IMG/VR virus record: IMGVR_UViG_3300005077_000033
Location: 1 to 51,620 of that record
Strand: one strand, 5' to 3'
Source of the DNA: a virus
Taxonomy: Duplodnaviria; Caudoviricetes
Length of the DNA stretch: 51,620 bases
In this document: positions 1-51,620 of the stretch, one piece after another
Layout of the letters: every line of letters begins with the position of its first letter
Numbering within the stretch: position 1 is the stretch's first letter
The notes under the pieces: model-generated
Seen by the model: only the letters and a program-made list of their open reading frames with translations
Databases searched by the model: none
Told to the model about the DNA's origin: nothing
Made by a program: the position numbers and the translations under genes

Positions 1-69
1 GATGTCAGGTAATTGTCAGGTTGTTGTCCGCCCCGCTTCAGACAATACCCATGTTTGATTGTACAGTCT

Positions 70-84
70 AAGTAACCATTACTT
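70..84. promoter_or_regulatory. Palindromic site AAGTAA-CCA-TTACTT (copy 1)
   Basis: Perfect 6-3-6 inverted repeat abutting the RBS of the first gene; recurs across the genome. Confidence 0.7.
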
Positions 85-95
85 AGGAGATAACC

Positions 96-776
96 ATGAT
101 AGAAATAAAGGAAACGAAGGGAGATAATACAATGTACACTACACCCAAACCGAAAATTAAGATTGATTATACAGGGTATACAGTTAAGGCAGAGTTTGAT
201 GAATATGACAACGAATCGCCGCGAGACTGGGACAATCTCGGGACCATGGTGTGCTGGCACCGACGATATAACGTCGGAGATGAACACAGATTCGACAATC
301 CGGCTGACCTGTTCTTTTACCTTATCGCTGACCGGGACTGGAACGCGAAAGTACAGGACCTGTACGATTATTGGTGGCGTGAGGACTATACCCCCGACGA
401 AGTGGAATACCTCCGTCATCAGGCGGAAAAATCTCATGTAATTCTGAACGTGTACGGGTATGATCATGATGATTTAGTCCTTTCATCTTCCCCGTTTAGC
501 TGCCCTTGGGATAGTGGGATGCTGGGGTATAACTTTGTCTCGCTGGAAAAAGTCCGCCGTGACTTTGGATGGAAACGGATCACAAAAAAGAGAAGGGATA
601 CTGTTATCGCTGCCCTTACCGCTGAGGTTGACATTCTTAACAGCTATCCCCTTATCGTTACCCTGACTGATCCAGAAGGAAACGAACAGGACTCCTATGG
701 TGGATACCGGAGTACCAACCCTGAGCGGGACCTGATGGCTGAATATCCCGGAGCTGAGCTGACGTTCGACTATTGA
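96..776 (+). CDS. Conserved phage/mobile-element hypothetical protein (early gene)
   Basis: 226-aa ORF with AGGAGA RBS; alternative ATG at 132 with its own RBS; ESPRDWDNLGTMVCWHRRY motif resembles uncharacterised phage proteins. Confidence 0.75.
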   Translation: MIEIKETKGDNTMYTTPKPKIKIDYTGYTVKAEFDEYDNESPRDWDNLGTMVCWHRRYNVGDEHRFDNPADLFFYLIADRDWNAKVQDLYDYWWREDYTPDEVEYLRHQAEKSHVILNVYGYDHDDLVLSSSPFSCPWDSGMLGYNFVSLEKVRRDFGWKRITKKRRDTVIAALTAEVDILNSYPLIVTLTDPEGNEQDSYGGYRSTNPERDLMAEYPGAELTFDY

Positions 777-779
777 GAG

Positions 780-806
780 AGAGGGGGGGGGATTACTCCC
801 CCCTCT
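780..806. other. G/C-run intergenic hairpin
   Basis: AGAGGGGGGGGGA-TTAC-TCCCCCCTCT; no U-tract; near-identical hairpin at 30577-30600. Confidence 0.5.
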
Positions 807-829
807 ACCCACACAAAAAGGAGATAATC

Positions 830-1075
830 ATGTACGGATATATTTACAATGGGGAAGTCATAACAGAAGACAAAGAAACCCTGAAGCTGGAGACCGTCAT
901 GGTGTACAATGTACACGCGCTGAGTTATATGGACGCGATCCTGTGTGCTATCGATCGTTTCTCTGAAGACATGGGACGGCGCTACTCACTGAAGGACATT
1001 AAGACAATCCGGCGCGACCCCCTCACCTATACCATTTCAGATAACGTGATTAAAAAACTGAAAGGACAATCATAA
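830..1075 (+). CDS. Hypothetical protein
   Basis: AAGGAG RBS before ATG 830; 81 aa. Confidence 0.7.
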   Translation: MYGYIYNGEVITEDKETLKLETVMVYNVHALSYMDAILCAIDRFSEDMGRRYSLKDIKTIRRDPLTYTISDNVIKKLKGQS

Positions 1076-1076
1076 G

Positions 1077-1398
1077 ATGAAGACCATACAACTGAGCAAG
1101 GACTATATCGAAAGACTCAAATGGGTTCAGTCCGCCGCGTCGAAAGACAAAAAGAAACCACTATTTCAATTTGTTTGCGTAACAAACAACACGAACAAAC
1201 AGCATCATGAGGTAGTTGCAACGGACGGCGCAACTATACACTATGCGGGCATGGGTCCAGCGCGCCGCTTCCCTGCCGTGCCAGTCATACCGCCTGACAA
1301 TCAAACAACACAATCACCCTGTGCTGCTGGAAGGTGTAGACCTTTCCCTTCCACTGTTCGCAGTGTTCATGCCCGCTTGGGATAAACCTCATGACTAA
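1077..1398 (+). pseudogene. Sliding-clamp (DnaN)-like gene split across two frames
   Basis: N-part has ASKD..KP.F..V...ATDG; a second frame ends PVLLEG...FAVFMP and overlaps the next start codon; frame switch near 1245-1255. Confidence 0.5.
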
Positions 1399-1639
1399 AC
1401 TAACAACAAAACAAAAGGAATGTTTGCTTGCTATTCGTGACCACTGGATAAGGTACGGTGTACCGCCGTCCCTTGGAGACCTGACCGACAACCTCCAGAA
1501 GTCAAAGACCGCCGTGTATTCCCTTGTTAAGAGTCTGGAAAAGAAAGGATGGATTAAATCAGACAAAGGCATCAAAGTAACAGGCATGAGGATTCTACTT
1601 CCCCCGTTCACAGGGGGGACAACGGAGAAGGAGGAATGA
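1391..1639 (+). CDS. LexA-type winged-helix DNA-binding protein without peptidase domain
   Basis: LTTKQKECLLAIRDHWIRYGVPPSLGDL...SKTAVYSLVKSLEKKGWI matches the LexA N-terminal domain; only 82 aa. Confidence 0.8.
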   Translation: MTKLTTKQKECLLAIRDHWIRYGVPPSLGDLTDNLQKSKTAVYSLVKSLEKKGWIKSDKGIKVTGMRILLPPFTGGTTEKEE

Positions 1640-1836
1640 TTACAGGAAGGAGTGACGACTTTGTATACATGGTAGTAGAGGACAAGGTGTTCGGATTATT
1701 GCGAACAGAAGACGACGTAGGGCTAGTAGTTGGACGTTATAACAAGGGTACCGCCGTCAGTGAGGAAGAAGCTGAACAGTATTTTCTTATCCACCTCAAC
1801 ACACTGAAAAAGGAGAAAGACAATGAAAAAGAATGA
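1636..1836 (+). CDS. Hypothetical protein
   Basis: GGAGG RBS, ATGA overlap with the upstream gene. Confidence 0.65.
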   Translation: MITGRSDDFVYMVVEDKVFGLLRTEDDVGLVVGRYNKGTAVSEEEAEQYFLIHLNTLKKEKDNEKE

Positions 1837-2026
1837 CAAGGTTATGATCCGCAACACCCGTACCATACCGCCCGAATATCTGGACTCGGCGGAACTTGAC
1901 AAGCCTTATACCGTGAAGCAACAACCCTCCCTTTTCCCCGACCTGCTGGTGGTAACGAACAATAGATTTGACTGGGTTGTGTACGTCGAGGACATTGAAC
2001 TGCTGGAGGGTACCGATGGAAAGTGA
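1823..2026 (+). CDS. Hypothetical protein
   Basis: AAGGAG RBS, overlapping operon arrangement. Confidence 0.65.
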   Translation: MKKNDKVMIRNTRTIPPEYLDSAELDKPYTVKQQPSLFPDLLVVTNNRFDWVVYVEDIELLEGTDGK

Positions 2027-2216
2027 GGACAAGGTTCTGGTGCTGGTGTTCTTCTGTATGACCGTAATCGTACTTGCTGCCGGACTTCTCTTTATGTCCG
2101 CTCCGCCGCCTGCTTGGGATTGTGTAATGAAAGACAACAACGCTGCACAATACTGTGAGGTAGGGGACGCGTGGGTAATATTCTACGGGGAGGACTGGCA
2201 AGCAGGCAACAAGTAA
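2016..2216 (+). CDS. Small membrane protein
   Basis: GGAGG RBS; hydrophobic stretch VLVLVFFCMTVIVLAAGLLFM. Confidence 0.65.
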   Translation: MESEDKVLVLVFFCMTVIVLAAGLLFMSAPPPAWDCVMKDNNAAQYCEVGDAWVIFYGEDWQAGNK

Positions 2217-2225
2217 CGGTTACTT
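2211..2225. promoter_or_regulatory. Palindromic site AAGTAA-CGG-TTACTT (copy 2)
   Basis: Overlaps the stop codon of the last gene of the first operon. Confidence 0.7.
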
Positions 2226-2279
2226 AAACAATGCAGTCCCGCTTGGTGGGGGACCAAGCAGGACTGCTGAAAGGAGATA
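2226..2279 (-). ncRNA. Candidate ~50-nt sRNA with an anti-Shine-Dalgarno 5' end
   Basis: Minus-strand promoter TTGCAC-16-TATAAT with extended TG (2312-2285); 5' AUCUCCUUUC; 14-bp hairpin at 2233-2267 followed by AUUGUUU. Confidence 0.45.
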
Positions 2280-2299
2280 TAAACATTATACCATATATA

Positions 2300-2490
2300 G
2301 ACAAGAGTGCAACCCTTGCCGCGGTTGCACTCTTTGCGTCACCCTCATACTCCCGTGTATGTCGGCTACCACTTGGGCTACCCCGGCGGGTACTTTCGGA
2401 AGGACCGCTTACGTCAAGCCATCAACTCCCTAAGAGCGCATACCCCGTCAGGTATGCGGAGGGCACGGGCAACGCCAAACCATACCGTCC
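2300..2490 (-). ncRNA. Candidate ~190-nt structured RNA
   Basis: Minus-strand promoter TTGCTC-17-TATAAT (2524-2496); closing stem 2467-2475 with 2336-2344; internal hairpin near 2438-2458; ends in the 2303-2334 hairpin; no credible ORF. Confidence 0.4.
2303..2334. terminator. 12-bp perfect hairpin, probable terminator
   Basis: AAGAGTGCAACC-N8-GGTTGCACTCTT. Confidence 0.6.
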
Positions 2491-2503
2491 TACCTATTAT
2501 ACA

Positions 2504-2695
2504 TTATCTGACAAGGCGGAGCAACTGCTTCTTGTACTTGGCTGGATGATTGTGTATATCATCATGACAAATCTCACAAACACAAATAGTATCTTCATCG
2601 GTACCGCCATGTGAACGGTACAATACATGATGCCGGTGAACCGAAAGTCTTTTATGACAAACCTGACACCACTTTACCATTGGCTTATCCATCAT
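2504..2695 (-). CDS. Small HNH endonuclease
   Basis: CQVC...HHVLYRSHGG...CEICHDDIH; AGGAG RBS before ATG 2695. Confidence 0.8.
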   Translation of the reverse strand: MMDKPMVKWCQVCHKRLSVHRHHVLYRSHGGTDEDTICVCEICHDDIHNHPAKYKKQLLRLVR

Positions 2696-2933
2696 GAGAC
2701 TCCTGTATATATTATGTAAAGTCACGGAACCTTTAATCAAGACTTCCAAGAGAATGAAAATCTTTACAATAAATTATTTTATCCTTCCAAACCTAATTCA
2801 GATTCGTTTTACATAATTGATATATTAATTAATATATAACTAATGTCTTGCCTTGTGCGGTCAAACCTATTTTAATACCACCTAGGCATAGCTTGTCAAG
2901 GGTATTCGTAAAATTGATTCGTGTATTATGTGC

Positions 2934-2961
2934 TTGACATTTACAAACTTTGTGCTATATT
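2934..2961 (+). promoter_or_regulatory. Sigma70-type promoter for the ncRNA-Ro60 unit
   Basis: TTGACA (2934-2939), 16-bp spacer, TG-C-TATATT (2953-2961); predicted start near 2968 coincides with the base of the first RNA stem. Confidence 0.75.
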
Positions 2962-2967
2962 TCATAT

Positions 2968-3020
2968 GCTCGACGTGATCGGTAGGTGTGCGGGACAAGG
3001 AACTGCACCCACGTCGGCGC
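2968..3020 (+). ncRNA. Stem-loop RNA, first element of the Ro60 leader
   Basis: UCGACGUG (2970-2977) pairs with CACGUCGG (3010-3017); inner GUGCGG/CUGCAC stem. Confidence 0.5.
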
Positions 3021-3082
3021 AGCAGGTACGAAGATAATGGTTACCCTGTGGAGAGAATTCCGTTATCAATCCTTGACCTGCT
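3021..3082 (+). ncRNA. Y RNA-like (Ro-binding stem-bulge) RNA
   Basis: AGCAGGU-A-CGA / UUG-ACCUGCU bulged helix (compare Y RNA GGUCCGA/UUGAC); upper stem GAUAAUGG/CCGUUAUC; lies just upstream of Ro60. Confidence 0.8.
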
Positions 3083-3088
3083 TGTCTT

Positions 3089-3213
3089 GGGGATCGTAGC
3101 TCAACGGGAGAGCGCGTATACCCCTCCCGGAACTTGACCGGATTATCGGGACGGACGGTGAGGGTTACCTTTGATAAAGGCGAGTTGCAGGTTCAAATCC
3201 TGCCGATCCCCCC
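3089..3213 (+). ncRNA. tRNA-like RNA with an expanded Y-RNA-like anticodon arm (YrlA-related)
   Basis: Acceptor GGGAUCG/CGAUCCC, U8A9, D arm GCUC-AACGGGA-GAGC, T arm GCAGG-UUCAAAU-CCUGC; about 65-nt insert instead of an anticodon loop; no encoded CCA. Confidence 0.8.
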
Positions 3214-3236
3214 TCAAATCTCGAAAGGAGATACTC

Positions 3237-4811
3237 ATGTACACAAAACATTTCAATACCCGCAAAACCCCTCAGTCTGAGTCCATTCCCGGAAAAGAAA
3301 TGGTGGAGAACTCAGCCGGAGGATACGTTTTTCAGTTGGATAAGTGGAAGAAGCTGGAACGTTTCCTGATCTTAGGTTCGGAGGGCGGGACTTACTATTC
3401 ATCGGAAGGAACGCTCACTATCCTTAACGCGAATAACATTATTGACTGCGCCAAAGAGGACCCCGTTCGTTCCGTGGGGATGATTACTCGAATCTCCATG
3501 AGCGGAAGAGCACCCAAGAATGACCCCGCCCTGTTTGCCTTGGCGGTGGTCGCTTCCTTTTCCTCCAGCGAGGGGCGTACCCTTGCCTTGCAAGAACTCA
3601 GCTCAGTGGCACGCACCGGTACCCACCTGCTACACTTTGCTCGGTATATTGACGACCTCCGGGGATGGGGGCGGGCTGTCCGCAGGGGGATTAGTCGCTG
3701 GTATTCCAATAAGTATGACGAAGGGAAGCTGGTCTACACTATGCTGAAGTATCAGTCAAGGGACGGGTGGAGTCAGAAGGATGTACTGTCTCTTGCTCAC
3801 CCCCGTCCTGTGTCGGAGGAAATGAACTCCCTCTTTCGGTGGCTGATGGGTAAGGAAGTAAAGCCGTGCAGTTTGCCTCTCTTGGTGCAGGCGTATGAAC
3901 AGGCAAAGACGGCAGACAAGGAACAGTTGTTGTCTTTGATTGAGGGGTATGGGCTTACAAGGGAAATGATACCCACTAAATGGCTCAGTGATCCTGATGT
4001 ACTGGGGTATTTGTTTAGGGAAATGCCCGTGACTGCAACTCTCAGGAACCTTGCCAACCTTTCAAGGGCAGGGTTGTTAGTCGAGGGGCAGTGGGATATG
4101 CTGGACACACTGAAGGAACGGTTCAGCCGGGACTCTCTGCACAAGGCGAGGGTACACCCTATCCATGTACTCGCCGCCCTGCACACATACAGCAGGGGCA
4201 TCGGATTCCGTAGCGCAAATACTTGGAAACCGTGGCGGAAGGTTATCGACCTTCTGGACACTGCGTTCTATGATTCTTTTTCTGCCACACAGACGACGGG
4301 ACAAAGGGTATTGATTGGTCTGGATGTATCCGGTTCAATGAGGAGCATTACTCCATATGCCGGGCTATCTGCCGCTGCTGTATCCGGTGCTATGTCCTTG
4401 GTCACGGAACGAACGGAACCAAAGACTACCATGTTCGCTTTCTCCGATCACTTTGTTCCCATTACCGCAGGAGAAACGTCGCTTGATGAATGGATGCGGT
4501 ACCTTAGACAAATGAGTTTCGGGGGGACAGACTGTGCCCTGCCTATGCTGTATGCGCTGAAGAATAAAATTCCTGTTGACGTGTTTCAGGTGTGGACCGA
4601 CAATGAGACGTGGTACGGGGAAATGCACCCGGCGCAGGCACTACGCATGTACAGGGACGTGATGGGTATTGATGCTAAGTTGATCGTAGCTGGAGTAACA
4701 GCAGTAAACTTTACTATTGCTGATCCTTCCGACGGGGGGATGATGGATGTGGTTGGTTTTGACTCCAACGTTCCATCTCTCATGCAGGATTTTATGGTGA
4801 ATAGGATATGA
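3237..4811 (+). CDS. rsr: Ro60/Rsr TROVE-domain RNA-binding protein with vWA domain
   Basis: ENSAGGYVF, LERFLILGSEGGTYY, RTGTHLLHF, GWGRAVRR, KYQSRDGWS, vWA MIDAS DVSGSM, GGTDCALPM, TDNETW, MDVVGFD; AAGGAG RBS before ATG 3237. Confidence 0.95.
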   Translation: MYTKHFNTRKTPQSESIPGKEMVENSAGGYVFQLDKWKKLERFLILGSEGGTYYSSEGTLTILNANNIIDCAKEDPVRSVGMITRISMSGRAPKNDPALFALAVVASFSSSEGRTLALQELSSVARTGTHLLHFARYIDDLRGWGRAVRRGISRWYSNKYDEGKLVYTMLKYQSRDGWSQKDVLSLAHPRPVSEEMNSLFRWLMGKEVKPCSLPLLVQAYEQAKTADKEQLLSLIEGYGLTREMIPTKWLSDPDVLGYLFREMPVTATLRNLANLSRAGLLVEGQWDMLDTLKERFSRDSLHKARVHPIHVLAALHTYSRGIGFRSANTWKPWRKVIDLLDTAFYDSFSATQTTGQRVLIGLDVSGSMRSITPYAGLSAAAVSGAMSLVTERTEPKTTMFAFSDHFVPITAGETSLDEWMRYLRQMSFGGTDCALPMLYALKNKIPVDVFQVWTDNETWYGEMHPAQALRMYRDVMGIDAKLIVAGVTAVNFTIADPSDGGMMDVVGFDSNVPSLMQDFMVNRI

Positions 4812-5548
4812 AACTTCAGACATTCGGAACGCCGAACCATTGGCTGTATGGGTCAGAGTCTGGTGCCTGTTTCATACTGGGTAATGGTCCTTCCTTGCTG
4901 GATATTCCGTTCGAGTTGATAAACATGTATCCCTCGTTCGGGTGCAACGACATCTTCCTGTATGAAGTGGTAACCGGACACCCTTTGAGACTTAAAGGGT
5001 ACAGCAACATGGGCAACACCCACTTCCTTGACCGGAAGCACCTCAGGGAATTGGAACATGCTGGTCTTATGTCTGAGTATTGCTTTATTAATCGGGAAGT
5101 CCTGACGGAGTACCCCGAACTGTATGACCTTATCAAGTCCAAAGTATTCTCCATCATTGGGAGTCCTTACAGAGAAACAGGAAAGCACGGCACCCTCTTT
5201 TCGCGTGCTTACTTTTCTCTTGGTCCGCTGGAGTACGTGGGGGTAGGGTATACCCAGACTTATGTAAACCTGCAACTCGCCTATGCCATGGGATATGAGA
5301 CTGTGTACCTTGCAGGGATTGACCACGATTACGGCACGGCAGATAGGCACTTCTATCCTGAGTCTTATTCCTCCAAAGACGTAGAGGACCGTGACTTGAT
5401 GGATGCTCTTTCCTTTCGGAGGGGTGCCGATGCTGTATATGACTTGTCTCGACGGGTCTATGAAGCGGACGGCAGGAAGATTTATAACCTGACGACTGGA
5501 GATACTACGAAGGTATTTGACAAACTCGATTACCGTGATATACTGTAG
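4808..5548 (+). CDS. DUF115/Maf/sialyltransferase-like glycosyltransferase-fold protein
   Basis: CFILGNGPSL...LAYAMGYETVYLAGIDHDY...HFY motifs. Confidence 0.7.
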   Translation: MKLQTFGTPNHWLYGSESGACFILGNGPSLLDIPFELINMYPSFGCNDIFLYEVVTGHPLRLKGYSNMGNTHFLDRKHLRELEHAGLMSEYCFINREVLTEYPELYDLIKSKVFSIIGSPYRETGKHGTLFSRAYFSLGPLEYVGVGYTQTYVNLQLAYAMGYETVYLAGIDHDYGTADRHFYPESYSSKDVEDRDLMDALSFRRGADAVYDLSRRVYEADGRKIYNLTTGDTTKVFDKLDYRDIL

Positions 5549-5571
5549 TCATTCCATAAGAAAGGTTTGCC

Positions 5572-7176
5572 ATGTGCAGAGAGGCATTTGTCGAGGACGG
5601 GAAAGTAAGGGTTACTTTCAAATACAATCCCTCCATTATCGACAAGGTAAAAACCATCAGCGGCAGAAAGTATAATACAGTCCCCTACAAGCATTGGACC
5701 GTGCCATTTTCCCCTTGGCATTGCGAACAGCTTGTGTCACTGCTCTCACCTTTTGAGTTTCAATTCGATCAGAAGGTCCTTGACTGCGCCGCTTCCGCTG
5801 AAGACATGAAGAAGAGGGCAGTTCGTACTTCTTCTAAAAAACGAATGGGAAAGCTGCGCAAATATCAGGTAGCTGGAGTAGAGTTCATGGAAGCATCTCA
5901 GGGTCTGTGTCTGAACTGTGACCAAATGGGTCTCGGTAAGACTGCACAGGCACTGACGTATGCAAAGCGACAGGATGACATCGAAAAGATACTGGTCGTA
6001 TGTCCTGCTTCCGTGCTGTATAACTGGGGCATGGAAGTAGAGAAGTGGACCAATTACACGTGGTCGGTTGTTGGTTCTTCAAAGGAACCTATTCCCCCCT
6101 CCACTGTTGTCATTGTGTCCTATACCATCGCCACCCTTAGAGGAAATGAGATTAGGGAAGAACTTCAGCCCGATCTTATTATCTTTGATGAATTTCATTA
6201 CATCAAAAATCCCAAAGCCAAGCGAACACGGGCGGCGAAACTGTACGCCTTGTCCGCTCCACATGTTATAGGGCTGAGTGGCACACCTATGCTCAGCCGT
6301 CCCTACGAAATGCTGAACATGCTTCAGATTATTCAGCCGGGAAGCTGGGATACTACGGAGTATGCGTTTCGGTATTGTGACGGCTGGAATACAGGCAGAT
6401 GGGCTGGTGGTGCAACAAACACAGAAGAGCTGGCAGACAGGTTGAAGACTGTAATGATTCGTAGGACAAAAGATGAAGTAGATTTGCCTGACTTGACCAG
6501 AGTGTATGTTCCTGTAGATATTAATCTGGAGGAATACAATAAAGTAGCTCGTGAGGTTGCGGCGGCTATTCGAAAGCTCAGTCCTTCCCATAAGGGATAT
6601 TATGTAAACGCATTGGACAAGCTGAACATGCTCAGGCAGGTACTGGGTCAAGAGAAGATGGTTGTTGCGATGGACTGGATTACGAACTTCCTTGATTCGC
6701 AGGAAGAAAATACAAAGCTGGTGATCTATGCTCACCATAACTTTGTAGTAGAGAAACTCCGGTCTGTCCTTGGCAAGTACGGGGTCACCTCCATCACCGG
6801 GGATGTTCCCGCAAAGGAACGCATGAACAGGGTACGTCGGTTTCAGCAGAAAGGCGGACCACGGGTCATGATTATCACGTCCGCCGGTGGAGAGGGTATC
6901 AATCTATATGGAGAGGATGGGGTAGATGCAAGCTCAGTCCTTTTTATAGAACGGCAGTGGACACCTGCGGCAGAAGAACAGGCAGAGTCCAGACTGCACC
7001 GCATGGGACAGAAGAACGCTGTTAGTGCCTACTATCTGATAGCAAAAAACACGGTGGATGAAACTATCAATCAGTTAATCGACCAGAAAAGGAGAGTGAT
7101 AGATGAAGTAGTCGGGACGGAAGACTCAGAAATTTCAATCGTGAAGGGTTTACTATCTTTGATCACAGGAGACTAA
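5572..7176 (+). CDS. SNF2/SMARCAL1-like helicase
   Basis: DQMGLGKT, DEFH, LSGTP, EGINL, QAESRLHRMGQ; HARP-like N-terminus. Confidence 0.92.
   Translation: MCREAFVEDGKVRVTFKYNPSIIDKVKTISGRKYNTVPYKHWTVPFSPWHCEQLVSLLSPFEFQFDQKVLDCAASAEDMKKRAVRTSSKKRMGKLRKYQVAGVEFMEASQGLCLNCDQMGLGKTAQALTYAKRQDDIEKILVVCPASVLYNWGMEVEKWTNYTWSVVGSSKEPIPPSTVVIVSYTIATLRGNEIREELQPDLIIFDEFHYIKNPKAKRTRAAKLYALSAPHVIGLSGTPMLSRPYEMLNMLQIIQPGSWDTTEYAFRYCDGWNTGRWAGGATNTEELADRLKTVMIRRTKDEVDLPDLTRVYVPVDINLEEYNKVAREVAAAIRKLSPSHKGYYVNALDKLNMLRQVLGQEKMVVAMDWITNFLDSQEENTKLVIYAHHNFVVEKLRSVLGKYGVTSITGDVPAKERMNRVRRFQQKGGPRVMIITSAGGEGINLYGEDGVDASSVLFIERQWTPAAEEQAESRLHRMGQKNAVSAYYLIAKNTVDETINQLIDQKRRVIDEVVGTEDSEISIVKGLLSLITGD
5603..5617. 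promoter_or_regulatory. Palindromic site AAGTAA-GGG-TTACTT (copy 3, intragenic)
   Basis: Exact consensus match inside the 5' end of the helicase gene. Confidence 0.6.
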
Positions 7177-7177
7177 A

Positions 7178-7570
7178 ATGAACGTGTACTATCGGACGGC
7201 AGGGGATTCAACCTTTGTTATGCTGGGGTATCTGTATGGACTGTCCCGCCGAAAGCCCGGAGATTCGTATAACAGAACCCGAGGTATCATCGTTGCCTTA
7301 CTCAATGCCAAGCCGTCCTCGCACCTCAACAAGACAGAGAAGAAAGCCATGCTGGAGATTACAATGCGGAATGGTCAGGGAAAGTATTTCGAGATTGGCG
7401 ATCAGGAAGTTGCTGACCTGCTTCATGCACGGTGGCGATTTACCTGCGCAGAGAAAAGTCCGAACCGGGGGGTTTCCCTCGGTGTCGTTGCTTCCGAGAT
7501 TGCATCAGAACTTGAACCGCTTTGGGAGGGTATTGTTCGTGGGGAAACACAGAGTATATCTGAGGCTTGA
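7178..7570 (+). CDS. Hypothetical protein
   Basis: AGGAG RBS; immediately follows the helicase. Confidence 0.65.
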   Translation: MNVYYRTAGDSTFVMLGYLYGLSRRKPGDSYNRTRGIIVALLNAKPSSHLNKTEKKAMLEITMRNGQGKYFEIGDQEVADLLHARWRFTCAEKSPNRGVSLGVVASEIASELEPLWEGIVRGETQSISEA

Positions 7571-8402
7571 ACAACTGAAAACAGACCCGTCACAATACAA
7601 AATATTTGATGCGGCTTTGGGGTCTGATCCGGATCGTCCGGTATTTGTTGGGGTAGAGGTTGACGAGTCGAACGTTATTCGTGCCGACTCAGTCGAACGG
7701 GGACCGCAGGGCTTAGGGACTGTGAAGGTGCTACAGTCTTGTGTAAAGATTGAGTCGGAAGAAGGGAAGATTTACGAGATTGCCCACGACAAGGTAGCCG
7801 AGGGAGTCGTGGTTGCCAATGGTTCCGACATTTCCTTCAGCCTCTCTACCAACGGAGATTGGTTATACAATCTCCGTCCGGCGAACGGTTCTTTCTTTGC
7901 GAAATTCGTTGGGTTCACAAAGAAAAAGGATGATCCTATTCCTGTTCCCAAGCTGGCTAAAGGCGGACCTCGAACATCGAGAGATGGTAAGTCTTACTTT
8001 GTTCCTGATCGCTGGCAATTTACCGCCATTCATGAGATCATCAACGGGAACTTTGCCGGGGCGCAGTATGTTCAGTCGCTGGACTACGCGTTCAGGGAAG
8101 CTGACAATGGGAATACCATTCTGGTTGTGTCTGGTGGTCGTACCCAAAGGGTAGAGAAGTTCCTTGATGTGGTGTCCGGCGGAAGTAACTACGATATTCC
8201 GTATTCGGACAATATCCTTCCCGATCTGGAAGCCATTCTCCTGAAGAAGGGTGCGGTCTATCAGATTATTGTGGAGAAGGGCTGGGTCAATGGGATCAAC
8301 CTTTTGCCTGAAGGCATCACCAAAGAGATGCTCACTGCCGCAAAGAAACCAGCCGCCAAGTCTACCACGAAGAAAGCTACCAGCAAGAAAAAGGATTCGT
8401 AA
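7539..8402 (+). CDS. Hypothetical replication protein (possibly ssDNA-binding) with Lys-rich tail
   Basis: Long ORF; GTG 7539 after GGAGG is the likeliest start (uncertain); lies before the primase; ends AAKKPAAKSTTKKATSKKKDS. Confidence 0.6.
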   Translation: MGKHRVYLRLEQLKTDPSQYKIFDAALGSDPDRPVFVGVEVDESNVIRADSVERGPQGLGTVKVLQSCVKIESEEGKIYEIAHDKVAEGVVVANGSDISFSLSTNGDWLYNLRPANGSFFAKFVGFTKKKDDPIPVPKLAKGGPRTSRDGKSYFVPDRWQFTAIHEIINGNFAGAQYVQSLDYAFREADNGNTILVVSGGRTQRVEKFLDVVSGGSNYDIPYSDNILPDLEAILLKKGAVYQIIVEKGWVNGINLLPEGITKEMLTAAKKPAAKSTTKKATSKKKDS

Positions 8403-9265
8403 TGCGCATAACACTGGATGATATTGCTGACAAGGCACAGGGAGCCAGAAGGTATGACAAGTACCTTGCGATCATCTGCCCCTTTCATGAGGACAACAAG
8501 CCCTCTATGATGGTGTATGAGGATGGGTGGTATAACTGTCTGGCTTGTGGTGCCAAAGGTAGATTGTCCAGTCTGTATGATGTTCTGGCAAAGGGAGGGC
8601 AGAGACGATACCACGTGGAGAATAGGTATCCTTCTCTGCCCCACCTTCCTGAAGGGGAAGAAGAACGGGCTGACCTTTTTTGGTCGGCTCATTATCTTCT
8701 CACTCAGAACGCGGGACTGGAGTGGTACTTGCGAATGAGGGGGGTGGAAGGTCGGATTGAGGTGTGCAAGCTGGGTTGGTATGATGGGTGGTACACGGTG
8801 CCTGTTACCAACAGAGAAGGAAATATAAAGGGAGGAGTCCTGCGGGCTGGGTCAGCCACCGAGAAGGCTACAGGATACAGGTACTACATCCCTGCTGGTC
8901 AGCCGACACTGATGTACTGTCCCAATTGGAACATGCTCGAACGTAGAAAGACTCTTGCTGTAGTCTATGGAATATTTGATGCTCTTGTTCTCAGTGACCT
9001 TGGGTATGCCGTCGTCACTACGTCAGGAGGGAAGCATACCTTTGACCCTGAGTGGCTGGACTTCTGGAGAAAGCCTATACTGGTCATCCCGGACAAAGGG
9101 GAAGAAGATACAGCAAAGATGTTGGTTTCGAAATTGGACTGGAGGGGAAAGGTTCATTACATGAAGTATAAGGATGGGCTGAAAGACCCTGCGGATTACG
9201 TAAAGGAGACAGTAGGATGCCGAGAGGATTTAGTAAAAGAACTCGATCCCCTTCTGGGGGGCTAA
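8402..9265 (+). CDS. DNA primase (CHC2 zinc finger + TOPRIM)
   Basis: CPFHEDNKPS...CLACG; GIFDAL, PDKGE, KDPAD. Confidence 0.88.
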   Translation: MRITLDDIADKAQGARRYDKYLAIICPFHEDNKPSMMVYEDGWYNCLACGAKGRLSSLYDVLAKGGQRRYHVENRYPSLPHLPEGEEERADLFWSAHYLLTQNAGLEWYLRMRGVEGRIEVCKLGWYDGWYTVPVTNREGNIKGGVLRAGSATEKATGYRYYIPAGQPTLMYCPNWNMLERRKTLAVVYGIFDALVLSDLGYAVVTTSGGKHTFDPEWLDFWRKPILVIPDKGEEDTAKMLVSKLDWRGKVHYMKYKDGLKDPADYVKETVGCREDLVKELDPLLGG

Positions 9266-9483
9266 TCTGCCAAGAGTGCGGAGCTGAGAAGGCAAAGGTA
9301 GTCTACGGTTCGACCTCACTCATGAGGGAACTGACCGGACATCCTCATGCGAACGCTTATCTGTGTGACAAATGTTATGAAAGGATGATACATGGAAGAG
9401 TTACTGATAAACCCGCGGAAGTCGAAGTTTCTGAAGATGGCATTGTTGCTCAAATCTTTGACTCGGTGTGGGGTAATGTATGA
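9217..9483 (+). CDS. Small zinc-finger protein
   Basis: CQEC...CDKC; within the operon. Confidence 0.55.
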   Translation: MPRGFSKRTRSPSGGLICQECGAEKAKVVYGSTSLMRELTGHPHANAYLCDKCYERMIHGRVTDKPAEVEVSEDGIVAQIFDSVWGNV

Positions 9484-9589
9484 TGTGGCGGGGAATGGAG
9501 AGTGCGTAATTTGCGGCGGAACTAAACACAAGCACAGGGATGATTGCCTTGTGGGATGGTGGGAAGATGAACTGGATCGGGATAAGTGA
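9476..9589 (+). CDS. Small Cys/His-rich protein
   Basis: MYDVAGNGECVICGGTKHKHRDDC; fills the gap with overlapping start/stop. Confidence 0.4.
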   Translation: MYDVAGNGECVICGGTKHKHRDDCLVGWWEDELDRDK

Positions 9590-10739
9590 GGTCGTAGTAG
9601 GAAAAGTTCTACAAGGCAAGTACGCCCCCGGTGCTGTGGATGTGCTGAAGATTGCCCCGCCATACGATCAGATTATATTGGTCATGCGGGATGGTGGACA
9701 GGAAGAAGATGTTATTGAAAAGGTAGGATGGGATGCCTATAACTCTTGCTATGAAGCTGCGGCGAGAGTGAATGGGGCACCTGTCGATTACATAGAGATT
9801 ATGGAAAGAGCCGCCTCCAGAGCGGAAGCGGCTTCCCTTATAGAGCCTGAAGTACGTAAGCTCCAGCGAGGGGAAGAAGGAAACCCTGCTCGCATTAAGG
9901 CTGGGCTGGAACTGCTGCAAAATAAACAGAATATCTTCACCCGGATTAGTGACGTAGAATCAAATGATGTAGTATGGAAACCTACGTACTACCCACCATT
10001 GGATGAAGCAACGGGAGGGATCGTAAGTCCCGGCATGGTTGTGATTGGTGGACCTCCGGGAACAGGGAAGACCACATTTTTCTTGCAGCTGGCTAAGGCG
10101 GCTACACTTGCAGGGAAAAAGATTGCGTTCTTTAGTCTGGAAATGACGAACGCTCAAATAGCCTTCAGGCTCACTGAGATTGATCCCAAGTACCCTAAAG
10201 CGGCTCAGAAGAATTTCCTGATTACTGATGGAGTGTGGACAGTGGATGAAATATCCGCCCACCTTACTCGACTTGCCGCGGCGGAGGATATTTATTTTGC
10301 CGGAGTGGACTTTGCTGATCTTGTGGTAGGAGGCAGAACGTATCAGAATCAGGTAGCCTATGTTGATTATCTTTATAGACAGCTGGCTACTACATCCAAA
10401 GAGACCGGGGTTCCTCTGTTCGTTCTGTCTCAGCTGAATGAGAAGTATGTAGGGGATCGACCAAGGGTCAATCATCTGAGAGGTTCCAGAATGATTGAGG
10501 CAGTGGCTACTGAGATATTACTGCTCTACAATCCAGACAGGATTGATGTCAATCAGGGACAAGGCAAGCTGGACAATGCCCTGCCTTGGATGGAAGATAC
10601 AGCGTATATCATACAAGGAAAGAGTCGGTTCGGATACAAGCAAGGGGGTGTAGGGGCTATTCGTGTGAGGTGGGAAGGGAAACTTGGAGGGCAGTGGGGA
10701 TCGAAAAAGTGGGATTGGGTCCCTCTTGCCGGATCATAA
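9567..10739 (+). CDS. DnaB-like replicative helicase
   Basis: GPPGTGKT, FSLEM, LSQLN, LRGS, KSRFG. Confidence 0.9.
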   Translation: MNWIGISEVVVGKVLQGKYAPGAVDVLKIAPPYDQIILVMRDGGQEEDVIEKVGWDAYNSCYEAAARVNGAPVDYIEIMERAASRAEAASLIEPEVRKLQRGEEGNPARIKAGLELLQNKQNIFTRISDVESNDVVWKPTYYPPLDEATGGIVSPGMVVIGGPPGTGKTTFFLQLAKAATLAGKKIAFFSLEMTNAQIAFRLTEIDPKYPKAAQKNFLITDGVWTVDEISAHLTRLAAAEDIYFAGVDFADLVVGGRTYQNQVAYVDYLYRQLATTSKETGVPLFVLSQLNEKYVGDRPRVNHLRGSRMIEAVATEILLLYNPDRIDVNQGQGKLDNALPWMEDTAYIIQGKSRFGYKQGGVGAIRVRWEGKLGGQWGSKKWDWVPLAGS

Positions 10740-10749
10740 GGAGAATAAA

Positions 10750-10968
10750 ATGGAACGGAATCGGTACTGGGTTGAGGTTCGTCCTCCGAGGGGCGGAGAG
10801 AAAATGAGAGGGGAATTGGAGGTCTGGATTGTGGTGGATGCGGTTACTTCCATCACTGGATGTCGCGTGCATGACGCAGTATTCATTCGTCCACTGTCCA
10901 CAGCGACAGACATGGATTCATACTATGTCCACGTGAGTGACATAGTTGGAAAGGAAGAACCGAAATGA
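10750..10968 (+). CDS. Hypothetical protein
   Basis: AAGGAG RBS before ATG 10750. Confidence 0.6.
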   Translation: MERNRYWVEVRPPRGGEKMRGELEVWIVVDAVTSITGCRVHDAVFIRPLSTATDMDSYYVHVSDIVGKEEPK

Positions 10969-12674
10969 AGATCGTAAGGAGGGTGCCTCCTGTGGTAGGG
11001 AAAGATCAGGTGGTAGCTCTTGACATAGAGGTGTATGGTCAGGAGAACAACCGACTGCATCGACCTACTGGCACTTTTGCCTGTCTATCTGTGTGCATTG
11101 TGGGGCAGACTACGGTCTATCAGATTACAGATACAGCTGATCTCAAAGAGCTGGTCAAAAATCTGCGGTTGGCAAAGCACTGGGTTTTCCATAATGCCCT
11201 GTATGATATTCGACAGTTACGACGGTGGGTGAAGATACCAGAAGTCCACCTGTGGGATACCATGCTGGTAGAGCGGCACCTGTTCGGAGGGTATTACGAC
11301 TTCTTCAGCCTGTCTGCATTGGTGCGGCGATGGTTGGCTGTCCCTATGGCAAAGGAAACCAGAGAGGAATTTATTACTGAGACTGTTATGAGTCCAGAGA
11401 TGGCACAGTACGCTGCGCTGGATGCCATGCTGACAGCTCAGGTGTACCAGAAGCAGGTGGAGTACATAAAAACTGATGATGTAGATATGACAAGCTATGA
11501 GATAGATCAGGATGCTGTGTGGGCTATCCTCGCCATGCCGCCGGTAAAGGTAGACAGTGCCGCATGGATGCGACAGGTAGCTACCTTTGAGACAGAGAGT
11601 GACAGATTGGAATCTGAACTTGGGTTCAACTCAAAGTCTCCGGTCAAGGTAAGGGAAGCGATCAATGCCCTGCTTCCTAGGAAAGAACACATCACGTCCA
11701 CATCAAAGAGCAAGGTACTGGAGCCATTTGTCACAAAGTATGCCGACAAGTACCCAGATGCTGTTGCTCTTGTGAATAATATCATCACGTCTCGCAGGTA
11801 TCGTGACGCTTGCAGTAAGTACGGCAGGGACTGGGTAGCAAAGTATGTAGAGAAAGACGATCTGGTATATCCGAACTGGAAGGTTACGGGTGCAGAGACT
11901 GGTCGAATGAGTTGCGATGACCCGAACCTCCAGCAGATACCATCCAGAGACCTCCCTGTTTACCGAACCTTCTTTGTGCCTAGGGCTGAAGATAGAGTGA
12001 TGCTGGTTGCTGACGTCAGTCAACAGGAACCGCGCATCCTTGGGTGGTACAGCAAGGATAAACGTCTGCTGGATTCTATCTATGCAAATGCCGACCTCCA
12101 TCTGGATGTAACAAGGGCAGTGTTTCACGATGAGACTTTGACGAAGAAGTCCCCCCTCCGCCGAGTAGGAAAGGCAATCAATCTGGGGCTGGGGTATGGT
12201 CTTACTTCTTTCGGTCTTGCCCGTAACTTGGGTATATCTGAGGAAGAAGCCGAGAGACATATTCGTGCATACATGTTGAAGTTCAGGGGCGTAGCCAGCT
12301 GGCAGAGTAGCCAGAAGCGGCAGGGTTTCCTGCTAGAGTATGTGCGCACTGCTGCCGGGCGCAGGGTGTGGATCAATCGGTACGCAGGTGACTGGGAGAA
12401 CACTACCATCAATGCGCCCATTCAGGGTACAGCCGCTGAACATACAAAGCAGGCACTGTCCCTGCTGTATAAGGAATGTAAGAAGCGGAAGATTGAGTTC
12501 CCTGTGGTTCTCATTATTCACGATGAGTTTGTTTTGGATATTCCCAAAGATATGATTGAGGTGTATACTGAGCTGGTAAATAAGGCGTTCATTGATTCAG
12601 GTGCCCTGCTGGTGGGCGACATTCCGATGGTCGTGAATACGGACACCGGGGAAAGCTGGGGAGCAAAGGAATGA
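10965..12674 (+). CDS. polA: Family A DNA polymerase with 3'-5' exonuclease
   Basis: DIE, HNALYD, YAALDA; TGRMSCDDPNLQQIP, DVSQQEPR, KAINLGLGYG, NAPIQGTAA, IHDE. Confidence 0.95.
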   Translation: MKIVRRVPPVVGKDQVVALDIEVYGQENNRLHRPTGTFACLSVCIVGQTTVYQITDTADLKELVKNLRLAKHWVFHNALYDIRQLRRWVKIPEVHLWDTMLVERHLFGGYYDFFSLSALVRRWLAVPMAKETREEFITETVMSPEMAQYAALDAMLTAQVYQKQVEYIKTDDVDMTSYEIDQDAVWAILAMPPVKVDSAAWMRQVATFETESDRLESELGFNSKSPVKVREAINALLPRKEHITSTSKSKVLEPFVTKYADKYPDAVALVNNIITSRRYRDACSKYGRDWVAKYVEKDDLVYPNWKVTGAETGRMSCDDPNLQQIPSRDLPVYRTFFVPRAEDRVMLVADVSQQEPRILGWYSKDKRLLDSIYANADLHLDVTRAVFHDETLTKKSPLRRVGKAINLGLGYGLTSFGLARNLGISEEEAERHIRAYMLKFRGVASWQSSQKRQGFLLEYVRTAAGRRVWINRYAGDWENTTINAPIQGTAAEHTKQALSLLYKECKKRKIEFPVVLIIHDEFVLDIPKDMIEVYTELVNKAFIDSGALLVGDIPMVVNTDTGESWGAKE

Positions 12675-13300
12675 CAACACAGCGAGAGACCAGTCGCATG
12701 ATAGGGGACAGGAATGTAGCCGATTTCGTGGCAAGGGGAGACTCTTATGAGACCCCTGTAGAAGCCTTGTATTCTTTTTTGGCTGCCCACACGGTACAGC
12801 ACGCAAAGTACTGGGAGTGCGCTTGCGGGAATGGGGCAATCGCAAAGCACCTGTCCCATGTATATGGTAGTCATAATGTAATCGCTACCGACCTGAATGA
12901 CTGGGGGTACGGGACAACTGGAGTAGATTATCTCACGACCCCTGTCCCGGAAGGGGTGCGAACAATCATAACGAATCCTCCGTACTCTCTGATGAATGAG
13001 TTCATAGAGAAGGCTTTGATTGACATAACGGCAGGGGTAAACCTTGTATACTTCCTTGCACCTATCCGGTATCTGTCCAGCCTCGGAAGGCTACCCTATT
13101 TTCGTGGTCCTCGGTTTCATGGGGTCAACATCTTTTCTCGCAGGTTGCCAAGGATGCACGCTTTGGAGTACACAGGCAAGAAGTCCTCGTCTATGATAGA
13201 TTTCGCTTGGTTCATCTTTTCCAATCGAGACGGAGGTCGGGCTACAGTGTCTTTTATTGACTGGAAGGAATGGGAACCGGAAGGAGATCAGGATGAGTAG
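12671..13300 (+). CDS. DNA amino-methyltransferase (probably m6A)
   Basis: YETP, WECACGNGAI SAM-binding motif, ITNPPY. Confidence 0.85.
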   Translation: MTTQRETSRMIGDRNVADFVARGDSYETPVEALYSFLAAHTVQHAKYWECACGNGAIAKHLSHVYGSHNVIATDLNDWGYGTTGVDYLTTPVPEGVRTIITNPPYSLMNEFIEKALIDITAGVNLVYFLAPIRYLSSLGRLPYFRGPRFHGVNIFSRRLPRMHALEYTGKKSSSMIDFAWFIFSNRDGGRATVSFIDWKEWEPEGDQDE

Positions 13301-13832
13301 GGTAAAGTGTCCGGTATGTAACAGGCTATTGTTGGTTGAGCCGTTCGGTCCTTCCGATTCTCCGTGCCTTGTCGTAGAAGATGAACCAGATTCCGATGAA
13401 ACAAAAACCGGACGATTCTGGGAGAACGGGGGCGGGGAAGTTCTGAAGAAGGAATTGCAGGTTCTTGGTATTCGGTTTATTGACATGCGATACACTGCTG
13501 TATACCTTCACGCTTCCGCCAACATGGACCAGAGAGACCTAGACTGGCACCAGAAGCAGCTACTCAAAGAGATGGTTGGGCGCAAAGCCATGCTTCTTAT
13601 TGGTTCGACTACCTCGGAGGTACTTCTCGGAGGGAAGATCAGTGATTATTCGTGTGTGGATGTTACCCATCTGCTGAAGTTGCGGTTCCCGCCATATACG
13701 AAAGAATTGGAGGTTGCAATTGCCTGCTTTAATCCGACTATGGCTACGTATCGTGGCAGTTCGATTGGTGAAATTCGTCTTGCTCTTACTCGCTTCGCTG
13801 AGAGGACAAGGGAAATAAGGAGAAGGGAATGA
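13293..13832 (+). CDS. Uracil-DNA glycosylase-like protein (degenerate family 4 type)
   Basis: GPSDSPCLVVEDEPDSDETKTGRFWENGGG resembles the GEAPG..E...G.PF.G..G motif; FNP where HP is usual. Confidence 0.6.
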   Translation: MSRVKCPVCNRLLLVEPFGPSDSPCLVVEDEPDSDETKTGRFWENGGGEVLKKELQVLGIRFIDMRYTAVYLHASANMDQRDLDWHQKQLLKEMVGRKAMLLIGSTTSEVLLGGKISDYSCVDVTHLLKLRFPPYTKELEVAIACFNPTMATYRGSSIGEIRLALTRFAERTREIRRRE

Positions 13833-14077
13833 AACTGTTTATATATACAGTGACTGTGGAGTTCGTCACTAAGCGGGGAGATGTGACGACTTCCGAATAC
13901 CAGATAATTGCCCCGACTTTTGAGGCGGCAATTCATGAAACCACAAACAAGCTGAAAGGCAGGGCAATTGCTGTTATTGAAACTCTGGATGTATTACACG
14001 TTGAGCGAACTCCCTTCACTGCAAAGGTTGCGGAGTGTGCTGTTGAAATGATTAAGGAGGAAACTTATGCCGAGTGA
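13829..14077 (+). CDS. Hypothetical protein
   Basis: ATGA overlap, operon context. Confidence 0.6.
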   Translation: MKLFIYTVTVEFVTKRGDVTTSEYQIIAPTFEAAIHETTNKLKGRAIAVIETLDVLHVERTPFTAKVAECAVEMIKEETYAE

Positions 14078-14747
14078 TTTGACCCCACTGGATCAGGAAG
14101 TCCATCTGCTTCCTGCCGAACTGCTTGTATTGGATAAAGTCGATGAAACAATAACCAAGTCTCTGGCGGCTGGTGACCCGAACATCGCTTTCGGTCTTAT
14201 CAATGCCCTGCGCAGGAGTACGCAGGTGGCTGGCATCTCTGCCGCAAAGCTGTTCTCAAAGATGAAGGATGTGTGGGATGTTTTCGCCACTGACGAAACC
14301 TTTGAGGATTACGCTTCTGCTGAGACGGGCTATTCTCCTCAGACGATACGTAAATACTGTGATGCTTGGGAGTACGTCATCAACAATGATGACGTACCTG
14401 AAAAGCTGCGGTCCAGAATGTTCGGCAAAACATGGGGTTCCATCCTGTTGATGGCACCTGCCGCCAAAGCAGACGAACTTACTACCGAGGTATGGGAGGA
14501 ACTGGCGGCGGCACCGGACAAGGCAACGGTACGGAACATCATTCACGAAGTTAGAGGCAATCGCACCAGCAGCAACACCGCTATCAAGTTGTTCCTGTAC
14601 ACTCGCGGGGATAACAAGGGACAGCTGGTGGCTTCGAAAGAGGACAAGATGTATCCGATTGGGTATCTTGATTTGGATTCTGCGGATACGGTTGTCGTTG
14701 CTGCAATCACCCGTATTATGGGTGCGGCTGGGGTGCTGGAGATATGA
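14067..14747 (+). CDS. Hypothetical protein, possible helix-turn-helix
   Basis: AAGGAGG RBS; FEDYASAETGYSPQTIRKY. Confidence 0.7.
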   Translation: MPSDLTPLDQEVHLLPAELLVLDKVDETITKSLAAGDPNIAFGLINALRRSTQVAGISAAKLFSKMKDVWDVFATDETFEDYASAETGYSPQTIRKYCDAWEYVINNDDVPEKLRSRMFGKTWGSILLMAPAAKADELTTEVWEELAAAPDKATVRNIIHEVRGNRTSSNTAIKLFLYTRGDNKGQLVASKEDKMYPIGYLDLDSADTVVVAAITRIMGAAGVLEI

Positions 14748-15811
14748 GCGAGATACGGCTTATCATGGGAAGGGACATAGGACATACACGAATCCCCCTC
14801 AATCTGTGGAGCCTTGATCTTGCTATTGGTTTCCGGGATGAGATAGGTCTCTTGCTTCCCGGCATTTTTGAGATATACGGAGATGAACACTCCGGGAAGT
14901 CTACCTTGTCCCTCTACGCTGCCGGAAGGGTAGCCGGAGAGGGGAAGATCATGGTTGCCGATCTGGAATCTGGGTGGCAGGATGGTCCCCATATCAGAAA
15001 CAATCTGGAGAAGTCAGGGTTCACGGGCACCGTTCAGATTATTGATCACGTACAGGAAAAAAGAGGGAAGAAGCTGGAAGTCCGACCTCACCGTCTCATT
15101 CTACAGGAAGGGGTAGATTCCCTGCTGGAGGATGCCAATGCCTTTGTGGTGGACAGTATTGGAATGTATGCGTCACAGGCAGAGATTGAGGATGACATAG
15201 GGGCGGCTAATTGGGGCAAGCGGGGAAAGGACATGGCTCAGTTTTCCCGCCGGGCTTTGAATAACCTGCGGTTTGCCTCAGTAGAGGACCCCAACAAGGC
15301 AGTATTCCTTGTCAACCATAAGTATGAAGCGATGGGCGGCATGGGTCACACTACCCCCGGTGGGTCGGCTAAGAACTTTGCTGCCTCTACTCGCCTGTGG
15401 ATGTACCGCAAAGATAATAGTTTCGATTACGGTGCGTTTCAGGCTGAGATACGGGTACAGAAGCTGAGGGTAGGGGGAAAGAACCCGGACATGAGAGGGG
15501 CAGTGTTCATCATTCCGGGCATAGGTGTGTCGCCGGAGATGACGGCGGTAATTGACTGCGTAAAGTTCGGTCTTGCAGAACGTGCGAGTACCGTGAAACT
15601 GGAGGTAGTAAATGAAAAAACAGGGGAAGTAGAGACCAAGAGCATGGGTCGCATCAATGAGCTGGTGAAGAAGGTAATTGACGGGGACGTCGATGAATTT
15701 ACCCCCTTCTTCGATGCTCTTGTCCTTCATGCGAAACAGAGAGCTGAAACTTTTACAGCAGAAAGGATTGATAATGAGGAAGATGAGGCTGTCCCCGACA
15801 GCGATGAATAG
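14744..15811 (+). CDS. recA: RecA-like recombinase
   Basis: EIYGDEHSGKST, DLE, VVDSI, TTPGGSAKNFAASTRL. Confidence 0.88.
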   Translation: MSEIRLIMGRDIGHTRIPLNLWSLDLAIGFRDEIGLLLPGIFEIYGDEHSGKSTLSLYAAGRVAGEGKIMVADLESGWQDGPHIRNNLEKSGFTGTVQIIDHVQEKRGKKLEVRPHRLILQEGVDSLLEDANAFVVDSIGMYASQAEIEDDIGAANWGKRGKDMAQFSRRALNNLRFASVEDPNKAVFLVNHKYEAMGGMGHTTPGGSAKNFAASTRLWMYRKDNSFDYGAFQAEIRVQKLRVGGKNPDMRGAVFIIPGIGVSPEMTAVIDCVKFGLAERASTVKLEVVNEKTGEVETKSMGRINELVKKVIDGDVDEFTPFFDALVLHAKQRAETFTAERIDNEEDEAVPDSDE

Positions 15812-16487
15812 ATTTTTCGCCTGTCCGGCTCAGTTTGAGTACGGCAGGTGGCATAAACCAAAGCAAACGGTCCCTTGGCTGGAGTACGGTATCCGTGTTC
15901 ACGCCCTGTTGGAACATGATCTGGATCAGGACAAGGCAACAAAGTCCAGCGGTATGTCTATCGCTCCACAGGACATCCAAACCGCCACCATGCTGAAAGA
16001 CTATGCCGAACTTTCTGGGTATAAACTGACGGAGAAAGAAACCAAATTCCAGTTTGAGTACGGAGACATAGAGTTTACCGGAATCATAGATGCTATTGGT
16101 ACGTGGCACGGTATTCCGGTGTTGGTGGACTGGAAAACAACAGGGAAGCGGTGGCTGGTAATTGGGAGTCGTCCACCCAAAGGGGCAGGGTTCCAGCCGG
16201 TCATCTACTCTCTCTATTCAGATGTCCCTAACGTACACTTTATTGTGTCGGACGGCAACACGGTGGATTCCTTCCGGTTTGTTTGTACAGAAACTGACGT
16301 AGAAAATCTAGAGCAGGCTGTTCGATTGATTCAGTTCGCAGAGGAAAACGATTACTACCCAAAGAACCGAGGGTTCATGTGCCAGTATTGTGACTTTGGT
16401 CCACTTTGCTACGGAAGTTTGCCCAAAGAAGAATTACCAAACTACTATATAAGGAGAACAGTTAATGAACGAGAAAATGAAGAATGA
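15783..16487 (+). CDS. PD-(D/E)XK exonuclease (Cas4/RecB-like)
   Basis: LSPT...ACP, GIRVHALLE, GIIDAI, VDWKT, C-terminal CQYCDFGPLC. Confidence 0.85.
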   Translation: MRLSPTAMNRFFACPAQFEYGRWHKPKQTVPWLEYGIRVHALLEHDLDQDKATKSSGMSIAPQDIQTATMLKDYAELSGYKLTEKETKFQFEYGDIEFTGIIDAIGTWHGIPVLVDWKTTGKRWLVIGSRPPKGAGFQPVIYSLYSDVPNVHFIVSDGNTVDSFRFVCTETDVENLEQAVRLIQFAEENDYYPKNRGFMCQYCDFGPLCYGSLPKEELPNYYIRRTVNERENEE

Positions 16488-16914
16488 GATTGTGGAGGAA
16501 ATTGGTTCCATGTTGGAAGTGCTGAAGGGCGGGGCAGAAAAGCTCAGGGAAATGAGGGAACTTGTCTACAAAGCACAGACAGATTATGATAAGAAGAACA
16601 GGGAACTTCAGGAATTTGTCGCTGAGTGGACAATCGAATCCGCGACGACTGACCCTGAGCTTGATAAGCCTGTCGATCCTCGCACTGGTCGCACCAATCA
16701 GGACTGGACCCAGCTGCTGACTGAGGCAAAGCTGGCAGAGAACGCCGAGTACATCAAACTGCGGGAGGATTTGTTTGTCGCGCAGGAAGTTCTTCTCAGT
16801 GCCCGGCATGAGATTGAAATCATCACGGATTCGAGGGCAACTATTGGTCTGGAGATCAGACTGCTGGAGGTCCTTGCCAAAGTGGAGGGACTATGGATGT
16901 CAGAGAACTCCTAA
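16465..16914 (+). CDS. Coiled-coil hypothetical protein
   Basis: AAGGAG RBS; helical composition. Confidence 0.7.
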   Translation: MNEKMKNEIVEEIGSMLEVLKGGAEKLREMRELVYKAQTDYDKKNRELQEFVAEWTIESATTDPELDKPVDPRTGRTNQDWTQLLTEAKLAENAEYIKLREDLFVAQEVLLSARHEIEIITDSRATIGLEIRLLEVLAKVEGLWMSENS

Positions 16915-17480
16915 GCACACCGGAAAATATGGACTACGTAAACATCGACTTCACGGCAACCGGAAAGGATGCCAGTGAACATGCCACCTACAAAACATGG
17001 ACAGCAAAGGTACCATTTATTGTGAGTAATCCAGTGATGGGGATTGATCCCGGAAGAAATTTCGGGATCACCGTCCTGCATCAAGATTCTGCACTGGTGT
17101 GGTACGGAAAGCTGACCAAAAGAGAGCCGCAGTGGAAGTACGGGCTGGATGCTTTCGCCGTCGGGAAGGACAAGGCGAGGGTGTGTGACTTTGGTGTGGT
17201 GGAGGGACCGATCTTCCGGGCAGAGGGACAGGGTAAGCTGTACGGAGAAGCGAACCTCGCAAATATTCGGTTCGGTTTTCTGCTCGGCATACTGCAACAC
17301 TGCTCGGAGGTGGACATGGTTCCTCCCGCTTCCTCCAGAAAGACTACGTTCGGTTCAGCGAAAGTAAAAGGCATGGACGTGTGGACAACTATCGACCCCA
17401 ATGCTGCTGAGTCGCTGGTTCTCGCCATCTGTGCGGCGAAAAAGAAGGGATGGTATACACATGGAAATTCTGATAGTTGA
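16893..17480 (+). CDS. RuvC-like Holliday junction resolvase
   Basis: MGIDPGRNFG, VVEG, VPPASSRK...G.AK, AAESL. Confidence 0.75.
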   Translation: MDVRELLSTPENMDYVNIDFTATGKDASEHATYKTWTAKVPFIVSNPVMGIDPGRNFGITVLHQDSALVWYGKLTKREPQWKYGLDAFAVGKDKARVCDFGVVEGPIFRAEGQGKLYGEANLANIRFGFLLGILQHCSEVDMVPPASSRKTTFGSAKVKGMDVWTTIDPNAAESLVLAICAAKKKGWYTHGNSDS

Positions 17481-17991
17481 TCTTGAATGTACAATGCCTC
17501 CTGTAAAAAGGACAGGAGAGATTATCCAGATAGGAACATCGATGTTGTCTGTTTCGGATACGAGAGGGTCGAAGATCACAAAAAATTCACCCATCTATGT
17601 ACTCCCGAAACGCACCCAGCTTACGCCGGAGTGTACTGAACTCACTGGTATTGATTCTCCAACACTGGGTACACTGGGTGTTCCACTGCACACGGCTCTT
17701 GCGTTCCTGTCCGGCATGGTATATGACTGGTGGGGTTCGTGGGGGATGTTTGACTACAATAAGCTGGATGAAGCTACCTATATGGACAACACGGAGTTTC
17801 CCCTGCGTAGGAACAGGTACACAAACCTGAAGGCTCTGTTCAGTATCATGTGCCAGACGTCAAAAGCCTACGGACTTGGGTCTGCTCTGGATTTTCTGGG
17901 TCTTGAATTTGAAGGGCGACCGCACGACGGGGCAGACGATGCTTACAACACCGCCCGTGTTATCGAACGTATACTTACAGGGGGGTCTTAG
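17461..17991 (+). CDS. DEDDh 3'-5' exonuclease, ERI-1/3'hExo-like
   Basis: IVDLECT, EIIQIG, LTPECTELTGI, WGMFD, NLK, GLEFEGRPHDGADDAYNTA. Confidence 0.88.
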   Translation: MEILIVDLECTMPPVKRTGEIIQIGTSMLSVSDTRGSKITKNSPIYVLPKRTQLTPECTELTGIDSPTLGTLGVPLHTALAFLSGMVYDWWGSWGMFDYNKLDEATYMDNTEFPLRRNRYTNLKALFSIMCQTSKAYGLGSALDFLGLEFEGRPHDGADDAYNTARVIERILTGGS

Positions 17992-18000
17992 TGACCCCCC
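17980..18000. terminator. Hairpin at the convergence of the two genome arms
   Basis: GGGGGGTC-TTAGT-GACCCCCC between convergent stop codons. Confidence 0.65.
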
Positions 18001-18023
18001 ACATATTCTCTGTTGTTCCCCTG

Positions 18024-19316
18024 TTACACAAAATCCCTATTTGTTTCATAGATTGCTTCCATCCATGACAGGTCTGGCTCTGTGTCTATGTCCATGACAT
18101 CAGGCACGGGATATTGCTTCCAATCGTCTTTGATTTCCTCAAAGGGAACAAATTCATACGTAGTGCTTTTGATCTTGCCGTCGTCCCCTATTCGGAATGT
18201 AAGGATTGTGCCGCCAATGCTGGGGTACAGTCCTTTTCGTTTGAGGTAATTGGTCCGTCCCTCGAAACAGCCGGGATGGATGCCGGGGATGGGGAGGTCT
18301 GGCAGGATGCTGCTAATGTGGAGGTGCCCGGCGATCAGTACATTGACTTTGGGACTTCTTTCATCCCTGATTGCCTGCTGCATTTCATCTATTGCCTGCG
18401 ACTCGATGCCCTTCTGCAATCTGTATGACTTTGCATAAGGTACGCCTCCAGACGGGTGCCATAATTTTACATCTACCTGATCCGTGAGAGGGATGCTGGC
18501 TACATCATATCCTAAATAGATCGCATCTTCCCTCTTGTCACAGAATTTGCGGACGGCATCTATTCCCGTGGTGGTGACACACCAGTAGTCGTGGTTGCCG
18601 CCCAGCTCATAGTATTTCACCCCGTCGTATTTCGGTGTATACATAAGTGACAGGTCGATTTGTGCGTCAACCGCTTTGTGAAGTAGCCCCCTGCTGGAAA
18701 TGTATGCCAATGGTGTAACCATATCCAGCTCATGACCACGGTACCCTGCAACACCAGTGAACCGATCACCGGGGTTCATGATGTGGCGCACGCCCTTCTC
18801 GACACAGTATTTCACGAACCTGTTGTAAGAAGTAATCTGTGCCTTGTTTCCTCCGTGGTGAAGGTCAGAGGCTATACCGATTGCGATGGTGTCCCCCTCG
18901 ATACTGGCGATGGACGGCATGGAGATTGGAGTTTCCGGTCGATTGATTGTCTCAATGTACGTTCTGTCCTTCAGTTGTTGGAGAACATAGCCTTCCTCCT
19001 TCATCTCGTCCAGTATCTCTTTGATGGTTGCCGGAGACTTGTCATACCTGTTACAGATTTCCTCCAGCGAACGGGGCGAATCTCTCAGGAAGGTAAAGAG
19101 GTCCTCTTTACTGGGTGTATCATCATCTCGTTTCACGGGCTGTTCTGTTGCCAGCCTGTTGAATTTGATCCTGTCTATCCGTGACTGGCAGGATTTGATT
19201 GACCTGTCCAGCTTGTCGCTGATTTGTTCCCAGCTTAGTTCTTCTTTCTGTAGCAGCTCGTAGTTACTCAGCAAAAGCTGATCTTCCTCGCTTGTCCACT
19301 TCTTCCATTCAGTCAT
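18024..19316 (-). CDS. Calcineurin-like metallophosphoesterase with N-terminal Myb-like and HTH domains
   Basis: SDLH, GD, GNHD, H, GHLH motifs; KKWTSEEDQLL...CQSR N-terminus. Confidence 0.85.
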   Translation of the reverse strand: MTEWKKWTSEEDQLLLSNYELLQKEELSWEQISDKLDRSIKSCQSRIDRIKFNRLATEQPVKRDDDTPSKEDLFTFLRDSPRSLEEICNRYDKSPATIKEILDEMKEEGYVLQQLKDRTYIETINRPETPISMPSIASIEGDTIAIGIASDLHHGGNKAQITSYNRFVKYCVEKGVRHIMNPGDRFTGVAGYRGHELDMVTPLAYISSRGLLHKAVDAQIDLSLMYTPKYDGVKYYELGGNHDYWCVTTTGIDAVRKFCDKREDAIYLGYDVASIPLTDQVDVKLWHPSGGVPYAKSYRLQKGIESQAIDEMQQAIRDERSPKVNVLIAGHLHISSILPDLPIPGIHPGCFEGRTNYLKRKGLYPSIGGTILTFRIGDDGKIKSTTYEFVPFEEIKDDWKQYPVPDVMDIDTEPDLSWMEAIYETNRDFV

Positions 19317-19331
19317 AGTGTCCTCTCACAA

Positions 19332-19358
19332 AGAAGGGCAGGAATATCCTGCCCTTCT
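19332..19358 (-). terminator. Intrinsic terminator after the lysis genes
   Basis: AGAAGGGCAGGA-ATA-TCCTGCCCTTCT, short U-run on the minus strand. Confidence 0.65.
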
Positions 19359-19366
19359 CTATCCTG

Positions 19367-19381
19367 AAGTAACGGTTACTT
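19367..19381. promoter_or_regulatory. Palindromic site AAGTAA-CGG-TTACTT (copy 4)
   Basis: Identical to copy 2; directly after the holin stop codon. Confidence 0.7.
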
Positions 19382-19642
19382 TTATCCAGCCATCAGACGG
19401 TAGAACACCTGCGCCGATGCAAAGATCAGAGTAATCGTACTTGCAAGTTCCTCCAGCGAAAATGACTGCACTGTTAGCTGACCCGTAAGAGCCAAAGCCA
19501 CGGCAGCCAGTATCGCTGAAACGATGCCGGACACCAGCAGTGCCGTCCTTCCCTCGACATGCAGTGCTTTCTTCAGCATGTCGATCAGAGGCACGCCAAT
19601 GAACCCGGCGAGTACAGAAAAGAGTTCAGTATACTGTTCCAT
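19382..19642 (-). CDS. Holin-like membrane protein
   Basis: 86 aa, 2-3 hydrophobic helices, next to the endolysin; AAGGAGG RBS. Confidence 0.75.
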   Translation of the reverse strand: MEQYTELFSVLAGFIGVPLIDMLKKALHVEGRTALLVSGIVSAILAAVALALTGQLTVQSFSLEELASTITLIFASAQVFYRLMAG

Positions 19643-19677
19643 CTCACAACCTCCTTAGTTTGTGTTTCTTTATTATA

Positions 19678-20022
19678 TCAGATTACCTTAGTCAAAAGAT
19701 ACTGGAAAAGAAATACCACAATCGGGAACACGATGTATGCAACGTCCTTCCAGTTTACTCTGTGCTTTTCCGCCGAGACGAATTCCTTCCTTTGTGATTC
19801 TTTGATGTCATCGGTTCGTTCCTTGGCTGTGTCCTCCATGTGTTGTATGTTCACTTCCATAACACTCATACGTGTGAGGAGTCCAGCCTTTCCATTACCG
19901 TAAACGGCATCGTGGATTTGTCCGATTTCCTTGCCGACTTTCTCGACATCGGACTTTACTCCATCCAACTTTACCAGTAACAACTCATACTGCTCTTGAC
20001 TTATGCACATTTCGTGTTCCAT
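19678..20022 (-). CDS. Lysis-cassette coiled-coil protein with C-terminal TM helix
   Basis: GGAG RBS before 20022; VYGNGKAGLLTRM; C-terminal hydrophobic helix. Confidence 0.65.
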   Translation of the reverse strand: MEHEMCISQEQYELLLVKLDGVKSDVEKVGKEIGQIHDAVYGNGKAGLLTRMSVMEVNIQHMEDTAKERTDDIKESQRKEFVSAEKHRVNWKDVAYIVFPIVVFLFQYLLTKVI

Positions 20023-20044
20023 TCTCCACTCCGGTTCCTGATGA

Positions 20045-21022
20045 TTATAGTGTAATAGTGTACTGGGTGTGTATCCACACACCATCAGCAACCATTCCCC
20101 ACGGACCACTGAACGCGTAGATCGGAACCACGGCTCCGCGTAAGAGGGCACCCAAAGGTTTGCCTGTTGTGTCCGGGGTAGGTCTGAGATTGAGACCGAG
20201 AATAGTCGTGACTTTTACATACTGAAGCGGCTCTCCGACCACAGCCGGGGGTTCTGGTTGAGGCACCCCGCTGTCTATCGGAACGTCGCAGTATTCATAA
20301 AATTCTTCGTAGGTTCCATTGAAGAAGTTCAGGTCAACCTGCGCACTTTCTGTTCCGTAGTATCTCCCGTCACCCTTGTCGGTGAACTGCCAGAATGTCC
20401 AACTGTCCCACGTGATGGGTTTGTATTTTGGATTTTGCCAAGGGTTGGTATAGGTATTCACGTCGTCTGGATAGATAGCAATCCATAAATTAAAGTAGCT
20501 AGCCCACTTGCAATAGGCAGCATACTGGTTCCATTTCAGGCCACTGCAATAAATTTCGTGCTCCTTATTCGGGAAGTAGTATCGCAGGACTTCCATGAAC
20601 TGATCCATCTCGCTGGAAGCCTGTGCCTTTGTCACACCGTCAAAGTTTTCGAAGTCTCCGATAAGGCCAGTGAAGGCGTCCCCTGCCCCTGCGTCATCCA
20701 GATATTCGAGCATTTTCAGAGCCTGACGTTTGCCTCCCCACCGGGGACGAGCATACCAATAAAACCACCGGGGAAAGGTGTCTACCATGGTGTTGGATAG
20801 CTGAACGTTTGGGAGCAGATCGTAATCGCTATATAATGTCCCGTTGTCGGCTGTGCAGGAACCAGCCCTGATCTTGGCTCCGACTATTCCTCGACTCTTT
20901 GCCAGCTCAAAGTTTGTCCCGTACTCTGTATTGGGATAGGACTGCCACCCTGACACGTCCATAACCACGGGACGGTCAAATGTCAGTTCTTTTGTTCCGG
21001 TAATGAGTTCTATAGTTCTCAT
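20045..21022 (-). CDS. Endolysin, GH25 muramidase + SH3b
   Basis: DVSGWQ, DFE, LWIAIY, WTFWQFT, VDLN; C-terminal GLNLRPTP...GVWIH. Confidence 0.9.
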   Translation of the reverse strand: MRTIELITGTKELTFDRPVVMDVSGWQSYPNTEYGTNFELAKSRGIVGAKIRAGSCTADNGTLYSDYDLLPNVQLSNTMVDTFPRWFYWYARPRWGGKRQALKMLEYLDDAGAGDAFTGLIGDFENFDGVTKAQASSEMDQFMEVLRYYFPNKEHEIYCSGLKWNQYAAYCKWASYFNLWIAIYPDDVNTYTNPWQNPKYKPITWDSWTFWQFTDKGDGRYYGTESAQVDLNFFNGTYEEFYEYCDVPIDSGVPQPEPPAVVGEPLQYVKVTTILGLNLRPTPDTTGKPLGALLRGAVVPIYAFSGPWGMVADGVWIHTQYTITL

Positions 21023-21342
21023 GCAATTGCCTCCGTTACTTCCATAGTGAACATCTTGGACCGGGACAGTACCCCGGTCTTTTCCAGTGAGATGGTACAC
21101 TCCCATATTCCTGCTTGATCCAGATCACCAGCCGCAAAGGAAAAAGTTACCTTTCCGTCTGTTCCGTCAGTCAAAAACGACAGGGCACATGATACTGTTT
21201 TATATCCCTGCGGCGGTTTTGTTGCAAATGTTTTTGTGCCTGTGTACGAAGACACATCCTGAACGATTCCATTTTCGTTTTTCAGTGTAATGGAAACCGT
21301 CTTCCCGTATTCGCCGACAACCATTCCTTCAAGATCAGCCAT
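21019..21342 (-). CDS. BppU-like Ig-fold virion protein
   Basis: DGTDGKVTFSFAAGDLDQAGIW pattern. Confidence 0.6.
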   Translation of the reverse strand: MADLEGMVVGEYGKTVSITLKNENGIVQDVSSYTGTKTFATKPPQGYKTVSCALSFLTDGTDGKVTFSFAAGDLDQAGIWECTISLEKTGVLSRSKMFTMEVTEAIA

Positions 21343-21343
21343 A

Positions 21344-22354
21344 CTACACCTCCATCACCACAGTATTGTCGGTGGTTTCATTTATGTTTACTTCCACAGC
21401 AGGGGACATATCAGCTACCACACTCTCGGCAGGAGTCACTTCAATCCTTGCAACGGATATTACTTTCTTTCTTGCCCTCCCGAAAAGAGTAGACACTACT
21501 GTACTTGCGACGCCCTTTATAATATATGCCAAGGTTCCGGCTATGCCTGATAGTCTGGCTGAGGCGGAGGATAACAGTAAGGACTTATTCATTTTTACCG
21601 CCGCTGTTTTAAGGACGGCGACAGCTGAGGCGAGTGTATATTTCAAATCCAAGACCAGAGAGGGAGCCACGCTTGCCATGATTGCAGAAGAAGCATCCGG
21701 TGTCAGAGTAACATTTGCTGGTCTCAGAGCTACCAACGCCAAAGAAAGAAGCGTATTTGAATCATAGGTACATGTATGGGACATGCTCACAGAGCTTGCG
21801 CCTGCTTTTTCGCTTGCAATAGACCAAACATCGATTCCGCTTCCTCCGTGTGCCCCTGTTTTTCTTGTGGTTTGACCAGTTCCTGTCGACCACGTACAGC
21901 CAAACTCTTCCGCTACGGAGAAACCAAGTACCAGTTCGTCTGTTGCACTTGCTATGGTGTCCGATATAGTGTCGGAACCTGTTCCTGATGTTTCTTCCAC
22001 ATTCACATTAAATGGTGTTGTTTGATCTACTCCGTGGTAGGAAAGTAATATTAAAGTGTTGAGTTTTGAGTTAACATCTCCATCCCACGTCACAGTATAA
22101 GTTCCGGCAGACAGTCCCGTAATGTAGTACAAATACGAACGGCGAGAACCGGAGATGGTGTATGGGTTTGCCGCGTTTGGGACTGCTGTGAGGTTGGTTG
22201 TTCCTACTTTAAATGACGTTTGGGTTGCTCCATGTTGTTTCATGAAAGCAACAAGAATATTATCATTTCCATCTCCGATAGTTATATTGCAGGAGACGGA
22301 AGCCACATATCCTTGTGACCCAGCCTCAGCCGACGCATCAAACGTAATTGCCAT
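21344..22354 (-). CDS. Virion structural protein (tail fibre/appendage)
   Basis: Ser/Thr/Gly-rich beta-strand composition; tail module. Confidence 0.6.
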   Translation of the reverse strand: MAITFDASAEAGSQGYVASVSCNITIGDGNDNILVAFMKQHGATQTSFKVGTTNLTAVPNAANPYTISGSRRSYLYYITGLSAGTYTVTWDGDVNSKLNTLILLSYHGVDQTTPFNVNVEETSGTGSDTISDTIASATDELVLGFSVAEEFGCTWSTGTGQTTRKTGAHGGSGIDVWSIASEKAGASSVSMSHTCTYDSNTLLSLALVALRPANVTLTPDASSAIMASVAPSLVLDLKYTLASAVAVLKTAAVKMNKSLLLSSASARLSGIAGTLAYIIKGVASTVVSTLFGRARKKVISVARIEVTPAESVVADMSPAVEVNINETTDNTVVMEV

Positions 22355-22819
22355 TTAGCTCTCCGAAAAATCGATTTCCAAATCTTGCAGTGTAATGGTT
22401 GAGCCGTCCCCGATGGACTGCGCCCCTCCAAGACTCCAATATACCCACACTTCCCGGTTCGCTATAGTCCCGTTGTCATCCAGCAGTACGGCATACAGCG
22501 CATCATCACCGGATGCCGGTATTGATCCTCCGTCCGCTGTCCATGCTACGTCTTTGATCTTGATGACTCCCTTGTTCCCGGAATCGTCCTCTGTCCATGT
22601 GTCAAAGTCCGTGCCTCCGGGAGTAAGCTCAAATCCACCTGTGTCATACCCGTTGCCGTCTGCGATCTCTGTCAAGTCGGACAAGGTATTGGTGTCGGCA
22701 TCAGGAGTGTCTGTAACCAAAGCGACATAGAAATTCGTGGGTAGTGTTTCCCCCCGAAAAATCGCTCCAGCCATCCGATACTTTCCTTTGTTCGTTATTC
22801 CTGCCATAGTTTCCTCCAT
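22355..22819 (-). CDS. Virion structural protein
   Basis: Acidic, Gly-rich; ALVTDTP...EIADGNGY..GG pattern; start may be 22807. Confidence 0.65.
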   Translation of the reverse strand: MEETMAGITNKGKYRMAGAIFRGETLPTNFYVALVTDTPDADTNTLSDLTEIADGNGYDTGGFELTPGGTDFDTWTEDDSGNKGVIKIKDVAWTADGGSIPASGDDALYAVLLDDNGTIANREVWVYWSLGGAQSIGDGSTITLQDLEIDFSES

Positions 22820-22843
22820 CTATAGTTTACAATAACGCAGTAA

Positions 22844-23956
22844 CTATAATCTAGCCTCCAGTTTTTCCATCCGTGCATCCAGTTCCTTGATAGCCCCGAT
22901 CATGATGCTGAACAGGGCGGTCATCTCTGCTCCGTCCTCTCCCATCTTCTCGCCCTTCCTGTACATTAACTTCTTTCTGCGGTTCATCTCGTCCGGCTCT
23001 CTGTAAATATCCTTGTCGGCAACTTTAGCCGGGCGATACACGTCATCCGGCAAGGTAGCGTAATCAAGTCGTGCTCTTCCGGCAGGGGTTTTCTTTGTAG
23101 GATGTGGTTTGATTGCTTTAAGTGATTCTATGTCACTCACTCTTTTTCCTCGCACCAAAACTCCATCGTCGTACCATCCAAGACATCCCCTGTCGGTAAG
23201 GGTTTTGTATGATACGTCCTGCCAGTATGAAACAGCATCTCCCAGACTTCCCAGAGATTCCCACCCCGGACGAAATACCTCAATGCCGTCTGTGGAAGAA
23301 ACAACCTCCCAGCTGATTATGAGATCAGAAGAAGGAATATCAGAACCTGCATCAAATGCAGTGTGTCGTAACATGGCAATAGCCACTCTTGAACTGTGCA
23401 AAGAAAAAACAGAAGCGGCACTGTCCGTATCCCCGGTCGGGAGGGCGTCCTGTTGCCAATAGGTTCCGTCGTATCGCATACCCCCCATAAGGTAAAAGCC
23501 TGCCCTGTCGGAGGATAACGCATACCCACCAATGCGGCTCTTAGCTTCTCCGTTTCCTGCCTGTACTATAATCTCCGGGCGATCTTGTGAGGATGCCTGA
23601 AGAATATATCCGGTCGATGATAACTTGTGGGTTCCTCCGCCAAATACTCCCGTTCCGTCATCCACATCCAGACCGAATTGAAGTGAATCGTTATCTATAC
23701 CTACCAACACATAAGACGAATCCCCATAGGACAAGGATGGATATGCCATACGAACCCCGGTAAATCCTTTACCCGGTATTCCCTTGCCTGCGCGGAACTC
23801 ACCAGCAGATATGGTTCCAAGACTTTCACTGATGTCGGACAGCCCCTCGTGAATTACAATCTGACGAGAACCATCAATGCGAAGGGTATCTTCCATCGTG
23901 GCAAGTTTAGCGGAAATATTCTGAAGGAGGTCTCGTACTTCATCTATAGTTGGCAT
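22844..23956 (-). CDS. Tail fibre/spike with C-terminal intramolecular chaperone (S74-like)
   Basis: SDIESLKAIKP...MIGAIKELDARMEKLE C-terminus. Confidence 0.65.
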   Translation of the reverse strand: MPTIDEVRDLLQNISAKLATMEDTLRIDGSRQIVIHEGLSDISESLGTISAGEFRAGKGIPGKGFTGVRMAYPSLSYGDSSYVLVGIDNDSLQFGLDVDDGTGVFGGGTHKLSSTGYILQASSQDRPEIIVQAGNGEAKSRIGGYALSSDRAGFYLMGGMRYDGTYWQQDALPTGDTDSAASVFSLHSSRVAIAMLRHTAFDAGSDIPSSDLIISWEVVSSTDGIEVFRPGWESLGSLGDAVSYWQDVSYKTLTDRGCLGWYDDGVLVRGKRVSDIESLKAIKPHPTKKTPAGRARLDYATLPDDVYRPAKVADKDIYREPDEMNRRKKLMYRKGEKMGEDGAEMTALFSIMIGAIKELDARMEKLEARL

Positions 23957-24638
23957 AGAAGTCCTCTAATGTTTTATAGTCGCTGTCGAAAACGAACCAC
24001 TCATCGTCCTCTGTGTTGTACCCGGAGAATGTCATAAGTTCCTCCGTGGTGAGGGCTTGTCGATTGTAGGAGAACAAGCGGTGCATTGTGTTCTTGAACT
24101 GTGGTTCGTTATAAATAAGATCATCATCCAGATCGACAACAGTAAACCCCATCTCAGATAGAATCAATCTTTGCTCCGAGTCTTTTCTCATTCTGAGATG
24201 TTCTTCATGTGTTGGTCCCTGAACCTGAAGCACCATCATGGAATTGGGGAACAGGAAGTCCGCCACAATACCACCCAATTCCAGCCTGCCACCCTGCAAA
24301 CTTGACTGGAAATCAAAGTCAATGCCTGCTTTCATGCGCAGCGGAAAAAGCAGGTACTTGTACACAATGCGTTCGGGCAAAGTCCCACGAACAGCCGCCT
24401 TTGATACGGCTCTGGCTTCTCTGACGTCCTCGCCAATCTTGATCCGTCTCAGCCCGCGTTTGTGCTGCACGAACCACCACGGACTTTGGGAGAGTTCCTC
24501 CTTGCGAACCACCGAGGTTCCCCGCAGGATGACAGGACGCTCAATCGGCTGAGGAATCTTAATGCGTTCCTTCCGTGAGCCAATCAGAGTCTTTCCTCTG
24601 GCCGTTACTACAGGTCGAAACCTGTCACCCCTACCCAT
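23940..24638 (-). CDS. DUF559/Vsr-like endonuclease
   Basis: TLPERIVY...FQ...VADFL...QVQGPTH...KDSEQR..L..MGFTV. Confidence 0.7.
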   Translation of the reverse strand: MGRGDRFRPVVTARGKTLIGSRKERIKIPQPIERPVILRGTSVVRKEELSQSPWWFVQHKRGLRRIKIGEDVREARAVSKAAVRGTLPERIVYKYLLFPLRMKAGIDFDFQSSLQGGRLELGGIVADFLFPNSMMVLQVQGPTHEEHLRMRKDSEQRLILSEMGFTVVDLDDDLIYNEPQFKNTMHRLFSYNRQALTTEELMTFSGYNTEDDEWFVFDSDYKTLEDFYANYR

Positions 24639-26523
24639 CTTGTACCTCCACCAGATTCACCATGATCCGTGTTTCGATGATCTCGCCTCCAGCATAATCG
24701 TCCCCAGAACGAGAACGTGCCTGTCTGCTGAGGGATGTCATGTATACCTTGTGTGCCCCTCCCCACAAATCAACAAACTCAATAGGGGATTTGGATGCCC
24801 TTGCCTCTTTCAACCGATCCCATATTTGTCCTGCGTTTGCTGACTCAGGCTGGTTGTAGCCGGAACCAATAACCATGAACCCGTACCCGTAGTATTCGTC
24901 CGGTCTCAGGATAAGCCGGAGGGTAGCACTGGAAAGCACAGGGGACTGGCTTGAATCTTCAGTAACCAACTTGAATTTCAGTTGGATGTAGTTGTACTCC
25001 ACAGTAGACTGGTTCGGTCCGGTGGGGTCGGTAAGTTCATTGACCCCGTTCGTGGTTATTTTATTCGTAATTCCGTCTTCTCCGCCCCACGGTTGCCACG
25101 TGCCATCATCCAACTTATAGTAAAGTAGAATGTAACGGTTACTTGAACAGTTAGCCGCCTCCAGCAGCAGCGAGGGGGAAGACTTTTCAATACGACGAAA
25201 CCCTGCTGCCATACGGGAAGTCACCAATGTGTGCGTACCTGTGGTAGGGAAGTCTGGATAGGGGTACACAGACCTGTCATTGAACGGAATATAGTAAAGA
25301 AACGATCCTCCCGATCCGGTAATGGCATACCATAGTCTGTTATTGAAGGAGTCAAAGTACATAGCTGTAACACCGCCATCCCCTCCCGTAGCGGAGGTCA
25401 CCAACTTATGCCATCCTACCCCATCAAAGCATAGAATGTGTTCTTCATAGGAAGAAGCACTTGTCATCGCGGACATAAACAAATACTTACCGAACACCAC
25501 AAAGTTATTAAAGTGTCCGTAAGTTTCATACGGATAAGAGTCCGTAATAGGTGGAGGGGTTACATCTGTAAGACGGGCACCCGTCCACTGATACAGGGTG
25601 TCCCTGATAGGGAACACCACATACCCATTGTGGATAGCCCACGACCTGAAGTTATAGGGGCTGGCTACGTCTCCAAAGTCCAGTACCTTTCGTGCGGCTG
25701 TTCTGTCTTTGTCAATGCGATACAGCCCATCCGCCTTTGGCACATGAATGTCTCCGGCGAAAGAGAACGCCCCCAGTGTGATATAGCCGTCAATACCAAC
25801 GGGGATCATGGCAGGATCATCAGAGGCTGTCCCGTGCAGGGTACTGAGGTCAATGGTGTCGTCAAAATACACCTGATTTGCGTTCTCGCCCAGTGCATCT
25901 GCATCTTTGCCGCCATACACATATCCGTCATGATGATGGAGCCAGTTAAAGTCCACAACCGAGGCATTGATGCCAGCAGTCTGCCACCCGTCACTTGACG
26001 TCCCGTCTGTGGAGGGGTTGTCTGTGTAGAATATTTCATTATTGGTGCAGGCGAACAGGTATTTACCATTCTGCCACAGGAACTTGACCCCGTCGGTGGA
26101 ACTGGGGAAGGCATCCGACCAAGTACCATCTGAGGATGTGTATTTACGCAACCCCCCGCCATAATTCGTATAAATATTACCGTCGAACTCCTGAATGGCA
26201 GTTCTTGTGTACAGATAGTTGTCCGAGTCAGCAACGGTAGATTTGGTAAACAGCATAACAATTCCGTCGTGGCGCGTATCAATATTACCTTCTGTATACA
26301 GGTACCCCTGCGGGTCTTCATGCCACTGGAACCCGAACCCGTGCTGCCAGTCCGTAATCATCACGGGCTGGTACAGTCCGAGTTCTCCGTAGATGATACC
26401 GCTACCGGGCACAGAGGCGCGAGGGGAGAAATCGGTGACGTCCTTTTCGTTGTAACTCTGAAGGTCGATCCGGTAATACCTGCCGTTGATTTGGATGTCG
26501 CCGTGTTCTCTCATAGTTACCAC
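24631..26523 (-). CDS. Podovirus tail nozzle/stabilisation protein
   Basis: 630 aa, beta-propeller-like composition; position after the adaptor gene. Confidence 0.6.
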   Translation of the reverse strand: MVTMREHGDIQINGRYYRIDLQSYNEKDVTDFSPRASVPGSGIIYGELGLYQPVMITDWQHGFGFQWHEDPQGYLYTEGNIDTRHDGIVMLFTKSTVADSDNYLYTRTAIQEFDGNIYTNYGGGLRKYTSSDGTWSDAFPSSTDGVKFLWQNGKYLFACTNNEIFYTDNPSTDGTSSDGWQTAGINASVVDFNWLHHHDGYVYGGKDADALGENANQVYFDDTIDLSTLHGTASDDPAMIPVGIDGYITLGAFSFAGDIHVPKADGLYRIDKDRTAARKVLDFGDVASPYNFRSWAIHNGYVVFPIRDTLYQWTGARLTDVTPPPITDSYPYETYGHFNNFVVFGKYLFMSAMTSASSYEEHILCFDGVGWHKLVTSATGGDGGVTAMYFDSFNNRLWYAITGSGGSFLYYIPFNDRSVYPYPDFPTTGTHTLVTSRMAAGFRRIEKSSPSLLLEAANCSSNRYILLYYKLDDGTWQPWGGEDGITNKITTNGVNELTDPTGPNQSTVEYNYIQLKFKLVTEDSSQSPVLSSATLRLILRPDEYYGYGFMVIGSGYNQPESANAGQIWDRLKEARASKSPIEFVDLWGGAHKVYMTSLSRQARSRSGDDYAGGEIIETRIMVNLVEVQDG

Positions 26524-27641
26524 CCCAACGGGTTCTCATTCAGGATCGTTGATGGATAGCCAGTCATAGGCTCTCGCATCATCGCCGGAATAGAGCGGCT
26601 TGGATTCTTCTGTCGATACAACTCCGCAATCTGGTCATGCAGTTCCGAGGCATCCCCGTGGAGTGCTTTGTCTGCATCTGTCAGTCCGATCATTCGGTCG
26701 TGCAAATAAGATAACGCCTTATGACACACGAAGTCCTTCGGTACATAAGTAATATCGGAGTCTGCCGTCAGTTCTTCTGGGAGGGACAGGTATACGAGCC
26801 TGATCCTGTACCCGTTCCAGCGACTCAGACCAGAATCAATCCATATCTTTGTAGGAAATTCCTCTTTGTCCGGCAGAACCGTTCGCAGAGGAGTCCACGT
26901 AGCCAGCTGCTCGGAGCTGCTCCATACCTTGAACTTTGAGTCTGTCGCTGGTGTAGTATCAAAGGCTTCGGACACAATCAATTTGCCGTCTGTCGCTGTA
27001 CAGTCAGAGATGGTGCGCAGTTGCCCTGATCCTGTGCCAGAATAAATGGACAGATGGTAGCCGTTGTACTCGTCATCCGAGAAAGACAGGCTGGTAGTAA
27101 TGTAATCACTGGCACCCGTAACAGGGTTTCCCTCGCAGGCGGAAGCTACCCCGTCCTCCAGATAGATTTGCCTGATTTGCCACGGTATCCGAGTCAGATC
27201 AGTCAGATCGTATTCCAATACATTCTCTCGAACAACGAGGCTCTCGTCTATCACAGTGTCCGGGTAGGCTTTCTGACCCTCACGGATACCGTAATTGAGT
27301 GCCTTGTGGATAGCGGCAGGACTCCACCTGCCCGTTATTTCAATCTGGTCACTGGCAGAGGGAGCCGACGGCAGAGGGTAGTCCAGAATCAGAGTACCGT
27401 TCTGTCGAACGAACCCAGCGATTTCTCTGAACATCCCCTCGCATACGCCGGAAACAAAGTAGGCATACGAATGAGTCCAAAACCCATCGTTCTGAAACAG
27501 GGAATCAGAGCAGTTTACTTTTGTTGTAGTCGGGGTTCCGGTGACGGGCACATATCCGTTCTCGTACTTGTTGTAAAAGAACATATTTGACATAATGCCC
27601 AATTCGCGCCGCAACTCCTGTCTTGTGCTGGAAGGTTCCAT
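26517..27641 (-). CDS. Head-tail adaptor/tail tubular-like protein
   Basis: Position in the structural module; repeated SG.G.G..R.I modules. Confidence 0.55.
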   Translation of the reverse strand: MEPSSTRQELRRELGIMSNMFFYNKYENGYVPVTGTPTTTKVNCSDSLFQNDGFWTHSYAYFVSGVCEGMFREIAGFVRQNGTLILDYPLPSAPSASDQIEITGRWSPAAIHKALNYGIREGQKAYPDTVIDESLVVRENVLEYDLTDLTRIPWQIRQIYLEDGVASACEGNPVTGASDYITTSLSFSDDEYNGYHLSIYSGTGSGQLRTISDCTATDGKLIVSEAFDTTPATDSKFKVWSSSEQLATWTPLRTVLPDKEEFPTKIWIDSGLSRWNGYRIRLVYLSLPEELTADSDITYVPKDFVCHKALSYLHDRMIGLTDADKALHGDASELHDQIAELYRQKNPSRSIPAMMREPMTGYPSTILNENPLGW

Positions 27642-27651
27642 GTTCCCCTCC

Positions 27652-28011
27652 TTATACTTGACTGAAGATGTAAAGTTCTCTCGCGACAGCTTGCGCTACC
27701 GGAGTAGCTGCTACACCACTCCGAATCTTAAAGAACTGAAGTCCGGCAACCTCACTTTCATCGAAAGTAAAATAGGTACTCGCTGCCCCTGTTCGGGTAA
27801 CTTCTCCCGAAGAGCAATGGACAGGATAAAACGTACCACCCGACAGCGGAGAAACAGCCAGAGAAAGGGAGGCGGCAGTCCAATCCGTAGAGGCAATCAG
27901 AATCCCGCACAACTTTTTCCCCCTCAGATTGTACTCGGCTGTCAGTCCGGTAGTGTCAGTCGAGAGGGTAATCTTCTCCGCAAATAACATGTTCGAATTT
28001 TCGTATGCCAT
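27652..28011 (-). CDS. Virion-associated hypothetical protein
   Basis: GAGGAAG RBS; structural module. Confidence 0.6.
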   Translation of the reverse strand: MAYENSNMLFAEKITLSTDTTGLTAEYNLRGKKLCGILIASTDWTAASLSLAVSPLSGGTFYPVHCSSGEVTRTGAASTYFTFDESEVAGLQFFKIRSGVAATPVAQAVARELYIFSQV

Positions 28012-28020
28012 ATCTTCCTC

Positions 28021-28797
28021 CTAACTATTGATAATCAGTTTCTCTCCACCACTCCCGAACTGTTCCCCTATGGAGTCCAGTGTTTTCTGGAGTGTGTGTA
28101 TGTCTTTATAGGCAGACATCGCTTTCTTTCGTTCCTCGTTTTCGAGCTGCGACTTCCTTCGTTCTCTCAGGGCGTTCGCTATTGTTCGTGGAACCTCATG
28201 AGAGCCGGGCGTAAGTACGTACTCAACGTCCATGATACGTACCACCTCTGGTTCGAGTATCCGTCGGAGTGCCCCTCCGACTTTCACCATGCGCTCAACG
28301 CCGGGAATGAGTACAGTCTCTTTCGGTTCCGCATTGAGGCGAGCCATAAATTCCAGTCTCTTTACACTGTTCTCGGCAGCCGTCTTGGCTCGCATGGTTT
28401 TGAATACTTCCATGCCCTTTGCCTTTTCCCTCTCCAGTCGTTCGCCTGTGAGGTGGTTGGCTCTTTCAAGTACATCCTCAACAAACCGCACCCTGTCAGT
28501 TTCGTACTGCTCAGAGGCTTTGTCCATCTTTTCCGCCTGAGCGAATAGTCTGTTGACCTCAGCTGAGGCTTCCGGTCTGGAGAGCAGACTGGCTTTGCCC
28601 CTGATTTCCTTCTGGAGAGCGAGGGCAATTCGGAGAGCCTCTACATTCGAGGCGTCTGGAAGTTCTTCCATCACCGCCTTCATGAGTGAGCTGTTCGGGT
28701 CCACGGCTCGGCTTAGTATTTCCTTTTCCCTCCGAACGTCACGGAGATCGGGATCAACCTGTGCCGAACTATTTCGCCTCTTTCTTCGTCTCGCCAT
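28021..28797 (-). CDS. Hypothetical basic helical protein
   Basis: GGAGG RBS before ATG 28797 (MARRRKRRN). Confidence 0.65.
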   Translation of the reverse strand: MARRRKRRNSSAQVDPDLRDVRREKEILSRAVDPNSSLMKAVMEELPDASNVEALRIALALQKEIRGKASLLSRPEASAEVNRLFAQAEKMDKASEQYETDRVRFVEDVLERANHLTGERLEREKAKGMEVFKTMRAKTAAENSVKRLEFMARLNAEPKETVLIPGVERMVKVGGALRRILEPEVVRIMDVEYVLTPGSHEVPRTIANALRERRKSQLENEERKKAMSAYKDIHTLQKTLDSIGEQFGSGGEKLIINS

Positions 28798-29980
28798 ATC
28801 TTTCCTCCAGTGCTTCTCTGATTTTTCCTGTAATATCTCCGGTCTCGTCCTCGTACTGCATGTCAATCATTGTCATGAGGAACTTGACCACTCCCTTGCG
28901 TCCTACTACTGTGTTGAGGACCCCTGTTGCCTTTGCAATACTTTCTTGTACCTTTTTCAATTCAGGAAGGAGGCGTTCATCCAGCATCCCCAGTTCCTGT
29001 ATATCAAGCAGACACTGCTTGTACCCGATCTTTGCCTGTCTGTTCCCTGCCATTGTTTCAATGGCTGATTCAATATTCTCCAGCCGAAACTGCAAGTGCT
29101 GGCGGTTCAAAAATCCATTAAAGTCCAGCTCGCCTATCAGTGCAGTATCTGTTTCATCTTCGCCCTCGTGTTGTTTTTGCACTATGTGGAGAAGCTGTTC
29201 CAGTTCCTGCTTCATGCCTAGCTGGATATTCGCAAAAGCTACCTCATTAGACAGCTTCTTGGATACCTTGTCGAACGCCTCCTTTACCGCCGCTGGACTA
29301 TCGTCAGACAGGGCTTCTTCCAGATCGTGAAATTTTTTCTCCGTTCTCTTGAACTTGACTTCTTCTTCAGCCGCAAGTTCTGTCTGTTTTTCCAGCAGAA
29401 CCTTCAGGTGGGTGTCTGTAATCAGGCGGGAGAAGTCATAAGCATACAACGGTCCCCTTGTCAGTGAGGACTTCTCATGGACGACCACCTCAATACCAAG
29501 ACCACGGGCAAATCCAATCCAGTATTCGGCGTTCGGTCTCTGGTACCTGTACTCCGTTTCGTTTGTCATGTCAAACCCATAGATCAGAATACGTTCTACC
29601 TTTTCCACATAGATAGCATACGCCATCATGTATCCAAAGGTGGAGGTGACCACGAACGGGGCTGGGTGTTGTGCTTTGATATCTTCCAGAGGGAACTCAA
29701 TACTGCCGGGGACATCCTCATACGCTTTCTGCATAATAATGGGGATAGAAGTGTCCCGTTCTTCCTTCTTGCACTGAAGCCATTCCCAGTGCTTTGAGTC
29801 ATTGAAGTTGTTCTTCCTTGTAAAGTCCACCCGCGGGTGTATCTGGAATAACAAGTCGTACCGCTTCATAAAATCAAAGTGGTACGACTCATTCATCGCC
29901 CAAATTTTTACATCAGGATCATCATACGGAGCAAAGTCACGCGTATTTTCTGCAAAACCTACCAGAGCTACTGTTTTCAT
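28769..29980 (-). CDS. Sialyltransferase/DUF115-like domain fused to a coiled coil
   Basis: KTVALVG...WAMN...STFGYMMAYAI...ILIYGFDM...EY..QR; helical C-terminal half. Confidence 0.6.
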   Translation of the reverse strand: MKTVALVGFAENTRDFAPYDDPDVKIWAMNESYHFDFMKRYDLLFQIHPRVDFTRKNNFNDSKHWEWLQCKKEERDTSIPIIMQKAYEDVPGSIEFPLEDIKAQHPAPFVVTSTFGYMMAYAIYVEKVERILIYGFDMTNETEYRYQRPNAEYWIGFARGLGIEVVVHEKSSLTRGPLYAYDFSRLITDTHLKVLLEKQTELAAEEEVKFKRTEKKFHDLEEALSDDSPAAVKEAFDKVSKKLSNEVAFANIQLGMKQELEQLLHIVQKQHEGEDETDTALIGELDFNGFLNRQHLQFRLENIESAIETMAGNRQAKIGYKQCLLDIQELGMLDERLLPELKKVQESIAKATGVLNTVVGRKGVVKFLMTMIDMQYEDETGDITGKIREALEERYGETKKEAK

Positions 29981-30040
29981 TCATACTCCTAGAGACAGCG
30001 GCTGTCCCGCTGTTTCGGTTACGCGTTCTGAAGCGCAGAG

Positions 30041-30547
30041 TTAGATGGCAGCAGCCATAGAGTAGACTACGTACACATCTACTGCGCCTGCGGCCAGAGT
30101 TACAGCCGCACTTGTCATACCGATAGCATCAGTGCCGCTGGTAGTGAACCCGCCAGCGAGAGCAGGAAATGCGGTGTCTGAGGTCGGGAAAGTCGCACCC
30201 ATGAGAGCCGCCAGACCCAGACTTTTCATCCACACGATCTCTGCATCAGCAGCATCAGACCCGCCGAGGTGAGCGGCAGTAGCGAACCCATCAGGATCAC
30301 TCGCCGGACCGAGGGTCAGAGTTGCGCCATTGGTGAATGACTCAGTGACCTGCCAGCCGATGTCATGAATAATCATGTTCGCCGGAATGTCAAACAGAGT
30401 GTCGAGACCAACGGCGTCTGAGGTGCATGAAGCAACCACGTCAGGGTTACCGGACGAAACGCCGTAGGTAACCTTCGCCACCTTCATAACGCAAGGCTCG
30501 TCTCCGAGAAACGGTTCTGCGGTAAAGGGAATAGTTTTACTAGCCAT
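30041..30547 (-). CDS. Capsid decoration/minor head protein
   Basis: GGAGG RBS; directly after the major capsid gene. Confidence 0.55.
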   Translation of the reverse strand: MASKTIPFTAEPFLGDEPCVMKVAKVTYGVSSGNPDVVASCTSDAVGLDTLFDIPANMIIHDIGWQVTESFTNGATLTLGPASDPDGFATAAHLGGSDAADAEIVWMKSLGLAALMGATFPTSDTAFPALAGGFTTSGTDAIGMTSAAVTLAAGAVDVYVVYSMAAAI

Positions 30548-30560
30548 TTTTTGTACCTCC

Positions 30561-30575
30561 AAGTAATCGTTACTT
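30561..30575. promoter_or_regulatory. Palindromic site AAGTAA-TCG-TTACTT (copy 5)
   Basis: Intergenic; abuts the RBS of the gene after the capsid. Confidence 0.7.
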
Positions 30576-30576
30576 T

Positions 30577-30600
30577 GAGGGGGGGATTGCTCCCCCCTTC
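30577..30600 (-). terminator. GNRA-capped hairpin after the major capsid gene
   Basis: Minus strand GGGGGGA-GCAA-TCCCCCC; no clear U-tract. Confidence 0.5.
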
Positions 30601-30601
30601 A

Positions 30602-31597
30602 TTACGACATGTCGTTGCAGTGTTCCAGATCACGAATCCATGCGGAGTTCAGGACTTCCACGCCGAGCGTAGCCTTCCATCCCACGGTACCGCGCTGGTT
30701 CAGGGGGTCTTCCCCTCCCTCACCGAGAGCCTTTACGATAATTTCAACGGGGTTCACACTCTGTCCGGTCATTCCGCCCTTCTGAGCATCGCCCGGTCCG
30801 CCGTCCACAAAGCTCGGCATGAGACCGCTGATGCCTGCAACCACGAAGGATTCGCTACCGATGAACAGCGCAGAGTAGGGATCGGCACTGGAAGCCCCAC
30901 CATCAGTGTAGTACCGGGCATTGGAAGTCATATACAGCCGACAGCCAAGGATACGTCCGATATAGCCACTGCGAATGGAGTCGCCGCCCTCGCGGGTGAA
31001 CAGAGCCACAAAGGTGTCGTCCTTCATCAGGGTCACCCAAGTGAATGGATGAATAACTACAACGTAGTCATCCCCCTCAACGGCACGGGCATTGGCAGCA
31101 TGAAGCTGGGCAACCTGCTTGGCGAAGGATGCGTATGCAATTTTGTCGTTGACCGTATCAAGTTCGGTGCGCTGAGTAGCGGAACCTGCATAGTCCTTGG
31201 TGGAGCTTGCGGTGATCTCATTCCGAATGAGAGTATCAAAGGACAGACCAGCCTGCTCACCGAGGATGCCGGAGATTTCAGAAACCACCGGATCGAACTC
31301 AGTGACAGATAGCTTGTCTGTATAGCGGAGCCATGAACCATACCACGAAGGGGTAATGGTGTAAGTGGACAGGGTGGGAATAGTTGCTTCGGTAGGAGTC
31401 ACACCCTCGCTGAGTGCGGTGGTGACAGCAGACATGGAACCGAACTTACGGTACTCGTAAGTGCCGTAGCCGTTCCACTGTGCCTGCATGGACCCCTTGT
31501 TGTGGACCAGACGAGGAAGCGCACGCGTAAGCAGTCGCTTTTCGTAATAGGTTTTCACCGTGTCCGACAGTGAAGTGGTGTTTGCATTTGTAGCCAT
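30602..31597 (-). CDS. Major capsid protein (N4-gp56-like family)
   Basis: YYEKRLL.RA.P.LV, LSEGVTP, YVVVIHP, GYIG...G, DPLNQRGTVGWK. Confidence 0.9.
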   Translation of the reverse strand: MATNANTTSLSDTVKTYYEKRLLTRALPRLVHNKGSMQAQWNGYGTYEYRKFGSMSAVTTALSEGVTPTEATIPTLSTYTITPSWYGSWLRYTDKLSVTEFDPVVSEISGILGEQAGLSFDTLIRNEITASSTKDYAGSATQRTELDTVNDKIAYASFAKQVAQLHAANARAVEGDDYVVVIHPFTWVTLMKDDTFVALFTREGGDSIRSGYIGRILGCRLYMTSNARYYTDGGASSADPYSALFIGSESFVVAGISGLMPSFVDGGPGDAQKGGMTGQSVNPVEIIVKALGEGGEDPLNQRGTVGWKATLGVEVLNSAWIRDLEHCNDMS

Positions 31598-31633
31598 TTA
31601 TAGCCTCCACTCCCGGAACACGGTGGAGGATGA

Positions 31634-32434
31634 TTACTCCGTTACGAGTCCCGGAAGAATAGATGGGGGTACTTGTCCAGTTTCAACCAGACGATAAAAG
31701 TCTTCGTCAGAAAGGTCGCGCCCCAACTGTTTTCCTACAGATTCTTTTACTTGTGCAAATGAAGGCGGAGCCGGGGCAGAGCCACGGGCACCAGCCTCTC
31801 CGATAGTACGCTTAGGTACTGGTTTACTTTCCGGTTTCTTCGCTTCCTGTGTTGCTGCTGGTGTACTGGCTGCTGGAGCTGCGGCGGCACCCGCACGTAA
31901 CGTGGCAAGTTCTTCCTGCACAGCCTGCCAACCAGAGCGGAACAGATTGTCCGGTGACGAGCGATCTAGTTTATCTAAGGGAACACCGAGTGCCGTAAAG
32001 CCGTTAATGTTATCCTGCATCATCTGCATACTGCGAAGTTTTTCTTCCGCTTCTGCTGCACGCTGTTCGGCACGGGAAATCTTCCGTGAAACGACTGACT
32101 GCTGGTACTTGGTTCTCTCATTTTCGTCGAGGTTCGCCAGCATCAATTCGTTCATTTGATTTTCCATGGCTTCAATTTCCTGCTGGTACTTGTTCTGTAC
32201 TGCTGAAATCCTGCGGTCCGACTCAGACTGAAGCTCACGTTCCCTCTGCGCGAGTTTCTGACTCAGTGTTGAGAACTTTGAGTCATACTCTTGCTTTAGT
32301 TTCGCTAAGTCTTCACCTGTCGAGTCTAGGGGCTGTTCCTGTCCGGCTTCATTTCCAGAAACTCCCTCCTGATTTTCTGCCTCCATCCGGTCAGCAGAAT
32401 CAGTGTTCGGCTCTTTGGTAAATTCGTCACCCAT
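31634..32434 (-). CDS. Scaffolding protein
   Basis: Acidic N-terminus and coiled coil; directly upstream of the capsid gene. Confidence 0.7.
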   Translation of the reverse strand: MGDEFTKEPNTDSADRMEAENQEGVSGNEAGQEQPLDSTGEDLAKLKQEYDSKFSTLSQKLAQRERELQSESDRRISAVQNKYQQEIEAMENQMNELMLANLDENERTKYQQSVVSRKISRAEQRAAEAEEKLRSMQMMQDNINGFTALGVPLDKLDRSSPDNLFRSGWQAVQEELATLRAGAAAAPAASTPAATQEAKKPESKPVPKRTIGEAGARGSAPAPPSFAQVKESVGKQLGRDLSDEDFYRLVETGQVPPSILPGLVTE

Positions 32435-32464
32435 AAGAAACCTCCTATATTCAGTTATGTCTAG

Positions 32465-32494
32465 ATTCTACCAAATTTGGATTATCTGTGTCAA
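32465..32494 (-). promoter_or_regulatory. Sigma70-type promoter for scaffold/capsid genes
   Basis: TTGACA-18-TAGAAT with extended TG. Confidence 0.65.
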
Positions 32495-35400
32495 TATAAT
32501 CCGTCATTTGCCTGAAGCACCAAAGCAAGGAACTCCCGCCATTCGGGGTGCCGTGACATGGTACTCTCAATAAACTGCACTGCATCTTCGGACAGCGGTT
32601 CTTCTTCTGTCAGCATATTCTCAATCTCTATTGCCAACTCATCACCCAGTGTGTCGAACATTCCATCCGGTGTGATGGTAGACGAACCAATAATATCGGC
32701 TACCGCCCCTGATGGCTGAATAACTTCCCCTCCGTGATATGTATCTTGGTTGTACCACTTTGACCACATCTGGAAGTTTTCGCCCCACTGGTCTCGTAAT
32801 TCGTAATAGGCTTTGATCCTCGGATTACGGCGATATTCTACCCTGCGATCCGCTGTACCCATACGATAGTACAGTGCCAGTTCGTCAAAAAACCGATCTC
32901 CGAGAGAGGACGTAACCATATTATTGAATTCGTCATTCAGGTTCTGCGCCTCTGCCCATTCAGCCATTTGCTGAGTGGAGGGTCTGGGGTACTGCAAGTA
33001 ATCCAGTGCATTGAACAGGGCACGAGCGAATTTGGCAAAGTCCGCAGGGTCTGACCATGCTGAACTATTCCCCCCAGATTCGTACCACAAATCGATCCCG
33101 CTCTCTACGTCCTTGTCCTCCAGAGCGATCATATAGTCTATGACCTCACTGGTCTTTCCGGGAGGAATAGAAGCCAGCCTGTTCCACACTTCTGCTTCCA
33201 CAAGCGCCGGACCTGTGACTGCCTGCTGACGATCTTCGATACTTTTGATCTCTACATCAGGCAACGTAGCCTGCTCTACCAGTTCCTCCAGTGTCCACCG
33301 CCCTTGGTAGTTCTCCAGCACCCATGCTGCCAGCTCCACGGGGGTCGGAGGTTCTGGATGGCTTTCCAAGAACAGACGTTCCGCAAGCTGCCGCTCTCTG
33401 CCGGATAAACCACCAATGGCATCCCAGTAAGGATTCCAATAGAGTTCCTGCCACGCAGAGTTGAGCGCATCCAGTGGTGTGTCTTTTGACTTCTGCCAGT
33501 CTGTGTAGCTGTCGGAAGTCATTCCCCGGATAAGCCCGTCAATAAACTTTTGAACATTGAAATCCTGTCCGAGGTATGTCTGAACCACGCCACTTCGCAG
33601 GTCTTCCATCGTCATCCCTCGACCGCCTCCGATATAGTCGTATAAAATTAGGTCAAATTTAGTGCCGAGAGCCTGCGCATAGACTTGCAGGTTCTGCTCC
33701 CACTGTGCCTTACGTTCGGCGTAGCTTTCATAGCTATCCCCTTCTTCATATTTTGGGGCACTTTCCCGAATAAGCCGGTAGAACAGATCACGCATCTCAT
33801 TTTCGATAACCTGCCGGGGCTTGTACCCTGAAGTAGTTGCCCGGTACGCATCCACATAATAGGGGTGTGCCTCGATTTGGGCGATGGCGGCGAAGTAATC
33901 CTGATATATCTGCCAGTACATACTTGAATCTGCTCCGATGTCCAGTGTACTCAGCCGAGCCTGTAGCTGTTCGTAGGCTACACCCTTCGCCTCATGATAG
34001 GCATTGGTTACGTTTTCCTCGTGGATGGTCTGTGCCATAATTTCCCGTCGCTGCTGGGGATTGGGTGTTTCCCCTTCCGGGGTCCGTACCCAGCGCATAG
34101 CACCATACATATTATTGATCCACCCTTCTGAGGTGTCGTACTTTGTCGTGGTGTACCGCTTCCAGCGTTCTTCGATGTGAGGATCGAGTCCAAAAGCTGC
34201 CGATCCTATTTGGTTATTGAGAGTATCTCTGAGCATATTGATGTTGGTTCGTATCTGAATGATACGGGCATCGGCATCCGTAAAGGACTTGGGATAGATA
34301 CCAGTAAAAAACCCGATCAGGGTTGTGTTGTAATTCTGGCTGAACGCCCTGCGTTCAGCCTCCATCCACCACTCGCTGTCCCTGCGGGGAGCCAACGTGT
34401 ACGGCACTTCCGGTGTAGTTTCTGGATGCGAAAGAGTATAAGCAGTAACAGAAGAACGGTAGCCGAGAGCTTCCTGCACCCTTGCCTGTACCTGATCTAC
34501 ATCTACACCGGCATCCATCCACTCCATCGCCATCTTCAGAAGTTCTTCCTCTACCGCCCAATCTTCCCAAGACTGCGCAGGTGAGAAGGCTCTACGGTAA
34601 GTCTGACCGAGTACGGGGCTTGTCTGGCTGAGTTTTTCTTCTATCCACAGATGTACCCACTTAGGGATAAGATTCGCCTGCGGAACCAGAGAGCTTGTAG
34701 GCACCACGTTCTCATCCAGCGCACCGACAGCGAACAATGGTCCGGTGATCCACGGAGGAAGGCTCATGCCAAAATATGATCCTGTGTCGTACAGCATCAT
34801 GGTTACTTTCTGTGCGAAGTTAAGGTCATCTGTATCATGCCAATACATCCTGCGGTCCGGCATGATGGTACGGATAGACAGGGAAGCCGTAAGGTCTACC
34901 CACGTGTCGGTGCCGGGGATAGGAATAAACCCGTTCATGGACGGAAGCACCTCGCCCTCTGATGTTACTGCCCCTGCCTGCTTTGCGAACCTGCGGCTTG
35001 TCTGCATATACCGCTCATAGTAAGCAATAAGGGCAGGACGGGTCGTAACCAAATCCAGCCACATGGGGATGGAGGACTTTGTAAACATCCAGAACGGATA
35101 GATCGCCTTGATGGTCTGATCCAGCTGAGAATACTCCGTGTAATCCACCATGACCCTTTGTGTTCGGGGCAGGGCACCCTCTATGTCACCCAGCCCTTCC
35201 AGAGAGGCACCGTTACTTCCGTTCATGGCAATCTCAATCGCGTTGTTCTTTTCTTTCACACCCAAGTCCAGAAGCACACTGCTGATAAGATCGTACTGTG
35301 ACTCAGGAATAAGCCCACGCACAGTACCAGATTTCATCTGTTCCAGCAGTTCTTCTTTCCATGTTGTGAGAACCTCACGGTACGCCTTGAATTTCAGTTC

Positions 35401-38400
35401 AGTGTCCGTACTGGTGTACAGCCACTGTAACCAGTTATTCGGCTGCATACTCACATCCCACGGCACCATCAGCCTAGGCACGTCAGTCGGAAGTCCCAGA
35501 GTGACTTTGGCATGAGTTGTCATGGTGTTCATGAAATTCTCTATTTCCTTGTAGTAAACCTCGAACGTATCCCGCAGAGGTCCTTCCTCCATATTGGACA
35601 AGTACGTACCAAGCCATTCCTTCAAACTCTCCGGTGACTTCAGCACATTCTTAGGTGCCCGTTCCCTGAGAACCTGAAAGACAGGACTGCTTTTCAGGTG
35701 AGTTTTCCACATGGAGTCTCTGAGCTGGGCTACGTTTGTCTGCATAGCTCGTTGTGCCAGTTCCTCCGGCGGAATACGGGCACCGAAATCCTGCATCCAA
35801 ATTTTAGTCAAAGCATCGGCTGTTTCATCGTCCCCTACCATGCGATACAAATGGGGATGTGGCGGAGTAACCATGCCGCCGCCCGTTGAGTATGACCCAC
35901 TGCGCATGGAATCTGCCATATAGGTACGCAGGCGATTGTACATGTTCCGTTCTGTCCTATTTTCTGGAACTATGCCCTTCTTCACCTTCTCCAGAACGGC
36001 AATCATCAAATTGGTATGTTCCTCATTTGATTTATGAGACTTGCCCTTTAGGATTTCCCACCACTGCATAGATCGTATCTGATTGTTGGTTGCATTGTTC
36101 AACGTATTCAGCATCTGGTCAGCCTGCATACGGAAGATGTGCTGAGACAGTTCGTCTATTTCATCCAAAGGAAGGGAAGCCAGTTCCGCTGTGACCAATA
36201 TGGTAGGATCGTCTATAACCTCATCTATGAACTTCTGATACCCGTCCTGTGCAGCTTTCAGCAGTTCTTCTCTTGTTATATCGGGGGTTATTTCTGTCCC
36301 CCCGAAAGAGGCAAAAGCAGCCAGCACATAGGGATCATCCATATCCACACTGGAAGCGTCAAGCTCGCCGTTGATGATTTTTAGAAGATTCTCTGTTGGA
36401 TTGCCAGCATCGTCAAAGCTCGCCCAAAAATTGAGGTCTCTTGTTGGTTCCGTCAGTCCCGGCAGAACGGAGTGCAGATTTTCAGTAGCATCCTCATACG
36501 CCAACTGAAGTCTAGCTTGGGGGAGGCGCATACGTAGTACGTTTTCTGCCGCCGCCGTTCCTGTCTGATTGACAGCCACCCCAGACTTCCTGAGACCCTT
36601 CACCTTTTCCAGATCGAAAGTCTTCCTGAAAGACGGATCGTGTCTGTGTAGCCACGAACTGGTCAGGATATTCTCCATTTTGGCGAGGTTCGCTCCTGAG
36701 TCTGCAAAAGAAAAATTGATTTCCTTTCCGAGCAGGGCATTGAAGAACACCTCCAGCTGGTACTCATTGTTCATTGTAAAGTGCTTGCCATTCCCGGCAA
36801 GTCGCAAAGAAGCAAACCGTTCGGTTTCCCTGCCGAGGGTGGGAAGAATACCGACATTAGCCAGAAAGTCTCCGATATACAGCTCACCGACTACCATATC
36901 CAGACGTTTAATAAGTTCTTCGTCAGAGATGGTGGCATCGAAGGTCCAGCTGGATACATAGTCCAACAGAACCTTTGCCCTCCGACTTTGGTAGTTGTAC
37001 AGGTTTTCCATAATGCCGTGGTACAAAGCCCACGTATCCAGCATGGCTGTGCCCGTTTTCGCCATAGGATTCATGGCATCCAGAAAGGCCCGCTGTACTC
37101 TGTACCGTAACTTTCCGGTCTCCCTCACGTAGTTCTCTACCCTGCTGTGAATTATGTTAAGCTGGTTCCCTTCCCGGATATTCCTGTTCTGTGTAGCCTG
37201 CTTCAGCTTGGTAGCCCGCCCTTCCAGTGCCTCTGTAGTCTGACCTGTCAGTTCGGTTACCCTATCCGTATATCCCTTCAGGGCATCCGTCAACTCGCCG
37301 TGTGCCTTTTCCAGTTCCTCGCCAGCCCTGCGCACACTGGAAGTAGCGGAAGTAACGATGGCTTTGGATTCATCTTCCGTCATGCCTTCCGTCATCGCCC
37401 GCTCAAATTCATCAAAAGGTTCGTCAACCTCTCCCTTTGCAAGTTTCTCGGCAGCCTCGGCTGTCATTTCCTCCGCTACTTCTCTCTGTGTGAGCTGGAT
37501 CATGATCGGCTCAGGGATGACCGGAGTATTGAGAAGTTCCCTCGTAGACTTAATCAAATCAGAAACCTTCTTGTGCTTTGTATCGTTATACAGATCAGTC
37601 AGAGTTTTCATGACCTGCTTCTGATACTCAACAGCGTCCATCGTTCCCATCTCAAACTCATCAGTCAGGCGGAGTATCTTCTGTTTCGCTTTCTCCAGCC
37701 CTTCGATGGGTTTTCGTACCCTCGCTGCAATTTCCCCCAGCCCTGCTACTGTATGTTCCTTCACCCTTGTATTGGGTCCCGCTGTCAGGAACCGCGAATA
37801 GCCCTCTGAAATATCTTCCAGCTGCCCCTGAAAATCAAGTACATCCTGCTCAGTCAGTGCATTGAGTCTAGCCTGTACCCTTTCTTCCTGTGTGATGATG
37901 TGAACGAGTTCGTCTGCATCCGACACAGCCAGTTCGGACGGATTGCGGGACAGGACACTGGTAAGACTGAACCTCAAATCCCTTGCGTCCTCTGTCCCCA
38001 GCCGTGTCAGTACATCCTCGTCATCCAATATTTTCAGGAGTGAATCAAATAGATTGCCAATAATAACTTCCGGTGATTCATTCCTCGCCATCCCCGTGGT
38101 CATCATCTCCACAATCTGTTTATGGATGGGATCAAACAGAAGATGCCGCTCTGCCGGGGTCAAAACCTCAGCCAGCTGCATAACTGTATCGGAAATGAAC
38201 ATGGACTGCACCATGCGTCCCTTCACGGATTCTCCGCCGAGGGACTTCAAAAGGGTGCCCATCTTGTCTGTGTCTGTGCCAGCCCTGCGATATACCTGTA
38301 AAGCAATTTCTACAGTATCGTCATCTGCCCCCAGCGCACGGAGAGCCGCCTCTACCTTTTTGATGGCGGTTGTATCCAAAGCCTCATACACACGGAAGAA

Positions 38401-41400
38401 TTCCGTATGTATCATCCGGGCACGCAAACTCATTTCCAGTGCAGAACTGAAGTCGGACCAACCACCCGTCCACGATTTATACAGTAACCGGAGAGGGTTG
38501 GTAATGCCTTCCCCCCGCATCCGGGTAAACTCATCCCACATCAACCGGACAGGAAGAAAAGCAGGATGAATACCAGTATAGTCACCACGGATCAATCTCT
38601 GTGCGATCCCCTCTGCTGCACTGAGTTCCATCCTGCTGAAGTTCTCACCAGCTTCTGCCATACTTTCCATGCCTAGATCGCTTGCCATCGCCCCTAGATT
38701 TTTTGACAGATCAGTAAGCTGGGACCAGATCAAACTCATGGACTCGTAGGGTGACCGTCCTGTGACGACAGCGCGAAATGTGCTGTCTATCCAGTTTCGC
38801 ATCGCCCAACGGGGGTTGAAGCTCAGTACCGATTCCACCCACGCATTACGAAAAATGGTTCCCCATGTTTGCAGAGACTTGATGGAGCTGGAAATCAGTT
38901 TATGTTCTTTGAAGAAATCCTCCCCAAAGGCAAGAATAAGCAAATTGTCTTTCATCAATCCGGTCGGTTCGTTTACATTGAGACCACGCAAGGCAGAACG
39001 AATCTTGTCAGAGAACGCACGCATGATTTCATTCTTTTGTGTGGCTATCCATTTTCCTGCCGCCCGTCCTGCTTCCTCTCGTGCAAGAGCTGCTGTCATT
39101 CCTTCGGATACAAACTTGGCAGTAAGTCTCTCAACTTCTGCATTGTACATATCCTGACCAATCTTATTGATGATCGTACCCCAGTTTTCTGGACGGACAG
39201 CCTTCAGCACAGACGCTGCTCTTGCACTCAGATTTTGCTCCCCATGATTGAACAGCGCATCAATGGTAGCCTTGATCCTCTTTATGTGACCATCACGGAG
39301 AGAATACGGAACCAAGTCCATACTGGTGTCCAGATTCTTTTTCAGGGCGTCCACGGTAAGTTCCCCTGCGTCATCTGATACACTGCGAATACCTCGCACA
39401 ACCAGATCAATCACATCTCCGAGATTTCCAGACCCCGCATCTCCAAGTACCTTGTCAACCTGCCGGGTGATGATGAGCATAGCGCTCTGAAGTCCATTTG
39501 TGAGTTTGGTGATGGCAGAAGCTCGTGCCTGATTCACCGTAGCCTTTCCGATATTCCACATGAAGGTGGCGGAACCCTTAATAACGCGAGCTATGATGTC
39601 ATCCGCCTCTGCTTCCGCCGCCTCTTTGAGTACGCGCATGATCCCCTTACCAATTGCTTCTGTGAGTTCTTTCCCTGCCGCCTTCAGTGGGACTTTGAAG
39701 AAATCCAGAGTAATCCAGTTCGTAGGATCAAGAACCATCTGACCTGCAATCTCTGTTATAGGATCAACAAAGTAGTCTTTCAGTTTATAATAGTCGTCCT
39801 GATTCAGGGGTCGTCCCATTTGCATGGAGAGTTCCGTAGCCGCGTGGAGGAAGGCTTCATACTGCTGAGAGTCCACTTCCCACGTGAAAGCGAACGCTCT
39901 GGATGTAGGACCGAAAGTAGATACCTCTAGATCAACTGCCGTTCTCGTGAGCCGATACGCACGATCAAAAAATTCTTCGTACTGGGCGAGCTGTTCGTTG
40001 GTCGGATTGTATATCTCAGGAAAGTTGTGGATATACTCCAGATAGGGTCGAGCCTGCACACGCAAAGATGCCGCCTCGTTCAGAGAATCAGCTGCAATCA
40101 GGCGAGAATATTCCATGTTTGCCATATCCCTCGCCCTCGCTTCCAAGTCCGTCCCCATGGGTGCCTGTACAGGTGCCCCTCCCATATCCAAACCCTGCAA
40201 CCCTCTGATGAGTTCATTGGGGGCTTGAATCTCAGCCAGATTACGCTGGTACATCTCCTGCCAGCGGGGGTCTGCTTCTCTTTCTGCCGCAGCCTGCAAC
40301 CCTCCCGGATCAGAAGTAAATTCAGTCCATGCACTTTCCATGTCCGAAAGAGCCTCGTGCATCCTTGTGTATGAGATGCCGGATATTGGACGAAGTTCCA
40401 GTCTGTCCTGTGCATTAAGAGTTTCCCAGTCTTTCTTTGTAGCCTTCAGCCCGGTTTCCGTATCAAAGTAGGCATATCCCAGTCGCGGTGCCCTTATCTC
40501 TGTGTCGTCCTCTGCGACCATCTGATCTCCATACAGCATCCGTTCGGCGGACATGTTGTAGGGAGCCGCATCTGGCATCGCACTACTTCTCGCATCGGAA
40601 GCCTTGCGCACTGTCTCCCAAAATAAAATCCCCATAAAGTTAACAGAAGTTCTCATGGCAGACCATACCGCCCTGAGCAGAGGTGTCTGCTGTATCTGAT
40701 ACCCCACGTAATTGGGGGGAGCATCCAAGACAGGAGCAATGTCCTCTGTAAAGATTGTCAGGGCATTGTGCGTCATCCCGGCAGGAACGAACATAACCTG
40801 CGCCCCTACTGCGTTGGTGGTATAGAAAGTATTCCGTTCAATCTCCGCTATCTGTTGCAGACGTGCCTGTTCTTCCTCTTTCTTCTTCATTTCCTTTTGA
40901 AGCTGAAGGGCGTAGGCGTTCCTGTACTGCGGAGGAATATTTTCATTGAAGTCCATATTATGTAAATACTGCGACGCGGCTTGCAGATAATTCGCATTAT
41001 CCGTATTCTCTGTGCCCCGTTCCTGCTGGCTTGCCACTTCGGCAAGTCTGCGTTCCTCTGCCCTCTGAATAACACCAGAGGCAAATCCATCCACCAGACC
41101 TCCATCGCCCTGCTCTCCGGCAGACGGATACAGGCTGGCATAGAATCGACGACGATCCTCATCTATGTTCTTCCAGTCCCCTGTCTCCAGTTCGCTGGCA
41201 TAGATCAGGTTATTCAGGGTGGCTTTTTCTTCTGGAACCCCCGCATCAATCATAGACTGGAGAGCCGCCTGTACTTCCGGGTTCTGCGCATAATACTCGT
41301 TACGCATATCCAAATAAGACTGGGTTTGTCCAGTTTCCTGTGTCGGGGTTTGGGGCTGGAGAAGTTGATCGGTGGACTGTTGTCCGTTTCTTACAATATC

Positions 41401-41682
41401 CATCGCGGTTTGGACATCTGTATTAAGTCCGGGGATCGTCCCCTCCAGCACCCCCTGCCGGTTGTAACCCGCCGCCCCTTCGTAGGGCTGACGATGCAGT
41501 TCCTGTTCGGACATGTAGGGGTCTTTTTGTTTCTTGGGAATTACCAGCTGATCTCCGGGATGGAGAGTGAATATGTTCGGGTTGGCGCGCATCAAGACGC
41601 CGAGCATCCTAGAATGTTCGCCGTACAGTCGAGTTGCTATACTACTCCATGAATCTCCACCACGTACTGTGTATTTTCCCAT
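32491..41682 (-). CDS. Giant (3063 aa) internal virion/ejection protein with N-terminal LysM-like domain
   Basis: YTVRGGDSWSSIATRLYG...ANPNI..LHPGDQLVIP; mostly helical; lies between portal and scaffold. Confidence 0.75.
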   Translation of the reverse strand: MGKYTVRGGDSWSSIATRLYGEHSRMLGVLMRANPNIFTLHPGDQLVIPKKQKDPYMSEQELHRQPYEGAAGYNRQGVLEGTIPGLNTDVQTAMDIVRNGQQSTDQLLQPQTPTQETGQTQSYLDMRNEYYAQNPEVQAALQSMIDAGVPEEKATLNNLIYASELETGDWKNIDEDRRRFYASLYPSAGEQGDGGLVDGFASGVIQRAEERRLAEVASQQERGTENTDNANYLQAASQYLHNMDFNENIPPQYRNAYALQLQKEMKKKEEEQARLQQIAEIERNTFYTTNAVGAQVMFVPAGMTHNALTIFTEDIAPVLDAPPNYVGYQIQQTPLLRAVWSAMRTSVNFMGILFWETVRKASDARSSAMPDAAPYNMSAERMLYGDQMVAEDDTEIRAPRLGYAYFDTETGLKATKKDWETLNAQDRLELRPISGISYTRMHEALSDMESAWTEFTSDPGGLQAAAEREADPRWQEMYQRNLAEIQAPNELIRGLQGLDMGGAPVQAPMGTDLEARARDMANMEYSRLIAADSLNEAASLRVQARPYLEYIHNFPEIYNPTNEQLAQYEEFFDRAYRLTRTAVDLEVSTFGPTSRAFAFTWEVDSQQYEAFLHAATELSMQMGRPLNQDDYYKLKDYFVDPITEIAGQMVLDPTNWITLDFFKVPLKAAGKELTEAIGKGIMRVLKEAAEAEADDIIARVIKGSATFMWNIGKATVNQARASAITKLTNGLQSAMLIITRQVDKVLGDAGSGNLGDVIDLVVRGIRSVSDDAGELTVDALKKNLDTSMDLVPYSLRDGHIKRIKATIDALFNHGEQNLSARAASVLKAVRPENWGTIINKIGQDMYNAEVERLTAKFVSEGMTAALAREEAGRAAGKWIATQKNEIMRAFSDKIRSALRGLNVNEPTGLMKDNLLILAFGEDFFKEHKLISSSIKSLQTWGTIFRNAWVESVLSFNPRWAMRNWIDSTFRAVVTGRSPYESMSLIWSQLTDLSKNLGAMASDLGMESMAEAGENFSRMELSAAEGIAQRLIRGDYTGIHPAFLPVRLMWDEFTRMRGEGITNPLRLLYKSWTGGWSDFSSALEMSLRARMIHTEFFRVYEALDTTAIKKVEAALRALGADDDTVEIALQVYRRAGTDTDKMGTLLKSLGGESVKGRMVQSMFISDTVMQLAEVLTPAERHLLFDPIHKQIVEMMTTGMARNESPEVIIGNLFDSLLKILDDEDVLTRLGTEDARDLRFSLTSVLSRNPSELAVSDADELVHIITQEERVQARLNALTEQDVLDFQGQLEDISEGYSRFLTAGPNTRVKEHTVAGLGEIAARVRKPIEGLEKAKQKILRLTDEFEMGTMDAVEYQKQVMKTLTDLYNDTKHKKVSDLIKSTRELLNTPVIPEPIMIQLTQREVAEEMTAEAAEKLAKGEVDEPFDEFERAMTEGMTEDESKAIVTSATSSVRRAGEELEKAHGELTDALKGYTDRVTELTGQTTEALEGRATKLKQATQNRNIREGNQLNIIHSRVENYVRETGKLRYRVQRAFLDAMNPMAKTGTAMLDTWALYHGIMENLYNYQSRRAKVLLDYVSSWTFDATISDEELIKRLDMVVGELYIGDFLANVGILPTLGRETERFASLRLAGNGKHFTMNNEYQLEVFFNALLGKEINFSFADSGANLAKMENILTSSWLHRHDPSFRKTFDLEKVKGLRKSGVAVNQTGTAAAENVLRMRLPQARLQLAYEDATENLHSVLPGLTEPTRDLNFWASFDDAGNPTENLLKIINGELDASSVDMDDPYVLAAFASFGGTEITPDITREELLKAAQDGYQKFIDEVIDDPTILVTAELASLPLDEIDELSQHIFRMQADQMLNTLNNATNNQIRSMQWWEILKGKSHKSNEEHTNLMIAVLEKVKKGIVPENRTERNMYNRLRTYMADSMRSGSYSTGGGMVTPPHPHLYRMVGDDETADALTKIWMQDFGARIPPEELAQRAMQTNVAQLRDSMWKTHLKSSPVFQVLRERAPKNVLKSPESLKEWLGTYLSNMEEGPLRDTFEVYYKEIENFMNTMTTHAKVTLGLPTDVPRLMVPWDVSMQPNNWLQWLYTSTDTELKFKAYREVLTTWKEELLEQMKSGTVRGLIPESQYDLISSVLLDLGVKEKNNAIEIAMNGSNGASLEGLGDIEGALPRTQRVMVDYTEYSQLDQTIKAIYPFWMFTKSSIPMWLDLVTTRPALIAYYERYMQTSRRFAKQAGAVTSEGEVLPSMNGFIPIPGTDTWVDLTASLSIRTIMPDRRMYWHDTDDLNFAQKVTMMLYDTGSYFGMSLPPWITGPLFAVGALDENVVPTSSLVPQANLIPKWVHLWIEEKLSQTSPVLGQTYRRAFSPAQSWEDWAVEEELLKMAMEWMDAGVDVDQVQARVQEALGYRSSVTAYTLSHPETTPEVPYTLAPRRDSEWWMEAERRAFSQNYNTTLIGFFTGIYPKSFTDADARIIQIRTNINMLRDTLNNQIGSAAFGLDPHIEERWKRYTTTKYDTSEGWINNMYGAMRWVRTPEGETPNPQQRREIMAQTIHEENVTNAYHEAKGVAYEQLQARLSTLDIGADSSMYWQIYQDYFAAIAQIEAHPYYVDAYRATTSGYKPRQVIENEMRDLFYRLIRESAPKYEEGDSYESYAERKAQWEQNLQVYAQALGTKFDLILYDYIGGGRGMTMEDLRSGVVQTYLGQDFNVQKFIDGLIRGMTSDSYTDWQKSKDTPLDALNSAWQELYWNPYWDAIGGLSGRERQLAERLFLESHPEPPTPVELAAWVLENYQGRWTLEELVEQATLPDVEIKSIEDRQQAVTGPALVEAEVWNRLASIPPGKTSEVIDYMIALEDKDVESGIDLWYESGGNSSAWSDPADFAKFARALFNALDYLQYPRPSTQQMAEWAEAQNLNDEFNNMVTSSLGDRFFDELALYYRMGTADRRVEYRRNPRIKAYYELRDQWGENFQMWSKWYNQDTYHGGEVIQPSGAVADIIGSSTITPDGMFDTLGDELAIEIENMLTEEEPLSEDAVQFIESTMSRHPEWREFLALVLQANDGLY

Positions 41683-41690
41683 GACCTACC

Positions 41691-41954
41691 TCACGCTACG
41701 TAAGAATCCCAATCATCCAAACTGACATCTTCCGATACTTCTGCCTTCTGTTCTTTCTTCTCTTTCGGCTTTTCCTTGACCTTCTCCGCCTTTTTCTCTG
41801 CGGCATCGTCTGGCTTGTAGAATACCGCCACACAAACAGACGATTCTTTTATCATGGATTCTGGAATGAGCTTGAAACCTTCGGCTTCCAGTTCATTCAA
41901 CTTTTGTTCCGCTGTGCGGATATTGTCAAACGATAACTTTTCAACTCTGTACAT
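41691..41954 (-). CDS. Hypothetical protein
   Basis: GGAGG RBS; Lys/Glu-rich tail. Confidence 0.65.
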   Translation of the reverse strand: MYRVEKLSFDNIRTAEQKLNELEAEGFKLIPESMIKESSVCVAVFYKPDDAAEKKAEKVKEKPKEKKEQKAEVSEDVSLDDWDSYVA

Positions 41955-41962
41955 GCTGCCTC

Positions 41963-42904
41963 CTAGAAAAACAATCTTGAATTTGCAGACCCAAATGCAA
42001 AGGTCCCATCTGACTGCTGCTGCGCATTGGTCAGTTTGCCGGTTGAGAAGAAGGGACGTGCCAGCATGGAAGCCAGCCCGGACATCCCACTCGCCTCCTT
42101 GTCCGCCTTCATGGAAGACAGAGTCGGTTCGATTGCACCTGTACTTTCTACGTACTGCTGTCGTGTCTGTCTCTCGGGACTGCTGGTATCTCGCATAGCA
42201 TCGGACACCAACTTCAAAAAAGAGTACCCGGCACCCATGTCCGTTTCCTGTTTTCCTACCGCTTCCGCAAGACGGGATAGAGCCTGTAGGGTTTCCTCCG
42301 CCCTGAGTACACCCTGATACTGATCCTTCACCTCCGCATCAATACTTCCCGGAGGCGAAAAGTCCAAATTCTCTGGATTGAGGTGAGCAAAGTTTGCCGG
42401 ATCAGCAAGGTAAATAGAACTTACCACCTGCCTTCGGTCCTCTGGTGACAGACTGGGAATCAGCAGGTTCAGCAAAGCCAGCTGCCCTGTAGAGTCATCC
42501 CATGTCTTTGGTTTGAGGGCGGACCACCAATCCGGTGTCTGTGTATACCCGGCATCAAAGGGGGACCAGTCAGGTCCGCTATCTTTATTCTTTCCTCCTT
42601 TGCCTGAGGACGACGGGGAGCCTAGGTATCCAACCCCTGTTCCGGCAGTGTATCCACCACTGCCAGCAGGCACAGCCCCTGTGTCGATAGTTGCCTGTGG
42701 TCCGGTAGGTCCCGGATACAGAACTCCATTAGGATAATCCCAGTTCTGTACGAGGTCCGCCCCGCCACTGTCCGCCCGCACTCCGGCTCCAGTGCGACTC
42801 TGCATGGAGCTTCTGCTGACAGAAGCAGATGACGAGGACGAACGACTGGAAGAAGCAGGACGTCGGATTGTTACTGCTCCGCCTGTAGTAACTGGTCTAG
42901 GCAT
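41963..42904 (-). CDS. Probable internal virion protein
   Basis: Ser/Gly-rich low-complexity N-terminus; structural operon. Confidence 0.6.
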   Translation of the reverse strand: MPRPVTTGGAVTIRRPASSSRSSSSSASVSRSSMQSRTGAGVRADSGGADLVQNWDYPNGVLYPGPTGPQATIDTGAVPAGSGGYTAGTGVGYLGSPSSSGKGGKNKDSGPDWSPFDAGYTQTPDWWSALKPKTWDDSTGQLALLNLLIPSLSPEDRRQVVSSIYLADPANFAHLNPENLDFSPPGSIDAEVKDQYQGVLRAEETLQALSRLAEAVGKQETDMGAGYSFLKLVSDAMRDTSSPERQTRQQYVESTGAIEPTLSSMKADKEASGMSGLASMLARPFFSTGKLTNAQQQSDGTFAFGSANSRLFF

Positions 42905-43119
42905 TATTCACCCCCGGAGTTCTTCCGAAACTCCATACTACGGATAAAGTCTGACACCCTATCCATACCATAGTGGACAGATAATGTCCGAAAGTCGTCT
43001 TCATTCAGGGAGTCATAGAAGCGCATGGAGGGGTCAGCGGAACCCTTCACTGCCCTGTTCCTTGCCGCCTTTGCTGCCTTCATGGTATTCCCTCTCATCC
43101 GTTCTATCATTTCCTTCAT
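42904..43119 (-). CDS. Hypothetical protein
   Basis: Overlapping stop/start codons with both neighbours. Confidence 0.6.
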   Translation of the reverse strand: MKEMIERMRGNTMKAAKAARNRAVKGSADPSMRFYDSLNEDDFRTLSVHYGMDRVSDFIRSMEFRKNSGGE

Positions 43120-45020
43120 TCCATACCTCCGGTCATCTTTGGAGACCTGCTCAGGAGCTTGCGTATCGTGTCCATCGCTGACTGTCCCGGAGGGGCACCG
43201 CCCTGTTCCTGCTGGGAAAGTTCTCCGGTTGAAGACGGCATACCGCCCATAGCCTGCTCAGGGTTCGGCGGTTCCTCCGGTCGCCCCGGCTGTCCCGGAA
43301 CTCCCTGCTGCTGCTTCATCTGGTCGAGAACGGCCTTTGCCGCCTCGTCCCCGGACCTCGCCAGTTCCTCGAAAGTTGACATAAGCATGTATTGCAGCAT
43401 GGCTGGGTGTTGCATGATCTGTTCCTGCATCAACAGGTCCATCATATCATCCGGCTGGTCAATATCCAAATACTTTTCCATGATATAAGTATTCGGAAGA
43501 ACACCACGAACCTGTGTCGCCATCGCATGATTACGGGTCTGGTCGTTGGGAAATTCCGGCTTGATCTTTGCCTTCACAAGGAAGTCATCAAAGTCATCCA
43601 TAATGAGCTGCTCTAAAAAGTCCTTCCCTCTGAGCACCCCATACACTCTCAATACCTCTCCACGCGCATACGACACCGCCAGTTCGATAATTTTGCGCCC
43701 GACCTGCGACCACAACATTTCCAGATGAACCCTAGGCTGTGCGAGCCTGATCCTGTTCTGGTCACTGAGCTGGGACAGGGCATATCCCGTTCCCTCTCCC
43801 ATCCCCGCACCGAACATGACATCAGCAAACCCGGACTGCTGTACCCTTGACCTGAGATATTCAATGTGCTGGTTGACGTCCGGCGGATTGCCCCACCATT
43901 TCGGAAATTCGAGTGACTCATCCGTAGCCATTTCAACGGTATTCCCAAATGCCGCATCGACTGTAACCTTCCTGCCCGCCATTGTCCTGATCTGAAGGGG
44001 AAGTCCTGTGTACCGCTTGATCTGCATATCCCTGCGGTTCACGGCACGTTCCAGCTCCAGCACAGAAGTTTCCATCGGAGACATTATGTTATGTCCCCAA
44101 TCCTCCGGCTGGTCCTTGTCAACGGGCTTGAAGAAGCCGATAGTGTAGGGGAAATTCGTAACCCCGTCCATGTCTACCATATCCCACACAGGGACACCAG
44201 AGAACATCAACCCGTTTTGGAACACCTTTACCTTTTTTGTCTCTCCGGTGGGGACTTCTTCTTCCACGTATTCACCTTCTTCATTAAAAGACACAACGGT
44301 TTCCATCACAGGTTCGTCCCGTTCCACATACCGCCAAATGTCCACCAATTCGCCCATCTGCCGTATCTTCATTTCAGGAGTCAGGTGAGAGAACTGTTCA
44401 AGAGTAGTATCAAACAACCGTTCAACATCGTGGACGGACATTTCCTCTACCCGGAACATATATAACCAACGATAGGGTCCACCGGGCAAAACGAACATCT
44501 TCAGGGGGTTGATTGTCTGCACTCTAATGGGCGGCAAAGAATACCCCGTGTACGTTATGACGGTCTCCGAGTCAGGATCGGGTATCTGGAAGGTTCCCCT
44601 GTACTCGTCAGCCAGTCCGGTGTCCCACACCGTGTACAACACCGCCGCACCGTCCCTCACGAAATTCAGGAACGAGGTGTAGTAAAGGTGTTCTTCTTCC
44701 CTCTCACTTGCTATGTCGATTACCCCGGCAAGAAACTTCTCAATCCGACTTGAAAGTTTCTGGTTTACCATGGACGGATTGTACGAACTTACCTTCCATT
44801 CCACGTCATTTGCCAGAAGGATACCCACCGCCAAATCAACTACGTTTGTAAACGTAGGATCAGAGAACCGTGATTCGCCCGGCTGCGGTTTCTTCGTGTA
44901 ATGTTTGAATTTGTAATACCTGCGCCACCGCTGTATTTGGTCGTGCCACGGCTGACAAAAGCTGCGAGAGGACTGGTACAGCGACAGGATTTCCTGAAAC
45001 TCTTGCTTGACTTCTTTCAT
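43116..45020 (-). CDS. Portal protein (podovirus type)
   Basis: Follows the terminase; about 634 aa; Gln/Pro/Gly-rich C-terminal tail; GGAGG RBS before 45020. Confidence 0.8.
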   Translation of the reverse strand: MKEVKQEFQEILSLYQSSRSFCQPWHDQIQRWRRYYKFKHYTKKPQPGESRFSDPTFTNVVDLAVGILLANDVEWKVSSYNPSMVNQKLSSRIEKFLAGVIDIASEREEEHLYYTSFLNFVRDGAAVLYTVWDTGLADEYRGTFQIPDPDSETVITYTGYSLPPIRVQTINPLKMFVLPGGPYRWLYMFRVEEMSVHDVERLFDTTLEQFSHLTPEMKIRQMGELVDIWRYVERDEPVMETVVSFNEEGEYVEEEVPTGETKKVKVFQNGLMFSGVPVWDMVDMDGVTNFPYTIGFFKPVDKDQPEDWGHNIMSPMETSVLELERAVNRRDMQIKRYTGLPLQIRTMAGRKVTVDAAFGNTVEMATDESLEFPKWWGNPPDVNQHIEYLRSRVQQSGFADVMFGAGMGEGTGYALSQLSDQNRIRLAQPRVHLEMLWSQVGRKIIELAVSYARGEVLRVYGVLRGKDFLEQLIMDDFDDFLVKAKIKPEFPNDQTRNHAMATQVRGVLPNTYIMEKYLDIDQPDDMMDLLMQEQIMQHPAMLQYMLMSTFEELARSGDEAAKAVLDQMKQQQGVPGQPGRPEEPPNPEQAMGGMPSSTGELSQQEQGGAPPGQSAMDTIRKLLSRSPKMTGGME

Positions 45021-47569
45021 CTCAACGCCTCCGGTAACCAATCAGTGTCGCTCGGATCACTGAGTGACGAAATTTCCCCTTCAGGATAACGAATGATAAG
45101 CGGAATAGACACGTCAACACCACCCTTGCGAACACAGTCATAACACGCCATAGCCAACGCCACAGCCCCGTCAACTGGTCTGCGGCTGGTGGCGTCCTTC
45201 ACAATCCTGAAGCCTCTGCCCCTATCCTCAGCAGCGGCAAAGATTACATGTTCTCTCAACTCGTCCTCTGGGTAGACCTCTATGCCTCTTGTCTTAAACA
45301 ACTCAAACAGGTTCTGCGACATGGCCATTGTATTCTGAACAGTCTGGTCAAACCGAACCATGTTCAGTCCCTTGGATGCCATCACAATGGAGGAACGATG
45401 GAACTGATAGGGGTCGTACATTACGGTAGAGATATTGAGTACCTTCTTCATGTCAAATACATACTGCTCAATCTCTCCGGGATCAAGTTCGTTACCTGCA
45501 CCTTTGCCGGGGTGCCATATACGATTGAAGGCGAGACAGACCTTATTCCTGTCTGTATCAAAATACACCCCAACCACGGCAGCCCTGTCCCCGTTCACAC
45601 TGATGTCGATACCCACGGAAACCGGAGACCTGTACCACTTTGACTGCTTCTCGTACAGCAGGGGGGACTTCAGCACTTCCGCCCTGTCCCAATACTTCTT
45701 CGGAATAAATGCAGACTGCGCCGTTACCCACTCGTTTCGGTGGAGGCGGAGAAACTGTTCTGGTCGCAGCTCTGTGGTCTGTTCCTCATAATACTCAGGC
45801 GTCTGCCACGGCAAGCGGGGAACACTATCCCAATAAGCAAACCTGCTTCCTCGCCGCCAGCACACGGGCTTGCCGTTATTGTCTACTATGTCTTCCAGTT
45901 CGGGAACAGGCTCTCCCCTCAGTACAATGTCTTCATACATATCCCACAGCAGGTCACTCTCTCCCTGAAATCCTGCATAAGTAACGATTACTTTGAGGGG
46001 GTACTGTACCGTAGGAGGCAAAGTCATTTCCTCCCATAGACGCCTGCTCTGCTCCGAAATGTACGCCCACAGCTCATCGAATAGAACAAAGGATTGCCGT
46101 CCGCCCGCCGCCGATTTGTACTCCTGAGCCAGCACATAACCAATTGACCCATTAAGCATCTCCACCTTGTCCTTGCGCGGTACTGCCAAGCCTGCCTTTG
46201 TCAAATGGTAGCTGACATCTCCGTAAGCCCTCATTGCAGTCTGTTCCTTATCGTTCGCTATCAGATATACCTCTGAAAACGCTGGAGCTTCTTCGAGATA
46301 CCAACTGGTAAGTGCGGCTCCAATAGTAGTGTTATGAGTAGGAATAAAAGAACGTCCCACCACAAACAAATGAGAATCTGAATCCACCATCAAGCACCGC
46401 ACAGGAACACTGTCCACTTCCTCTACCGCAACAATACTGTTTGTTTTCGATCTCGCCTTTCTGTCCGGCGAGTCGACCTGCCTTTCTCTTTTTCTAGTGA
46501 GATTAAATACTGGAATATCATTGTGTGCCGTGAAGTGGATTCGGTATTTAGTCCCTATAACCCTTCCGTATAATGTAGCCTGACCAGTAATTACTTTGGA
46601 CTTAATTCCCAGAGAAGCCAGCAATTCCCATACATCTTCTGCCAGATTTTTATTTGTCGAAGTAAATTCACATCTTCCCTTTTCGCTAATGTATCCATCC
46701 GAATCCATTAAACCTCTGAGAAGTTCCAGCCTGTCATGTCTTGTAGCCCTGAGATAGGAAATGGGAATGTGTTTGTTATCACGTAACTTCCATTTTCTCA
46801 GAAAGTATCCGAAGGTGTGGGTTCTGGTCGAAATGTCCCCTCCGACCTTATCACCAAACAGGACACTCGGTGGTCTATTCTTATGCCTTTTGATTCTGGC
46901 ATCTATACCTCTATCCCTCAACAGAGAAACCAATTCTTCAATATCTGCATCACCAGATGTTATACGAGTTGATGTAGAACTTCCGTCTCCCAACCACACT
47001 CCTATGAGATAGGGATCAAAAGGCAATCCGCTGTTACCGCCCGCTATTCCTGCTGACACTGCCACTCTGTTCGTATACCCCCCACAGAGTCCCTCCACCT
47101 CGCCCGCCAATTCTTCTGTAGTCTTTATAGAAGGGGTGTGATGAAACTGATCCAGCACTTCCCAGTCGTGGTCAGATGAAGCTATTACTCTCTCCCCATT
47201 GGCAAATTCAATTTCATAGCACCTACGACCATACATCACATCGGTTACGTACTTAACCCTAACTGGATTTCCTTCCACATCAAATACATAATCTCCGACC
47301 CTGATGTCCCCCATCGTCCTATACCCATCCGGTGTAGGAACAATAGTGGAAAGTGCCAAAGGTTTTCCTGATTTTTTGATCGTACTGTACACCACCGTTG
47401 TATACGGGAATTTATTTGTCTCTGGATTGAGGGTAAAGGCATGACTCAATATACGTTCCTGAAAGGGGAACAACTTCATCTTTTCCTCTTTCTGGAAACC
47501 ATCAATCGGATCATACGCATCCCTGATCCAGAACCCCTTTGAGTTGAACCAATCAAGAAAATTTTTCAT
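45017..47569 (-). CDS. terL: Terminase large subunit containing an intein
   Basis: Walker A KKSGK|T split by the intein; Walker B FVLFDELW; nuclease motifs VGID, YDPY, VDGAVALAMA. Confidence 0.92.
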   Translation of the reverse strand: MKNFLDWFNSKGFWIRDAYDPIDGFQKEEKMKLFPFQERILSHAFTLNPETNKFPYTTVVYSTIKKSGKPLALSTIVPTPDGYRTMGDIRVGDYVFDVEGNPVRVKYVTDVMYGRRCYEIEFANGERVIASSDHDWEVLDQFHHTPSIKTTEELAGEVEGLCGGYTNRVAVSAGIAGGNSGLPFDPYLIGVWLGDGSSTSTRITSGDADIEELVSLLRDRGIDARIKRHKNRPPSVLFGDKVGGDISTRTHTFGYFLRKWKLRDNKHIPISYLRATRHDRLELLRGLMDSDGYISEKGRCEFTSTNKNLAEDVWELLASLGIKSKVITGQATLYGRVIGTKYRIHFTAHNDIPVFNLTRKRERQVDSPDRKARSKTNSIVAVEEVDSVPVRCLMVDSDSHLFVVGRSFIPTHNTTIGAALTSWYLEEAPAFSEVYLIANDKEQTAMRAYGDVSYHLTKAGLAVPRKDKVEMLNGSIGYVLAQEYKSAAGGRQSFVLFDELWAYISEQSRRLWEEMTLPPTVQYPLKVIVTYAGFQGESDLLWDMYEDIVLRGEPVPELEDIVDNNGKPVCWRRGSRFAYWDSVPRLPWQTPEYYEEQTTELRPEQFLRLHRNEWVTAQSAFIPKKYWDRAEVLKSPLLYEKQSKWYRSPVSVGIDISVNGDRAAVVGVYFDTDRNKVCLAFNRIWHPGKGAGNELDPGEIEQYVFDMKKVLNISTVMYDPYQFHRSSIVMASKGLNMVRFDQTVQNTMAMSQNLFELFKTRGIEVYPEDELREHVIFAAAEDRGRGFRIVKDATSRRPVDGAVALAMACYDCVRKGGVDVSIPLIIRYPEGEISSLSDPSDTDWLPEALR
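45979..45993. promoter_or_regulatory. Palindromic site AAGTAA-CGA-TTACTT (copy 6, intragenic)
   Basis: Exact consensus match inside terL. Confidence 0.6.
46331..47362 (-). mobile_element. Class 3 intein (344 aa) with LAGLIDADG homing endonuclease
   Basis: Starts PLALST, ends THN|T; SSDHDW, VRCLMV, PTHN; YLIGVWLGDG and LLRGLMDSDG. Confidence 0.9.
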
Positions 47570-47668
47570 CTACCCCGCCTTTACATAAAGGATATACTCA
47601 GTATATCACGTATAGAATCAATAAGGCAACTATGCTATAATGAAACATCACGCAAAAAGGAGAATAGC

Positions 47669-48358
47669 ATGAAAGGAAGAAAAGAAAGAACCAAGTGTCC
47701 CATTTGCGGGACCACCCGACCAGACGTACAACAGCATGTAAGTGTCGGTCCCATCATCAGCATGGACGACCCCCTTAACATACTGGATGAGGTAGAGATC
47801 GGATACATATCCCATTACTACGAGTGCCCTGAATGTTCGATCATGTACCAGTCTCCGTACTTCATCACATCAAAGTCCAATCGTCTGGTTGATAAGATTG
47901 TGGACAAGCACAGATTTATCCAGATACAGGAATCGGAACAGGACCACCACAGGGAGTTTCTTACCGAGATGCTGGGGAAGGACCTTCTGTACCCGTATGC
48001 GCAGAAAGGACTATCCTCAGCCCCCCTGCTGGAAAAGGACCCGTCAAGCTATAGCAGGTTCTCTCCGACAGAAGGAACCTACAATCTGACTATCCTGTCC
48101 AACTTCCTGTCGGCTGTTGTCGATCCAGTGGCGTCCTTGAATCAGGTGAGGGATGAGTCCATCACCCATGATGGATATATTTACATAACTGAGTTACTGC
48201 CGAACGCAAGTGACTTTGCTTTCAATCTTGCAGCAAAGGCAGTATTCAACTCCAAGTCTATGATCTACCTGCTGAGACTCTGCCACTTGGACATCGTAGG
48301 TATCTGTACCTCCGTCGAAAACCTTGGCATCCTGTGTAAAAAAGAAGCCCTCAATTAG
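47669..48358 (+). CDS. Zn-binding, degenerate class I SAM methyltransferase-like protein
   Basis: CPICG...CPECS N-terminus; YNLTILSNFLSAVVDP...DGYIYI; own TG-C-TATAAT promoter at 47633-47641 and AAGGAG RBS. Confidence 0.55.
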   Translation: MKGRKERTKCPICGTTRPDVQQHVSVGPIISMDDPLNILDEVEIGYISHYYECPECSIMYQSPYFITSKSNRLVDKIVDKHRFIQIQESEQDHHREFLTEMLGKDLLYPYAQKGLSSAPLLEKDPSSYSRFSPTEGTYNLTILSNFLSAVVDPVASLNQVRDESITHDGYIYITELLPNASDFAFNLAAKAVFNSKSMIYLLRLCHLDIVGICTSVENLGILCKKEALN

Positions 48359-48723
48359 AGGGCTTCCTCTTTACAGTTCAGGCACAGAGGACCTTCCTCT
48401 GGTGGATAGTTCTTCTGCTTCAGGCGACGGTAAAATACAACAGAGTTCTCTGCGAATTTCAGGGTTCTGTGTGTCCCCTTCGCCCCACATGAAATACAGG
48501 TATGATCGTAGGCAGTGAGGGCTTCTTCCCTCAGACGGATACGATCCTCCGCCCTTTGTTTACGGTACTCTGTTTCATACTCCAGTCGGCACTCCCGGCA
48601 ATACTGACTGCGCCCGTCTGGGCGGCTTGCCTGTTCACTGAAATCCTCCACACCTTTCACGACACCACAACGCGGACAATACTTCAGTCCTTCCCCTTCT
48701 GGTATTACTGTCTTTCGTGCCAC
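48355..48723 (-). CDS. Zinc-finger protein, degenerate HNH-type
   Basis: CPRC...F...PDGRSQYCREC; CISC...LCLNC. Confidence 0.6.
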   Translation of the reverse strand: MARKTVIPEGEGLKYCPRCGVVKGVEDFSEQASRPDGRSQYCRECRLEYETEYRKQRAEDRIRLREEALTAYDHTCISCGAKGTHRTLKFAENSVVFYRRLKQKNYPPEEGPLCLNCKEEAL

Positions 48724-49877
48724 TATGCACCTCCCATAAACACCACACTTGGAAACATTTCTGCCTCAATTCGTACCATCTTCTCCTGCTGTGCAATCAC
48801 TTTCTCTATGTCTTTATACGCCCTCCACGTCTCGTCCGGTTTGACCCCCTCATAATAAATATCCATTTCTTGCATGTAGTCCTCAAATTCCTTTTGATCG
48901 AAAGCCGCCCGTGCTTTTTTGCGGGAAGTGACTCTGCCCGCTCCGTGAGAAGCCGACCACAATGCTGGTTCGTAGCCAAGACCCTCCACCAGAAAAGACT
49001 TTGATCCAGAGGAACCCGGTATTACAGAGAGCATATCACTATGGGCGGGGGTTGCCCCCTTGCGGTGCAATATTTTCCCCCCGGGGAGCACTGTTGCATA
49101 GTTATGCCGAGTATGAACACAGGAACGAATAACGGAGGTTCCGCCAACCTGTTTTACAAAACGATCCCGAATGATTATGTGCGACTCCCACGCATAATCC
49201 ACAAGAGCACGATGCGCCCTCATGTATTCCTGACCTAGGTCGGTATCAAGTTCCAGCCAGCCATAATCTTTCTCAATCCCTTTCGGTCGGATTTGATTGG
49301 ACTGTTCTATATAGTGTGTAGCTACCTTATTCCCTGTCCCTCTGGAACCTGAGTGTGTCATCAGAGCAATACACGGCGCCCCGTCGGAAAGGAAATGCTG
49401 TGAGTCTTTTACCGGAGTAAAAATCAAGATGTCCGCAAAGTGATTGCCGCCGCCGGAGGTTCCAAGCTGAGAGATAGCCAAGTCACGGTTACTTCTCAAA
49501 ACAGGCAAGTCCATCCAGTCTGGATTGTCCTCCATGATCTGGCTTTCTGTGATTGTGCTTCTTCCTCCGACCCCCATCACAGTAGCCTCTCTGAGTGCCT
49601 TGATGTACTGACTGCGGTTCTTTAGAAACTCGGCAGCTGTGTTGTGAAGGACTGTCAACATAACGGAACATCCGATGTCCAACCCGACATATGCAGGGGA
49701 TACAGCATTATCCATCAGCACAACCCCACCGATAGGGATGGAATATCCAACGTGACCATCCGGCATCAACGCCCCGCGAATAACCGGAGGAATACTGACA
49801 GCCTTCTGAAACTGTGTCAGTGTCTCTGAGTCAAAGTCCTCTCCTACTTTTCCGAACAGTACATAATTTCTTTTCAT
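48723..49877 (-). CDS. rtcB: RtcB RNA ligase
   Basis: MPDGHVGYSIPIGG, DIGC, LGTSGGGNHF, HSGSRG, HNYA, HRKGAT, IPGS, SHGAGR, DE..AYKDI; RBS before ATG 49877. Confidence 0.95.
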   Translation of the reverse strand: MKRNYVLFGKVGEDFDSETLTQFQKAVSIPPVIRGALMPDGHVGYSIPIGGVVLMDNAVSPAYVGLDIGCSVMLTVLHNTAAEFLKNRSQYIKALREATVMGVGGRSTITESQIMEDNPDWMDLPVLRSNRDLAISQLGTSGGGNHFADILIFTPVKDSQHFLSDGAPCIALMTHSGSRGTGNKVATHYIEQSNQIRPKGIEKDYGWLELDTDLGQEYMRAHRALVDYAWESHIIIRDRFVKQVGGTSVIRSCVHTRHNYATVLPGGKILHRKGATPAHSDMLSVIPGSSGSKSFLVEGLGYEPALWSASHGAGRVTSRKKARAAFDQKEFEDYMQEMDIYYEGVKPDETWRAYKDIEKVIAQQEKMVRIEAEMFPSVVFMGGA

Positions 49878-49884
49878 AACTTCC

Positions 49885-50487
49885 TCACCTTTTCTGGAAT
49901 ACCCAGTATACCGAATGGTTCTTCCGTGCATGGTGCTGGTAGTTGTGCCTCATGACGGGGGCACGGGAATTCGTCTGGATAAACATATCCACATCTGTCA
50001 TTCCCATTTCTTCTACCGCCATCCGCCAGACTCCAATAGACTGCCTCGTCTGCTTTCCACTTTCAATCTGATCCTGACACTTTACGACCATATAGCCATC
50101 AACTCTCAGCACTCTCCACGCTTCCTCCATGAAGTCCCTGTATAGACCAAGAACAGCTTCCATGCCGTGCTTCTTTCTCTTGTTGTTATTATATCCATCT
50201 ATCGTCATCGGACAACCACTCCCTTGCTTGTAGGGCGGGTCAATAACAACCACGTCGAGAGAGAAGTCATCATAGGGGAGACTGGTTCCATCTTCTGCCG
50301 GAACATCACCAGAAAAAAGATCGGAGGGTAAAAAAGTAAAACGGGAGGTGTCGATGTTTTTCCAGAACACTCCCTTCCCGTATGTGACGTCCGCAACAAT
50401 GAAACCATCTTCAAAAAACAATGTGGCGATGGCATCCATCACCACACTGCTGTCTCCCATGTACGAAGTAACCACGGGAAAATTCAT
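49885..50487 (-). CDS. DNA amino-methyltransferase
   Basis: DVTYGKGVFW, VIDPPY, EAWRVL, KCQD. Confidence 0.8.
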   Translation of the reverse strand: MNFPVVTSYMGDSSVVMDAIATLFFEDGFIVADVTYGKGVFWKNIDTSRFTFLPSDLFSGDVPAEDGTSLPYDDFSLDVVVIDPPYKQGSGCPMTIDGYNNNKRKKHGMEAVLGLYRDFMEEAWRVLRVDGYMVVKCQDQIESGKQTRQSIGVWRMAVEEMGMTDVDMFIQTNSRAPVMRHNYQHHARKNHSVYWVFQKR

Positions 50488-50891
50488 TGTATCGTTTCCT
50501 CCGAGTCTGTACCGCCCCCAGAGAGAACCGCAAACATTTCCCTAGCGATTCTCTCGCTAACCTCTTCTGCTCCGACACGAACCGCATCCCTCTCCCCAAA
50601 AGAATATCCATCCGAGAGATCGAAAGAACGACCATCAGGTCGAAGGGCGGACATCTGCCAGTACGACATTTCCCACTCCTCCGGCTCTGGAAGGGTGTCC
50701 GTTCCGTCGTAGGGCATCACACCGACAATAGGGTCTTCGTCTTCCTTTCCGATATGAACGACCATCACAACACCCTTTGTCCCGATCAACTCGTCCAGAT
50801 GCTCATTACCGCCCTGCGAGGTCGGCGCAACGTATTCAACCACATCACCGGGGCACAGCCCGTACTTCTCCAACATGTCACGGAATTTCAT
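50484..50891 (-). CDS. Hypothetical protein
   Basis: ATGA-coupled operon. Confidence 0.65.
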   Translation of the reverse strand: MKFRDMLEKYGLCPGDVVEYVAPTSQGGNEHLDELIGTKGVVMVVHIGKEDEDPIVGVMPYDGTDTLPEPEEWEMSYWQMSALRPDGRSFDLSDGYSFGERDAVRVGAEEVSERIAREMFAVLSGGGTDSEETIQ

Positions 50892-51142
50892 TTTTCCTTG
50901 TCCTTTCCTTTTATGTCATGTGTAAAAACAACGGCATCCTGTACTACCTCGCTTGTCCTGTCGTATCGTTCCCACTCTCCTTCCGAGCTGTAGGCTTCCA
51001 GCGCTTCCACCGTAACAGGGTAAAAAGCAAACTGCCCGTCTCTGGAACCTCCCCTGAATAATACCATTTCCACTTCACCGTAATCTTCCATTACATTAAA
51101 CCTCACTTTTGTATGTTTGTCAAGCAAACTAATTGTATTCAA
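50888..51142 (-). CDS. Hypothetical protein
   Basis: Coupled to neighbours; start codon uncertain. Confidence 0.55.
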   Translation of the reverse strand: MNTISLLDKHTKVRFNVMEDYGEVEMVLFRGGSRDGQFAFYPVTVEALEAYSSEGEWERYDRTSEVVQDAVVFTHDIKGKDKEK

Positions 51143-51378
51143 TCAAAACCAGTGAAATCTCTTGTATCGCCCCGGATAACTGCAATTGCATTAGTACGCA
51201 CCGCCACCTCTTCCACTACCCGCATACCATCGAACAGCACGTCATAAGCCAGCAGGATTTCCTGAAGTCGTCTCCTTTCTATGGTAACTACCCGCAACTG
51301 ACTGCGAGACAGCTTCCGTAAATCTTCAAACTCCGGCTTCCGTATTGGAGCCTTCTGTACTCCCTTCTTCCTTTTCAT
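51139..51378 (-). CDS. Hypothetical protein
   Basis: 79 aa; ATGA overlap with the upstream small ORF. Confidence 0.6.
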   Translation of the reverse strand: MKRKKGVQKAPIRKPEFEDLRKLSRSQLRVVTIERRRLQEILLAYDVLFDGMRVVEEVAVRTNAIAVIRGDTRDFTGFD

Positions 51379-51479
51379 TCTCTGTCCCTTCCCCTTTCGT
51401 TGCCCGTATCGTGCCCGTTGTCCGGCGCGCGCAACGCGTCATCCAATGCGCGCCACGATCCGCATCGTGGGCAGTGCAT
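51375..51479 (-). CDS. 34-aa peptide with CxxC (MHCPRCGSW...)
   Basis: GGAGGAG RBS; TAATG and ATGA overlaps with both neighbours; below the ORF-track cutoff. Confidence 0.5.
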   Translation of the reverse strand: MHCPRCGSWRALDDALRAPDNGHDTGNERGRDRE

Positions 51480-51619
51480 TACTCCTCCTCCGGCGGCGGT
51501 ACCGGATCACCGCACTCACGCGCCGCGGAAATCCATGTTTTTGCTGCATCGATCAAACATAGCGGCAAATCCTCCCACGTCTCTGCGGTTGTCATACACC
51601 CCGGAAGGGATGGCACAAG
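51479..51619 (-). CDS. hicB: HicB-family antitoxin-like protein (5' truncated by the window edge)
   Basis: Manual translation LVPSLPGCMTTAETWEDLPLCLIDAAKTWISAARECGDPVPPP matches the HicB pattern VP.LPGC.T.GET.EE.....DA...W......G.P.P.P. Confidence 0.75.
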   Translation of the reverse strand, partial: LVPSLPGCMTTAETWEDLPLCLIDAAKTWISAARECGDPVPPPEEE

Positions 51620-51620
51620 C

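Follow-up and report, generated by a model that had tools for sequence, protein, structure and literature searches.

Ro60 proteins are encoded by about 5% of bacterial genomes and contact mainly the 5′ strand of their Y RNAs, for which the bacterial motif is given as GNCGAAN0-1G, leaving the base before the C free (PMC4201824); the animal site is GGUCCGA, with a critical bulged C at position 9 (PMC4030889, PMC11277228). Deinococcus Yrn2 and the YrlB RNAs of Salmonella and M. smegmatis are long hairpins that carry NCGAAG, lie beside rsr and share a transcript with a tRNA-like partner (Chen et al. 2014, PMC4201824). YrlA is a circularly permuted tRNA in which the acceptor is closed and the anticodon loop absent (10.1101/312249). 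Among phages, phiLo encodes phiRo60 as well as the RNAs Yrl1 and Yrl2 (Hu et al. 2025, PMC12135203, PDB 9L5Y); each of the CGAA bases of Yrl2 is reported to have a 3–4-fold effect, phiLo Ro60 and Yrl RNA bind the host PNPase and slow it by 71–76%, and the host is described as having no Ro60 of its own (PMC12135203). A Ro60-like gene of phage Bas63 is reported to counter the Ppl defence (PMC11482910, preprint).

The window analysed here—the whole of a 51,620-base linear virus record that is about 81% complete—contains phage capsid, helicase, Ro60 and RtcB genes; its capsid matches are only about 30% identical and gave no host assignment. Along the plus strand, a promoter, a hairpin, a 62-nt RNA, a tRNA-like RNA and the Ro60 gene follow one another (Table 1), the last preceded by a Shine–Dalgarno-like run (3225–3230), and the promoter is predicted to start a polycistronic transcript of the RNAs and Ro60. 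The first hairpin, which had no Rfam match, no homologue in the fetched loci and no match to our hairpin model R1 (below), is possibly a leader or a decayed Y-like RNA. Its loop region bears a loose likeness to the Ro 5′ strand minus one G. Downstream, an open reading frame (4808–5548, +) that overlaps the Ro60 stop codon and has a weak, below-cut-off MptE-like match (E 4e-4) is probably co-transcribed with Ro60. Elsewhere, the minus strand carries a terminase-like frame (45017–47569, 850 aa) with, by eye, an internal stretch resembling an intein that contains a homing endonuclease, and a 3063-aa frame (32491–41682) with a LysM-like start, also by eye, within the virion gene block.

Table 1. 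Coordinates of the features discussed, numbered from the first base of the window.
Feature	Position	Strand	Basis or detail
Sigma-70-like promoter, predicted	2934–2961	+	11/12 consensus matches, extended −10 TG; consensus match only
Upstream hairpin	2968–3020	+	−21.4 kcal/mol, z only −1.3
Short hairpin Y RNA (YrlB/Yrn2/phiLo-Yrl2-like), assigned	3021–3082	+	Fold and model R1
Lower stem of the 62-mer	3021–3027/3076–3082	+
Upper stem of the 62-mer	3033–3040/3060–3067	+
GGUUACC of the 62-mer	3039–3045	+
Ro60-site 5′ strand	3027–3033	+	U7 (pairs A3076), A8 = 3028 (faces G3075), C9 = 3029, then GAAG
tRNA-ordered Y RNA, assigned	3090–3213	+	Rfam tRNA 44 bits, 64-nt stretch unaligned
Acceptor arm	3090–3096/3204–3210	+
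D arm	3099–3113	+
Anticodon stem	split after 3116	+
Y module, 51 nt	3117–3167	+	Between tRNA positions 28 and 29
Ro 3′ strand in the Y module	3133–3139	+	First in strand order, then the loop
Ro 5′ strand in the Y module	3148–3156	+	After the loop
Anticodon loop	3171–3177	+	GAU
T arm	3187–3203	+
Ro60/Rsr gene, intact	3237–4811	+	524 aa; Pfam TROVE and vWA_Ro60
RtcB RNA ligase gene	48723–49931	−	Pfam RtcB, E 3e-67

The 62-nt RNA lies on the Ro60 strand, 154 nt 5′ of the Ro60 start. A first-pass annotation had described it as a minimal Y RNA resembling those of animals, with a bulged A in place of the bulged C, and the ends that it quoted agree letter for letter with the sequence. Folded with its 5′ and 3′ ends joined, the hairpin reaches −18.6 kcal/mol (z −2.6; equalled by 4 of 200 shuffles), and pair probabilities in both stems are 0.94–1.0 (0.72 for the terminal pair). 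The combination of a Ro site with GGUUAYC occurs twice in the window, in the 62-mer and in the tRNA-like RNA, against a mean of 0.18 per window in 100 dinucleotide shuffles, none of which reached two. The conserved C9 and CGAA core are present (3029–3032). Relative to the bacterial motif, the hairpin has NCGAAG with N = A, and the leading G has become U with a compensating A on the other strand; relative to GGUCCGA, six of seven letters agree, C9 is retained and C8 has become A.

Like Yrn2 and YrlB, the RNA is a long hairpin with a tRNA-like partner, an rsr gene beside it and NCGAAG, although it is shorter than the 80–130 nt given for characterized Y RNAs (PMC4201824) and differs from them by having U at position 7, the leading G of GNCGAA, and by the A8–G apposition. 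As in phiLo, two phage RNAs lie 5′ of a phage Ro60 and one is a stem–bulge–stem hairpin with CGAA, of similar size to Yrl2 (about 62–64 nt as read from the published primers); the primer sequence gives Yrl2 a G before CGAA where the 62-mer has A (PMC12135203). phiRo60 is distant from the window protein (E 7e-9), the accessible parts of the phiLo report describe no tRNA-ordered RNA, and binding, which is predicted for our RNA, was shown for phiLo. With animal Y RNAs, the 62-mer shares C9, the following GA and the U7–A pair of GGUCCGA, but it has A for C8 and neither the large pyrimidine loop nor the 3′ oligo-U tail. The likeness to animal RNAs that the annotation had proposed holds for the U7–A pair and does not extend to the Rfam models: the comparison that it had suggested with the Y_RNA and stem-bulge models, run together with YrlA, gave no match at the gathering score, nor, over 2850–3300, at E values up to 10.

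To place the hairpin among its relatives, we drew on viral and genome collections for 161 Ro60 loci (the best 80 of 509 matches and the best 80 of 590) and took a further 15 from metagenomes. Ro-site modules numbered 247, in 117 of the 161 listed loci, with C at position 8 in 193, U in 40, G in 10 and A in 4, several of the G8 and A8 modules resembling chance matches. With a strict search for hairpins, 40 of 177 sources yielded 46, and the opposite strand none. Related hairpins span 44–91 nt (median 66; the two shortest are mis-parsed), and 18 of 59 are 63 nt or shorter by the same measure, so that 62 nt is an ordinary length and 'minimal' an unfitting description. A covariance model, R1, built from 39 Ro60-linked hairpins with the window left out, returned the 62-mer with identical ends as its top match in the window (25.6 bits, E 0.0015; runner-up 10.6 bits), bearing out the annotation's placement of a Y-type RNA beside Ro60, although the score is low relative to most relatives. 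We take the 62-nt hairpin to be genuine, a short Y RNA of an established type whose Ro60 site is a rare but recurrent variant.

Several other matches touch on the breadth of this family. The nematode stem-bulge model RF01656 matches three bacterial hairpins above threshold in two of five loci tried (L210 1070–1141 and 1905–1974; L228 1914–1982), linking both groups. Hairpins with the full animal-type site (U7–A, C8–G) occur at L324 2634–2701 and L327 3496–3565, in contigs labelled GVMAG (giant-virus bins) that had no Ro60 match in the flanks searched. Phage loci L123 and L167 hold several module copies with U for the conserved C9, another locus-wide variant. The cultured Ro60 phages Karp, Phosso, FuzzBuster and GMA2 gave four weak hairpin matches, in three of the phages and none with A8; FuzzBuster and GMA2 have the YrlA order on reading. 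An exact two-strand pattern of the 62-mer hit 116 viral loci, none with Ro60 in the 80 flanks searched, and these were set aside as chance matches.

Covariation within the family indicates that position 8 is paired and position 9 bulged. In all 39 aligned hairpins, the partner of position 8 is the base that follows CUU (33 C–G, 6 U–A), and position 9 could pair in 33 but fails in the six U–A cases; these counts are not independent events, because the hairpins are relatives of one another and paired stems were a criterion in choosing them. Among 235 distinct R1 matches from 78 viral or metagenome and 80 genome loci (18 duplicate or short-fragment loci left out), position 8 is C–G in 192, U–A in 40, and A–U, U–G or gapped in one each, in alignments that, being fitted to R1, lean towards pairing. 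C9 is kept in 230 of the 235. None of these matches beside related Ro60 genes has an A8–G apposition and none has the U7–A pair of the 62-mer, and in the 161 listed loci A8 is credible in two cases, L149 and L214, both with U opposite. The family therefore has position 8 paired and position 9 bulged. The 62-mer breaks the position-8 pair, and its A8 faces G. The Watson–Crick pair that it lacks there is a trait of the family and lies outside the published definition. The A singled out in the annotation is thus unusual, as had been claimed, but it does not replace the bulged C, which is retained at 3029; it occupies the position that is paired in the family. The same A was also said to occur in the tRNA-like RNA, and it does: there A8 is 3151 and C9 3152, and the appositions G3150/A3137 and A3151/G3136 form a tandem G–A.

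The drawing with a bulged A remains available to the free RNA, since folding ranks the A-bulged register lowest (−17.1 kcal/mol), followed by an open loop (−16.4) and by the family register with an A–G mismatch and C9 bulged (−14.5). If this register prevailed, C9 would be paired to G in the free RNA and Ro60 would read an alternative helix, for which the two conformers drawn for the Xenopus Y3 stem (PMC4201824, supplement legend) offer a precedent. We regard this as highly improbable: the middle of the hairpin is undecided, with C9–G at a probability of only 0.45; covariation sets position 8, not position 9, opposite the 3′ base; and L149 and L214 have U opposite A8. The bulge in the first-pass drawing is one possible register among three. 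The free register may in any case not matter, because Xenopus Ro60 reportedly separates the helix on binding (PMC12135203).

The reading that we favour, with a probability of roughly 65%, is that the 62-mer is a short Y RNA of the bacterial and phage type, which likely docks on the phage's own Ro60 with C9 and CGAA kept and the A8–G apposition tolerated. That it likely docks through a slightly altered site follows from the match to the class, the retention of the key C and the rare A8–G variant, which all the Y-type RNAs found in three other phages share.

The A8–G apposition recurs in three other phages. At L300, one of six matches of an A8–G pattern lies directly 3′ of a Ro60 gene (45 bits; record 12% complete), and among 33 loci obtained with three three-part patterns, of which R1 matched four, only L300 has Ro60 in its flank; a G7–A8 pattern gave no convincing hairpin in 23 cases. 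A permuted pattern hit eight loci, and two of these, L335 and L336, are real Y-RNA clusters; the pattern had spanned two adjacent RNAs, so no second tRNA-ordered A8–G RNA was found. L336 is a 169-kb virus in which Ro60 adjoins the cluster, and L335 a complete 479-kb virus with Ro60 elsewhere in the genome. Searched with positions 7 and 8 left free, all three modules at L336 and all five at L335 have A8 (a further two and four scattered matches were at chance level by control and are uncounted). The A8–G cluster of L335 (2303–3160 of the locus; G006 151858–152720) comprises five Y RNAs inside a tRNA array about 120 kb from Ro60, a distance at which such RNAs would escape neighbourhood searches.

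These phages bear on a second reading, in which A8–G was selected as a private code, the phage Ro60 preferring its own RNAs while host Rsr binds them poorly; the annotation had likewise suggested a Ro60 with shifted specificity, orthogonal to any host Ro RNP. All nine Y-type modules of the three other phages have A8 (11 of 11 with the window phage), and the best 3′ partner places G opposite in 10 of these 11, the eleventh having G in one of two tied partners. In L335 the neighbouring position-7 pair switches (A–U in two RNAs, U–A in three) while A8–G stays constant. The four Ro60 proteins do not form one clade in a 159-sequence FastTree whose deep supports are low; they are 1.7–2.3 substitutions per site apart, and wherever RNAs were found for their tree neighbours, these have C8 or U8. 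Across 188 RNAs from 74 loci, within-locus agreement is higher at site positions 6–10 (kappa 0.41–0.71) than at positions 1–4 (0.09–0.21). Fixation of A8–G in each phage, with this agreement, fits locus-specific selection rather than mere tolerance; uniformity within a locus would also be expected from slow evolution after old duplications, or from gene conversion. The three other A8–G phages also came from patterns that demanded A8 and G, Ro60 is rare among bacterial genomes (PMC4201824), and the host of phiLo is described as lacking it (PMC12135203), all of which weigh against a code directed at host Rsr. Of the 20 loci with a U8 RNA, 12 also hold a C8 RNA, so that one Ro60 can evidently serve both paired forms. 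In the literature looked up, some of it accessible in part, we met no description of an A8–G Ro site.

The protein adds evidence on both sides. The window Ro60 matches the human, Xenopus and Deinococcus structures at E 1e-101 or better and keeps the equivalents of Xenopus K170, R174, G176, W177, D181, L185 and H187, among which H187 and G176, W177, D181 and L185 are named as Y-RNA contacts (PMC4030889, PMC11231564). The comparison with Xenopus and Deinococcus proposed in the annotation thus found the other reported contacts unchanged, with one exceptional replacement. Ser185 of the window protein is Arg in human, Xenopus (R184), Deinococcus and phiLo Ro60. This Arg presumably contributes to RNA binding in Xenopus. 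Among 119 homologues the site is Arg in 117, Lys in 2 and Ser in none, and among the 161 listed loci it is Arg in 150 and Ser in one. The aligned residue of phiLo Ro60, Arg173, is reported to change Kd from 16.6 to 25.7 nM, a 1.5-fold effect (PMC12135203). Ser185 is the best support for the inference of a shifted specificity. As a needed partner of A8 it was ruled out, given that the Ro60 proteins of L300, L335 and L336 all keep Arg. We found no residue common to the four A8–G proteins and absent elsewhere; at positions 97 and 148, three and four of the four, respectively, differ from consensus, but by different residues. In Poribacteria, the Ro60 proteins of eight loci (L253, L262, L263, L265, L266, L269, L271 and L275) have Ala or Ser in place of the same Arg, and the modules beside them have C8 or U8.

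Among the four, Ser occurs in the window Ro60 alone. We consider a selected code unlikely, and likewise orthogonality of the phage Ro60 RNP, which is possible but has no backing from such a change; fixation of A8–G in every copy within four phages nevertheless keeps the idea of shifted specificity alive. The same residues could instead mark a pair that is drifting, with Ser185 and the A8 mismatch both products of relaxed selection and an RNA that binds poorly or no longer matters. The low R1 score, the two G–A appositions in the Ro stem of the tRNA-ordered RNA, and Ser185, Gln180 and Thr168, which all differ from the close-homologue consensus, would agree with decay. Yet the stems are intact, the reading frame is open, the core contact residues and promoter are kept, Gln180 is found in Deinococcus Rsr as well, and A8–G recurs in three other phages, which makes drift very unlikely.

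The neighbouring RNA is unlike any Y RNA that we met in print, within literature some of which was accessible in part. It carries the Ro 5′ strand, YUAY and tRNA D and T arms beside Ro60, and model R2, built with the window left out, scores it at 78 bits; ARAGORN called no tRNA there. It resembles YrlA (RF02553) in these elements, in an A15–U48 Levitt pair and in adjacency to Ro60, but it has free acceptor ends, canonical order, a five-pair anticodon stem with its loop, and a loop that caps the Ro stem. The permuted order of YrlA, in which the Ro 5′ strand is followed by T arm, closed acceptor, D arm and Ro 3′ strand, is absent, and RF02553 gave no match. An eighth acceptor pair (3089/3211) is possible, and CCA is not encoded. 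The RNA is a complete tRNA cloverleaf with an inserted Ro module, the reverse of the YrlA wiring.

The tRNA-ordered form is widespread in the sample: 58 (57 distinct) of 134 tRNA-order elements have it, in 43 of 162 sources and always on the Ro60 strand, and 25 of 161 listed loci fit a strict pattern for the YrlA order. Limnoglobus roseus (L228) and Tautonia sociabilis (L250), both in culture, carry the tRNA-ordered form. In an alignment of 39 sequences, pairing reaches 100% in the acceptor, where each of the seven pairs shows two-sided changes (in part a requirement of the search that built the alignment), and 92% in the inner Ro helix. Of the 57, 32 have an anticodon-type loop of seven bases closed by three pairs, 6–8 nt from the T stem (shuffle mean 2.2), with 14 different anticodons among these loops, and the D-proximal pairs 27–43 and 28–42 form in 30 of the 32 (shuffle mean 7.5). 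An eighth acceptor pair is possible in 40 of the 57, and CCA is encoded in 11. In five whole genomes that contributed to the model, all those longer than 100 nt among the matches listed (150 of 197) lie at the Ro60 locus; the remaining listed matches are ordinary 72–78-nt tRNAs.

On the favoured reading, a mechanism can be proposed in which the promoter would drive a single precursor transcript and RNase P, cutting at the tRNA-ordered RNA's 5′ end, would free the 3′ end of the hairpin. The 5′ strand of the 62-mer would then dock onto the outside of the phage Ro60 ring, where the hairpin may gate or tether Ro60 by analogy with Yrl1 and Yrl2 of phiLo and the host PNPase. A8–G may act as a helix-opening non-canonical pair that tunes binding while ordinary Ro60 proteins still bind, and the overall role could be to protect phage RNA or to counter an RNA-directed host defence. 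For the consequence, Bas63 serves as a model beside phiLo.

With its retained anticodon loop, and with RtcB in the same phage, the neighbouring RNA might act as a decoy or in repair. The RtcB gene is far from Ro60 in the linear record and would be near the Ro60 region if the genome were circular, and RtcB is a possible partner in RNA repair; as a close neighbour it is present in only 5 of the 161 listed Ro60 loci (2.5–3-kb flanks) and in one of 41 loci with tRNA-ordered RNAs. Alternatively, RtcB-dependent splicing might convert the RNA to tRNA-Ile. A broader version of the private-code reading holds that A8–G arose independently several times, swept all Y RNAs of a phage—hairpin, YrlA-order and tRNA-order alike—and made them orthogonal to host Rsr, and that in the window phage the intact Ile anticodon loop of a Ro60-tethered, tRNA-ordered RNA baits or senses the anticodon nucleases of the host, RtcB being the repair enzyme; we think this a little more doubtful still than the selected code by itself.

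As a kind of RNA the hairpin is ordinary; three other points are of use. The comparison indicates that in bacterial and phage Y RNAs both strands of the Ro helix are maintained, position 8 being paired and C9 bulged like those of animals, whereas the 2014 description reports conservation for the 5′ strand only, in YrlA and YrlB (PMC4201824). The A8–G site, a recurring natural variant, offers a direct test of orthogonality between Ro60 and Y RNA and may also serve as an RNA-tethering tool. The tRNA-ordered form, common beside Ro60 in our sample, with its Y module between tRNA positions 28 and 29 and varied anticodon loops, suggests a route by which YrlA arose and makes the purpose of the tRNA module testable, be it decoy, sensor or spliceable tRNA.
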